From contig NC_043007.1 in NCBI RefSeq assembly GCF_006345805.1, positions 17,174,001 through 17,238,000 of the forward strand: a DNA stretch of 64,000 nt. Direction: 5' to 3'. The DNA is from Octopus sinensis (Eukaryota). Shown piece by piece: positions 1-64,000 of this stretch. The first letter of the stretch is position 1. Every line of letters begins with the position of its first letter. The position numbers and the translations under genes are program-made. The notes beneath the pieces were generated by a model that saw only the letters and a program-made list of their open reading frames with translations, was not told where the DNA came from and searched no databases.

Positions 1-558
1 TGAGGTCCTTCTGCAGACAACCTCAATATCACTTGACAACCGATGCTGGTGTGTTTAATTCCCCGTAACTTAGCTGTTCGGCAAAAGAGACTGATAGAAT
101 AAGTACTAGCCTTACAAAGAATAAGTCCTGGGGTCGATTTGCTCGATTAAAGGCGGTGCTCCAGCATGGCCACAGTCAAATGACTGAAACAAGTAAAAGA
201 GTAAAGAGTATACTAGGAAGGATTATGGAAGCTCAAAAACCCTGCAAACCAGCAGAAATTTAGAGAGATTCTAATAGAAGCCTCTGATGATAGAGAGAAG
301 AAGGAAGGGGCATATAACTTAGAGGACAATTGGGAGTTCCCGTGGACAATCTGCTGGAGGCCACTGACCCAATCTGTGGCTGGTGAAAAGTCCCAGCTAG
401 GTCATCATAAGTGAGAGAATGCCAAATATCAATCATTACAAAATAAAGCTAAAGTGAACGTAAAGTGAACGTTACAAAATGCCAGATATCATCATTACAA
501 AATAAAGCAAAAGTGAACATAACAGTAATACACGTGTGTTTGATATGGCTATCGTGAT

Positions 559-624
559 TTTATTAAGAGACAGTTGTTATAGAATTGTTTCACACCTGTA
601 AATTCGCCAAACATATAATTTATT
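559..624 (-). terminator. Candidate polyadenylation signals of RSPH4/6
   Basis: Two minus-strand AATAAA hexamers (619-624 and 559-564) shortly after the stop codon. Confidence 0.5.
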
Positions 625-675
625 GAAACTAGGAAAATAAATAGTTCTGGGACATCTAAAGTTTTGTTTGAAGTT

Positions 676-904
676 TTAAGCCTCTTCTTCTTCCTCTTCC
701 TCCTCTTCTTCTAATTCTTCTTCAGCTGCGGCATTGGCCTGCTGCTCAGCTCTCAAGGCAGCTTCTTGCTCTGGAGTTGGGTCATCAATCTCAATCACTT
801 CCGGCCCGTCTAAGTATTCATCCATTGGGGCTGGTATTAGAGGTGGGGTGTAGTTTTCAGCCGCTGCCTTGTGACCCCAGCCAATGTAAATATTTTCAAA
901 TCTC
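676..904 (-). CDS. RSPH4A: RSPH4/6 exon 10 (terminal)
   Basis: RFENIYIGWGHK...EYLDGPEVIEIDDPTPEQEAALRA...EEEEA*, TAA at 676-678; exons total 1833 nt = 610 aa + stop. Probably the single co-ortholog of vertebrate RSPH4A/RSPH6A. Confidence 0.96.
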
Positions 905-994
905 CTGCAATGATTAAAAGGGGGGAAAAAAACAACTATAAAACAACTAAAACAAACATCAGTTTGCCTGTCTGATGACAGGTTCTAGTCTTAA

Positions 995-1214
995 CCCTTT
1001 TGATACCAACCCAGATGAAACCACCTCTGGCTCTGTACTACAAATGTTTTGTTTTCATAAGCTTTGAATTAAAATCTTCCACCAAACCTTATTCATAATT
1101 TATGTTCCTAACACTAGCTTAATGATAACTAAGTTTGTTTTTTTTTCCCTAAATTCTTCGTTATATTTAAAAGTAATTGGAAGAAACCTCAAAATAAATA
1201 CAGTAACGAAAGGG
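995..1214. mobile_element. piggyBac-type MITE
   Basis: TTAA on both sides (991-994, 1215-1218); TIRs CCCTTTTGATAC / GTAACGAAAGGG. A related end lies at ~50820-50857. Confidence 0.75.
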
Positions 1215-2736
1215 TTAAACCACAATGGAAAAGTTAGAGTAGAGAGGTTGTCCAACCATCAAGCTGTCATTCTCCACAGTTTATAAATGTCCAAATTTGT
1301 AAAAGCCATCCCGCCTGTGCAGATGTAGTGGAAAAAGAGATGTGTGATCAGCAAAGTGATATAAAAAAAAACAATAAAAAATACAAATGTAAACAAGTGA
1401 GAAAAAAAACAAAAGAAAAACTAATATTAGACAAAACATTTACGACGTATTCTGTTGTGTCTGGGGAGAGTCATTTTCTTTTTGTCCCTTATGATTTAAC
1501 ACACTCACCGGTAAAATTTCCACTTATTTCTTATTTTTATTTTCCTAAAATTTTCGTTGCGCCTTGCAACCTTTTCAATAGTCTTGACTTTGGTGAGCCC
1601 AGGGGATTATAGCAGAAGACACCCAAAGTCATAGCAGAAGACACTTACCCAAAGTGCTGTGCAATGGGATTGAACTTGAAAACTGCTTGGCTAGAAAGTA
1701 ACACTATTGAAAAGGTTGCAAGATGCAGCGAAAATTTTAGGGAAATAAAAATAAGAAATAAGTGGAAATTTTACCGGTGAGTGTGTACAAAAAGAAAATG
1801 ACTCTCCCCAGACACAACAGAATATGCTTCAACACACGAACTAATATAAAGAATCTTGCAAACAAAATCCAAAAACGAAATTTACAACGTATATATAAAC
1901 AAAAAAATTACAACTATCCTACACTTGTATATGCCATATTTGCTGGTGTATAAGATGCACGTGTGCATAAAACTCACTGGTTTTCCAAGAATATTTTGTG
2001 GAAGAAACAAAATTCTTGTATCATCGTAGACTTATTGACAGACATTTCAAAGTAGTTTTGTAAGGGGGGAAATGTATGATTCTCATCATCATCATCATCA
2101 TTGTCATTTATCATCATGTGGAGGCGCAATGGCCCAGTGGTTAGGGCAGCGGACTCGCGGTTTCGATTCCCAGACCGGGCGTTGTGAGTATTTATTGAGC
2201 AAAAACACCTAAAAGCTCCACGAGGCTGCAGCAGGGGATGGTGGTGATCCCTGCTGTACTCTTTCACCACAACTTTCTCTCACTCTTACTTCCTGTTTCT
2301 GTTTGTACCTGTATTTCAAAGGGCCCGCCTTGTCACTCTCTGTGTCACACTGAATATCCCCGAGAACTACGTTAAGGGTACACGTGTCTGTGGAGTGCTC
2401 AGCCACTTACACGTTAATTTCACGAGCAGGCTGTTCCGTTGATTCGGATCAACCGGAACCCTCGTCGTCATAACCGACGGAGTGCTTCCATCCATTTATC
2501 GTCAAACGATGATGATGATGATGATGATTTTAAAGACAGCACTGTAAAGAGCTTAATTTATGTTGACATGTATATTTTGCAAGGGTCTAAACAATCCACT
2601 TCAACATACCTTTATGTGAATATAGTGATTTTTTCCCCCGTGTTTTCAAAAAGTTTTTGAAAACATTTTGGTGTAACTCTCACAAGAATGGTCCTATATC
2701 TTTTCTGGTATAACTCAAAGAAGAGAACATACTAAC

Positions 2737-2993
2737 CTACTTGTGGAAAAAGTATAGGCACCGGGCCATAAGTTGGATTGTAATACAGCTACAGCATACT
2801 GTGGGATAATTGATGATGATGCAGATAATGTCCAAGGTATTATTCCACTTAGACTAATGTCTTCAGAGAGTGGAGTTAATAGAGGTGGACCAATTTCAGG
2901 CTGCGGTTCTTCCATTTCTTCTCGTTCTTCTTCTTCATCTTCTTCAACCTCTTCCTCAGTTTTGGCGGTTGCATTGAACCACTTACATCGCCC
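2737..2993 (-). CDS. RSPH4A: RSPH4/6 exon 9
   Basis: GRCKWFN...[14 protein letters not shown]...[20 protein letters not shown]; ctgtag acceptor, gttagt donor. Confidence 0.96.
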
Positions 2994-3109
2994 CTACAGG
3001 ATAAAGAATACATTTATATTGGTTGAAAGTTTTGGCACAAGGCCAGCAAAGTTTAGGAGAGGGATTAAGTAGATTACATCAACCCAGGTGCTCAACTGGT
3101 ACGTATTTT

Positions 3110-4291
3110 TTAATTCTATGCTGGAGTCCCTAATTTGCATACCAAAAAATTTTAACCTCTACATAAACCCATCCAAAACAGCAGTTAATTCTTTGCTGGA
3201 TTCCCTAATTTGCATACCAAAAAATTTTAACCCATCCAAAAGAGAAGTTAATTCTATGCTGGAGTCCCTAATTTGCATACCCAAAAATTTTAACCACTAT
3301 ATAAACCCATCCAAAACAGCAGTTAATTCTATGCTGGATTCCCTAATTTGCATACCAAAAAATTATAACCACTATATAAACCCATCCAAAAGAGTAGTTA
3401 ATTCTTTGCCGGATTCCCTAATTTGCATACCAAAAAATTATAACCACTATATAAACCCATCCAAAAGAGTAGTTAATTCTTTGCTGGATTCCCTAATTTG
3501 CATACCAAAAAATTATAACCACTATATAAACCCATCCAAAAGAGTAGTTAATTCTATGCTGGATTCTCTAATTTGCATACCAAAAAATTATAACCACTAT
3601 ATAAACCCATCCAAATGAGTAGTTAATTCTTTGCTGGATTCCCTAATTTGCATACCAAAAAATTATAACCACTATATAAACCCATCCAAAAGAGTAGTTA
3701 ATTCTATGCTGGATTCCCTAATTTGCATACCAAAAAATTATAACCACTATATAAACCCATCTAATAAAGCAGTTAATTCCATGCTGGCGTCCCTAATTTG
3801 CATATTAAAAAATTTTAACCACTATATAAACCCATCCAAAAGAGTAGTTAATTCTATGCTGGACTCCCTAATTTGCATACCACAAAATTTTAACCACTAT
3901 ATAAACTCATTGAATACAGCAGTTAATTCTATGCTGGAGTCCCTCATTTGCATACCAAAATATTTTAACCACTATATAAACTCATCCAATACGCCAGTTA
4001 ATTCTATGCTGGTTCCCTAATTTGCATACCGAAAAATTTTAAGTGCTCTATAAACTCTATATATACTCAACAAATACACCAGTTAATTCTTTGCTGGATT
4101 CCCTAATTTGCATACCAAAAAATTTTAACTACTAAATAAACTCATCCAATACAGCAGTTAATTCTATGCTGGAGTCTCTAATTTGCATACCAAAAAATTT
4201 TACCTGCTGTATAAAGTTTATATATACTCAACAAATACAGCAGTTAATTCTATGCTGGAGTCCCTAATTTGCATACCCAAAACTTTTAACC
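3110..4291. repeat. 75-bp minisatellite, 16 units
   Basis: Unit agttaattctatgctggattccctaatttgcataccaaaaaattataaccactatataaacccatccaaaagagt; causes the 25-aa periodic ORFs 3088-3618 and 3631-4020. Confidence 0.95.
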
Positions 4292-5512
4292 AACCCATCC
4301 ATCCGTCCGTCCGTCCGCCCGCCCGCTATAGTGGAGGCATATTGCCCAGTGATTAGAGCAGCGGACTCGCAGTCAAGGGATCATGGGTTTGAATCTCAGA
4401 CCGGTTGAGAGATGTGTGTTTATGAGCGAAACACCTAAGCTCCACACGGCTCCGGTAGAAGGTAATGGCGAACTTCTGCTGACTCTTTCGCCAGAACTTT
4501 CTCTCACTCCTTCCTCCTGCATCTTGCAGCTCACCTGCGAAGGACCAGCGTCCCGTCCAGGTGGGGAACCTATACTCCAAGGAAACCGGAGTGGCTCGAG
4601 AAGGAACAAATAAGCTATAACACCCAGCAGCAAGGCTCACTCCAGGTCACACACCTGTAGGGTAAGCTATATATGTACCAATCTATCTATCTATCTATCT
4701 AATTTCAGAGTTCTTGAAAAGGTCACAGACACTCCACTTTTTCTCCTCCTCCTCCTCCTTTTCCTCCCCTTCCACCGCCTTCTTCCTCCTTCCTTCATCT
4801 TTTCCCCCCTCCCTTTCCTTTTCCTCTTCCTCCTCTCCTCCCTCCACACCCCGTCCTATTCCCCTTCTTTTATCCTCTAGATCAGTTTAAAAATAAACTT
4901 TAATATCCGTCAGGTTCGACTTTTATATTGCATCATTTTTGAGTCCAAGAAATATCTACTGGGGTCTCTTTATTCAACCCTACCCAACCAATTGTACATC
5001 TTTCGCTTCGTGAATACAATCAGAAACTAATAGATAATCCAAAACGAAAAAACTAAAAGACTTAGCCATATTCCAGTTGGCTCTTCACAAAATTCAAAAA
5101 ACAATTGCTTACTTAAAAAGAAAAATATCCCAATTGTCCACCTAACACAAAGACATCAAAATTTACGTAACATACGCTTGTTCTCACAGGGGAAAACTGT
5201 TACGTACCAAAAAGATTGTTGTTAAAGTCTAAACTGGCAGTGAACATTGTTCAAGGGAGATAAATATAACTATTTTAATTGATTTTTAAATGAATTACTT
5301 CCCTTGACTAATTTCTTCTTTCTCGCTTAATTTCTTCAGTTGTCTGGACAATACTCATTTTTCTACAGAACCATTCATAAAGAAATTATTATAAATTATA
5401 ATCCATGACCTACAAATAATAATCCACTTGAACCTGTCCTTGGTTTTATGATATAAACTGTTTTAAAGTGATCTAAATTAACAGTAACAGATAAGGCAGT
5501 AAGAGAAACTGG

Positions 5513-6300
5513 ATGTTATATAATAATAATAATGAAATTATTGTATACAGTGCTCAGGTGCACCACAACTTGTCAGAAAGTGCGTATAAAGTATATGCAG
5601 TAATGTACAAATGTCTGGAAAGCGAACAGTGTATGAGTCAGATACATGCTTGTGTGTGTATGGAGGGGAGGAAATCAGGTGTAGTGTTGGCGAATCTCAG
5701 GAAGCATGGAAGTTTTGAAGGATGCAGTGCTCCGACAACTAACAACTGATGCCGGCAGTTTGTTCCATGCTACAGCAACTCTCAGCGTGAAAAAATGTTT
5801 CCGAAAGTCATGGGAGCTGTGCTGTTTTCTGACTTTGTAAATATGTCCACGGGTGTTAGATGGGTGGAGTTTGAAAAGGTGCTCAGAGTTATTGTTTGTA
5901 AGATGGTTGATAATTTTACGGGTGTCTGCCAAGTCAGCTGCCAGACGTCGGAGTTTCAATGTGTCCATGCCCAGGGAAGTAAGGCGTTCAGAATATGGCA
6001 AATGCCTGATGGAGTGTATTCTCTTGGTTGCACGTCGCTGAACGGTTTCCAGACGATTAATATCCTGGGCAAGATAGGGGTTCCAGACCGGTGATGCAAA
6101 TTCCAGGTGAGGTCTTACCATAGCTATATAAAGCCGCAGATAGGTAGCCGGAGAGCAGCTCACAAAGGACTTGGTGAGTGATACCAAGACACCCTCAGCC
6201 TTCTTGGCAATTTTAGCGATATGTTTTGTCCAAGGCAAATCGCTGTCGACAATAACACCCAGGTCACGTTCACAGAAGACTTTGTGTATACATAACAGAG
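5513..6300 (-). mobile_element. CR1-clade LINE, 5'-truncated (ORF2 C-terminus, 3' UTR, (TAT)n tail)
   Basis: ERDLGVIVD...LYIAMVRPHLEFASPVWNPY...LETVQRRATK...HFFTLRV..AWNKLP, typical CR1 post-RT region. Confidence 0.92.
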
Positions 6301-6729
6301 AGGAGAAGCTGAAAGAGGTTTACAAATGTTTCAGGACAAAAGGAAGAGAGACGTGAGATTTTCTTATCATGAAACAGAGCAGCAGAAACCTAAGTTGGTA
6401 TCAATGATGCTGGCACTGCTGCTGATGCTGTTGTTATCATCACCATTGCCAGTGATGTTATTGTCATCATCATCATCATCAGCAGCAGCAGCAGCCGTTC
6501 AAGAATTTGAACCTGGAGATCTCCATTTCCAGCGACTTCGAGGGCCACCTCCCAGTGGTGTCAGGCGTCAATGAAGAGCCCTCGACTACAACAAGATGAC
6601 CAATGTTTTTTTCTTTTTTTTTCCAAGGTCTGGGGTCTCCCGCCCCTAAGCCCTAGGACCATCACCTAATCACCCTTACCAGTCTTAACAACAACAACAA
6701 CAACGACATCAGAATCAACAACAGTAGCA

Positions 6730-6974
6730 ACACCACCACAACCACCACCACCACAACCACCACCACCACAACCACCACCACCACAACCACCACCACCACA
6801 ACCACCACCACCACAACCACCACCACCACAACCACCACCACCACAACCACCACCACCACAACCACCACTACCACCACCACCACCACACCACCACCACTAC
6901 CACCACCACCACCACCACCACTACCACCACCACCACCACCACCACCACCACTACCACTACCACCACCACCACCA
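6730..6974. repeat. (CAC/CAA)n compound microsatellite
   Basis: Direct reading; source of the poly-Val ORFs. Confidence 0.95.
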
Positions 6975-7555
6975 TCGCCTCCAACAACATCAGCATCAAC
7001 AACAGCCGTTCAAGAATTTGGACCTGGAGATCTCCATTTCCAGCGACTTCGAGGGCCACCTCCCCCAGTGGTGCCAGGTGTCAACGAAGAGCCCTCGACT
7101 ACAACAAGACGACCAAAGTTCCCCCTCCCCCAAGGTCTGGGGTCTCCCGCCCCTAAGCCCTAGACCATCACCCAATCACCCTTACCCGTCTTGTTGCTTA
7201 ACAACAACAACAACAGCAGCAGTAGCAGTAGCAGCATCATCATCATTGCCGTTGTCATCATCGTCATCATCATCATCATCATCGTTATTGTCGCTGTTGT
7301 CGTCATCGTCATCACCATCTTAATATCTGTTTTTCTATACTTGCATGGGATAAATAAGTACATTAAAAGAGGGAGAGAAAGTGAAGCAGGAAGAGAAAGA
7401 GAAGGAAAGAGAGAGAGAGAGAGGTGGGGTAGAGAAATAGAGAAATATAGAGTGAAAGAGATAGAAACAAAGGGAGAGTGGGGGAAAAGAGAGAAATAGA
7501 GAGTGAAGTAAATAAGATAGAAGAAAACAAGAGAGAGAGAGAGAAGTAAACTGAC

Positions 7556-7662
7556 CTGCGGTAAAATGTGCAAGGTATGATGGACCCAGTTACTTAAGGA
7601 TTCACACAGTTCCCTCATTGTGAGTCCATCAAAGTCAATGTTTTCGATGTAAGTGTCTCGTA
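7556..7662 (-). CDS. RSPH4A: RSPH4/6 exon 8
   Basis: (V)[35 protein letters not shown] (family motif NWVHHxxHILPQGR); ttccag acceptor, gtcagt donor. Confidence 0.95.
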
Positions 7663-7714
7663 CTGGAAAGAAGCAAAAGATTGAAATGAAAAGATGATTT
7701 GAACATTGGGAAGC

Positions 7715-7912
7715 AATGGAGTGGCTGTGTGGTAAGTAGCTTGTTTACCAACCACATAGTTCCGGGTTCAGTCCCACTGCATGGCACCTTGGGTAAGTGT
7801 CTTCTACTATAGTCTCGGGCCGACCAAAGCCTTGTGAGTGGATTTGGTAGACGGAAACTGAAAGAAGCCTGTCGTATATATGTATATATATATATATGTG
7901 TGTGTGTGTGTG

Positions 7913-7948
<36 letters not shown>

Positions 7949-8170
7949 ATGTTTGTGTGTCTGTGTTTGTCCCCCTACCATTGCTTGACAACTGATGCTG
8001 GTGTGTTTACGTCCCCGTTACTTAGCGGTTCGGCAAAAGAGACCGATAGAATAAGTACTGGGCTTACAAAAAGAATAAGTCCCGGGGTTGAGTTGCTCCA
8101 TTAAAGGTGGTGCTCCAGCATGGCCGCAGTCAAATGACTGAAACAAGTAAAAGAGTAAAGAGAGAGAGTA
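7715..8170 (+). mobile_element. SINE family A, representative copy (tRNA-like head, central microsatellite, gagtaaaa tail)
   Basis: Roughly 25 full or partial copies, e.g. 22193-22690 +, 24895-25275 +, 29290-29695 -, 34605-35122 -, 35890-36280 +, 40435-40835 -, 44862-45250 +, 45255-45650 -, 50290-50750 -, 56631-57045 -, 57650-58025 +. Confidence 0.9.
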
Positions 8171-8180
8171 AGCATTTGAG

Positions 8181-8252
8181 CGGGATGTGGCTCAATGGTA
8201 GAGTCTTTGCTTTGCATGCAAAAGGCCCCAGGTTCAATACATAGCATCTCCA
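8181..8252 (+). tRNA. tRNA-Ala(TGC)-like sequence, probably a pseudogene
   Basis: 72-nt cloverleaf: D stem GCTC/GAGT, perfect anticodon stem TTTGC/GCAAA with TGC at 8213-8215, T loop TTCAATA; C1:C72 mismatch and two T-stem mismatches. Confidence 0.7.
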
Positions 8253-8759
8253 AGAGCAGGCTGGAGATGTGTTTTTGCTTATAAGTGCAAGGTGGCTATG
8301 TGGTAAGAAGATAATTTCTCAACCACGTGGTTTCATGTTCAGTGCCACTGTGTGGCACCTTGGGCAATTGTCCTCTGTTATAGTTTCAGGCTGACCAAAG
8401 TTTTGTGAGTAGATCTGGTAGAAGGAAACTGAAAGAAGCCCATCATATGTGTGTGTGTGTGTGTGTGTGCATGTGCATGCATACATATGTGCGTGTGTGT
8501 TTGTCCCCCACCGCTGCTTGACAACCGGTGTTGGATTGCTTACCTCCCCATAACTTAGTGGTTCAGCAAAAGAGACTGATAGAAAATGTACCAGACTTGC
8601 CAAAATAAAAAACACACACACAAAAAAAACATAAGCACCAGGGTTAATTCTTTCAAACAAACCTTTCAAGGCGGTGCCCCAGCATGGCCACAGTCCAATG
8701 ACTGGAACAAGCAAAAGATAAAAGAGGAATTGATAAAACAACAGCTAATGGAAACATGG

Positions 8760-9062
8760 TGGAGGCACATGGCCTATTGGTTAGAGCAGCGGACTCGCGG
8801 TCGAGGGATCGCGGGTTCGAATCTCAGACCGGGCGATGTGTGTGTTTATGAGCGAAACACTTAAGTTCCACGCGGCTCCTGCAGAAGGTAATGGCGAACT
8901 TCTGCTGACTCTTTCACCACAACTTTCTCTCACTCTTTCCTCCTGCATCTTGCAGCTCACCTGTGACGGACCAGCGTCCCATCCAGGTGGGGAACCTATA
9001 CGCCAAGAAACCGGGTAACCGGCCCTTATGAGCCAAGCATGGCTCGGGAAGGAACAAACAAC
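8760..9062 (+). mobile_element. tRNA-derived SINE family E
   Basis: A/B-box head, (AAC)n tail; copies at 4332-4610 + and ~23570-23712 -. Confidence 0.85.
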
Positions 9063-9095
9063 AAAAATGGAAACATGAGATGTTCTGGGACTTAC

Positions 9096-9237
9096 CCTCG
9101 CCTTCTTCTTCCTCTTCCTCTTCCTCATCAAATTGATAGAACCCCATCATTGAGGCCTGGGTGCCAGCACTGATGCGTGCTATTTGAGTTCGAAGGTAGT
9201 TCATTTCATTACCAGGAAATGGAGGATATGTGATTAT
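9096..9237 (-). CDS. RSPH4A: RSPH4/6 exon 7
   Basis: [47 protein letters not shown]; cctag acceptor, gtaagt donor. Confidence 0.96.
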
Positions 9238-9292
9238 CTAGGAGAAATAAAGAACCACATACATTATATGATGGTATTTGTCATTATAAATA

Positions 9293-9903
9293 GGCGGCGA
9301 GCTGGCAGAATCGTTAGCACGCCGGGCGAAATGCGTAGCCGTATTTTGTCTGCCGTTACGTTCTGAGTTCAAATTCCACCGAGGTCGACTTTACCTTCCA
9401 TCTTTTCGGGGTCGATAAATTAAGTACCAGTTACGCACTGAGGTCTATGTAATCGACTTAATACCTATGTCTGTCCTTGTTTGTCCTCTCTGTGTTTAGC
9501 CCCTTGTGGATAGTAAAGAAATAGGTATTTCGCCTGTCGCTAATGTTCTGAGTTCAAATTCCGCCGAGGTCGACTTTGCCTTTCATTCTTTCGGGGTCGA
9601 TTAAATAAGTACCAGTTATACACCGGGGTCGATGTAATCGACTTAATCCGTTTGTCTGTCCTTGTTTGTCCCTTCTGTGTTTAGCCCCTTGTGGGTAGTA
9701 AAGAAATAGGTATTTCGTCTGCAGCTAACGTTCTGAGTTCAAATTCCACCGAGGTCGACTTTGCCTTTCATCCTTTCGGACTCGATTAAATAAGTACCAG
9801 TTACACACTGGGGTCGATATAATCGACTTAATCCGTTTGTCTGTCCTTGTTTGTCCTCTCTGTATTTATCCCCTTGTGGGTAATAAAGAAATAGGTATTT
9901 GTC
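9293..9903 (+). mobile_element. SINE family B, tandem multimer of a 184-185-bp unit
   Basis: One A-box head plus repeated B-box units; further arrays at 14836-15252 -, 15525-15850 +, 17462-17790 +, 36705-37185 +, 41680-42420 +, 42420-42670 -. Confidence 0.88.
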
Positions 9904-9994
9904 ATTATAAGATACCAATTTAATACAGAAAAGATGGGATTTGAACCATGTATCTATCACTTGTTGGGTGACTGTGTTACTAAGCACACTACAT

Positions 9995-10665
9995 ATTACC
10001 AGGTGGAGCAGAGAGGATGGGCGTTTTTGAAAAATTCACAAAATCATTAAATTTAACTGCAAACAAATTTTATTGACTTCAATGTGTTAGTATTGAATTA
10101 GCATATGTCAAAATCAAGTGTGGAAAACAATATTCATTATGTGGTATCCTTTTTCATTGAATCGTTTCTGAAGGCTTTCTTGGAAGTTGACCTCTGCTCT
10201 CTTCAGCATTGCCCTGTCAATTTGGGCAACATTGCTCTCATAGATTTTCAAGAGCCCAGTAATGACAGTTCTGTTGATTCACAATGCCATTGAAATAAAA
10301 ATGAGCTTCATCACTCATTAACTAAACGAGGTTGTCATTTGCTTCAAATATTGTATCCATCTGTTGTTCAAATTCAAGCTGTTATGCATAGTCCCATGGT
10401 TTCAAATGTTGCTAAATGACCAATTTGTACAGGTGGAAATACAGGTCTTCATGCAAAATATGCCTTACTCATTGATTATTGATGCCAAATTCAGTGGAAT
10501 GCCTTTGAGCAGAGCAGAGCGATTCAGACTCCATATCAAAGCTTGTCTGACGCATTCCACATTTTCTGGGGTCCATACTGTTCCTGGCATCCCCACCAGT
10601 CTCCTATTCCTAAGTGTACCTCGTATATGAAGCGCATTCACCCAACATAAGATTGTGTTACAGGT
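9995..10665 (-). mobile_element. Degraded Tc1/mariner transposase remnant
   Basis: MSDEAHFYFNGIVNQQNCHYWALEN (first catalytic Asp motif) fused by deletion to a C-terminus NFQESLQKRFNEKGYHIMNIVFHT*. Confidence 0.75.
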
Positions 10666-11897
10666 GGGAACAGGTGCAGGAGTGGCTGTGTGGTAAGTAG
10701 CTTGCTTACCAACCACATGGTTCCGGGTTCAGTCCCACTGCATGGCACCTTGGGCAAGTGTCTTCTACTATAGCCTTGGGCCAACCAAAGCCTTGTGAGT
10801 GAATTTGGAAGATGGAAACTGAAAGAAGCCCGTCGTATATATGTATATATACATATGTGTGTGTGTGTTTGTGTGTCTGTGTTTGTCTCCCTAGCATTGC
10901 TTGACAACCGATGCTGGTGTGTTTATGTCCCCGTTACTTAGTGGTTCGGTAATGATCATGCTCGAATGGTGCTTTATAACTAAATAATCACATCATTAAT
11001 AAATACAGTTTTTCGAGATCAATGACGAAAAGTTATTGGAAAAACGATATAAATATTTGCATTGGGCCCCCTTTCATCGAAAACCGGTGATTGTCGTACG
11101 CTGAAGACAGGTCAATACCTAGAAACTGCAGTCTGTGTGTATCACTTAGGTTGACGAGGGAAGGGTGACCTCTTTTCGCAAATACCATAAGGGCACAGAA
11201 AGTGTGCCTAAAGCCAGCTGGAGACGATGTTCTCCTGGGGCTAAAAGCTACAGTAACACCCACCCTTAGTGGTTAGCCATATTGAGATGGCAAGTATACC
11301 TCACAATCACATCATTGAAATCCCAAAACTACAAGATAATGCATGATTAAATCAAAACAATGTGAATAAATAAGAATTACATTTGACAGAGTAACCTAAA
11401 TGCTAAAGACTTTTGAGAATGGTAAATCAGATTTAATAGAGTTGGAGAAATACAAAATGTTCACTTTTTCAGGTACCAAAAGCTAAGCTTGGAACTGCTG
11501 CCAGTAAATTTCAATGCAACACATACAGTTTATACAAGAAAAGCTCTCACTGCAGACATAGCAAGAGACATATACCTTTTTTTTTTTTTACTGAAACATG
11601 ACAGGCCCCCGTGCCGGTGGCACGTAAAAAGTACCATCCGATCGTGGCCGTTTGCCAGCCTTGTCTGGCACCTGTGCAGGTGGCACATAAAAAGCACTCA
11701 CGGAGTGGTTGGCGTTAGGAAGGGCATCCAGCTGTAGAACCACTGCCAGATCAGACTGGGCCTGGCGCAGCCTTCTGGCTTCCCAGACCCCAGTTGAACC
11801 GTCCAACCCATGCTAGCATGGAAAACGGATGTTAAACGATGATGATGATGATGATGATGATGACATTACATTAAAATAAGATTGTTTCAAGACTTAC

Positions 11898-11995
11898 TGG
11901 GGCATCTAATCTTCCAGTAAAATATTTCTTGATCTGTCTGGCAATTACAATCTGTATTGGGGTCACTAAAGGCAAACGTATCCAGGGTTTCCCAG
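11898..11995 (-). CDS. RSPH4A: RSPH4/6 exon 6
   Basis: (P)[32 protein letters not shown]; tgcag acceptor, gtaagt donor. Confidence 0.95.
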
Positions 11996-13894
11996 CTGCA
12001 AATAAGAAACAAACAGAATAATCATTTAGCTTCAGTCAAACATATATAACTACATCTTTTGATACACCGCATCATGCAAGTCAAAAAGTAAGGACAGCAA
12101 CTCTACTTTTGGGGAGATCTACAGAGTTATCTTAGCATGGTCTTTTGTTCCATAATCTATTTATTATGAGAGTCAAGACTATTGAAAAGGTTGCAAGACG
12201 CAACGAAAATTTTAGGGAAATAAAAATAAGAAAAAAGTGGAAATTTTACAGGTGAGTGTGTTAAATAATAAGGCACAAAAAGAAAATGACTCTCTCCAGA
12301 CACAACAGAATATGCTTCAACACCACATCGTTGTCGTCGTCGTCGTTTAACGTCCGTTTTCCATGCTAGCATGGGTTGGACGGTTCAACTGGGGTCTGGG
12401 AAGCCAGAGGCTGCGCTAAGCCCAGTCTGATCTGGCAGTGTTTCTACAGCTGGATGCCCTTCCTAACGCCAACCACTCCGTGAGTGTAGTGGGTGCTTTT
12501 TATGTGCCACCTGCACAGGTGCCAGACGAGGCTGGCAAATGGCCATGATCGGATGGTGCTTTTTACGTGTCACCAGCACATGAACTCATATAAAGAATCT
12601 TGCAAACTAAATCCAAAAACGAACTATTCATTATGGTTAATTGTATTTCAACAGTTATTTTCATTTCTGAGAAAGATGAATAACAGATGAGGCTGGTCTT
12701 AGGTAAAGCAACAGGAATGATGCCAAGCCTCAAAGAGCTGCTCCAGGGTCATTCATTTTACAAACTAACACCTTGCCAGGTCTACATTAGAGATAATCTA
12801 GCTGTCTACTGGAACAATGTAAATACACCCAACACTTAAAAGTATATATCTACAATCTGCAGCTGTTTCCTCTTAATGAAGGCAACACAATGACAGCTGT
12901 CAGCTGTGGAAGAGAAAAGATGAGTCTACAGTTCAGTTTTTCAATCGGTTTTGTTTGTTTATTAGTAGAAGAGATGGAATCTAGTTATAAAAATTGTTTT
13001 AATGATTTGCAAACTCACTAAAACTAACAGGAATTACAACCGTGTTTCGTGGTCTGCTTCCACAACAACTCCTTTATAGGATCCAGTTAGCTCAAGACAT
13101 CATCAAGAGGAACCACGTCCAGTTTCAGCCCCTACTCCTCTACCGTTTTGACGTGACGCCCCACCACTTTTGGAGGTGTCTTCAGCTCTGGTGTTGGGTG
13201 CATGTCTTCTTTCTTCTGTTCCCTGGCCTCTTTGATGTGTCGTCAGCGAGTGTCAGCAGGTGACTGGCTGACTTGTCAAATTTTCCCTTTAAATACCTGC
13301 CGCTAGGCTCCAGCAGGCAGCCCCAGCAAGTATATATGCAGGTATAATAAATATTCATCATCATCATTTTAATGTTCATTTTTCCATGCTTGCATGGGTT
13401 GGACAAGGTTTAATTCTATGGCTGGATTCCCTTCTTGAGACCAATCTTCACCTGTTTCAAAGCCAGGTATTATTTCTCCATGGCCAGGCATGACTGTGCA
13501 AGATTTTGGAAATGAATGATGTTGCTTATATAACAGTGACACTCATTTACAACTATCATGTGATGTAAAGATAAGGAGACACAAACATGCACACATATGC
13601 ACGTTCATACACACACACACACACACTGAACTTCTTGCAGTTTCTATCCACCAAATTCACTCACAAGGCTTTGGTTGGTCTGGAGTTATGCCATGTGCAG
13701 GGACTGAACCTGAAACCATGTGGTTGGGAACCAAAATTCTGAACCACACATACACACCTACACCTATCAATCTAGTAGTAAGATAATATAAAACAATAAA
13801 ATATGTGGAAAACCAGAAATGGCACAGCTAATTATTGTTATAGCATGATATAAGAAAAAAAATAAATTTTTGATTACGCAAACTTTATTACATG

Positions 13895-14375
13895 TCTTTT
13901 CTTGTCTTGAGACAACATTCACCTGAGGTAGGTTGAGCTGGGTTCATTCATCCTCAATGCTGCATCTCTCACAAACGCTGACCAGGCCTGGCGATTTGAG
14001 GCTAACGACTGCGTGATCTCCAACCACTCCCTATTCCAGCAGCGAACGTCGTAGACATGGGGGCCTAGGTTGGGTTCTAGATCAGCCTTGACTGTCATCA
14101 GCCAGGTTTTTCGTTGTCCACCACATCGTTTTCGCCAACCCTTAAGGGGAGCTGGGGCAATTGCTTCGTAGATGAATTCTCCTGGTTGATGACAGAGGGC
14201 ATGACCCAGCCAACGCAGACGTCTTGTTAGGATGACTTGTCAGAGGGAGGTGATTTTGCACTGGTATCGCATCAAATTGTTGGAGACAAAGTGATGCCAT
14301 TGGACACGAAGGATGTGGCGTAGACAGAGGTGAACAAAGGACTCTAGTCGCTTGATATCTTCCACCCTCATCGGC
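13895..14375 (-). mobile_element. RTE-clade LINE 3' fragment
   Basis: RLESFVHLCLRHILRVQW...RRLRWLGHAL...GWRKRCGGQRKTWLMTVKADLE, one internal stop. Confidence 0.85.
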
Positions 14376-16131
14376 CAATTTATTACATGATAGTAAGCTA
14401 ATTTCTTAATTACTTAATCAGTTTATTGTTTAACCCCAGGTCAATTCTGGTCATGTAAAGCTATGATCAAAGGCATTCCAGTTGAAATTATTCTGCATTG
14501 TTTTATAAGAGGGAGAATTTGGCTGCTAATTCTAGTATGATAGGTCAGAATGCAAGGGCTCTTCGCCAGCTTGCAGTTAACCAGGTAGAACATATAGCTG
14601 CTACTCTCAATGACTGGCAGAGCAATGTCTTTGTCAACTGCTATAAAGGCAGACAAGAGAGTATCGTTTAAAGCTTGTGCCAGAATGTGAAATTACACAT
14701 GCCATGCTTCTACTGGCAAAGATCTTACTAAAGAACAAACAACACTACCTTCCCATTGTCAACCTGGAGAAAGCCAGTGCTCATTAACCCCTTGACAACG
14801 GTTGACACAAATATGCGATCACGCTTTTGCTTGCTTACCTATTTCTTTACTACCCACAAGGGGCTAAACGCAGAGGGGACAAACAAGGACAGACAAACGG
14901 ATTAAGTCGATTATATCAACCCCAGTGCGTAACTAGTACTTAATTTATCGACCCCGAAAGGATGAAAGGCAAAGTTGACCTCGGCGGAATTTGAACTCAG
15001 AACATAAAGACAGACGAAATACCTATTTCTTTACTACCCACAAGGGGCTAAACACTGAGGGGACAGACAAGGACAGATGAACGGATTAAGTCGATTATAT
15101 CGACCCCAGTGCGTAACTGGTACTTAATTTATCGACCCCGAAAGGATGAAAGGCAAAGTCGACCTCGGTGGAATTTGAACTCAGAACATAGCGGCAGACG
15201 AAATACCGCAAAGCATTTTGCCCGGCATGCTAACGATTCTGCCAGCTTGCTGCCTTACTTTTGCTTGCCTACCCATGGCTAATGTAAATATACAATGTAG
15301 AACTACCCTACATCTATCATGGACTTTTTAGCGGCTGACGTATGTTTACATTCGCTATCATATACTTTATCTCTTGAGGTGCACGCGCTTGCCATCCCAT
15401 GCATTATCTTAACTATTTTAGGTTACGTTCAAGTCATGAGACTAGCAGTAGACCAATGAAATGCGGATACTTTACATGCATAATACCGTATTTTGTGTTG
15501 CACCAAACAAAAGCTATTTTTTGAGCTGGCAGAAGCGTTAGCTCGCTGGGCGAAATGCTTAGCAGTATTTCGCTATGTTCTGAGTTCAAATTCCGCCAAG
15601 GTCGACTTTGCCTTTCATCATTTCGGGGTCGATTAAATAAGTACCAGTTACGCACTGGGGTTGATATAATCGACTTAATCCGTTTGTCTGTCCTTCTTTG
15701 TCCCCTCTGTCTTTAGTCCCTTGTGGGTAGTAAAGAAAAAGTATTTCTTCTGCCGCTACATTCTGAGTTAAAATTCCACTGAGGTCAACTTTGCCTTTCA
15801 TCCTTTTGTGGTCAATATATTAAGTACCTGTTGTGTACTGGGGTTGATCTAATTGACTGGCAACCCCCTTCCCAAACATTTCGAGCCTTGTGCCTAGAGT
15901 AGAAAAGGAATCATTAGCACGCCAGGCAAAATGCTTATTGGAATTTCGTTCGTCTTTACATCCTGAGTTCAAATTCCACCAGAATCAACTTTGCCTTTCA
16001 TCCTCTCAGAGTTGATAAAATATGTACCTGTTTGGCACTGGGGCCACTGTTATCAGCTTACCTGCCTCCTCCATAAATGCTGGCATTGTGCCGAAATTTG
16101 AAATCTATAAATAGACAGAGAGAGTACTTAC

Positions 16132-16248
16132 GCTCATTGCAGACAAAATATGTCTTCTTATTGGTGCCACTTCCTTTCTCTTCTTTTGGTATAATTGGAG
16201 GTGGCTTGTAGTCAATTTTGGGTACTCTTTCTTCCATGACTGCTTCTT
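16132..16248 (-). CDS. RSPH4A: RSPH4/6 exon 5
   Basis: EAVMEERVPKIDYKPPPIIPKEEKGSGTNKKTYFVCNE (family motif YKPPPxIPKEExGxGxNKxxYFVCNEP); donor gtaagt. Confidence 0.93.
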
Positions 16249-16821
16249 CTGCATGGTGTTACCAATCCAAGGAAGACGGTATAAAAGAATTAAAGCAAAA
16301 CAGTTAAACACTAGAATTTGTAAAAAAAAAAAGAGAAAAGAACAATGGTGCTTGGTGATGCTTTGTTGAGGATGGTAATTGGCTTGGTCCCATAAGAAGG
16401 TTTGGTACTCAGGAGTGGCTGTGGGGTAAGTAGCTTGCTTACCAACCACATGGTTCCGGGTTCAGTGATAAGCCAGTAGAATCATTACTGCACTAAGCAA
16501 AATGCTTAGTGGCATTTCATCCATCTTTATGTTCCAGGTTCAAACTCCACTGAGGTCAACTTGACCTTTTATCCTTTTAGGGTCGATAAAATAAGTGCCA
16601 GTCGAACACTGGACTCAACATAACCGATTTACCCCTCCCCTGAAATTGCTGGCCTTGTGCTAAAATTTGAAATCAATAAATTACATGAATAAATATTACA
16701 TTTTAAATATTGTATGAAATATATTTAACTTCTAGGGTCTGGGGGAAGGGGTAAGGTCCCCGAGCTTTGCAGACCCTCTGTACATGTATAGATTACTAAA
16801 TTACCATAGAAAATATCTCAC

Positions 16822-16876
16822 CGTCTTCAACTTCTTCAGCAGCCTCTTTTGGTGCTTCCACGACTTCTGGTTCACC
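16822..16876 (-). CDS. RSPH4A: RSPH4/6 exon 4 (55-nt acidic linker exon)
   Basis: ttcttccaaag|GGT GAA...GAC G|gtgaga, GEPEVVEAPKEAAEEVED; supplies the phase 0-to-1 change needed between exons 3 and 5. Confidence 0.8.
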
Positions 16877-16920
16877 CTTTGGAAGAAAGCATGGAAATAG
16901 ATTCAGAGCTTATATATAAA

Positions 16921-17226
16921 CTAGCAGTATCGCCCGGCGTTGCTCGGGTTTGTAAGGGAAATAACTATATAAGCATTTTTAGAGAGTTACTTCCCTTATA
17001 TAACCCGAGCAAAAATCATTAAAAATGCGGAAAAATGATGGTAAATTTTTTTAAAATCGTAGACTCATCGTAGATGCGCGCTAATACCCAGGAGGGCTCG
17101 ATAAGAATGACGACTATAAGATACCCGCTTTTGGTTAAACTGCACCGCAAAATGTGGGAGTAGTTAGGTATCTAAATCGGAGAAGACAGAGTCTCACACA
17201 CACAACTTGAATTTTATATATAAAGA
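16921..17226 (-). mobile_element. Non-autonomous Helitron
   Basis: A|TCTTTATATATAAAA 5' end; 3' end cccgagcaacgccggg hairpin then CTAG|T; no TSD. Confidence 0.8.
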
Positions 17227-18155
17227 TAACTCTGCTATAGCAGTACAACACCCCATAACACACACACACACACACACACATGCATGCACACTTCATCATT
17301 ATCATCATCATCATCATTTAATCTCCTTGTTCCATGCTGGTATGAGTTGGATAGCTTGACAGGATCTGATGGGTCCAAGGATTGTGCCCTCTTGTCTGCT
17401 TTAGCATGATTTCTATGGAAGCCCTTCCTTATGCCAGTAATTTTACAGCATGCTGTAAGAAGGCGGTGAGCTGGCAGAAACGTTAGCACGCCAGGCGAAA
17501 TGCTTATCGATATTTCATCTGCCGTTACGTTCTGAGTTCAAATTTTGCCAAGATCGACTTTGCTGTTCATCCTTTCAGGGTCGATAAATTAAGTACCAGT
17601 TACGCACAGGGATTGATGTAATCGACTTAATCCCTTTGTCTGTCCTTGTTTGCCCCCTCTGTGTTTAGCCCCTTGTGCGTAGTAAAGAAATGGGTATTTC
17701 ATCTGCCGTTACGTTCTGAGTTCAAATTCTGCCGAGGTCGCTTTGCATTTCCTCCTTTCGGGGTCGATAAATTAAGTACCAGTTACACACAGGGATTTAA
17801 TTTAATTTAATTAATTAGTTTAATTAGTTTAATTAATTAATTTAATTTTAAAAAATTCTTTAAAAAAATTAATTAATTAATTAAATTTAAAAAATTCTTT
17901 AAAAAATTCTTCTTTAAGAAAAAATTTAATTTAATTTAATTAATTAGTTTAAATAATTAGTTAATTAGTTTAATTAATTAATTAATTAATTAATTTTAAT
18001 TTTAAAAATTTAAATTGTTTCTTTAAGAAAAAGTGGAAATGGATTTGTAGCACAATTAGAAAAGACATTCACATTACAAGAATATATAAAAAAAAAAACA
18101 GCAAACAAAGGGCCTACAACAACACCAACAAGAGGGACACACGAAACACACAAAC

Positions 18156-18428
18156 CTCATCATCCTCTTCTTCTTCAGCTTGGTCTCCTTCACGGTACTC
18201 AGTTTCCACAACGTAATAGTTTTGTTCTGTGCCCAATATTTTACCCCAGAATCTCACTTGCTGGACCGGGTTGCTGTCGACCAAATGCTTCATTGCTATC
18301 CAAACACGGAATAGTTCTTCCCTGCCAATTCCGATTCCGCCTTGTTCAAAGTAGAAAGCGGTTTCCATGACGTTGGGCAGAGGCGACTCAACTTCCTCTT
18401 CACGTTCATCTAAGTCATCGTCTATTTT
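18156..18428 (-). CDS. RSPH4A: RSPH4/6 exon 3
   Basis: LPNVMETAFYFEQGGIGIGREE...RFWGKILGTEQNYYVVETEYREG, hallmark family sequence; acceptor atttcag, donor gtttgt; 273 nt. Confidence 0.96.
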
Positions 18429-20074
18429 CTGAAATTGTTGGAGAGGAAGAGGAAAATGATTGTCTGTCATCTGTTTGTTTATTGTGTGTATGTGGGTGTG
18501 TGTGGGTATGTATGTGTATGTGTGTAGGTATATGTGTGTGTGTTTGTGTTTGTATGTGTGTTTGTGTTTGTGTGCATTTGTGTTTGTGTGCGTGTTTGTG
18601 TGTATGTGTGTGTGTGTACTTGTGTATGTGTGTTTGCGGGTATGTATGCGTATGTGTCTAAGTATATGTGTGTATGTTAGTGTGTGTTTGTGTGTATGCA
18701 TGTGTTTGTGTGAGTGCTTGTGTATATGTATACATGTGTGTTTGTGTTTGTGTGTGTGTTTGTGTGTATGTGTGAGTGTATGTGTGAGTGTATGTGTGTG
18801 TACTTGTGCATGTGTGTGGTATGCATGCAAAAATGCATGTATGCATCTTTGATTTGTTTTTATCCTTTACATGCTTGAGTCATTGGACTGCAGCCATGCT
18901 TGAACACCACCTTGAAAGTTTTTACTTGAACAGATTGTCCTCAGTACTTTGTTCTTGTACTTTTTAAAGTTTGGTACTTATTCTATCAGTTTCTCTTGCT
19001 GAACCACAAAGTTACAAGGATATACACAAATCAACACCACTTATCAAGAGGTCGTGGGTACTAAAACTCACACACACACAGACACACACACACACACACA
19101 CACACAACAGGCTTCCACACAGTTTCTGTGTAAAAAAAATTCACTCACAAGGCATTGGTCTATCAAAATTTGTTAAGGCTGAAATAATGCAAAATGAAAT
19201 ACAACGGTTGAAAGTTTCCCTTGTATTTCTTTGACATTTCAGGGTTAGAACCGTTCTTCATATGTCCTGATGAAGAGGTTCTAGCCCCCTAAATACTCAA
19301 GTAATACAAACTAAAACTTTAACTGCTGTTTTGTTAACAAGTATGCAATAATGTACAAATGTCTGCAAAGTGAACAGCATATGAAGCATGTATCTGACTC
19401 ATACTGTCCACTTTCCAGACATTTGTACATTACTGCATATGCTCTTTAGGCACTTTTGACAAGTTGTGGTGCACCTGAGCACTGTATACAATAATTTCAT
19501 TATTATTATTATTAGTAAGTTGGTTTATTTTATATTTGCATACTCATCTGGCACCTGTGCCCGTGGCACGTAAAAAGCACCCACTACACTCACGGAGTGG
19601 TTGGCGTTAGGAAGGGCATCCAGCCGTAGAAACATTGCCAGATCAGACTGGGCCTGGTGCAGCCTTCTCGCTTCCCAGACCCTAGTTGAACCGTCCAACC
19701 CATGCTAGCATGGAAAGTGGACGCTAAATGATGATGATGATTAAATTTTAAATGATGAATATGATGATGATGATGATGAGGATGCAGGGATACATTTACT
19801 TCTATACCCAGTCGAGTTTAAATCTTTTGAGCACTACTAAGTGTATTCTACACAGAAAATAGCTGGATCTCATCTATGAACTATATATATATAAGAGATC
19901 TCAGGCAAGTAGTGTTTGGGGCCTGAAGATATGCCATAAGGCTAAACCCCTTATTGTACAAGAAACCCAGGGTAACCCCATAAACCAGCCCCACCCATTA
20001 TAATATTAACTGCTCTACATCTTAGAGTGTGCTTCTCTTCCAGATATATGTATTTCTACAAATATATATATATC

Positions 20075-20590
20075 ATCATCATCATCATCATTTAAAGTCC
20101 GTTTTCCATGCTAGCATGGGTTGGACGGTTTTGACTGAGGGCTGGCAACCAGATGGCTGCACCAGGCTCCAGTCTTGATCTGGCAGGGTTTCTACAGCTG
20201 GATGCCCTTCCTAACGCCAACCACTCCGAGAGTGTAGTGGGTGCTTTTTACGTGCCACCTGCACGGGGGCCAGTCAGGCGGTACTGGCAATGACCTCGCT
20301 CGAATCTTCCTACACGTGCCACCGACACAGGTGCCAGTGAAGCGACGTTGGTAACAATCACGCTCAATTGGTGCCCTTTTTATGTGCCCCGGGTATGGAA
20401 GCCAGTTGACTGCTTTGCCAACGATCACAACGATCACACTCGGATGGTCTTCTTGGCTCCCTACAAGCACAGGCATAAGGGCCAGTAAGGCGACACTGGT
20501 CACGATCATACTCGAATAGCCTCTCTGTCAATGATCACACTCATATGGTGCTCTTTGCACCCCACTAGCACGGATGCCAGTCATCGAAAT
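20075..20590 (-). mobile_element. SINE family C, representative copy ((GAT)n tail, variable internal modules)
   Basis: About 15 copies, e.g. 11610-11860 +, 12330-12580 -, 30550-30870 +, 31900-32250 -, 33935-34240 -, 48710-49190 -, 54570-54990 +, 61430-61795 -. Confidence 0.85.
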
Positions 20591-21426
20591 GATTTTGATT
20601 TTGATTTTGATTACACTTGCCACAAGAGGTCTTTGCAACAAAGTTTAGTGACCAAAGAAGGAAAAGCTATGCATAAGTGGGCCGGTTATGCTCCTGGCAT
20701 AGGCCATGGATTATGGTTTCATCTGGCTTGCCGGGTCTTCTTGAGCACAGCATATTTCCAAAGGTCTCGGTCGCTTGTCATTTACTTGGTGAGGCCTAAT
20801 GTTCAAAGGTTGTGCTTCACCACTATATATATATTTTATCTCGTGATGAGATAAAAAACCAAGGCTGAGTAGATTTATAGATAGAACATTTATAGATAGA
20901 AGGTCTTACAGCTGTTTCCAGGATATTTGTTATATCCCTTCATCGAAGACGGTGTGAGGGGATAGTTAAGTAATAGTTAATTTAGATAGGATACAGAATA
21001 GAGAGTGAGATGGAGGAAATAAAACAGGTGTGTGATATATATATATGTATGTATGTATGTATGCATGCATGTATGCATGTATGTATATATGTATGTATGT
21101 ACGTATGTATGTATATATATATGCATGTATGTATGGACACACATATGTGTGTGTGTCCCCTCTACTACCACTTGACAACCAGTGTGAGTTTGTTTACACC
21201 CCAATAATTTATCAGTTTAGCAAAAGAAATCAACAGAATAAAACTTAAAAGTAAGTACCGGGGGCTGATTTGTTCCAAAAAACGTTTCAAGGTAAATACT
21301 CCAGCATGGTTGCAGTCCAATGACCAAAACAAGGAAAAGATTAAAAAAAAAAACTGTAAAAAACATGTGAAAGCTTGTATAATAAAATATTAAAAAGTGA
21401 CTGAGAAAACTTTTAGGTAGCCATAC

Positions 21427-21616
21427 CACAAGTAGCTTAGTTTCGATTTTGGCCAGAGCCATTTCCAGTGATGGGTCGGCCATATCTTGGAGTGTGTCTT
21501 TTATTGGTTGAAATCTATATTTCTTGATATCTTTGCTAATATCTTCAAAACTATCAACAGCATCGATATGTCTTTCAGATATTATTTCAGTGAGGACATC
21601 GCATAAATGATCATAT
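21427..21616 (-). CDS. RSPH4A: RSPH4/6 exon 2
   Basis: ttcag|A TAT GAT CAT: YDHLCDVLTEIISERHIDAVDSFEDISKDIKKYRF...KLLV; donor gtatgg; phase fits exons 1 and 3. Confidence 0.93.
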
Positions 21617-22362
21617 CTGAAAGGAAATGTACCTGTAAAAATTAGCTCAGAAATAATGAAACTGGTAGCTTTGCTTTTCTTTCCTTTTTTTTCTTTTTTT
21701 CTTGTTCGGCCCCAGCCAACCCTGATTGAGAAAAGCTATGATATTAAAGCTGTTCCAACTATTGCCATCATATCAGAGGGAGGGGGAGCTTTACCCATGC
21801 TAGCATGGAAAACGGACGTTAAACGATGATGTACTTTGAAGTGCATTACTCAATGTATTTGTCCCTTTTTAAAAACAGCAGGACATGATTTGAGAAAGAT
21901 TTGGGTTGTTATTTGTTGTGTGGAAGGATCCTAACCACCCACACATGACTAAAAGTGGACGAATGCATTTCAATAAAATAAAGAACTGTTGGCAGTTGAC
22001 AGTGGGCATTTGACAGTGGGCATTTGACAGTGTGCATTTGACACTGGGTATTTGAAAGTGGGCATTTGGCAGCATGATTGTTTGTATTGGATTACTTAAT
22101 TAGTTTAATATCGTATCTATGTTTGGCATAGAAAAGAGCACATTCCGTGTGAACATTTTAATTCCATGAAAATTTAATCTAGATAAACTATAGGTGCAGG
22201 AGTGGCTGTGTGATAAGTAGCTTGCTTACCAACCACATGGTTCTGGGTTCAGTCGCACTGCGTGGCACCTTGGGTAAGTGTCTTCTACTATAGCCTCGGG
22301 CTGACCAAAACCTGTGAGTGGATTTGGTAGACGGAAACTGAAAGACGCCCGTCGTATATATG

Positions 22363-22393
<31 letters not shown>

Positions 22394-22413
22394 TATATAT
22401 ATTATATATATAT

Positions 22414-22458
<45 letters not shown>

Positions 22459-24126
22459 GTGTGTATATTTTTGTGTGTCTGTGTTTGTCCCCACAACATC
22501 GCTTGACAACCAATGCTAGTGTGTTTATGTCCCCGTAACTTAGCGGTTCGGCAAAAGAGACTGATAGAATAAATACTAGGCTTACAAAGAATAAGTCCTG
22601 GGGTTGATTTGCTCGACTAAAGGCAGTGCTCCAGCATGGTCGCAGTCAACTGACTGAAACAAGTAAAAGAGTAAAGAGTAAAGAGTATAATCATAACCAG
22701 ATCCTTATTTGGGTAATGCTATTCTCCACCCTCGTGCACACCCTAATGTCATCATAACATTATTGGTGATGAGATATTCAAACTCATGACATTACCCTAT
22801 TTCAAACCATTGTTGTGTTCTTGTGCACATTTAAATTAAACCCTTTCTTAAAGTAAGGTTGTAATGACAAATACTCAATATTAATCAATTGCTATACCAT
22901 GGTCACGGAGGCACAATGGCCCAGTGGTTAGGGCAGCAAACTTGCGGTCGGAAGATCGCAGTTTCGATTCCCAGACTGGGCATTGTGTGTGTCTATTGAG
23001 CAAAAACACCTAAAAGCTCCACGAGGCTTCAGCAGGAGGTGGTGGCAACCCCTGTTGTACTCTTTTGCCCCAACTTTCTCTCGCTTTTCCTGTTTCTTGA
23101 GTAACACTGCGAACTAGGGGGAACACATACGCCACAGAAACTGGGCCCATGAACCTGGCTAAGCTTGAAAAGGGTGCATAAATAAAATAAAAAATAATAC
23201 CATGGCTACCATTAACATGCATAATTTGAAGACGATTTTCACCTTAGTTTCAAAGATAAGACATCACAAATATGGCTAATTATTCATTTAGGTATGGAGG
23301 CACGTGGCTTAGTGATTAGGGTGTCAGCATCATGATCGTAAAATTTTGGTTTCGATTCCTGGACCGGGTGACGCGTTGTGTTCTTGAGTAAAACACTTCA
23401 TTTCACGTTGCTCCAGTCTGCTCAGCTGGCAAAAATGAGTAACGCTGCGATGGACTGGTGTCCTGTCCAGCTGGGAGGAACACATACGCCATAGAAACCG
23501 GGCCCATGAGCCTGGCTAGGCTTGAAAAGGGTACATAAATAAAATAAAAAATAATACCCTGGCCACCATTAACATGAGCCATTACCTTCTGCCAGAGCCA
23601 CTTGAAGCTTGGTGTTTCACTCATAAACACACACATCGCCCAATCTGAGATTCAAACCTGCAATCCCTCAACTGCGAGTCCGACGCTCTAACCACTAGGC
23701 CATGTGCCTCCACAAACTTTGTATATACCTATTATTATCATCAAACAGCAATATCATCATTGTCATTGCTGTCATCATCATCACCCCCACCCCACCCCCA
23801 TAACTGCCTTGTGAGTGGATCTGGCAGACGGAAACTGAAACAAGCCTGTCGTGTGTGTGTATGTGTGTGTGTGTGTATGTGCGTGCATGCATGTGCGTGT
23901 ATGTGCGTGTGCATGCATGTGTGTGTGTGTGTATTTGTGTATGTGTTTGTCCTCCACCATCACTTGACAACCAGTGTTGGTTTGTTTACTTCCCTGTAAT
24001 TTAGCAGTCCAGCAATAAAGTCTGATAGAATAAGCTTTAAAAAATAAGTATTGAGATTAATCCATTCAACTAAAAATTCTTCTTTGGACTCAGCATGGTC
24101 TCAGTCCTAGGGCTGAAACAAGTAAA

Positions 24127-24208
<82 letters not shown>

Positions 24209-24214
24209 ATATAT

Positions 24215-24400
24215 AGGGAAAGTTTACGAAAATAAACAAAAGACGACGGCAGGTGGAGTACAAACAAACAAATGTATTAGTATAGTGCTCAGGAATAGAA
24301 AAAGTCTTTTACACTTCGAGCCTACGCTCTTCAACAGAAAGATACACAGAAAGAAACAAGGAGAGGAAAAAAAAGAGAGAAAAAAGGAGAGAAAAAAGGA
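24215..24400 (-). mobile_element. Penelope-like element terminal fragment
   Basis: Same family at ~33700-33920 (+) and ~49858-50035 (-); carries a minimal hammerhead-like motif and abuts (TA)n. Classification rests on this architecture, no ORF seen. Confidence 0.6.
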
Positions 24401-25298
24401 GAGAAAAAAAATATATATGTATGTATGTATAATATATAATAATAATAATAGGGAGTATAACTCCAAACTTACAGGGAAAAAGTGAATTTAGTATTAAATC
24501 AAATTTCACAATATAAATATATAATAAATGAATTAGAGAAAAAAACACTATTATGCAACTCAAATATATATATGAGAGAGAGAGAAAGCTAATAGAGAAC
24601 TTAATTCAATGTAGATTCATCAAGTAGATTCATGATCAAAGTCAATCCATCCATGACCATTACATTATCCAATACTATTATCCTTACTTTGTTAAGACAG
24701 TAAAGAATAATTTGTAGGAGATTTAGTTACTATTTTTCATTGGCTTGCAGCTTTAGAGCAAGCAAATTTTAAGAATACTAGTTGTTTCCAAGAGAGATGT
24801 GAACTACCACAGGTACCAAAACTGGTTTTGTACTTATGTAAGAAACTACTTATCGGAATTTTTTTTTTGAAAGCAAAAAAAAAAAAAGAAAAATCAAACA
24901 GGTTCAGTCCCACTGGGTGGCATCTTGGGCAAGTGTCTTCTGCTATAGCCCCGGGCCGACCAGTGCCTTGTGAGTGGATTTGGTAGAAGGAAACTGAAAG
25001 AAGCCTGTCGTATATATGTATATATATATATATGTGTGTGTGTTTGTGTGTCTGTGTTTGTCCCCCCTTCATTGCTTGACAACCGATGCTGATGTGTTTA
25101 CGTCCCCGTCACTTAGCGGTTCGGCAAAAGAGACCGATAGAATAAGTACTGGGCTTACAAAGACTAAGTCCCGGGGTCGATTTGCTCGACTAAAAAGGCG
25201 GTGCTCCAGCATGGCCGCAGTCAAATGACTGAAACAAGTAAAAAAAAAAAAGTAAAAGAGTAAAAGAGAAAGAGAGAAGAGAGAGAAAAAAAGCTTAC

Positions 25299-25663
25299 AG
25301 ATTTTCTCCAGTTTTTGTACTTGCGGTCAAAAGGAATGCTTTGGCATTGCGCAGGTCTTGTTCTTCTTTACCGGTCAGATATGTTTGTTCAGCAAAAATT
25401 CTGGATCCTCTCGAAGAAGATACTGAACCGGGCAGGTTTGTATTTAACATTGCATTTATTGGGTCGATCAGGTTGGGACGAGTCTCTGGCAGGTCTTCAT
25501 TGTAAAGCAACACATCCTCTGCTCCGATGTCTACATCTTCTTCGTCTTCTTCTCCCTCATCTGCTCCTGGTTCTTTTACATCTTCTATTCCTACTTCTGG
25601 ATCTTCTTCAACCAGTTCTTCTTCCAGTAATTCATCTGTTGCCTCTAAGTGTTCCTGTGACAT
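25299..25663 (-). CDS. RSPH4A: Radial spoke head protein 4/6 homolog, coding exon 1
   Basis: ATG at 25663; MSQEHLEATD...AKAFLLTASTKTGENL matches the RSPH4/6 motif preceding YDHL; donor CT|gtaagc, phase 2; 365 nt. Confidence 0.9.
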
Positions 25664-25897
25664 TTTGCTAAAAACTCAATCTGTTATTTTATATATTGAT
25701 GATTAATTTTACAAATCTAAAACGATAAAATAATAAATTTTATAATGAACTTTATAATATAATTTCCTAATTAAGTAGTTTAGATCAGGGCAGAAATTAT
25801 AATTATGAAGCTAAACAAAAAAAAAATCTCTGACAAGTTCATGTGTTTGATATTACATCCCCTAATTGTGTTTGGTCAGTACAAAAGTTGTTGTAGT

Positions 25898-25911
25898 GTT
25901 GCCATGGAGAT
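25898..25911. promoter_or_regulatory. RFX X-box
   Basis: GTTGCCATGGAGAT, close to the X-box palindrome GTTGCCATGGCAAC, 235 bp upstream of the ATG of a motile-cilium gene. Confidence 0.75.
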
Positions 25912-27367
25912 GAGACGACACTTTGTGTGTACGCAGGAAAAAAAAGAGCAATATAAACTAAGTTTTGAGAATGTCGACATTAGTGATGACGTTCTACGCA
26001 ACTATTGGTTTCGTTCACTTCCGGTCCATATTTGTGTATTTCTGTCTATGATAATGATGTGTATACATACATGTATGTATATATATGTGTGTGTATATAT
26101 ATCTGTTGACGTATGTATGTATTAATCTGTGGATGTATAAGTATATGTGTGTGACAGACCGACATAGCTTTGGATGGGAAGAAACAACAAAATAAGTAAA
26201 GGCAACAAAGAGAGAGAGAGAGAGAGACAGAGAGGGAGGAAAAAAAATGAACTAAAAAGAACTTTTTTTTTTATACATCGTTTCCGTCGACCATCAGCAG
26301 GATGAATCAGTTATTTTAATTCGCTCTAACATTTACTCGGAAACTATTAAGTTTTCTCGACGAGGATCGTTTCTTCTTCTTCTTCCCCCCCTCCAACCCG
26401 ACTCCCAGCACACACAAAAAAAAACACCAACAACAACAGCAAAATAACACAAAAAGGAAAGGACAAAAAAAAAAAACCCGTCCCAGATCGACGTAAATTC
26501 TCTTGGATTTATTCTCAAAACGTCCGACCGAGACCGACCGACCCAACAACCCGGTTCCGTCATCTATTTTCTTCCCACATCTTCCAAATCGCATCAGAGT
26601 CGTCATCACCAGCTTCAATATCGTCGTCGTATTCAACAAAATTCTTCCTTAATTCTCACCATTATCCTCGTTTTTTTTTTTTATTAATAGAACCACCCGT
26701 GTCTTCTTCTTCTTCTTCGACTTCGTGAATAGCCAACCATCCCGAACTTTAAACAATTAAAAACTTTCTAAAAACTTTCACTTGACACTTGGGAAAGGAA
26801 AAAAAAAAGTTTGACTTTCCACCACCAAAGTTTCATTAAACAGCAGAAAGTCCAAGGATAATTGAATCGACCACCAACAACAACAGCAACAACAGCAATT
26901 ACGTCAGTGAACTTATTTCATTTCATTTTATTTATTTATTGGGCAAAAAAGTTCTTCAAGAAAAACTTGCAATATTTCGCATTCTTCAGTTGAGCGAATC
27001 AAGCTTCTGTCTTTTGTTATAATATTATTATTGACACTTGCATCTCCTCTGATTTTTGTATCTCGTGTTTATACAATTATCACTAATTAGACACTAATTA
27101 CTCTTCTAAAACACGGTTTATACCATTAAGTACGCACACCTATAAACTTATATACATACAAACACACACACATATAAATATATATATATATAATACATAA
27201 TATACATAATACATAACATCTGTAATCATATATAACTTTTATTATATATACTTATATAACGAAACGAAATATTTATTCTAACTTATCTAAAACTACTTTT
27301 AAGTCTGTTGTAAATTTGTTCTGCATAAATATACATTTTCGGTTTTCTTTTAGAATTTTATAATTAT

Positions 27368-27443
<76 letters not shown>

Positions 27444-27774
27444 AATATATAGTGTCTGAGAGATCAAGTCGCAGTTGCCTGGCAAAATGGAAGGATCGGA
27501 AACTTTAAATAACTCAAAGAGTGGCATCGGATCCGTACCTGTTATTCATGCAATAATATTGTGAAAAAAAAAAAAAAACCAGGAAAAAGATTTTAAAAAA
27601 AGTGAGATTTGATGGAGATTTCGGGTCTGGTACAAACCAACCCCATTTCTCACCATCTAGCAACCACCCTTAAACACCCCTTTCAATAATACATCATTAT
27701 GTTTTGCCCCGACGTCTTCCTTCATGGTCAGTGTAAACCTCTAAAAAGTTGATAAACTGACCACCACAGAAGCG

Positions 27775-27862
27775 ATGCTTCCGAGGAAAAAGGACATTTC
27801 GGGTCTAAACGATGGCATCGCGGGTAAATATGTTAAAAGAGATACGCCACCCGTCCTTAGAA
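27775..27862 (+). CDS. SAV1: Salvador homolog, coding exon 1
   Basis: MLPRKKDISGLNDGIAGKYVKRDTPPVLR resembles the SAV1 N-terminus as I recall it (human MLSRKK...GKYVKKETSPLLRN); donor A|gtaagt, phase 1. Too short for the ORF track. Confidence 0.88.
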
Positions 27863-28240
27863 GTAAGTACTCAGCTTTGAATATTCTCAATTATTCGCTT
27901 ATTGCGAAGTGACTTGTAGATTGTGTTGCTATTTTTTTAAAAATTCCAGTTTAACATTTTGAAGATTTGTTAATTGTATTTCTATCTCTCTCTTTCACAC
28001 GCACTCACTTTATACACATGCTCAGTGTTATATACACATTAGTCACTATTGCATAAATATCTATGGTCCACGCAGGTGTATTTAACTGTCATAGTTGTGT
28101 ATATGTAACTAGCTTGCAACACAACATATTAACAGCAACCAAGAATATATATATATGTGTGTAGGCATATGTGTATATGTATTTATGTTGGTATGTATAT
28201 GCATATATATGTGTATGTATAAATGCATGCATGTGTGTCA

Positions 28241-28284
<44 letters not shown>

Positions 28285-29774
28285 ATGTTTGTGTATATAT
28301 GTGTTTGTGTATATATGTGTTTGTGTAAATATCTGTGTGTGTATATTTGTGTATATATATGTGTGTGCAGGTATATGTGTATATATATGTTGGTACGTAC
28401 ATGCATGCATGTATATGTATAAATGCATGTGTGTGTGCGTAGTCTGTACATGTGTGTGTACATATATATGCACACACACACACACACAACAGGCTTCTGC
28501 ACAGTTTCCATCAACTAAAATCACTCCCAAGGCATTGGTTGGTGCAAGGCAAAGTTATAAAGTTTGCATAGGAAGATTGCGTAAGTGGGAAGTCTTCTGA
28601 ATAGAAAACCCAAACTACATTGCAATAAGGCTAACACAGTCCTTAAGCAATTGTCCTATGACCCTCTCTCCATGATCATTGTAGCCTGGTCCAGCAATTC
28701 AATAACCTCTGTAATTTCCTCCTTATGCGTGTATCAGATCAATAAGGACAAATCAGGAATTCATCTTGTATGGTATTTAATATATCTTTATGGCTACCAA
28801 GTCATTCTCGAGCCTGAGTGATAGCCATGGTAAGTAAGTATGAAGTTTGTGCCTATGATATATTTATATATATATATATATATATATATAACCCATGCTA
28901 GCATGGAAAACGGACGCTAAATGATGAATGATGATATATATATAATATATGTATATATATATATATATTTCCGAGAGTTGATTTTTATGGCCAGTCAGAG
29001 AATGACCATTGGTGTCCCACTTATAAAGCGCTTAGCTGTATAGGTGAGTCGCATCATTTAACGTCCATTTTCCATGCTGGCATACACATACACACACCAC
29101 AATACATGGAAACAGGTAGGGGTTGGCATTAGGAAGAGAATACACTCACAAGGCTTTGGTCGGCCTGAGGCTAAAGTAGAAGACACTTTTCCAAGGTGCC
29201 ATGCAGTGAGACTGAACTCAAAACCATGTGGTTGGGAAGCAAGCTTCTTATCACACAGTCACACCTGCACTTATATATATATATATATATTCTTTTACTT
29301 GTTTCAGTCATTTGACTGCAGCCATGCTGGAGCACTGCCTTTTAGTCGAGCAAATTGACACCAGGACTTATTCTTTGTAAGCCTAGTACTCATTATATTG
29401 GTCTGTTTTGCCGAACCCCTATGTTACAGGGACGTGAACACACCAGCATCGGTTGTCAAGCGATGATGGGGGGGGGACAAACACAGACATACAAACATAT
29501 ACACGCACATACATATATATATACATATATACGACGGGCTTCTTTCAGTTTCCGTCTACCAAATCCACTCACAAGGCTTTGGTTGGCCCGAGGCTGTAGT
29601 AGAAGACACTTGCCCAAGGTGCCACGCAGTGGGACTGAACCCGGAACCATGTGATTGGTAAGCAAGCTACTTACCACACAGCCACTCCTGCACCTATTAT
29701 ATAAGAATAGGATGGAGAAAGCTCAGAGGACTTTTACCCCTGTTGGCAACCACAGATCTCTCTCTCTCTCCAAA

Positions 29775-30195
29775 TGAAGAGAAGATTGTGTAATGTATGC
29801 GTACAAACTGTGATGCTGCATGGTAGTGAGATATGGATCCTGAATACAGAGGAGATGCGGAGGCTGAAGAGGAATGAAGCTGGTATGCTCAACTGGATGT
29901 TGCAATATCAGTGTTGTGTGTGTGTGTGACAGAGCCCTGGTGTATTGAGAGAGAAGTTGGGCATAAGAGGAATTATATGCAGTGTGCAAGAGAGGAGACT
30001 GCATTGGTTTGGTCAGGTGGTGTAGATGGATGAGGACAGTTGCATAAAGAAGTGCTGGTCACATAAAGTCGAGGGTGACCCAGGAAGACATGGGATGAAG
30101 TACTGAAGGCTCATTTCAAAACACAACCTTACAAAAGAGATGACAGGACCAAGATATGTGGCACACCGCTGTTCTCAAGAAGACTCATCCACCAC
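29775..30195 (+). mobile_element. RTE-clade LINE 3' fragment
   Basis: VMLHGSEIW...LREKLGIRGIICSVQERRLHWFGQV, frameshifted. A related piece lies at ~58655-58810. Confidence 0.8.
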
Positions 30196-31871
30196 AACAG
30201 AACTGTGATCCTAAAACCAAGGTGCCACATAAAATGTATTGGTGTGGGTGCTATTACCATGTAAAAGGCACTGTTGCTGGTGCTATGCAAAAATTACTGG
30301 TGCTGGTGCTACGTAAAAAGCACCCAGTACACTCTGTAAAGTGGTTGGCATTAGGAAAGGCATCCAGTTGTAGAAACCAAACCAAAACAGACTATGGAGC
30401 TTGTTATGGCCCCTGGCCTTTCCAGTTCTACTTGAGCCATCTAGCCCATGTCAGCATATATGTTAAATGTTAATGCTGATCATGATAGGTACTTTGTGGT
30501 AAGAAGTTTGTTTTCTGACCACATGGTTTTGGGTTTTGTTGCACTCTGTCACTTGTGCTGGTGGCACGTGAAAAAACATTCAGGCGAGGTCATTGCCAGT
30601 ACTGCTGAACTGGTTCCTGTGCAGGTGGCACATAAAAAGCACCATTTGAGTGTGGTCATTGCCAGTACCACCTGACTGGCCCTCGTGCTGGTGGCATGTA
30701 AATGCACCCACTACACTCTCGGAGTGGTTGGCATTAGGAAGGGCATTCCAGCTGTAGAAACTCTGCCAGATCAGATTGGAGTCTGGTGCAGCCATCTGGT
30801 TCACCAGACTTCAGTCAAAACGTCCAATCCATGCTAGCATGGAAAGCGGACGTTAAACGATGATGATGATGATGTGGTACCTTGGGCAAGTATCGTCTAC
30901 AATAGCTCTAGCCTAACCAAAGCCTTGTGAGTGGATTTGGTTTGCAGGTTAGTATCTTACACTTCTGGAAATGTTGGAATCACCTTTGTGCTCTGATGAT
31001 GGACCTTATACTGGTTAAGAATGGTTTCTATGGTGGCCCCATTAAGGATTAATAAATTCAAACATGAATGAGCTGGAAAAGAAAACACACCATTTTTAAC
31101 TCCCAAAGTCCAACATTTGAGATGCAGTACTTTAAAGATGTGTGAGCACCCAGGATTTTGTAGATTACAAACATTGTGTGTCGTCCTTATGAGACACCTT
31201 GTAAATGTTATACATATGATGGTGGCATGTAAAAAGCACCATTCAAGTGTGGTCAATGCCAGCACTGCCTGACTGACCCTTGTGTGCCAGTGACACATGA
31301 AAAGCACCCACTACACTCTTGGAGTGGTTGGCGTTAGGAAGGGCATCTAGCTGTAGAAACCTTGCCAGATTGGAGCCTGGTACAGCCTTCTGGTTTGCCA
31401 GTCCTCAATCAAACCATCCAACCATGCCAGCATGGAAAGTGAACATTAAATGATGATGATCACACATATACACATACATATATATAAATATATATGTAAA
31501 CACTCACATACACAACACATTTTCTTTCCAACTAAATGGTTTCAGGTTCAATCCCACTGCATGACACCTTGGGTAAGCATTTTCTCCTAAAATGTAGGCT
31601 GACCAAAGCTTCCATGAAATCAACATTGCCCGTACTGGTGCCACAAGTCAGATATCGAAGTTGTTGCTTACTGATGTCAGATGAAGTGTTTTGCTCAAGA
31701 ACATAATGCACTACCAAGTCCAGGAATTGAAACCACAATCTTTCAGTTGTGAGTGCAACACCCCAACTACTTGACCACATGCCTTATATATTATATATAT
31801 ACACACATGCATATATATATATGTACATGTATGGACATATGCATAAAGATAGATAGACATATAAACATACA

Positions 31872-31902
<31 letters not shown>

Positions 31903-33261
31903 CATCATCGTTTAACGTCTGCTTTCCATGCTAGCATGGGTTGGACGATTTGATTGAGGTCTGGCAAACCAGATGGCTGCACCAGACTCCAATCTGATCT
32001 GGCAGAGTTTCTACAGCTGGAATGCCATTCCTAATGCCAACCACTCCGAGAGTGTAGTGGGTGCTTTTACGTGCAACCGGCACGAGGGCCAGTCAGGCAA
32101 TACTGGCAACGGCCACGCTCAAATGGTGCTTTTTATGTGCCACCTGCACAGGAGCCAGTCCAGCGGCACTGGCAATGACCTCGCTCGAATGTTATGTTTT
32201 TTCATGTGCCACCAGCACAAGTGCTAGTAAGGCAATGCAGGTAGTGATCACGCTATATATATATTCATATACAATATGTGTGTGCATGTGTATGTATGTA
32301 TATATGCACACTACATTTACTCATGTTTAAGTTGTATTTTTCATGGTAAATTTGGCACAAAACAAAACCAAAAGACTCGATTCTTTCATTCTGATTATGC
32401 AGTTATCCAGTCCTCAGCACCATTTCTATCAATCATCTTTGTTCATCTTAATCACCATCCTCCTCATTGTATCAGTCTAGTTGTTGACCTCTAATACGTT
32501 TACAGCTAGTTTACATGCTCAGAATACCAGACTTAGAATAAGCATTCATCAATTAATTTTCATACATTTAAAAACACAGTAATTTATGATGGCTACACTG
32601 GATCCACTTCAAACAGCATTTATTCATAGAAGCAAATTGTGATTAAAACCAAAAATCAAAAACCCATTTGAATTACAAATGCAATCCAATGGACAGTCTT
32701 CTGCACATTTCCATTTGTCTGACTTTGCAACAGCTGGGACAATTTGAAGCTGTTACATTTGCATCGTACATTGACCCAAGATACCATGTGACAGTATCAA
32801 GACCTGAGCATTCAACTATGCTTGTGACACTATGTATGTATGCATACAGCGTGTGTCTGTGTGGTAAGAAGCTTACATGGTTCTGGGTTCTGGGTTCAAT
32901 CCCACTGCACGGCACTTTGGACAAGTGACTTTTATACCCTCAGGCCGACCAATACCTTGTGAGTGGATTTGGTAGACAGAAACTGAACGAAGCCTGTCAT
33001 ATATAAATATATATATATATAGCATGTATGTATGTATATATTTATGTGTGTCTGTGTTTGTCCTACCACCATTGCTTGACAACCGATGTTGGTGTATTTA
33101 CATCCCTGTAACTAAGGGGTTCAGCAAAAAGAGACCAATAGAATAAGTACCAGGCTTACAAAGAATAAGCCCTGGGGTTGATTTCTTTCGCTCCAGCATG
33201 GCTACAGTCAAATGACTGAAAGAAATAAAATATATATTTTATATATATATATATATATCTT

Positions 33262-33920
33262 AGCTTAGTTTTTCCTTGGGGCTGACCACATTGGAGCAGT
33301 CTCAAGATTAATCAGCCGAAATTGTGAGGATAATCTGGTGCTTGACTGAGGATAGAGGGCTTCGAATGACCCGTCCTTGTTTTTTTGTATTGTCTGTCTG
33401 GATGTTTTGATGTCCCTTTTTGTATCACCTAGCTGTCCAGATGTTTTGCGTTCTTGTCCCATTTTGTATTCATCATCATCGTTTAACGTCCGTTTTCCGC
33501 GCTAGCACGGGTTGGACAGTTCGACCGGGGTCTGGGGAGCCCAGGGGCTGCCCCAGGCTCCAGTCTGATATATAGCCATTCTTCAACCCGTTGAATTGGT
33601 CCCTCGTAAAGACATCCGAGTCTTAAGTTTGAATCATTTGAGCACAGATTTTCTATACTGAGAATCTCTGGATCTCATTTGTTGACTACTGGATCGTTAG
33701 CCCCTACACGCAATTTTTTTCTCTCCTTGTTTCTTTCTGTGTTTCTTTTCTGTGTATCTTTCTGTTGAAAAGCGTAGGCTCGAAACGTAAAAGACTTGTT
33801 TTATTTCTACTCCTGAGCGCCATACTAACACATTGTTTGTTTGTACTCCACCTGCCTTCGTCTTTTGTTTATTTTCGTAAACTTGCCTTCGTCTTTTGTT
33901 TATTTTTGTAAACCTTCCCG
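33262..33920 (+). mobile_element. Penelope-like fragments with a hammerhead-like motif
   Basis: 33262-33470 matches ~48030-48150; 33700-33920 contains the motif at 33757-33794; a SINE fragment lies between them. Confidence 0.55.
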
Positions 33921-36309
33921 TTATATATATATATATCATCATCATCATCGTTTAACGTCCGCTTTCCATGCTAGCATGGGTTGGACGGTTCGACCGGGGT
34001 CTGGGAAGCCAGGGGCTGCACCAGGCTCCAGTCTGATCTGGCAGTGTTTCTACAGCTGGATGCCCTTCCTAACGTCAACCACTCTGCGAATGTAGTGGGT
34101 GCTTTTTACGTGCCACCAGCACAGATGCCAGGGGGCATCTGGCATCGGCCACGATCGGTTGGTGCTTTTAACGTGCCACCAGCACGGAAGCCAGCCAAGG
34201 CGGCGCCGGCATCGGCCATGTTCGGATGGTGCTTTTTATGTATATATATATATATATATATACACACATGTACACATATGTGTATATTTATGTAAACCTA
34301 CATAGTAGATATACAAACGTAGCAGATTTTAACATTTTTCCATAGACTGAAAAAAATGATAAGCAGCTTTGATTGATTTTTCAATGCTATTTGGGTTCCC
34401 AACTGAAGTGTCTACATCATATGATCACTCTCAGAGAAACAAGTAACCAACCTGTTTATATTCACAACAAACCCAGAAGCTTCAGATGGCCGGAGCTACC
34501 ACTTTGCATTCTATGGGTACTTAATCCTTTGTGTAATATCAGAGGTCTGTCGGTACCTTGATACTGTCTGCAAAGTATCAAGGTATGACATATGTAAGCC
34601 TATTACTCTTTTACTTGTTTCAGTCATTTGACTGCAGCCATGCTGGAGCACCGCCTTTAGTCGAGCAAATCGACTCCACGACTTATTCTTTGTAAGCCTA
34701 GTACTTTTTCTATCGGTCTGTTTTGCTGAACCGCTAAGTTACGGGGACGTAAACACACCAGCATCGGTTGTCAAGCGATGGTGAGGGGACAGACACATAC
34801 ACATTTATATGTATAGATGACGGGCTTCTTTCAGTTTCCGTCTACCAAATCCACTAAGTTACGGGGATGTAAACACACCAGCATCAGTTGTCAAACGATG
34901 TTGGGTGTACAAACACAGACGCACAAACATATACACACACATACATATATATATATACACATATATACTACGGGCTTCTTTCAGTTTCCGTCTACCAAAT
35001 CCACTCACAAGGCTTTGGTCGGCTTGAGGCTATAGCAGAATACACTTACCCGAGGTGCCACGCAGTGGGATTGAATCCGGAACCATGTGGTTGGTAAGCA
35101 AGCTACTTATCACACAGCCACTTGCTTACATCATTGTCAGTTTAATGTCCATTTTTTCCATAGTTACATGGGTCAGATGAGATTTGTTGAGCTGTAGCTG
35201 TGTGGTTAAGAAACGTGCTTATCAACTACGTGATCTCAGGTTCAGTCCCACTGCATAGCACCTTGGGCAGCTGTCTTCTACTGTAGCTATGGGCTGACCG
35301 AAAAGTTGTGAGTGAATTTGGTAGATGGAAACTGAAAGAAGCTTGTCATGTATTTGTGCATACCATTGTCTAGACATCATATGGTGGTTGTGGATGAGCA
35401 TCATCATCATCATACAACTGGGGTTGTTCATTTCCAGTCTGCCATGAAAATATTCCTGGCCATGGAGAAAATGTTACGTTGCTTAGAAATAGATAAGGGT
35501 TGGTGACAGGAAGGGCATCATCCAGCCATAGAAAACTTGTCTCAAATATCACATGCTCCATGCAAGCATGGACATTAAATGATGCGTATATGTATGCATG
35601 CAGGCATTTATGTATGTATATACATGCCTACATCATACTTACTTACCATGGCCATCACTCAGGCTCGAGAAGGACTTGGTAGCCATAAAGATATATTAAA
35701 TACCATACAAGAAGAATTTCTGATTTGTCATTGATCTTATACACACATTAAGAGGAAATTACAGAGGTTATTGGATTGCTGGACCAGGCTACAATGATCA
35801 TGGAGAGAGTCGTAGCACAATTGCTTAAGGACTGTGTTAGCCTTATTGCAATGTAGTTTGGTTTTTCTATTCAGAAGAGTTCCCACTTAAGTAATCTTCT
35901 ACCAACCACATGGTTCCGGGTTCAGTCCCACTGCGTGACACCTTGGGCAAGTGTCTTCTACTATAGCCTCGGGCTGACCAAAGCCTTGTGAGTGGATTTG
36001 GTTGACGGAAACTGAAAGAAGCCCGTCGTATATATGTATATATATATATATATGTATGTGTGTGTATATGTTTGTATGTCTGTGTTTGTCCACCCAACAT
36101 CACTTGACAACCGATGCTGGTGTGTTTATGTCCCTGTAACTTAGCGGTTCGGCAAAAGAGACCGATAGAATAAGTACTAGGCTTACAAAGAATAAGTCCT
36201 GGGGTCGATTTGCTCGACTAAAGGCGGTGCTCCAGCATGGCCACAGTCAAATGACTGAAACAAGTAAAAGAGTAAAGGAGAGAGAGACAACTACAGGAGA
36301 AATACATAG

Positions 36310-38165
36310 CTTAGTGTAAACTACCATTTCTGGCATTCATTGACTTGGAGAAGATCTTTGACAGGGTGCCATACTCTGTAATCTGGCGGTTACTAAGGAG
36401 ACTAGATGTAGATGAATGGCTTATAAGGGTTGTACAAGACGCAGTAATTAAAGTAAGAATCAACAATGAGTTGAGCTGTGAGCTTAACATGAATGTAGGT
36501 GTCCATCAAGGCTCAGTTTTCAGCCATTTTCTGTTCATTATTGCCTTACAAGCCATGGCAGAGGAGTTTAAGATGAGCAGCTTAGGAACTCCCATGAGCT
36601 GAAGATCCACATAAATGGAATCATTAGAGAAAAAATTCTAGGCATGGAAGCAAAAGCTAGAATCAAGATACCATGTGATAAACTTAGTAAGATAGAAGAC
36701 AGGCAGCGTGCTGGCAGAGATGTTAGCACACTGGGCAAAATACTTAGCGGTATTTCGTCTGCTGTTACGTTCCGAGTTCAAATTCCGCTGAGGTCGACTT
36801 TGCCTTTCATCCTTTTGGGGTTGATTAAATAAGTACCAGTTACGCACTGGGGTCGATATAATCGACTTAATCCGTTTGTCTGTCCTGTTTGTCCTCTCTG
36901 TGTTTAGCCCCTTGTGGGTGTTAAAGAAATAGGTATTTCGTCTACCATTTAAAGGCGGCGAGCTGGCAGAATTGTTAGCACGCTGGGTGAAATGCTTAGC
37001 GGTATTCCGTCTGCCACTACGTTCTGAGTTCAAATTCTGCCAAGGTCGACTTTGCCTTTCATCCTTTCGGGGTCGATAAATAAAAGTACCAGTTCCGCAC
37101 TGGGGGTCAATGTAATCGACTTAATCCCTTTGTCTGTCCTTGTTTGTCCTCTCTATGTTTAGCCCCTTGTGGGCAATAAAGAAATATATATGCTACACTT
37201 AGTGTAAAGTATAGACACACACAGACAAGTTGTAGTGGAGCCACAAGCAAACTAACAGCTTTGTATGAAGAACACTGTCTAAGAACACACTGGAAATAGA
37301 TTCTCTGAAATCTCCAGCTGGCTTGCCAGAATATATCACCAGAAGTGGTCGATAGCTTCTAGTACCTAGGTGACATAATTAACAGTGGAAGTGATTGTTC
37401 GGAAAGTATAGTAACTAGCGCTACAAACTGGGTGAAGAAAGTTCAAGGAGCTTTTTATGTCTGTTCTTCATTCATCCTCAAAGTGGAGGGCAGTATGTAT
37501 GACACTTGTGTTGGAACTGTGCTACTGCATGGCAGTGAGACATAACCCTAGAATACAGAAAAGATTTGAGAAGTAGTAGTATAGAGGCTTGTGCTGTAAC
37601 AGCATGTTGCTGCATCTACCATTTGTTGGTAATTCTCCACTCCTAATGGATGACACTTTTGCACCCTTCAAGTGACAATTCTCCCATGGTTCTGACTGGG
37701 TTGTCATTGCTGGTGAGGGTTTTTTGGAGGTTTAGTTGCCATTTATGACATGCAGAGGAAACATTGGGTCTATTCTTTAGCATGCTGGTCCCCACACAGC
37801 ACTAGAGCAATGTGGAATGAAGTATTTGCTCCAGGAATCAAACCCACAATTTTGGTAATCATGAGCGCATGTTCCGATGGATGTGTAATGTTAGTGTGCA
37901 TGAACTCCAGAGTATAAGTGAACTGACAGAAAACCTAGGTATAAATGGAATCCGGCGTAGGGTACAAGAGGGCTATACTGGTTTAGGTATGTTATGCATA
38001 TGGAGGGTGACTGCTGCATAAGGAAGTACTGAGCACTTCAAGTTAGTGAACCCTATGGAAAAGGGATACTAAAGAAGACTAATGATGAAGGGCTGAAGGC
38101 TGATTTAAAGATTCTGCATCTCATGTTGGAGATTACAAAGGACCCTTACTGACCAGTGATTTGTG
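36310..38165 (+). mobile_element. Fragmented RTE-clade LINE interrupted by SINEs
   Basis: AFIDLEKIFDRVP...GVHQGSVFSHFLF (36330-36600), EVVDSF*YLGD (~37340), VLLHGSET (~37520), post-RT piece (~37930-38160). Confidence 0.8.
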
Positions 38166-38464
38166 GGGCTGTAGAAACTCAACCAGCCATGGCAGTTTGT
38201 ATTCTGACTTCTGACACAAGGGTAAAGTTTAGAGGCTGAGATATTTTCTACTTTGCTAAATCCTTATCTTGTGCCCCCTTCACCTTGCTTTGATGCCCCT
38301 ACCTCCACCTTAATTTGTCTTCCTCTCTCTCTCATAACGCTTCATCTTCCATCTCTCCTCTTCCCGTCACTTCTATTGACCGGTTCGTCCTCACCACTCT
38401 GACACCCTCCCCACTTCATTGGACCTATGTATCAGACTGTTGGACTACCCTCATCCCTCTACAC

Positions 38465-39105
38465 CACTGGTTCTCAAATGGGGTCCATATAAGATTTTGT
38501 TGTTATAATTCATCTCTCTCTATATAAATGGCAAAATGTCTGTGTGTGTGTCCTTTATACAAATCCACAATTAGAGGGCTCACACTTTCTATGGTCATTC
38601 AAAACCATCCAAGGGTGGTCATGCACATCTTTACATTTCCCCACTCACCCCACAAAGCCATTAAAAAATCAATAGAAGTGACTTTTTTGTGAATTTTCTA
38701 TCCAAAACCCAATCAAAATGCCCGAAACTTGATACGCCAATTGAATGCCTGCAGGCTGTATGTGATTGGTCGGAGATTTAGACAGTACTCGCGTGTATGT
38801 GCGCACGCACACAGCTGTATATGCATGCACTAGCACTATGACCCGGTGTTGCCGGGTCATAGTGCTAGTTTAATTATAAAACCCAGCCAAATCAAACTGG
38901 AACCTGGTACAGCTCTCTAGCTTGCCAGCTCTAGTCAAATCCATGCCAGCATCATCATCTTCCTTTAACAGACGTTAAAGAATGATAGTAATGATAATGA
39001 AAATTATAATAGAATTTTTTAAACATTGAATCGTTATAAGTGCCTACCTGAGTAAAACAGGAATCGAAAACGATTCATAGGTTAAAGAATGGTTGAGAAC
39101 CACTA
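38465..39105. mobile_element. hAT (Charlie-like) MITE with nested insertions
   Basis: TIRs cactggttctcaa / ttgagaaccacta; identical 8-bp TSD CTCTACAC (38457-38464, 39106-39113). Confidence 0.88.
38513..38868 (+). mobile_element. Non-autonomous Helitron nested in a hAT MITE
   Basis: A|TCTCTCTCTATATAAATGG start; ends ccgggtcatagtgCTAG|T. Confidence 0.78.
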
Positions 39106-39209
39106 CTCTACACTCTTACCTTCTCCTTTTGTACTATCAGCCATCACAAACTCTTACTTTCTCTCATCACTCACCCTTATCTTACTTCATTATTGGTATT
39201 ATTGGGTAG

Positions 39210-39590
39210 GAGGCGCAATGGCCCAGTGGTTAGGGCAGCGGACTCGCGGTCATAGGATCGCGGTTTCGATTCCCAGACTGGGCGTTGTGAGTGTTTATTG
39301 AGCGAAAACACCTAAAGCTCCACGAGGCTCCGGCAGGGATGGTGGTGATCCCTGCTGTACTCTTTCACTACAACTTTCTCTCACTCTTACTTCTTGTTTC
39401 TGTTGTACCTGTATTTCAAAGGGCTGGCCTTGTCACTCTCTGTGTCACGCTGAATATCCCCGAGAACTACGTTAAGGGTACACGTGTCTGTGGAGTGCTC
39501 AGCCACTTACACGTTAATTTCACGAGCAGGCTGTTCCGTTGATTCGGATCAACCGGAACCCTCATCGTCGTAACCGACGGAGTGCTTCCA
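39210..39590 (+). mobile_element. tRNA-derived SINE family D
   Basis: ggaggcgcaatggcccagtggttagggcagcggactcgcgg head; near-identical copy at 2120-2490. Confidence 0.85.
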
Positions 39591-39594
39591 ATTA

Positions 39595-40892
39595 TTGGGT
39601 TGTCCGGAAAGTTTGTGCCGATTTATAGCAGCTTACCTTTCGACTTATTTTAGAACATGGTTCAGTCCATAAAATAGGATTTGACGACACCTCCATTTAG
39701 AGCACAGTTTAAGCTATCTTTTCGTGGAAGAAGGTTTATGTTCCTATCGAGACCCCCTTTGGTCATGACTAACCATGGAATTGCACCTAGAAAGTTCCCA
39801 AACCAGGCACAAGTCCGGGCAGTCGCCCATGCATACCGGCCTCCCCTCTCCATGCCACCAGCGTTATCCAAGGAAAAGGCAAAGGCTGATACAGCTCGGC
39901 ACCAGTGACATCGCAACTCATTTCTACAGCTGAGTGAACTGGAGCAAAGTGAAATAAAGTGTCTTGCTCAAGAACACAGCATGCAGCCCGGTCTGGGAAT
40001 CGAACTCACAACCTCATGATCGCAAGCTTGACGGTTTAACCACTGAGCCATGCGCCTTCACTTAAGTTCCTATAACCTGTGTTGATTCTGTGACCCTTTA
40101 AAATGGAAGATAAGAAAGTTCATTTTCGGCACTTGATGCTTTGGGAACCAGACAAAAATTGCTGCAGCTCGGCTGGTATGTGTTACCCCACCCTCCCTAT
40201 TTCATAGATATTGCTCCTTCGGATTTCCACTTATTCAGGTCTCTGCAGAATAGTCTTTATGGTAAAACGTCATCAATTCCTTGGATGACGTAAAAAGATA
40301 CCTTGATGAATTCTTTGCCATGAAACCCCCTCAATTCTGGGAAGAGGGTATTTTCAAGTTAAAGGAAAGATGGAGACGCATTGTGAAACAAAATGGTTCA
40401 TATTTGGTTGATTAAAAATCTAATGGCAAGTATTTACTCTTTTACTTGTTTCAGTCATTTGACTGTGGCCATGCTGGAGCACCGCCTTCAGTCGAGCAAA
40501 TCGACCCAGGACTTATTCTTTGTAAGACCAGTACTTATTCTATCGGTCTCTTTTGCCGAACCGCTAAGTGACGGGGACGTAAACACACCAGCATCGGTTG
40601 TCAAGCAATGCTAGGGGGACGAACACAGACACACAAACACACACACAAATACATATATATATACATATATATGACAGGCTTCTTTCAGTTTCCGTCTACC
40701 AAATCCACTCACAAGGCATTGGTCGGCCCGAGGCTATAGCAGAAGACACTTACCCAAGATGCCACGCAGTGGGACTGAACCCGGAACCATGTGGTTGGTA
40801 AGCAAGCTACTTACCACACAGCCACTCCTGCGCCTATTTATTGACCTTTTTCTTTCCTTTAAAAATCGGCACAAACTTTCCGGACAGCCCAA
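39595..40892 (+). mobile_element. Internally deleted mariner with two nested SINEs
   Basis: TA TSDs; ~30-bp TIRs ttgggttgtccggaaagtttgtgccgattt; MEDKKVHFRHLMLWE joined to HPPYFIDIAPSDFHLFRSLQN...WRRIVKQNGSY; SINEs at ~39748-40065 (flanked by gttcctat) and ~40435-40835. Confidence 0.9.
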
Positions 40893-42756
40893 TACTTACC
40901 AATCACTTCCCCAACCCCTGATCCCACTCCAAATAACCGTGCCTCTTACATCATATTCTCAGTCTTTCAGATGTCATTCATCATTTTACATTCCAATCCC
41001 CTCCTTGGTCACCTGAGCAAATATATATGGCTTAGGTCATTGAGTACACTCTACACTTATACACTTACTTTCCTTCACCCATTTTTGCCTTGCAGTTTAT
41101 GTCACTCTCTCCTACTTCTCCCCTCCTTGGTCTGCATGTCATAGGTCACTGAGTACTCTCAGCATTTCCTGTATATAAGGTACTACCCCTTCCTATGGTG
41201 GAAAGCCTACAAAAATTGCACTCCCTCCAGAGTGGCTGGTGGGGTAAAATAACCTTTTTTGCACTGGCGTCACCCTGTACACCCTGTAAAATAGTTGGCA
41301 AATGAGCAAAGAACGGGAAGATCCGTTTGGTCCTGTCTCACCGAGGGCTAGCCAACTTCCCTAGCATTGGTGTGATGAAAAAAAAAAAGACGACAAAATG
41401 AACTCGTTACACTCCAGAGTAACTGGAACAAGAAGGTCACCCAGTCATAGAAACCACCTCTAATGACACATATTGAGTAACAGCCTGTGAGGGCAGGAGC
41501 TTCAAATAAGAAAGGATAGGGATTGTGATGACTCATCTAATACATGCCAGCATGGAAAGCAGACGTAAAATAATAATGATGACCATAGCTGTGTGTGTGT
41601 GTGTGTTTATAATATGTATATGGTTCAAATTTCAGGCCTTGTGTCGATGTTAGAAATCTATTACTATTGTTGTTATTAGCTGACAGAATCGTTAGCGCGT
41701 CGGACAAAATGCTGTTAACAGCATTTTGCCCGTCTGCACGTTCTGAGTTCAAATTTCGCCGAGGTCATTTTTGCCTTTCAATCTTTCGGGGTCGGCAGAA
41801 ACGTTAGCATACCGGACGAAATGCTTAGCGGTATTTTGTCTGCCGTTACCTTCTGAGTTCAAATTCCGCCGAGGTTGACTTTGCCTTTCATCCTTTCGGG
41901 GTCGATTAAATAAGTACCAGTTACGCACTGGGGTCGATATAATCGACTTAATCTGTTTGTCTGTCCTGTTTGTATCCTCTATGTTTAGCCTCTTGTGGGG
42001 AATAAAGTAATAATTAAAAAAAATCTTTCGGGGTCAATAGAATAAGTACCAGTTGAGTACTGGGGTCGATGTAATCGACTTAGCCGTTCCAGGGAAATTG
42101 CTGGCCTTGTGCGAAATTTTTAAAATAATCAGTTATTTCTTATGGCGGCGAGCTGGCAGAATCGTTAGCACGTCGGTCGAAATGCTTCAGCAGTATTTCG
42201 TCTGCCGCTACGTTCTGAGTTCAAATTCCGCCGGGGTCGACTTCGCCTTTCATCCTTTCGGGATCGATTAATTAAGTACCAGTGAAACACTGGGGTCGAT
42301 GTAATCGACTAGTCACCTCCCCACAAATTTCAGGCTTTGTGCCTGCCTGTAGTAGAACGAATTATTTCTTTGCGTTCATGGTTCAATTCCTGCCGAGGTC
42401 GATTTTACCTTTCATCCTTTCGGGGTCGATAAATTAAATACCTATTTCTTTATTACCCACAAGGGGCTAAACACAGAGGGGACAAACAAGGACAGACATA
42501 GGTATTAAGTCGATTACATCGAACCCCAGTGCGTAACTGGTACTTAATTTATCGACCCCGAAAGGATGAAAGGCAAAGTCAACCTCGGCGGAATTTGAAC
42601 TCACAACGTAACGGCAGACGAAATACCGCTAAGCATTTCGCCCGGCGTGCTAACGTTTCTGCCAGCTCGATAAATTAAGTACCAGTTGGGTACTGGGGTC
42701 GATGCGAACGACCGTCTCTTCTCCCCAGAAAATCCAGGCCTTGTGACTATAGTAGA

Positions 42757-42805
<49 letters not shown>

Positions 42806-43440
42806 TTTGTTATTATTATTATTACGTGTTTTTCTTAAAAAACATGATATCCATCGGAATTTCTCGAAAGTTATTTGCATCTCTTCACTCACGTGTGTGT
42901 TGGTATGTATGTTCGTCTGTCCAAACGACCGACATAGTTTTTTTTTTTTTTTTCCCCCAAAATTTCACTCACATTTTGATCTAATGTCAAAAGCCTGTGT
43001 AGTAAAAAAAAAATAACAAAAAAACCCCCCAAAAACCTGGCTTTTCGTTGTGTAATATACAAGAAGTTTAGATGACTAAGTGAAGTGATATGGACTTCCA
43101 TTGCCCACTTTTATTTATTTTTTTTTTTTGTAGCAAACAAACAACAAACAACGTTGCTACCCCACCCTTTTACAAAGTGATAGTGCCCTCTGAAATCATC
43201 GAAACACAATCAACGCATTCCAGAGAAGCAGCAATGTAGAAGTGCTCTCTGTCTATCTATCTATCTGTCTCCCTCCCTCCCTCTCTCTCTCTCTCTCTGT
43301 CTCTGCCTCTCTGTCTATCTATCTATCTCTCTCTCTACTCCTCCCCCTCTGTCTCTACCTCTCACCCACACTCACACAGTTATGAAATACGAACATCGTA
43401 ACATTTCTTTTAATAAACTACTGATATACCTTACACGTAA

Positions 43441-43492
<52 letters not shown>

Positions 43493-43499
43493 TGTGTTG

Positions 43500-43530
<31 letters not shown>

Positions 43531-43629
43531 AATTCTAGCCTCTTCGGTGAATGAATGTTACCCTGGTTGTTTTATGAATGTGGTAAATACCATTAATTTT
43601 TGTTTATGGATGCCATAACATCTCTTCAA

Positions 43630-44110
43630 TCTACCGCAGTTTACACGCATACACACACTCAAACGTACACACACGCACACACATACACACACACATACTC
43701 AAACATAGTCACACACACATACATGCACATATACTCACGTACACACATACTCACATACATACATACTCACACATACACACATTCTCACACACACACACAT
43801 ACTCACACACACACATACTCACATACACATACATACACACACATACCCACACACACATACTCTCACATACATACTCTCACTCACATACTCACACACTCAC
43901 ACACATACTCATACACACATAGTCATACACACATACACACACATACTCACACATACACACTCTCACACCACACACACATACTCACACACACATACTCACA
44001 CACACATACTCACACATACACACACACACACATATACTCACATACACTCATATACTGACACTCACATATTCACACACTCACACATTCTCATTTCTCTCTC
44101 TCACACACAC
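43630..44110. repeat. Cryptic (CA/TA) low-complexity tract
   Basis: Direct reading; similar tracts at 18480-18835 and 28150-28490. Confidence 0.9.
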
Positions 44111-44662
44111 AGTGAATTCCTAGAGTAATGTCCGATGAATACCTCGAATACCAGAAGTTATTCTGCAATCTGCCGCTGATCACAGACCAACCAAGGCAAT
44201 GTGGGGGAGCTTCTTATGTAGTCGTCTGACATGCTAGAAATAGCAGCCAAATTTTTCTCAAATCACACCGTACTACTCTCAGAACGGAAGGGTACATTAT
44301 ACAATTTATACAATATGGTCGTGGAAGCACAATTCATGAAACCAAAAGGATTGTAATGTGAAAGCTGGTACATTTTACATGTATACATACATACATGTAT
44401 GCATACATACATGTATACATGTGTGTGTGTATAGTAACTTAGAGGTTCGGCTAAAGAGACTGCTAAAATAAGTACTAGGCTTACAAAGAATAAGTCCTGG
44501 GGTCGATTTCTTTAGCTAAAACATTTTAAGGCAGTGCTCCAGCATGGCCACTACCAAATGACTGAAACAAAAGAAAAAAAGAAAAGAATATATATATATG
44601 TGTGTGTGTGTGTGTATATATGTGTATGTATATATATATGTGTGTGTATATATATATATATG

Positions 44663-44702
<40 letters not shown>

Positions 44703-44735
44703 TATATATGTGTGTGTGTATATGATGTATATATA

Positions 44736-44776
<41 letters not shown>

Positions 44777-47700
44777 TAGCAGAAGTTAAAGAGTAACTCA
44801 ATAGCATGAAACTCTTAGCCTTAGAGTCACTGTAATTTCTACCTATTAACTATACATATATAAGTGCAGGAGTGGCTGTGTGGTTAGTAGCTTGCTTACC
44901 AACCACATGGTTCTGAGTTCAGTCCCACTTTGTGGCACCTTGGGCAAATGTCTTCTACTATAGCCTCAGGCCGACCAAAGCCTTGTGAGTGGATTTTGTA
45001 GATGGAAACTGAAAGAAGCCTGTCGTATGTATGTACATATATATATGTATGTATGTGTTTGTACCCCCACCATCGCTTGACAACTGATGTTGGTGTGTTT
45101 ATGTCCCCGTATTTAATGGTTCAGCAAAACAGACCGATAGAATAAGTACTGGGCTTACAAAGAATAAGTCCTGGGGTCGAGTTGCTCGATTAAAGGCAGT
45201 GCTCCAGCATGGCCACAGTCAAATGATTGAAACAAATAAAAGAATAAAAGATATACTCTTTTACTTGTTTCAGTCATTTGACTGCGGCCATGCTGGAGCA
45301 CCGCCTTTAATCGAGCAACTCGACCCCGGAACTTATTCTTTGTAAGCCCAGTACTTATTCTATCGGTCTCTTTGCCAAACCGCTAAGTAACGGGGACATA
45401 AACACACCAGCATCGGTTGTCAAGCAATGCTAGGGGGACAAACACAGACACACAAACACACACGCACATATATATATATATATATATACATATATACGAC
45501 GGGTTTCTTTCAGTTTCCGTCTACCAAATCCACTCACAATGCTTTGGTCGGCCCGAGGCTATAGTAGAAAACACTTGCCCAAGGTGCCGCGCAGTGCGAC
45601 TGAACCCGGAACCATGTGGTTGGTAAACAAGCTACTTACCACACAGCCACTCATATATATATCGGATTGGTGCCTGGTACAGCCTTCTGGCTTACCAGTC
45701 CTCAGTCAAACTGTCCAACCTGTGCCAGCATGGAATGTAGAGGTTAAACGATGATGATATATACCATGTTTTGGGTTCTATTTTTCTGTTTGTATCACCA
45801 AACCTACACACATACACACAAGATCCTTAACCCAATATCTATCTGCCTGTGTGTCTGTTTCTATCATTTGAATGCTGTGTTCATTATATTTATGATAGGT
45901 AAGATGCTAGTTCGCCCACCCATGTGCCAGAATTCTCTCAAGCTTAACCTGTAATCATTTATCATTCTTAGGGATTGAATTGACTGTGTAGGTGGCCTTA
46001 GTCAAAGTAAATATTTTCATTCAGCTCTGGATATAGTCATTTCAAATGTATTTCCACGTAATAGGAAAAAAAAAATACTAAAGAAAAACATAAAAGCCTC
46101 CATGAACCAACAAGGAAGTAGCATTTCTATGGTTCCACAACCTGCTAGAAATAGCAGCCAAATCTCCTTTATGCCACATATCACCTGCTACCACCTTTAA
46201 TTGAGAAAGTACACAGAAGCCCGTCGTATATATATGTGAACTTGTGTGTACCGTTGACGATTTTGTTTCCTCTGTCTTCCCTTCTCTGGATCTTTCCTTC
46301 TCCTATGTTTCCGACGAAGAGCTCCGCTCAAAACGTTAAAACCTCCTTCTTTCCTGAGCGTCCAATAATACTATATTTGTTCCACGTCCTCGCGTTGTTG
46401 TGTTTTTGTGTGCTTTCTTGTTTGGATTAACTATATATATATGCGTGTGTGTGTTTGTGTGTCTGTGTTTGTCCTCCTAGCATTGCTTGACAACCGATCC
46501 TGGTGTGTTTATGTCCCCGTTACTTAGCGGTTCGGCAAAAGAGAGCGATAGAATAAGTACTGGGCTTACAAAAAGAATAAGTCCCGGGGTCGAGTTGCTC
46601 GATTAAAGGTGGTGCTCCAGCATGGCTGCAGTCAAATGACTGAAACAAGTAAAAGAGTAAGAGTATAAAAAACTTCCATGAGCCAATAAGGAAGTAGCAT
46701 TTCTATGGTTCAACAACCTGCTAGAAATAGCAGCCAAATCTCCTTTATGCCACATATCACCTGCTACCACCTTTAATTGAGAAAGTACCCAGGTACAGGC
46801 GTGTGTGGTTAAGAAGCTCACGTTGCAGTCACATGGTTTCAGGTTCAGTCCTACTGTGTGGTACCCTGGGAAAGTGCCTTCTACTCTAGCCACAAGGTGA
46901 CCATTGACTTGTGAATGAATTTGGTGGGCAGAAATTATGTGGAAGCCCTTCTGTGTGTGTGTGTGTCCGTGTCCTCCAACCACTTGACAACTGGTGTTGG
47001 TTTGTTTACATCCCTGCAATGTAACTTAGGAGTTCAGCCAAAAGAGACTGAGAGATGAAATACCAAACTTTAAAAAGATAAGCACTGGGGTCGATTTGTT
47101 AGAACTAAACCCTTCAAGGGGGTACCCCAGCACAACCACAATCTAATGACTGAAAAATGTAAAAAAATTAAAGATTAGCCAATGTTGTCCTATGTTGTCC
47201 TTAAAAGACATAATGGTCATGGCTGGATTACTTTTGATCATAGGTCTGTTTGATGAGAGCTATTGTGGCAGTTGTGCAACAGCAAAACTGCAACTGGAGT
47301 AAAACTAATAGCATAGGAGTAACTTCCAGAAGGGTAAGCGTGTAGGTCAGTAGCCATGTGATATTTGATCATGATTATTTATAATTAATGTTGACAGTCA
47401 GAATTTGATATCTCATTAGTAATAGGCATAGGAGTGGCTGTGTGGTAAGTAGCTTGCTTACCAACCACATTGTTCTGGTTTCAGTCCCACTGCGTGGCAC
47501 CTTTGGCAACTGTCTTTTATTATACCCTCGGGCTGACCAAAGCCTTGTGAGTGGATTTGGTAGATGGAAATGAAAGAAGCCCGCTCCATCCGTCCCCCCC
47601 CCTTTCTACGTTTCGATCTCTCTCACCTCCAGCCCCCTCGATCTTCTCTTTCTTCTCCTCCCTCGTCCACCTTCTCTCCTTTTCATCTGTCCCTTTCTCC

Positions 47701-48210
47701 TGTCTTTTGTTCTCACGTGACAGCTAGCCGCTGTTGAGCGCTCTTTCGTTTTCAGCAGCCTCAGAAGCAACACGTATGTGTTCGTCTCCCCGTGGCCTTT
47801 AGGCACAACTTCACAAGCCAGCCCTACTCATCGTCCTGTCGAAAGACCCTTGTCCTACGTCCTGTTTTTGTTTTGTTGTTTATTTTTTATTTTTACCGTT
47901 ATTGTTTTTACGTTTTTGTATTCTTATTGGTGTCACGTATTCTGTATTTTTGTTTGTGTACTTCGATCGTTTTCCTCCTTTCGTTGTATACATTCGAAGC
48001 TTTCTTCCAGGGGATCTAATGCGCTTGGCTTAGATTTCCCTTGGCGGGCCGGCCATATCGGAGCAATCTCAAGATTAATCAGCCGAAATTGCTAAGATGA
48101 TCTGGTTCTTGACTGATGACTGAGGCTTCGATGTCCCGTCCTGTGGTTCTTGTGTCGTCTCTGTGGTGTTTCATGTTCTTGTCCATGTCTGTATTTAATT
48201 TTACTGTTTA

Positions 48211-48263
<53 letters not shown>

Positions 48264-49806
48264 ATGTTTGTATGTCTGTGCTTGTCCTTCCAACATAGCT
48301 TGACAACCGATGCTGGTGAATTATGTTCCCGTAACTTAGCGGTTCGGCAAAAAGAGACCGATAGAATAAGTACTAGGCTTACGAAGAATAAGTCCTGGGG
48401 TCGATTTACTTTACTAAAGGCGGTGCTCCAGCATGGCTGCAGTCAAATGACTGAAACAAGTAAAAGAGTAAAAAGAGAGAGAGTAAACATCGCATTTTTT
48501 CTTTTGTTTAATGCTTTGATGGACAGCTGTAAGATGTAAACATTCACTCAGAGGCACAATTTGGTGCATAGACATACATAACAGACTACCAAGTACTGTT
48601 TCTACTCATAAGTTACATCTCTAATTTAGTGTGAAATCTTGGTACAATAAGTTGCACCCCAGATCTTTCAGTTAAAATCAAGTATAAAATAATGTCACTT
48701 ATCATCATCATCGTTATCATCAGCATTTAATGTCCGCTTTCCATGCTAGCATGGGTTGGACGATTTGACTGAGGACTGGCGAACCAGATGGCTGCACCAA
48801 GCTTCAATCTGGATCTGGCAGAGTTTCTACAGCTGGATGCCCTTCCTAATGCCAACCACTCTGAAAGTGTAGTGGGTGCTTTTACGTGCCACTGGCACAG
48901 GGGCCAGTCAGGCGGTACTGGCAATGACCTTGCTCGAATCTTTTTACACATGCCACCGGCACAGGTGCCAGTAAGGCGACGCTGGTAACAATCCTGCTCC
49001 AACGGTGCCTTCTACATGCCACCGGCACGGAAGCCAGTTAGCCGCTCTGGCAACGATCACACTCGGATGGTGCTCTTAGCACCCTACAAGCATGGGGTAC
49101 AAGTGCCAGTAAGGCAATGCTGGTGACGATCACACTTGAATGGTGCCTTTAATGTGTCACTGGCACGGAAGCCGGTTAGCTGCTCTGGGCATATGAAAGG
49201 AATGTCAATGGTCATCCAATATAGTATATATATGCATGTTAAGTGTGTATACGTGGGTGTATTGTTAGTGACATGTTTCTATTTCATTTAAATGAGGCAT
49301 GGAAGAAATAAGTAGCCTTCATCTCTACCATTTCTAAGTTGGCAGCAGCTGGCCAAAGGAGGCAACTGGTGCAGGTGGAAATATAATGTAATCATGTAGA
49401 GCAAAGATCTGGAACATGTTTTTGTGACTTGATCCCATACCATATTAGACAGTACTGCAAGCCTGCAGATTCTCTACTGTTATTTCAGTAATTTCTTACA
49501 TTCTTGTATAAGAACAGTTGTCTTGACTTTATCTTGTTTTGGGGACATATTGTGTAAGAATGAGAAGGTGAGCCTGAGGTGCATGGTCAGCTTTCTCTCT
49601 TTCCTACTGTAAAAATCCTTCCACTTGTACAGCCAGTGCTCCACAACCAGTATGCCACGGCACACTAGCATGCTATTTTTAAAGCCTAGTATTTATCCTA
49701 TCAGTCTGTTTTGCTGAACCACCAAGTTACAGAGATATAAACACACCAACTCTGGTTGTCAAGCAGTGATGGGGGTACAAACACAGACACAAAGGCACAC
49801 ACACAG

Positions 49807-49854
<48 letters not shown>

Positions 49855-50497
49855 ACGGGAAGGTTTACGAAAATAAACAAAAGACGAAGGCAGGTGGAGT
49901 ACAAACAAACAATGTATTAGTATGGCACTCAGGAATAGAAATAGAACAAGTCTTTTACGTTTCGAGCCTATGCTCTTCGACAGAAAGATACACAGAAAAA
50001 AACAAGGAGAGAAACAAGGAAAGAAAAAATGCGTGTAGGAGCTTCTTTCAGTTTCTGCCCACCAAATCCACTTACAAGGCTTTGGTTTGCCAAAGGTGTC
50101 ATGTAGTGGAACTGAACCTGGTACCATGTGGTTGGGGAGCAAGCTTCTTACCACACGGCCATACCTGTGCCTATGTATTATTTCCTTTTTTTAATCCTTT
50201 AGTTACCATATTTGTGTTGAATTGCATCACCTCTGTTTTAATTAATTTTATAAATAATGAAGAATTTAGTAAACCAACTTTGTGATTATTAACTCTTTTA
50301 CTTGTTTCAGTCATGTGACTGTGGCCATGCTGGAGCACCGCCTTTAGTCGAGCAAATCGACCCTAGGACTTATTCTTTGTAAGCCTAGTACTTATTCTAT
50401 TGGTCTCTTTTGCCGAACCGCTAAGTTACGGGGACATAAACACACCAGCATTGGTTGTCAAGCGATGTTGGGGTGACAAACACAGACACACAAACAT

Positions 50498-50586
<89 letters not shown>

Positions 50587-51252
50587 CGACAGGCTTCTTT
50601 CAGTTTCCGTCTACCAAATCCACTCACATGGCTTTGGTCGGCCCACGGCTATAGTAGAAGACACTTGCCCAAGGTGCCACGCAGTGGGACTGAACCTGGA
50701 ACTATGTGGTTAGTAAGCAAGCTACTTACCACACAGCCACTCCTACACCTATATTAAGTTGATATTTTGAACATAAATTGATATGAACTTTTGATAGATC
50801 ATTTTAAAATATCAAAGAACAGAGGACAGTTTCAGATGGGTTGATATCAAAAGGGTTAAGATAGTTGGGTGAGACATGAGGGAAATTTAGTTACTATTTC
50901 TATCATGTTGACCACTCGTGTAAATATTTGCTCCTGGCTTATGATGGTTGTGCAGTGCTAGGTCATCTGCATGGAGTAGATCTTTGGTATGCAAATACTT
51001 AGCTAATCCACTAAGTATGACCTATTATTCCTTCACCTAGATGTACACTAGTGTACACTCTGACATGCAATGACTAATGTTGTTATTGTTTTGTTCCAGG
51101 TCAGTCGATAACCAAAAGTATTCTTGCCATGATCATCCTATCTTACCATGTGCTGGGCACCCAGAACCATATTACTTCTATTGTAAAACAGAAGGGTGTG
51201 ATTCGAGGAAGATTGGGTTGCTATTTCTAGCAGATTGAATGATTATGTAGAG

Positions 51253-51506
51253 CAGTGGTTTTCGACCAGGGACCGTATGACCCTTGGGGGGGTCCACATA
51301 AGATTTTGTTGATAAAATTTATATGCAATAAACTGGTTATAATTCTATACAATAGATAAATATTTTAATTTTTTAATGCAATTTTTAATAATATTTAATT
51401 ATAAAAATACAACAGGATTTTTTAAACATTGAATGCCTATGAGGGTCCATCTGAGAAAAATAGAAATTAAAGGGATTTATAGGCAAAATATGGTCGAGTA
51501 CCTCTG
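51253..51506. mobile_element. hAT MITE, related family
   Basis: TIRs cagtggttttcgacc / ggtcgagtacctctg; TSD ATGTAGAG / ATGTAGAA; shares internal sequence with 38465-39105. Confidence 0.85.
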
Positions 51507-51841
51507 ATGTAGAATGTCCCGTAATGGCAGTAACAGTAGCAGCAGCGACTGTTGTATATTGTTTAGCCCCTTATTGGCCCCTATTGAGCTGACCTATAAT
51601 CAAAGGTATTCAAGCTGTGACTGCCCTAGTTTTCCAGCATTACATACTCATGACTATATTATCCAATGTGTCCCCTTTTTTTTTTTTTTTTAAGGTAGTA
51701 GAGTACATTTTGAAGGGGTTTTGGTTCTTGAAGACTGCAGTTGTTGTTTTGGCCCAAATCAACTGTGTTCCAACATACAGAATATTGAGTGACATTCTGT
51801 CTGTGAGCTTATTATATTTCGCTCAGGCATACCATAGTTTA

Positions 51842-52090
51842 TGGAGGCGCGTGGCTTAGTGGTTAGGGTGTCAGCACCATGATTATAAGATTGTGGTTTC
51901 AATTCCTGGACCAGGCAATGCGTTGTGTTCTTGAGCAAAACACTTCATTTCACGTTGCTCCAGTCCACTCAGCTGGCAAAAATGAGTAATGCTGTGATGG
52001 ACTGGCGTCCCGTCCAGATGGAGAACATATATGCCATAGAAACCGGGAAACCGGGCCCATGAGCCTGGCTAGGCTTTAAAAGGGCGCATT
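51842..52090 (+). mobile_element. tRNA-derived SINE family F
   Basis: ggaggcgcgtggcttagtggttagggtgtc head; copy at 23295-23540. Confidence 0.85.
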
Positions 52091-52530
52091 TATTATTATA
52101 CCATAGTTTAGCTTACATTTTTTAATGTGTCCTACCTTTTTTAATAAGACTGTTGGATATCAAATTTGAGGGAGATTTTGCTGCTATATTTAGCTGGTCA
52201 GCCAACCATTTAGACTCTCCTTCATTGGCAGATTTATAAATTACCTACAACAACACGAATGAGAGGACAAAAAAAAATTTTTTTGAAATGAAAAAAGAAT
52301 GAAAAGATATGAGTAATTTGGATAATTATGTCTTTCCTCATTGTTTAGAAATAAAGATTAAGATATAGTTTATGTTGCTACCTTTCTCTGTTCAGTTCAG
52401 TTTGCTATTGTGATTCACTTGACTTAAGAATACTCCCATAGATTAATCACCTCTGCTATGTCAGTCAGAAGTCAAGTGTCCTGCAAATTATCAAGCTTTT
52501 CAATTCCCCTTGAATTTTGTCATGCGTATC

Positions 52531-52566
<36 letters not shown>

Positions 52567-52764
52567 GCAGCAAAATCTCCCTCAAATTTGATATCCAACA
52601 GTCTTATTAAAAAAGGTAGGACACATTAAAAAATGTAAGCTAAACTATGGTATAATCAATTATCAATTATAATAAAGGGTAAAATTAATTAATTAATTAA
52701 CTAGTAATTAATAATTCTACCAAGTAGAATTCGGTATGAAAAAGGACCATTTTTCAGTAAACTT

Positions 52765-53070
52765 ATATTTTATAATTACGAGTATAATTATAATTAGGGT
52801 TCAGCAAAGATTTACTTTACCACATACCGAAGTTTAGAAATAGCAGCTAAAAGAACCTTAGCAATTTCTTCTACTATAAGAAGAGACTCTCGGACAAAAC
52901 AAAATACTCGAAATAACCCACGAGTATTTTCGAGTATTTTGTTTTGTCTGGGAGTCTCTTCTTATAGTAGAAGAAATAGCTAAGGTTCTTTTAGCTGCTA
53001 TTTCTAAACTTCGGTATGTGGTAAAGTAAATCTTTGCTGAACCCTAATTATAATTATACTCGTAATTATA

Positions 53071-53076
<6 letters not shown>
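52765..53076. repeat. 149-bp-arm inverted repeat with a 14-nt loop
   Basis: 52765-52913 vs 52928-53076, three mismatches. Confidence 0.97.
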
Positions 53077-53113
<37 letters not shown>

Positions 53114-53527
53114 CTATGTATGTGTCTATATGTTTGTATGGGAGGATAATATCTCTGTATACACGCATGTATGTTTGTATGCTGGCAAAGGATGATGCAA
53201 ATATTTTTGAAAGCAAGAGTTTAAATGAGCTGCACAATAGCACACAGTTGGCTGTGTAGATGGGTCGAGCTTGGCTTAGTGTTTGTGGTTGTGTATGTCC
53301 TCTCAAGGATGGGCTCACTATTGTGAATGGAGTCATTATGTCACATGAAGCATTGACTACTGCATGTTCATGGGAAAAGATCATTTAACACGCAGTGTAC
53401 ACGGGAAAGTTTGCAAGGCTGTTAAGAAGCTCACTGTGTGACCATTTGCAGTCCCACTGCATTTCACCCTGAACAAGGGCCTGCTGCTATAGCACTGAGT
53501 CAAACAATGCCTTGTGAGTGACAGAAA

Positions 53528-54123
53528 CGGCGAGCTGGCAGAATCGTTAGCACGCCGGATGAATGCTTAGCGGTATTTCATCTGCCGCTACATTCTGAGT
53601 TCAAATTCCGCCGAGGTCGACTTTGCCATTCATCCTTTCGGAGTCGATTAAATAAGTACCAGTTATGCACTGGGGTCGATATAATCGACTTAATCTGTTT
53701 GTCTGTCCTTGTTTGTCCTCTCTGTGTTTAGCCCCTTGTGGGTTGTAAAGAAATAGGTATTTCGTCTGCCGCTACGTTCTGAGTTCAAATTCCGCCGAGG
53801 TTGACTTTGCCTTTCATCCTTTCGGGGTCGATAAATTAAGTACCAGTTATGCACTGGGGTCGATATAATCGACTTAATCTGTTTGTCTGTCCTTGTTTGT
53901 CCTCTCTGTGTTTAGCCCCTTGTGGGTAGTAAAGAAATAGGTATTTTGTCTGCCGTTACGTTCTGAGTTCAAATTCCGCCGAGGTCGACTTTGCCTTTCA
54001 TCCTTTCAGGGTCAATTAAATAAGTACCAGTTACGCACTGGGATCGATGTAATCAACTTAATCCCTTTGTCTGTCGTTGTTTGTCCCCTCTATGTTTAGC
54101 CCCTTGTGGGCAATAAAGAAATA
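53528..54123 (+). mobile_element. SINE family B trimer
   Basis: Unit starts (ggtatt) at 53572, 53756 and 53940, an exact 184-bp period. Confidence 0.9.
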
Positions 54124-55124
54124 AGAAATTGTGACATTTAGACTTTGGTCAAAAATCACTTCTTCATCATTAGATGAAAGTAAATCTGATTTTGCATCAC
54201 TTTTAGCAATTTTAATTTGCTATTCTGTGCTGGCGAAATAGTTATAGAATTTCTTCTTGTAAGAGGTTGCAGGAACATGACTAATGATCGCTAATCAACA
54301 ACTTTGTTTAATTTCAATCCTTAGTTATTTCGAAAACATACTAATTTAAATCCTAAAGTATATAATTATGCCACTTTTTACCACTCCTGAAAATGATTGG
54401 CTTTTGTCAGAATTTTAAACCAGTATTGTTACTATTACTTTTATTATTTATTATTATCAGGTCTGTAATGGTGACATAGATTAATTATTGTGCTGGACAG
54501 CAATTAATTTCATTGATTAATGACCGAGTTCAAATCCTACCAGTCTTTGCATTTTATCCCAACATCAAATTCGATGACTGGCATCCGTGCTAGTGGAGTG
54601 CTAAGTGTACCATCTGAGTGTGATCGTTGCCAGAGCTACAAACTGGCTTCTGTGCTAGTGGCACGTAAAAAGCACCATTCGAGCGTGATCTTTACCTGCG
54701 TCACCTTACTGGCACTTGTGCTGGTGGCACGTGAAAAAACATTCGAGCGAGGTCAATGCCAGTACTGCTAGACTGGCTCCTGTGCAGGTGGCACATAAAA
54801 AGCACCATTAGAGCGTGGCCGTTGCCAGTACTGCCTGACTGGCCCTCGTGCCGGTGGGACGTAAAAGCACCCACAACACTCTGGGAGTGGTTGGTGTTAG
54901 GAAGGGCATCCAGCTGTAGAAACTCTACCAGATCAGATTGGAGCCTGGTGCAGCCATCTGGTTCGCCAGATCTCAGTCAAATCGTCCAACCCATGATTGG
55001 TCCACAGAAAATACTTCCTATATTCACTTCAATAGACTACAGCTGCTCCAACATGTGTGTGTGTGTGTGTGTGTACAAATTATATTATGCAATCGTAATT
55101 AATACAAATGGAAAAAATAATAAT

Positions 55125-55940
55125 TAGATGTACCAGTACAGGCTAAAGTTTATATACATCAGGGATTCACTTTTTCAAATACTCATGCACGGACAAAAGC
55201 CAAGCTGATATTCTGGACAGTTTTGTTCAAGTTATAATCAAATGTTTCCATTTGAATTGTTAAAACATTGGGCGGTTTGTGGATGATGGCAAAATGCTCT
55301 TCAGCTACTTACAAACATTGCCACTTGGTACGTTTGTAGGAATGGTAATGATCCAAGACCACAGCTGTTACATATTTCTCAAATGCTTCCTCTAAAGAGA
55401 GTGCATTCTTTATATCTAAGTCAATATCCAGATGTGGATCATAGATATTTGAGTTCTCTTTACACAGCATAAACTGAACTTGACTGTGCAGAAATCTTCT
55501 AGGTATCAAATTGATTACTTTGGTTACTCTACTGTACTTGTTTGACTTTTAATAGCCGTTCATACAGGATTTTTGCAAAACATCAACAGGATAGGAATTC
55601 CTGAGCATCTCTTTGGTGACCAAAGTATGTGTTTTGTTATTACTTTCAGTTACTGCAAAATGGAATGTGATTTTAATAAATGTTCAGAATTTTCATAGTT
55701 GCATCATATATATATGCCTGGAGGTTCACTCATCATACAGAGATCAGTTTGTTTGCAGCTGTTCATGTGTTCACTCCTTAGCAAATAGTTGACCAGAAGC
55801 AACGAGGAAATATATATTCTTCAAATTGTGTAGGTCAGAGCCAACTTTTAGAATTTATGTACCCACCAATCAAGGCAAAGCATTTTTTTTTCTGCCTTGT
55901 GGATAGCATATAGGTACAGGTGTAGCTAGGGTGCCTATCA
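55125..55940 (-). pseudogene. USP36/USP42-like processed pseudogene fragment
   Basis: Collinear motifs across shifting frames: KVGSDLHNLKNIYFL (cf. GAGLHNLGNTCFLN), LVNYLLRSEHMNSC, FGHQRDAQEFL, DVLQKSCMNG, YDPHLDIDLDIK, HKPPNVLTIQ, YKL*PVLVH; stops and frameshifts, no introns. Confidence 0.8.
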
Positions 55941-56172
55941 TGTATATTTGTTCAGTATTATATAGTTGTTGATCATCATCATCTCTCTGATTTTTCCATA
56001 CCAGCAGTGGGTTTGATAGGTATGCTTTAATAGTATAACTTCTCACCATTTGCTGTGGTCCTCCATTATATGCTAATTTACAAAAAACAAAGCCATTAGT
56101 TTTTGTTGTCATAGATGGTATAGTTTTTATAGCAGGCTGTCCTTTCTATCTCCAGCAGTTTTATATTGTAGA

Positions 56173-56630
56173 CTAGTATTATAACCTGATTTCACTTGGG
56201 TCTACTTGGGCCACATTTTAAAGATCAGGAATTTAAAAAAAAACGAAAATTTTATTAAAAATTAAAAAGAAAATGAAGGCAAAAAGCACTCGTTTTTTCA
56301 CAATGAAAAATCGTTTCCTAGTAGCCAGAATTTTGCGACAAAATGTATGTTTATTGAGGACAACAGCCTGCAGTGCATGCCATTGGGCATTAAAAGCCAA
56401 TCGCACAAACCTAGAGGGGCTCTGGGCCCCCTTGAATCGATAAAAAATCACTCTTTTTGCCATAGCAACCACATCTTTATAACCTGCGAATTCTAACCAT
56501 CCCAGGTCTCATCCCCACCATGCATTTAGTATCCCTGCCAATTTTCAGCTCGATCCTAGCCTCGGTTTGGCTGCCATTAACCGTCAAAGGAAAATGTGCA
56601 TACCATTTTTCGTCCAAAGACTGTTTTATT
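56173..56630 (-). mobile_element. Probable Helitron-like element abutting a SINE tail
   Basis: 3' end cccaagtgaaatcaggttataataCTAG|T; a 5' TC is not clearly present. Confidence 0.5.
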
Positions 56631-58199
56631 ATACTCTTTTACTCTTTACTCTTTTACTTGTTTCAGTCATTTGACTGCAGCCATGCTGGAGCACCGCCTT
56701 TAGTCGAGCAAATCGACCCCGGGACTTATTCTTTGCAAGCCCAGTACTTATTCTATCGGTCTGTTTTGCCAAACCGCTAATTGACAGGGACGTAAACACA
56801 CCAGCATCAGTTGTCAAGCAATGCTAGGGGGACAAACACAGACACACAAACACACACATACATATATATATAGACATATATACGACAGGTTTCTTTCAGT
56901 TTCTGTCTACCAAATCCACTCACAAGGCATTGGTCGGCCCGGGGCTATAGCAGAAGACACTTGCCCAAGATGCCACGCAGTGGGACTGAACCCGGAACCA
57001 TGTGGTTGGTTAGCAAGCTACTTACCACACAGCTACTCCTGCGCCTATATTGTAGATTGGCGGCATTTTACTGTACCATACACATTCATTCAATATCATA
57101 TATACTTATTCAGTCACCATTAGCATCATTTTTACTGCTGGCCTGGGTTTCAACACAACACCCTTCATTTGCCTCTGTTCATTATCTCCTTTGTGAAGCT
57201 CAGCATCAGAAAATCAAGGCTGTCCACTTCAACCAACATCTTAAGCTTTTCTGATCTGTAAGCTTCTACTGTTTTCATCATTTGACATTTTACCATTTAA
57301 CTGTCATTCGTTATGCACCTCACTTATCCATACCATTGCAGCCTTCTCTTTGGCACGCAATCTAATTTTTCCCATGGTGTATTTTTAGACGGTCATTCAT
57401 GGACACTGGCATTATATATTCAGCAGAGCATGCCTTCTTTATTTCTTTCCAGCTTTCACAAATTCTCCATATTCACTGCTCACATCTCACTACCATATTG
57501 CACAAATAAGACTGATAAAGTCTGCTTTTCATTTGATGAGTAAAGCCCTTTGTTGTCACCAGAAGTAATAACTCCTTGAACTTTTTTCTGCCTGGTTACT
57601 ATTTTCCTCTGCTTATTTATTACACTCAATGGTCAGGTAGAAAATATTGCAGGTGCAGGAGTGGCTGTGTGGTAAGTAGCTTGCTTACCAACCACATGGT
57701 TCCAGGTTCCTTCCCACTGCGTGGCACCTTGGGCAAGTGTCTTCTACTATAGCCTCTGGCCGACCTAAGCCTTGTGAGTGGATTTGGTAGACGGAAACTG
57801 AAAGAAGCCCATCGTATATATATATGTGTGTGTGTTTGTCCCCCCAACATCGCTTGACAACTGATGGTGGTGTGTTTACATCCCCGTAACTTAGCGGTTT
57901 GGCAAAAGAGACCGATAGAATAAGTACTGGACTTACAAAGAATAAGTCCTGGGGTCGATTTTCTCGACTAAAGGCAGTGCTCCAGGATGGCCACAGTCAA
58001 ATGACTGGACTGAAACAAGTAAAGGAGTATGTCATCATCTTTTAAAGCCCATGTTCCATGCTGGTATGGGTTGGATGGTTTGAGAGGATCCGTGATGTGT
58101 CCAAGGACTGCATTGAGCTCCAGTGTCTGCTTTGGTATGGTTTTTGTGGCTGGGATGCTCTTTCTCATGATGCCAAAAAAGTGGGAATAAGTTCTTCAT

Positions 58200-58655
58200 T
58201 AATTGGTTATTCAAAATGCGCATGGTGATAGAGTGACTCTTCCACAATACAAAGGTATTACTCAACATGGTCTCCGTCACAAGTAAAGCATTTTACACCA
58301 TCATTGAACACAACTTTTATATTTGAAAATCATCAGGTGTGCATTATTGCATTATTGTGCCTGAAGACCTTTTCATTGGATTGAACAGGTGGAAGTTAGA
58401 AGGTGCCAGATCTGGGCTGTACAGTGACTGGGGAACCACTGACAGCCTAGTTTGCTGATTGCCTGATTTGCTGCTAAAGATATGTGTTATTGCACATTGT
58501 TGTGGTGAATGCAGATCCTTTTCAGATTCGTGTTTGGTCTTTTTCTCCCAATGGATTCGCTAAGCTTTTTGAGTGTCTCAATGTACCACTCACTGTTCAT
58601 AGTATAGCCAGGTCCCCACAAAACAGTCACCATGGTTTGGTTGTGTGCTGTGTAT
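58200..58655 (-). mobile_element. Degraded mariner transposase fragment
   Basis: YSPDLAPSNFHLF motif, many stops. Confidence 0.75.
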
Positions 58656-59087
58656 GGATGAGGACAGCTGCAAAAATAAGTGCTGAGCTCTAATTATTGA
58701 GGGTACCTGTGGAAGGGGTAAACCCAGGAAGACACTGGCTAAAGTGGTGAGAAAGGATCTTCAGATGCTGGGCTTGAGAAGACACAGCATGCTAAATAGA
58801 ATTGCTGTCATCCATACATGCATACATACAGGCTTGTCCTATACACGTGTCAGTGCCACATAAAATGTACTTGTGCCAGTGCTGTGTAAATGTACCCATG
58901 CTGGTGGCACATAAAAAGCACCCAGCACACTCTGTAAAGTGGTTGGTATTAGGAAGGGCATCCAGCCTTAGAAGCCATGCCGCAAGAGACAATTGGAGTT
59001 TGGACAGCTCATGCCAAACTGCCCAACCCATGCCAGCATGGAAAACAGATGTTAAACGATGATGATGATGTAGGTATTATATATATA

Positions 59088-59481
59088 CTAGCTGTATAGC
59101 CCAATGTTGCTCAGGCTTGTTTTCTTTTCGACCCTTTACAATTGGAATTTTTGAAAAGTAAAAATGTTGCATTATGTAGCTTGTTATTCTCTTTAAGTGA
59201 ACATTTTTCTGGTTGAAATACACCGAAAAATGGTGACACAGCAGTAAAAAAAATTGTAAAAAATAGGGATTTTCATAGAAAAAAAAGCACCTTTTTGGTG
59301 TAAATAATTTTTGGTGTTAACATGGTCCGATTTGAATTCTTTCTTCTACGGAAGGAAGAGCAAGCCTTCTTCTATCATACTCTCAATTCTGGTCAACTTG
59401 TGTCGCAGGGTCTCGGAGGAGTTAGTGTTAGTTGAAGGCTACCAAAACTGCCATACACAAACCACTTTACATAGAGAGAGA
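59088..59481 (-). mobile_element. Non-autonomous Helitron
   Basis: A|TCTCTCTCTATGTAAAG start; ends cctgagcaacattgggctatacagCTAG|T. Confidence 0.75.
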
Positions 59482-60380
59482 TTTGTTCAGCATCATATAT
59501 CTATTCAGTATTGTATGTATGTATGTATGTATTCTTTACGATATATATTTAACCGTGATGCAACATCATCTGTAAATGTCTTCGTTTCGTTTATTTGCTT
59601 CTCTTTAGTCAGTCATCTAGTTATGTGTTCATTTAAATTCCTCCCATCGAGTGTATTAAGCTAGTTATGAGTCACTTGAAACAATTTCTGCTGCTCTAGC
59701 AATAAAGGAGAGGTAGAGAAAATTGCCAAACACATGTTTAAATGGTGTTATACTAACACAATACAGTGTCATCACATGTAGTGGCGATGGTGGTGGTGGT
59801 GGTGGTGGTGGTGGTAGTTTTATTTTCAAACTAAATGTCTCGCTAGTAGTTGTCAACATTCTTAAGTACAACTAAACTGTGACCGACCTTAATAAACCTG
59901 ATACAACAATTATCTAAATATTTGTGATGAGAGTGCTGAATATCCTTTCCCCAGACATATTGTACAGGAAATACTTTGGGATGAGAAATTCCAAGACAGT
60001 ATGAACCATCACAAGTTTCTCGAGTTTATCTATCATTTATGTATTATTAAAAATTCTATTTTGTCTTAATGTTCTCTCTACTTGTCTCCCTCTCTCTCTT
60101 CCCCACCTCTCCCCCAAAATTGATTGATGAAAACAGCTTAAAAATCAGAGATTTGCAGCTTTTTTTTTTTATTCTTTTAGCCCACTTTTGACTTTTTTCT
60201 TTTACATTTGCCTGTGGCCTCTGTGTGTGTTAACCTATGTTGCGTGTATAACTATCCCTGTATATATCCATAACTATTTTCATCATTGGTAATGCATATA
60301 TAAGCATCACATGAATGACAGTATAAAGCCACCAACAGTTCAATGGACTACAAACATAAGATTTGAAAAATTTATGTCCA

Positions 60381-61314
60381 TGGTCCACCTGTGGCCATCC
60401 TTTTTAGAAGAGGTTCAAGGCCCACAGAGAATTTCTTAGTGGTTCATCTGTTGCCAGCTACTTTAGAAAAGACCCATGGTTCACAGAGAATTTTCAGTGG
60501 TCCACCTGTGGCCAATCTTTTTAGTAAAGATGTAAAACCCACAGAAAACTTCTTGGTCATCTGTGGCCAATCTTTTTAGTAAAGATGCAAGAGCCACAGA
60601 ATTTCTAGTGGTCCATTTGTGGCCAATCTTTTTAGTATAGACACAAGGCCCACAGAGAACACTTCTCGGTGGTCCATCTGTGGCCAATCTTTTTAGAAAA
60701 GCTGCAAGGCCCTCAGAAAACTTGTGGTGGTCTCTCTGTGGCCAACCTATTTAGAAGAGGTTCAAGGCCCACAGAGAATTTCTTAGTGGTTCATCTGTTG
60801 CCACCTACTTTAGAAAAGACCCATGGTTCACAGAGAATTTTCAGTGGTCCACCTGTGGCCAATCTTTTTAGTAAAGATGTAAAACCCACAGAAAACTTCT
60901 TGGTCATCTGTGGCCAATCTTTTTAGTAAAGATGCAAGAGCCACAGAATTTCTAGTGGTCCATTTGTGGCCAATCTTTTTAGTATAGACACAAGGCCCAC
61001 AGAGAACACTTCTCGGTGGTCCATCTGTGGCCAATCTTTTTAGAAAAGCTGCAAGGCCCTCAGAAAACTTGTGGTGGTCTCTCTGTGGCCAACCTATTTA
61101 GAAGAGGTTCAAGGCCCACAGAGAATTTCTTAGTGGTTCATCTGTTGCCACCTACTTTAGAAAAGACCCAAGGCTCACAGAATTTTCAGTGGTCCACCTG
61201 TGGCCAATCTTTTTAGTAAAGATGCAAGACTCACAGAATTTCTAGCGGTCCATCTGTGGCCAATCTTTTTAAAAAAGCTGCAAGGCCCTCAGAAAACTTG
61301 TGGGGGTCTATCTG
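60381..61314. repeat. Higher-order tandem repeat: 347-bp unit of six 55-61-bp monomers
   Basis: Monomers of 59+58+56+55+61+58 = 347 bp; identical ORFs at 60481 and 60828 confirm the period; 16 monomers in all. Confidence 0.93.
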
Positions 61315-63112
61315 TTCTCTTGTTGCTCCTCTTTTAGCATTCAGATTACTCTGTCAAATGTTCTGCTTATTTATTAACATTGTTTTCAATTAATCATGCA
61401 TTATCTCATACCTTTTGCTGATGATGATCATCATCATTATCGTTTAACGTCTGTTTTCCGCGCTAGCACAGGTTGGACGGTTCGACCGGGGTCTGGGGAG
61501 CCAGGGGCTGCTCCAGGCTCCAGTCTGATCTGGCAGTGTTTCTACAGCTGGATGCCCTTCCTAACGCCAACCACTCCACGAGTGTAGTGGGTGCTTTTTA
61601 CGTGCCACCTGCACAGGTGCCAGAGGGGTCTGGCATCGGCCACGATCGGTTGGTGCTTTTTTTATGTGCCACCGGCACAGAAGCCAGTCGAGGCGGTGCT
61701 GGCGTCGGCCACATTTGGATGGTGCTTTTTATGTGCCACCGGCACAGAAGCCAGTCGGGGCGGTGCTGGCATCGGCCACGTTCGGATGGTGCTGTGATTG
61801 TTTATTTGTAGAGTGACATTGTAGGGTGAATGTGAGAGATCTGATCTGTCCTATTTGAAAATGAAACAGGTAGAATATTTTGGGCTGGATATGACCAGTT
61901 TAAATGCTGAAGAATTAAAGCACAGTGTAAAGGGATTTGACAGGTGATATTGTCATCAGGTGTGTAACACACACTGAAAGGCCCAGTTTGTTGGTAATGC
62001 TTCTGCAGTTTAGTGTATGTGTGTGTCTGCATGTTCTTGTTTACTATGTGTTTGTGTATCTATATGTATGTTCATGTATGTTTTGAGTACTTGCATACGT
62101 GTGTTGTGTGCATATGCAAGTTTGGCCAAAAGTCACCTGACTGTAATTCAAAACGCATCTAATTCCAAGATTAAAACAAAAAAAAAATTATTTTATATGA
62201 GACTTCACTAATAAATAGACAAATGTTCTCCATAACCTGACATTGCTTTCGTCAACATCAAATTTTCTTCCAGCGGCCCTATTACCATGCTCTTCAGCAT
62301 ATGATATAACTTTAAGTTTAAACATAGCTGAATAAGATCTACGAGACATTTTATGGGCATGTAATGTATAGAATGTTTTATTGGAGATTAATGTACAGGT
62401 TTAAGTCCCGCTTATAAAAAACCCTAGTAAAGACCCACAGTAGTTCAAACATTTAATACCGGTATTTAATCAAGTATCTATTGTTTGCCACGGTAATGAT
62501 ACAAACTGCCAATACAAACAGCAAAATGAACTATTTAGCACTAAACTATTAAGCACAATTTGTGCGTAATTAGCCCAGCAGCACCTAGTCGAACAAACAC
62601 TTGTGCACTTGCGTAATATAATAATGGTGATGTTCTTAACTGTTATATGGGAATGTAAATATGTTTGCAATTGTTTTTGTCACATGATATTCTGTGTTCT
62701 GAATACTTTTATTTTAGTAAATGTTGCTTACTGCAAGTTATGGATGATTCTTTTATGACTTCATTGCTTTCAGGCTTAGCTTAATGTATTTTCGTGCCCG
62801 ACATCACAAAATGCGTCTGAATAAACATTGCCGGACAGCAAATAGAGACTCGGACATTGCTTAGAAAACATTTTTCATTTTTTACCTCGTATATAGTACG
62901 CACTAGGTATTTTGACCTTTAAATTTTGGGGAAAAAATGCGGATTATACTCGAGGATTTACGGTATGTGCTGCTGAAATTGCTGATAATGTGTCTGATAT
63001 GTCCATGCATCTTTTACAACTCCAACTGCAGTAATTGCATGTACATACATTATGTATACATACTCAATATTTTTGCACCAAATGACTAATTTCTTAATTT
63101 TCTCTCTTTTAG

Positions 63113-63841
63113 ATTATGATACTCCTGTACGGCACACCAATGTATTTCAACGTCGAAGTACGAAAACCTTGGCTTCTTACGCACCACAACAATCTGTAAA
63201 TAGCTTTGCTTATAGCGGCCACTCATACATCTCAGCACCAAAGCTACAATGTCATTCCTCAAATTTTTCCCCAACTTCCCACGGTAGTGGAGGTGTTTCT
63301 TCCCCCAACACCAATTCTAATTGTAACTCCAGTGCCAACAACCCAGCTGGCCATATATACCAGAACCTTAATGCAGCTTCTTCACCAGCCCCATCTTCTA
63401 CCCCGTCGCCAGGACATTCTCCTGCGTCGACCTTCTCATCATCCGGCTATGGGTCGGCCTCTAATTTCAACCAAGCTTTTCAGAACATGTCACTGACCAA
63501 CTATCGGCCCAATTCACAGGACTCTCCCAAGCTACAGTCACACCACAATGCGCAACAACACCAAACTGCAACCTGCAATCAGCAGCAAATGGGTCCTCAG
63601 AGTGGAAGTGCATCCCCACAACTGAACCAGGTTGGGTTACATCATCAACATCAGCAACAACACGGGGCTTTGTTGGTGCCGAGTCAGACTGCTGCAAACC
63701 CTGGTCGGGTGGTACCTCGAGCAATTCTTAATCAAGGTGCCCACCACCAGTCACTTACACCGAGTGCACCACCACCTCCCTCACCACAGTCCCTGCATTC
63801 AAAGATGAAACCAGATAATTCACTTGCATCTATAAGAGAAG
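63113..63841 (+). CDS. SAV1: Salvador homolog, coding exon 2 (S/N/Q/H-rich region preceding the WW domains)
   Basis: Strong acceptor ttctctcttttag|AT TAT GAT; joined to exon 1 gives LR-N-YDTPVRH in frame (human LRNLMPSFIRH); open for 729 nt; donor G|gtgaga. Confidence 0.8.
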
Positions 63842-64000
63842 GTGAGATAACTTCGATATTTGCTTGGGTTTGCTTTTTAAACCCTTTGCCTGTCCCCATA
63901 TCACACATTATATGGTGGCATATTTCCATAGCATCCATGCATCGTATATGATACACTTTTTTTTTTCAGCCACCAGAGTAATTTTGCTCTTATGAAAGGA

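What the first reader, a model, noticed from the sequence alone, without database searches (positions are those of the whole stretch)
52765..53076. 149-bp near-perfect hairpin in SAV1 intron 1, better paired on the sense strand
The arms differ at three positions only. Two become G-U/U-G wobbles in the + strand RNA (A-C mismatches on -). The 14-nt loop contains a tandem copy of cgagtat. The mismatches argue against a simple read fold-back artefact. It is the longest near-perfect, short-loop dsRNA stem I found: a candidate ADAR hyper-editing substrate, hairpin-RNA/endo-siRNA source, or cruciform fragile site.
Basis: partly seen in the sequence, partly recalled or inferred. Interest (0 to 1): 0.7.

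Follow-up and report, generated by a model that had tools for sequence, protein, structure and literature searches.

The report
Young palindromic insertion in octopus SAV1 intron
A real 312-base near-perfect DNA palindrome lies deep in the first intron of the octopus Hippo-pathway gene salvador (SAV1); it is a young insertion into a TA-repeat, shared by two sister octopus species, that has decayed at about the neutral rate, so it is a clear but ordinary case of hairpin birth, not a conserved functional element.

Summary
The arms are 52765-52913 and 52928-53076 (149 nt), with three mismatches, a 14-nt loop and a duplicated CGAGTAT(TTT).

The window is Octopus sinensis. The hairpin lies in SAV1 intron 1, and + is the sense strand.

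It is not an assembly artefact. The independent O. vulgaris assembly has the orthologous palindrome. There a SINE-like insert splits the left arm, and the asymmetric centre is the exact reverse complement of the O. sinensis centre. O. bimaculoides has only the empty (TA)n site.

The arms differ about as much within a species (2.0% and 5.7%) as between species (3.5-6.7%). Intron divergence is 3%. This fits a palindrome that was nearly perfect around the species split and then decayed neutrally.

The "better paired on the sense strand" point is not significant. It rests on two C>T changes on + (p=0.25). Pooling both species gives 6 of 8 (p=0.14).

Beside it, O. sinensis alone carries a 95-nt inverted copy of sequence 370 bp upstream, joined by 5-nt microhomology.

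- **Best reading:** fold-back or template-switch synthesis at a TA-repeat.
- **Main rival:** a palindromic MITE. Genome-wide copy number could not be tested.
- **Untested:** ADAR editing is plausible but generic in octopus. Small RNAs were not examined.
- **Cruciform:** the 14-nt spacer argues against extrusion.

The parts
52765..52913 (.). Left arm of the palindrome (149 nt, 30% G+C overall, outer 36 nt 17% G+C)
   Evidence: orthologous in O. vulgaris at L004 34630-34682 + 34833-34920
52914..52927 (.). 14-nt asymmetric centre (loop) TAACCCACGAGTAT. CGAGTATTTT at 52921-52930 repeats in tandem at 52931-52940. AAAATACTCG (52901-52910) can pair with either copy.
   Evidence: The O. vulgaris centre ATACTCGTGGGTTA is its exact reverse complement, and the 10-nt duplication is mirrored to the left side.
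52928..53076 (.). Right arm of the palindrome (149 nt)
   Evidence: O. vulgaris L004 34935-35083
52657..52764 (.). Segment B: 108-nt AT-rich sequence of unknown origin lying immediately left of the palindrome. Present in O. sinensis and O. vulgaris and absent from O. bimaculoides, so probably co-inserted with the palindrome.
   Evidence: only weak low-complexity similarity to the arm ends; no other match in about 230 kb
52562..52656 (-). Segment A: inverted copy (95/95 identical) of 52095-52189, found only in O. sinensis. The entry junction shares ATATA with the (TA)n tract and the exit junction shares ATAAT/ATTAT. With its source it forms a second stem of about 95 bp with a 366-nt loop.
   Evidence: (I2); absent from O. 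vulgaris, where (TA)n runs straight into segment B
52095..52192 (+). Source of the inverted copy A
   Evidence: conserved in O. vulgaris at L004 about 34020-34189, 98.8%
52531..52566 (.). Left half of the compound microsatellite, (TG)6(TA)12, into which everything was inserted
   Evidence: (I3-I15); orthologous (TA)9 in O. bimaculoides at L003 23982-23999
53077..53113 (.). Right half of the compound microsatellite, (TA)12(CA)6
27775..27864 (+). SAV1 (salvador) coding exon 1 (residues 1-30)
   Evidence: tblastn of P0002, 96.7% identity; start of the called gene in L004 and L005
63106..63840 (+). SAV1 coding exon 2 (residues 28-272)

Best explanation
The feature is a young, lineage-specific palindromic insertion in a (TG)n(TA)n(CA)n microsatellite deep in SAV1 intron 1.

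Shown:
- It is real and present in two independently assembled sister species, O. sinensis and O. vulgaris.
- It is absent from the intact orthologous (TA)n site of O. bimaculoides.
- Almost every arm difference is private to a single arm, so the two arms were essentially identical around the sinensis/vulgaris split. They have since diverged at about the local neutral rate.
- The asymmetric centre is inverted between the two species.
- O. sinensis alone has acquired, at the left edge of the same insert, a 95-nt inverted copy of sequence about 370 bp upstream, with microhomology at the junction.
- In O. vulgaris a SINE-like element has split the left arm.

Inferred:
- A break or stalled fork in the TA-repeat was repaired by template-switching synthesis. 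This first copied about 270 nt (segment B, one arm and the centre) from an unidentified template. It then folded back on the nascent strand at the short inverted repeat AAAATACTCG...CGAGTATTTT and copied the arm in reverse before rejoining the TA-repeat.
- Later template switches between the arms inverted the spacer and may have homogenised at least one site.
- In SAV1 pre-mRNA the element folds into a 149-bp duplex. Like many other inverted repeats in octopus introns, it is probably hyper-edited by ADAR and removed with the intron, with no selected function.
For: Reality and age:
- L005 (O. sinensis CM016869.1) is identical to the window.
- L004 (O. vulgaris OX597824.1) carries the orthologous palindrome between the same flanks and next to the same segment B.
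- L003 (O. bimaculoides) aligns on both flanks but has only (TA)9 plus an unrelated TE at the site.

Near-perfect at the split, then neutral decay:
- Of 13 variable arm positions, 10 have a change private to one arm and one (position 123) has a different base in each O. vulgaris arm. Only position 50 is fixed in both arms of each species, and position 57 is unresolved.
- Distances are sinL-sinR 3/149, vulL-vulR 8/141 and 5-10 between species (3.5-6.7%).
- Intron 1 substitution divergence is 3.0%, with flanks at 3.6% and 5.4%.

Template switching at this site:
- Segment A is 95/95 identical to its source 370 bp upstream, inverted, absent from O. vulgaris, and joined through ATATA.
- The centre of O. 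vulgaris is the reverse complement of that of O. sinensis, with 1 mismatch in 51 nt.
- Both outcomes, creation of reverse-complement repeats and loop or spacer inversion, are documented products of template switching (PMC8794818; PMC8604942).

Single complex event:
- One multi-switch event accounts for the non-palindromic segment B and the palindrome arriving together. A MITE accounts only for the palindrome.

No evidence of a repeat family:
- No further copy was found in the 64-kb window, 30 kb further downstream, 77 kb of O. vulgaris or 57 kb of O. bimaculoides.
- No ORF relatives were found among 5.8 billion or 1.84 billion proteins.

dsRNA potential:
- Searches show the fold.
- Octopus shows exceptional hyper-editing linked to abundant near-perfect dsRNA loci (PMC5625713).
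Against: - No single-arm (pre-fold-back) state was observed in any species, so the fold-back step is inferred and not seen.
- The template for segment B and the arm was not found within about 100 kb in three species.
- The terminal TA...TA lies inside a TA-repeat and is compatible with a Tc1/mariner-type target-site duplication, so a palindromic MITE cannot be excluded. The whole genomes could not be searched.
- The centre does not have the simplest form expected of priming at the short inverted repeat. An extra 10-nt tandem copy has to be explained by slippage.
- Only one outgroup is available, so deletion in O. bimaculoides is not formally excluded.
- The O. sinensis-only segment A and the loop orientation rest on single assemblies without read-level checks.
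- TE insertions at the same microsatellite in other species reflect a TE family that prefers or carries (TA)n, so they are not independent evidence of fragility.
- No RNA data were available for editing or small RNAs.
Confidence: 0.55

Rival explanations
1. The 312-bp palindrome is a copy of a palindromic (foldback-type) MITE that inserted at a TA dinucleotide of the microsatellite in the sinensis/vulgaris ancestor. Its hairpin is a by-product of long terminal inverted repeats.
For: It is small, AT-rich and non-coding, and is inverted-repeat over its whole length. It is bounded by TA/TAT on both sides within a TA-repeat. It is absent from the outgroup's empty site. Palindromic transposons are known dsRNA and editing substrates in other animals, for example the frog Harbinger repeat (PMC5625713).
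Against: No second copy was found in about 230 kb from three octopus species, where the common SINEs occur dozens of times. No ORF relatives exist in the protein collections. The arms were essentially identical over all 149 nt at the species split. That is more typical of a freshly made inverted duplication than of a MITE copy inheriting imperfect repeats. This reading does not explain the adjacent non-palindromic 108-nt segment B, which has the same presence/absence pattern. The target-site duplication cannot be told apart from the microsatellite.
Confidence: 0.3
2. The palindrome is a selected RNA element: an hpRNA/endo-siRNA precursor or an ADAR-dependent regulator of SAV1 pre-mRNA, with pairing maintained on the sense strand.
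For: It forms a 149-bp near-perfect stem in the sense transcript. Two of three mismatches are G.U on the sense strand. The arms in O. sinensis are slightly more alike (2.0%) than the between-species distance. One site (position 50) changed in both arms.
Against: The wobble bias is not significant: p=0.25 alone and 0.14 pooled. It is explained by C>T changes on the non-template strand, one of them at a CpG. Three differences are compatible with the neutral expectation of 4.5-6 (Poisson P 0.15-0.34). In O. vulgaris the left arm is split by a 149-nt insert with an 8-nt deletion and the arms differ by 5.7%. The element is absent from O. bimaculoides. Rfam gives only sub-threshold generic miRNA-hairpin matches on both strands.
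Confidence: 0.05
3. The palindrome acts mainly at the DNA level as a cruciform-forming fragile site, like human palindromic AT-rich repeats (PATRRs), and drives recurrent breakage and rearrangement at this locus.
For: It is 312 bp, 70% A+T and near-perfect, and is embedded in TA repeats. As DNA one strand folds at -160.9 kcal/mol. Several independent structural changes lie within about 0.6 kb across three species: segment A, spacer inversion, an 8-nt deletion and TE insertions.
Against: The centre is a 14-nt asymmetric spacer with two mismatches 21-23 bp from it. In PATRR22 constructs a 9-nt spacer plus four central mismatches abolished extrusion and instability (PMC1851657). The TE insertions are explained by a TE family that sits next to (TA)n elsewhere in the window. 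The palindrome has survived in both lineages since their split. Hairpin formation on single-stranded replication intermediates, which the best explanation already uses, needs no cruciform.
Confidence: 0.1
4. The palindrome is an assembly or read artefact, such as a fold-back chimeric long read or a missed adapter.
For: O. sinensis is a long-read assembly, and palindromes can arise from chimeric reads. No reads could be inspected. Exact-ORF look-ups for junction ORFs returned nothing.
Against: The same palindrome, next to the same segment B and between the same flanks, is in the independent O. vulgaris assembly. It carries its own substitutions and a SINE-like insert. The arms carry three mismatches. 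The failed look-ups are uninformative because the control exon-2 ORFs were also absent.
Confidence: 0.02

Closest known systems
Template-switch mutations (TSMs) that create reverse-complement repeats and invert hairpin loops or spacers (Löytynoja & Goldman 2017, PMC5453318; Mönttinen & Löytynoja 2022, PMC8794818; Abraham & Hazkani-Covo 2021, PMC8604942)
   Same: A derived reverse-complement repeat is absent from the outgroup. It had a phase of perfect pairing followed by mismatches. The loop inverted in one lineage while the stem was kept. A neighbouring inverted copy of nearby sequence is joined by microhomology (segment A).
   Different: The described TSMs are mostly tens of nucleotides long and copy from within a few hundred bases. 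Here the arms are 149 nt and the spacer is 14 nt. The source of the first arm was not found locally, so a longer-range or ectopic template (MMBIR-like) or a mobile element has to be invoked.
Short-inverted-repeat-primed fold-back palindrome formation after a double-strand break (Tanaka et al. 2002 model; my own knowledge, not read here) and ODIRA-type hairpin-capped intermediates (PMC10766183, title and abstract only)
   Same: A short inverted repeat (AAAATACTCG / CGAGTATTTT, 10-nt spacer) sits exactly at the centre of a much longer palindrome, as expected if it primed snap-back synthesis.
   Different: Those models produce kilobase- to megabase-scale palindromic amplifications. This is a 312-bp insertion. 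The centre carries an extra 10-nt tandem copy not predicted by the simplest version.
Human palindromic AT-rich repeats (PATRR11, PATRR17, PATRR22; PMC1851657)
   Same: It is an AT-rich near-perfect palindrome a few hundred bp long (PATRR17 about 190 bp, PATRR11 about 450 bp), non-coding, and at a site of structural change.
   Different: It has a 14-nt asymmetric spacer and near-central mismatches, features that abolish cruciform extrusion in PATRR constructs. No translocation or instability has been shown.
Palindromic MITEs and foldback elements as dsRNA sources (for example the heavily edited palindromic Harbinger repeat of Xenopus, PMC5625713)
   Same: It is a small, AT-rich, non-coding full-length inverted repeat inside an intron. 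It is a potential ADAR substrate without needing a partner copy.
   Different: No second copy was found in about 230 kb of octopus sequence. No unambiguous target-site duplication is visible. It is accompanied by a non-palindromic co-inserted segment.
Drosophila hpRNA loci (endo-siRNA-producing long hairpins; my own knowledge)
   Same: A long near-perfect stem with a short loop, transcribed by Pol II.
   Different: No small-RNA evidence. It is deep-intronic and not an independent transcript. It is not conserved and is decaying at the neutral rate.

Membership tests
Template-switch / fold-back generated inverted repeat | Reverse-complement repeat that is derived (absent from the outgroup at an otherwise intact orthologous site) | tested here: met
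   O. bimaculoides L003 has both flanks and the (TA)n but no palindrome or segment B. O. vulgaris has it.
Template-switch / fold-back generated inverted repeat | The template arm pre-exists as single-copy sequence next to the new copy | tested here: inconclusive
   Met for segment A: the source 52095-52192 is present in O. vulgaris without the copy. Not shown for the 149-nt palindrome: no species has a single arm, and no template lies within about 100 kb.
Template-switch / fold-back generated inverted repeat | Microhomology at the switch points | tested here: inconclusive
   Segment A enters through ATATA and exits through ATAAT/ATTAT. For the palindrome, a 10-nt inverted repeat sits at the centre, and the outer junctions lie in TA repeats where microhomology is unavoidable.
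Template-switch / fold-back generated inverted repeat | Secondary events typical of arm-to-arm switching (spacer inversion, arm homogenisation) | tested here: met
   The centre is inverted between O. sinensis and O. vulgaris. One site (position 50) changed in both arms.
MITE (palindromic or foldback type) | Terminal inverted repeats; small, AT-rich, non-coding | tested here: met
   (trivially met by any palindrome)
MITE (palindromic or foldback type) | Target-site duplication | tested here: inconclusive
   TA/TAT flanks lie inside a TA-repeat. TA is its own reverse complement, so a duplication cannot be told apart from the palindrome or the microsatellite.
MITE (palindromic or foldback type) | Many dispersed copies in the genome | tested here: inconclusive
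   There are zero further copies in the window, L005, L004 or L003, about 230 kb in all, and zero ORF relatives. Whole octopus genomes are not searchable with these tools.
PATRR-like cruciform-forming palindrome | AT-rich near-perfect palindrome of about 190-600 bp | tested here: met
   312 bp, 30% G+C, 146/149 paired; sizes from PMC1851657
PATRR-like cruciform-forming palindrome | Central symmetry (no spacer, no central mismatches), required for extrusion | tested here: not met
   A 14-nt asymmetric centre and mismatches 21 and 23 bp from it. By comparison, a 9-nt spacer plus 4 mismatches abolished extrusion (PMC1851657).
PATRR-like cruciform-forming palindrome | Demonstrated cruciform extrusion or breakage | not testable with these tools
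   Needs plasmid extrusion assays or population structural-variant data.
ADAR hyper-editing substrate | Long, nearly perfect intramolecular duplex inside a transcribed region | tested here: met
   It folds as a 149-bp stem on the sense strand and lies in SAV1 intron 1. Transcription is inferred from the gene annotation only.
ADAR hyper-editing substrate | Clusters of A-to-G mismatches in RNA reads | not testable with these tools
   No RNA-seq access.
hpRNA / endo-siRNA locus | 21-23-nt small RNAs from both arms with a Dicer signature | not testable with these tools
   No small-RNA data.
hpRNA / endo-siRNA locus | Pairing maintained by selection (compensatory changes, conservation) | tested here: not met
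   Arm decay is at the neutral rate, the O. vulgaris arm is disrupted by a 149-nt insert, and the element is absent from O. bimaculoides.
Known miRNA precursor family (Rfam) | Score at or above the family's gathering threshold | tested here: not met
   The best match is MIR6024 at 44.8 bits against a threshold of 72. It matches both strands, which is a generic hairpin match.

The most novel reading that the evidence does not exclude
The hairpin is a case of gene birth in progress. A template-switch event created a perfect 149-bp stem inside the Hippo-pathway gene SAV1. That stem now yields endo-siRNAs, or acts as an ADAR-dependent brake on SAV1 pre-mRNA processing, in O. sinensis, and has been partly disabled by a SINE-like insert in O. 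vulgaris. This would make it a lineage-specific regulatory difference between sister octopus species.
Probability: 0.05. Interest if true: 0.6.

Novelty: new member of a known kind. Interest (0 to 1): 0.25.

Why it matters
If the origin reading is right, this locus is a compact, datable natural record of several events at one TA-repeat in a cephalopod germline: an insertion, a fold-back, a spacer inversion and a second inverted templated insertion. It shows how perfect long RNA stems can appear in one step and then decay neutrally. The three-species comparison brackets each step. That helps explain why octopus genomes are so rich in near-perfect dsRNA-forming loci, the substrate pool for their exceptional A-to-I editing. 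It does not by itself reveal a new mechanism or a function for SAV1. It also serves as a caution: G.U-versus-A.C asymmetry in a young hairpin can come from strand-biased C>T mutation and need not reflect selection on the RNA.

Tried and rejected
The gene was identified through the exon-2 ORF instead.

2. Pfam on the exon-2 ORF gave no family because the region is low-complexity.

3. Read-level or independent-assembly support was sought through exact look-ups of junction-spanning ORFs for O. sinensis and O. vulgaris. None were found. The control exon-2 ORFs were absent too, so the collection holds no ORF calls from whole-genome data of these species and the result is uninformative.

4. The MITE test through proteins used the 61-residue stop-free translation of the arm. 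It shared too few words for any candidate among 5.8 billion proteins and had no hit among 1.84 billion representatives. This is a weak negative, since a non-coding element is seldom called as an ORF.

5. A metagenome scan for a 22-nt arm segment conserved in all four arms gave 0 hits, as expected.

6. A search for a local template for segment B and the arm used blastn-short against the window, the L005 tail, L004 and L003. Only (TTAA)n simple-repeat matches came back.

7. The similarity of segment B to the arm ends is a low-complexity TAATTA-type match. It beats mononucleotide shuffles (0-3 of 500) but was judged not robust.

8. A mitochondrial origin (NUMT) was considered. ARAGORN in mitochondrial mode calls two "tRNAs", including a Thr with anticodon AGT. 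I take these as false positives in AT-rich hairpin sequence. Standard mode finds none, and table-5 translations are not ORF-like. No octopus mitogenome was available, so this is not excluded.

9. Rfam gave only sub-threshold miRNA-like matches on both strands.

10. The literature search for hpRNA/endo-siRNA in cephalopods returned nothing relevant.

11. TE insertions at the same microsatellite in O. vulgaris and O. bimaculoides were considered as evidence of fragility. This was rejected: the two TEs are only about 75% alike, so they are independent insertions, and the same TE head follows (TA)n at two other places in the window, which points to TE target preference.
Full report
**Observation.** The palindrome is exactly as described.
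- The repeat finder reports arms 52765-52913 and 52928-53076: 149 nt, 98% complementary, 14 nt apart.
- A direct comparison gives three mismatched pairs. 52863 A opposite 52978 A is a transversion. 52890 T opposite 52951 G and 52892 G opposite 52949 T are both G.U in + strand RNA and A.C in - strand RNA.
- The loop is TAACCCACGAGTAT. CGAGTATTTT at 52921-52930 repeats in tandem at 52931-52940.
- As RNA the + strand folds at -243.5 kcal/mol and the - strand at -237.6. Shuffles give about -59 (z -39 and -35).
- As DNA one strand folds at -160.9 kcal/mol (z -46).
- It is the best-paired short-loop inverted repeat in the window but not the longest. The window holds 96 inverted-repeat pairs of at least 60 nt within 3 kb, mostly opposed SINE-like copies at 85-92%. 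One of them has 221-nt arms and a 7-nt spacer.

**Context.**
- The 299-residue ORF at 63052-63951 matches O. bimaculoides "scaffold protein salvador" (P0002, 590 aa) at 97% identity over the exon.
- tblastn places SAV1 coding exon 1 at 27775-27864 and exon 2 at 63106-63840, both on +.
- A radial-spoke-head gene lies on the - strand upstream.
- The 90% cluster of P0002 contains a protein that is identical in O. vulgaris and O. sinensis (P0004). Its two encoding loci were fetched.
- L005 (O. sinensis GCA_006345805.1, CM016869.1) is identical to the window: 2501/2501 around the hairpin and exact substring matches. The window is therefore O. sinensis.
- The hairpin lies 24.9 kb into the 35-kb intron 1 of SAV1, and + is the sense strand.

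**Comparison with O. vulgaris.** L004 (GCA_951406725.2, OX597824.1) is an independent assembly. Its intron 1 differs from the window by 3.0% in substitutions (963/32008). The flanks of the hairpin differ by 3.6% and 5.4%. The orthologous palindrome is present between the same flanks, with these features:
- The outer 53 nt of the left arm are at L004 34630-34682.
- A 149-nt SINE-like insert follows at 34684-34832, together with an 8-nt deletion.
- The inner 88 nt of the left arm are at 34833-34920.
- The 14-nt centre is at 34921-34934.
- A complete 149-nt right arm is at 34935-35083.
- The centre, ATACTCGTGGGTTA, is the exact reverse complement of the O. sinensis centre. The 10-nt tandem duplication is mirrored to the left side. 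Over 51 central nucleotides O. vulgaris equals the reverse complement of O. sinensis with one mismatch.

The palindrome is therefore real and predates the species split. Its asymmetric core has been inverted in one lineage.

**Comparison with O. bimaculoides.** L003 aligns on both sides: window 52152-52551 with L003 23595-24000, and window 53112-53396 with L003 24269-24555. Between these blocks it has only (TA)9, an unrelated 262-bp TE and TAATATATA. Neither the palindrome nor the adjacent 108-nt AT-rich segment B (52657-52764) is present. The simplest reading is an insertion of segment B plus the palindrome (420 bp) into the TA tract of a compound (TG)n(TA)n(CA)n microsatellite. That insertion came after the split from O. 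bimaculoides and before the sinensis/vulgaris split.

**A second, younger event.** In O. sinensis the left TA tract is followed by 52562-52656. This is a 95/95-identical inverted copy of 52095-52189, about 370 bp upstream.
- O. vulgaris lacks this copy. Its (TA)n runs directly into segment B. It retains the source at 98.8% identity.
- The entry junction shares ATATA with the microsatellite. The exit junction shares ATAAT/ATTAT with the start of segment B.
- This is the classical footprint of a replication template switch that copies the opposite strand (PMC5453318, PMC8794818).
- It shows that such events happen at this very site.

**Evolution of the arms.** I aligned the four arms, with the right arms reverse-complemented.
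- There are 13 variable positions. Ten have a change private to one arm: sinL 2, sinR 1, vulL 2, vulR 5. Position 123 is C in both O. sinensis arms but T in vulL and A in vulR. Position 50 is fixed in both arms within each species (A,A versus G,G). Position 57 is unresolved because of the deletion.
- Distances are sinL-sinR 3/149 (2.0%), vulL-vulR 8/141 (5.7%), and 5-10 differences between species (3.5-6.7%).
- No site groups left with left or right with right across species.
- This star-like pattern is what is expected if the arms were essentially identical at about the time of the split and then diverged independently at the local neutral rate.
- With 4.5-6 differences expected per pair, seeing 3 in O. 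sinensis is unremarkable (Poisson P 0.15-0.34).
- Nothing requires selection for pairing. The SINE-like insert in the O. vulgaris arm argues against constraint.
- Position 50 and the spacer inversion indicate at least occasional arm-to-arm template switching or conversion (PMC8604942 describes both outcomes).

**The sense-strand wobble argument.**
- By parsimony the two O. sinensis wobbles are both C>T changes on the + strand. Position 126 changed in the left arm. Position 128 changed in the right arm, at the CpG of an ancestral CCCGG.
- Any C>T on the + strand of a stem gives G.U in + RNA, and any G>A gives A.C. The observation therefore reduces to two C>T and no G>A (p=0.25).
- Adding O. vulgaris, 6 of 8 transitions give + strand wobbles (binomial p=0.14).
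- An excess of C>T on the non-template strand of transcribed genes is a known mutational asymmetry (my own knowledge).
- The free-energy advantage of the + strand is 6 of about 240 kcal/mol.

**Origin.** Two readings remain.

*(a) Template switching or fold-back repair at a broken or stalled TA-repeat.*
- One complex event copies segment B, one arm and the centre from an unidentified template. It then snaps back at the short inverted repeat AAAATACTCG/CGAGTATTTT, which still marks the centre, and copies the arm in reverse before rejoining the TA tract.
- In favour: the arms were perfect at origin. The non-palindromic segment B arrived with the palindrome. A bona fide template-switch insertion (segment A) and a spacer inversion occurred at the same place. 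No other copy exists in the 64-kb window, the further 30 kb of L005, 77 kb of O. vulgaris or 57 kb of O. bimaculoides.
- Against: no single-arm intermediate was found and no template was found. An extra 10-nt tandem copy at the centre needs a slippage step.

*(b) A palindromic MITE inserted at a TA.*
- In favour: its size, AT-richness and TA flanks.
- Against: the points listed in favour of reading (a).
- Genome-wide copy number is the defining test, and it could not be run. Only weak proxies were available, and all were negative.

I put (a) at about 0.55 and (b) at about 0.3.

**Consequences.**
- In SAV1 pre-mRNA the element should form a 149-bp duplex. In O. sinensis a second stem of about 95 bp with a 366-nt loop sits next to it.
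- Octopus has the highest hyper-editing signal among 19 species and an unusually high fraction of loci able to form long near-perfect dsRNA (PMC5625713). ADAR editing of this hairpin is therefore likely, but generic.
- I found no way to test editing or small RNAs here.
- On cruciform formation, PATRR work shows that a 9-nt spacer with four near-central mismatches abolishes extrusion and instability (PMC1851657). This element has a 14-nt spacer and two mismatches 21-23 bp from it. Extrusion from duplex DNA is therefore doubtful, although hairpins on single-stranded replication intermediates remain possible.
- TE insertions at the same microsatellite in O. vulgaris and O. bimaculoides are independent, at about 75% identity. 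They reflect a TE family that also sits next to (TA)n elsewhere in the window, not demonstrated fragility.
- Rfam gives only sub-threshold, strand-symmetric miRNA-hairpin matches.

**Verdict.**
- The feature is real and young, and appears to be evolving neutrally.
- It is a new example of a known kind: an inverted repeat generated by template switching or fold-back, or alternatively a palindromic MITE, that creates an intronic dsRNA.
- Its most instructive aspects are the inverted centre between sister species and the adjacent second templated inversion.
- Interest is modest, about 0.25.

Noticed in passing
window 52095-52192 and 52559-52656: A second near-perfect inverted repeat (98 nt, 99%, 366-nt spacer) lies immediately left of the hairpin. 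The right copy is specific to O. sinensis (absent from O. vulgaris) and is joined to the (TA)n tract through ATATA, the footprint of a recent template switch.
   Followed up: yes
L004 34684-34832 and 35118-35846 (O. vulgaris); L003 24001-24262 (O. bimaculoides): SINE-like or other TE copies with a (CAT)n/(ATG)n end have inserted independently into the left arm of the O. vulgaris palindrome and into the orthologous TA-repeat in O. vulgaris and O. bimaculoides (about 75% alike). The same TE head follows (TA)n at window 31878-31901 and 33922-33935, which suggests a target preference for TA repeats.
   Followed up: partly
window 45026-45246 / 45254-45474: Another short-spacer inverted repeat has 221-nt arms, 85% complementarity and a 7-nt spacer, and ends next to a (TA)10 run. 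Most of it (44703-45437) has no colinear counterpart in O. vulgaris. This is a TE-rich region that was not resolved.
   Followed up: partly
window 53572-54123 (also 9358-9900 and 14836-15207): Tandem arrays of 184-185-bp SINE-like units containing GTTCAAATTCCGCCGAGGTCGAC. There are three copies at 92% just 500 bp downstream of the hairpin. SINE units arranged head-to-tail instead of dispersed.
   Followed up: no
window 60381-61315: A tandem array with nested periods of 56, 117 and 347 bp (about 16 copies of the 56-bp unit) lies in SAV1 intron 1, 1.8 kb upstream of exon 2. It is also present, with copy-number differences, in O. vulgaris.
   Followed up: no
window 3229-4292: A 75-bp minisatellite with about 14 copies produces long spurious ORFs (3088-3618 and 3631-4020) that have a repeating peptide.
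   Followed up: no
window 25295-25663 (-) and 27775-27864 (+): A radial-spoke-head gene (Pfam Radial_spoke; exons at 18114-18830 and 25295-25663 on the - strand) and SAV1 are arranged head to head. Their first coding exons are about 2.1 kb apart, so a bidirectional promoter region is possible. The arrangement is conserved in O. vulgaris and O. bimaculoides.
   Followed up: partly
window 8181-8252: ARAGORN calls a tRNA-Ala(TGC) on the + strand. It was not checked whether this is a genuine tRNA gene or the tRNA-derived head of a SINE.
   Followed up: no
L001/L002 (Logan SRR11869394 and SRR11869391): A 2.4-kb genomic contig from an unidentified related octopod carries SAV1 exon 2 at 89% nucleotide identity. 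That species could provide a further outgroup for the hairpin site if its assembly were reachable.
   Followed up: no
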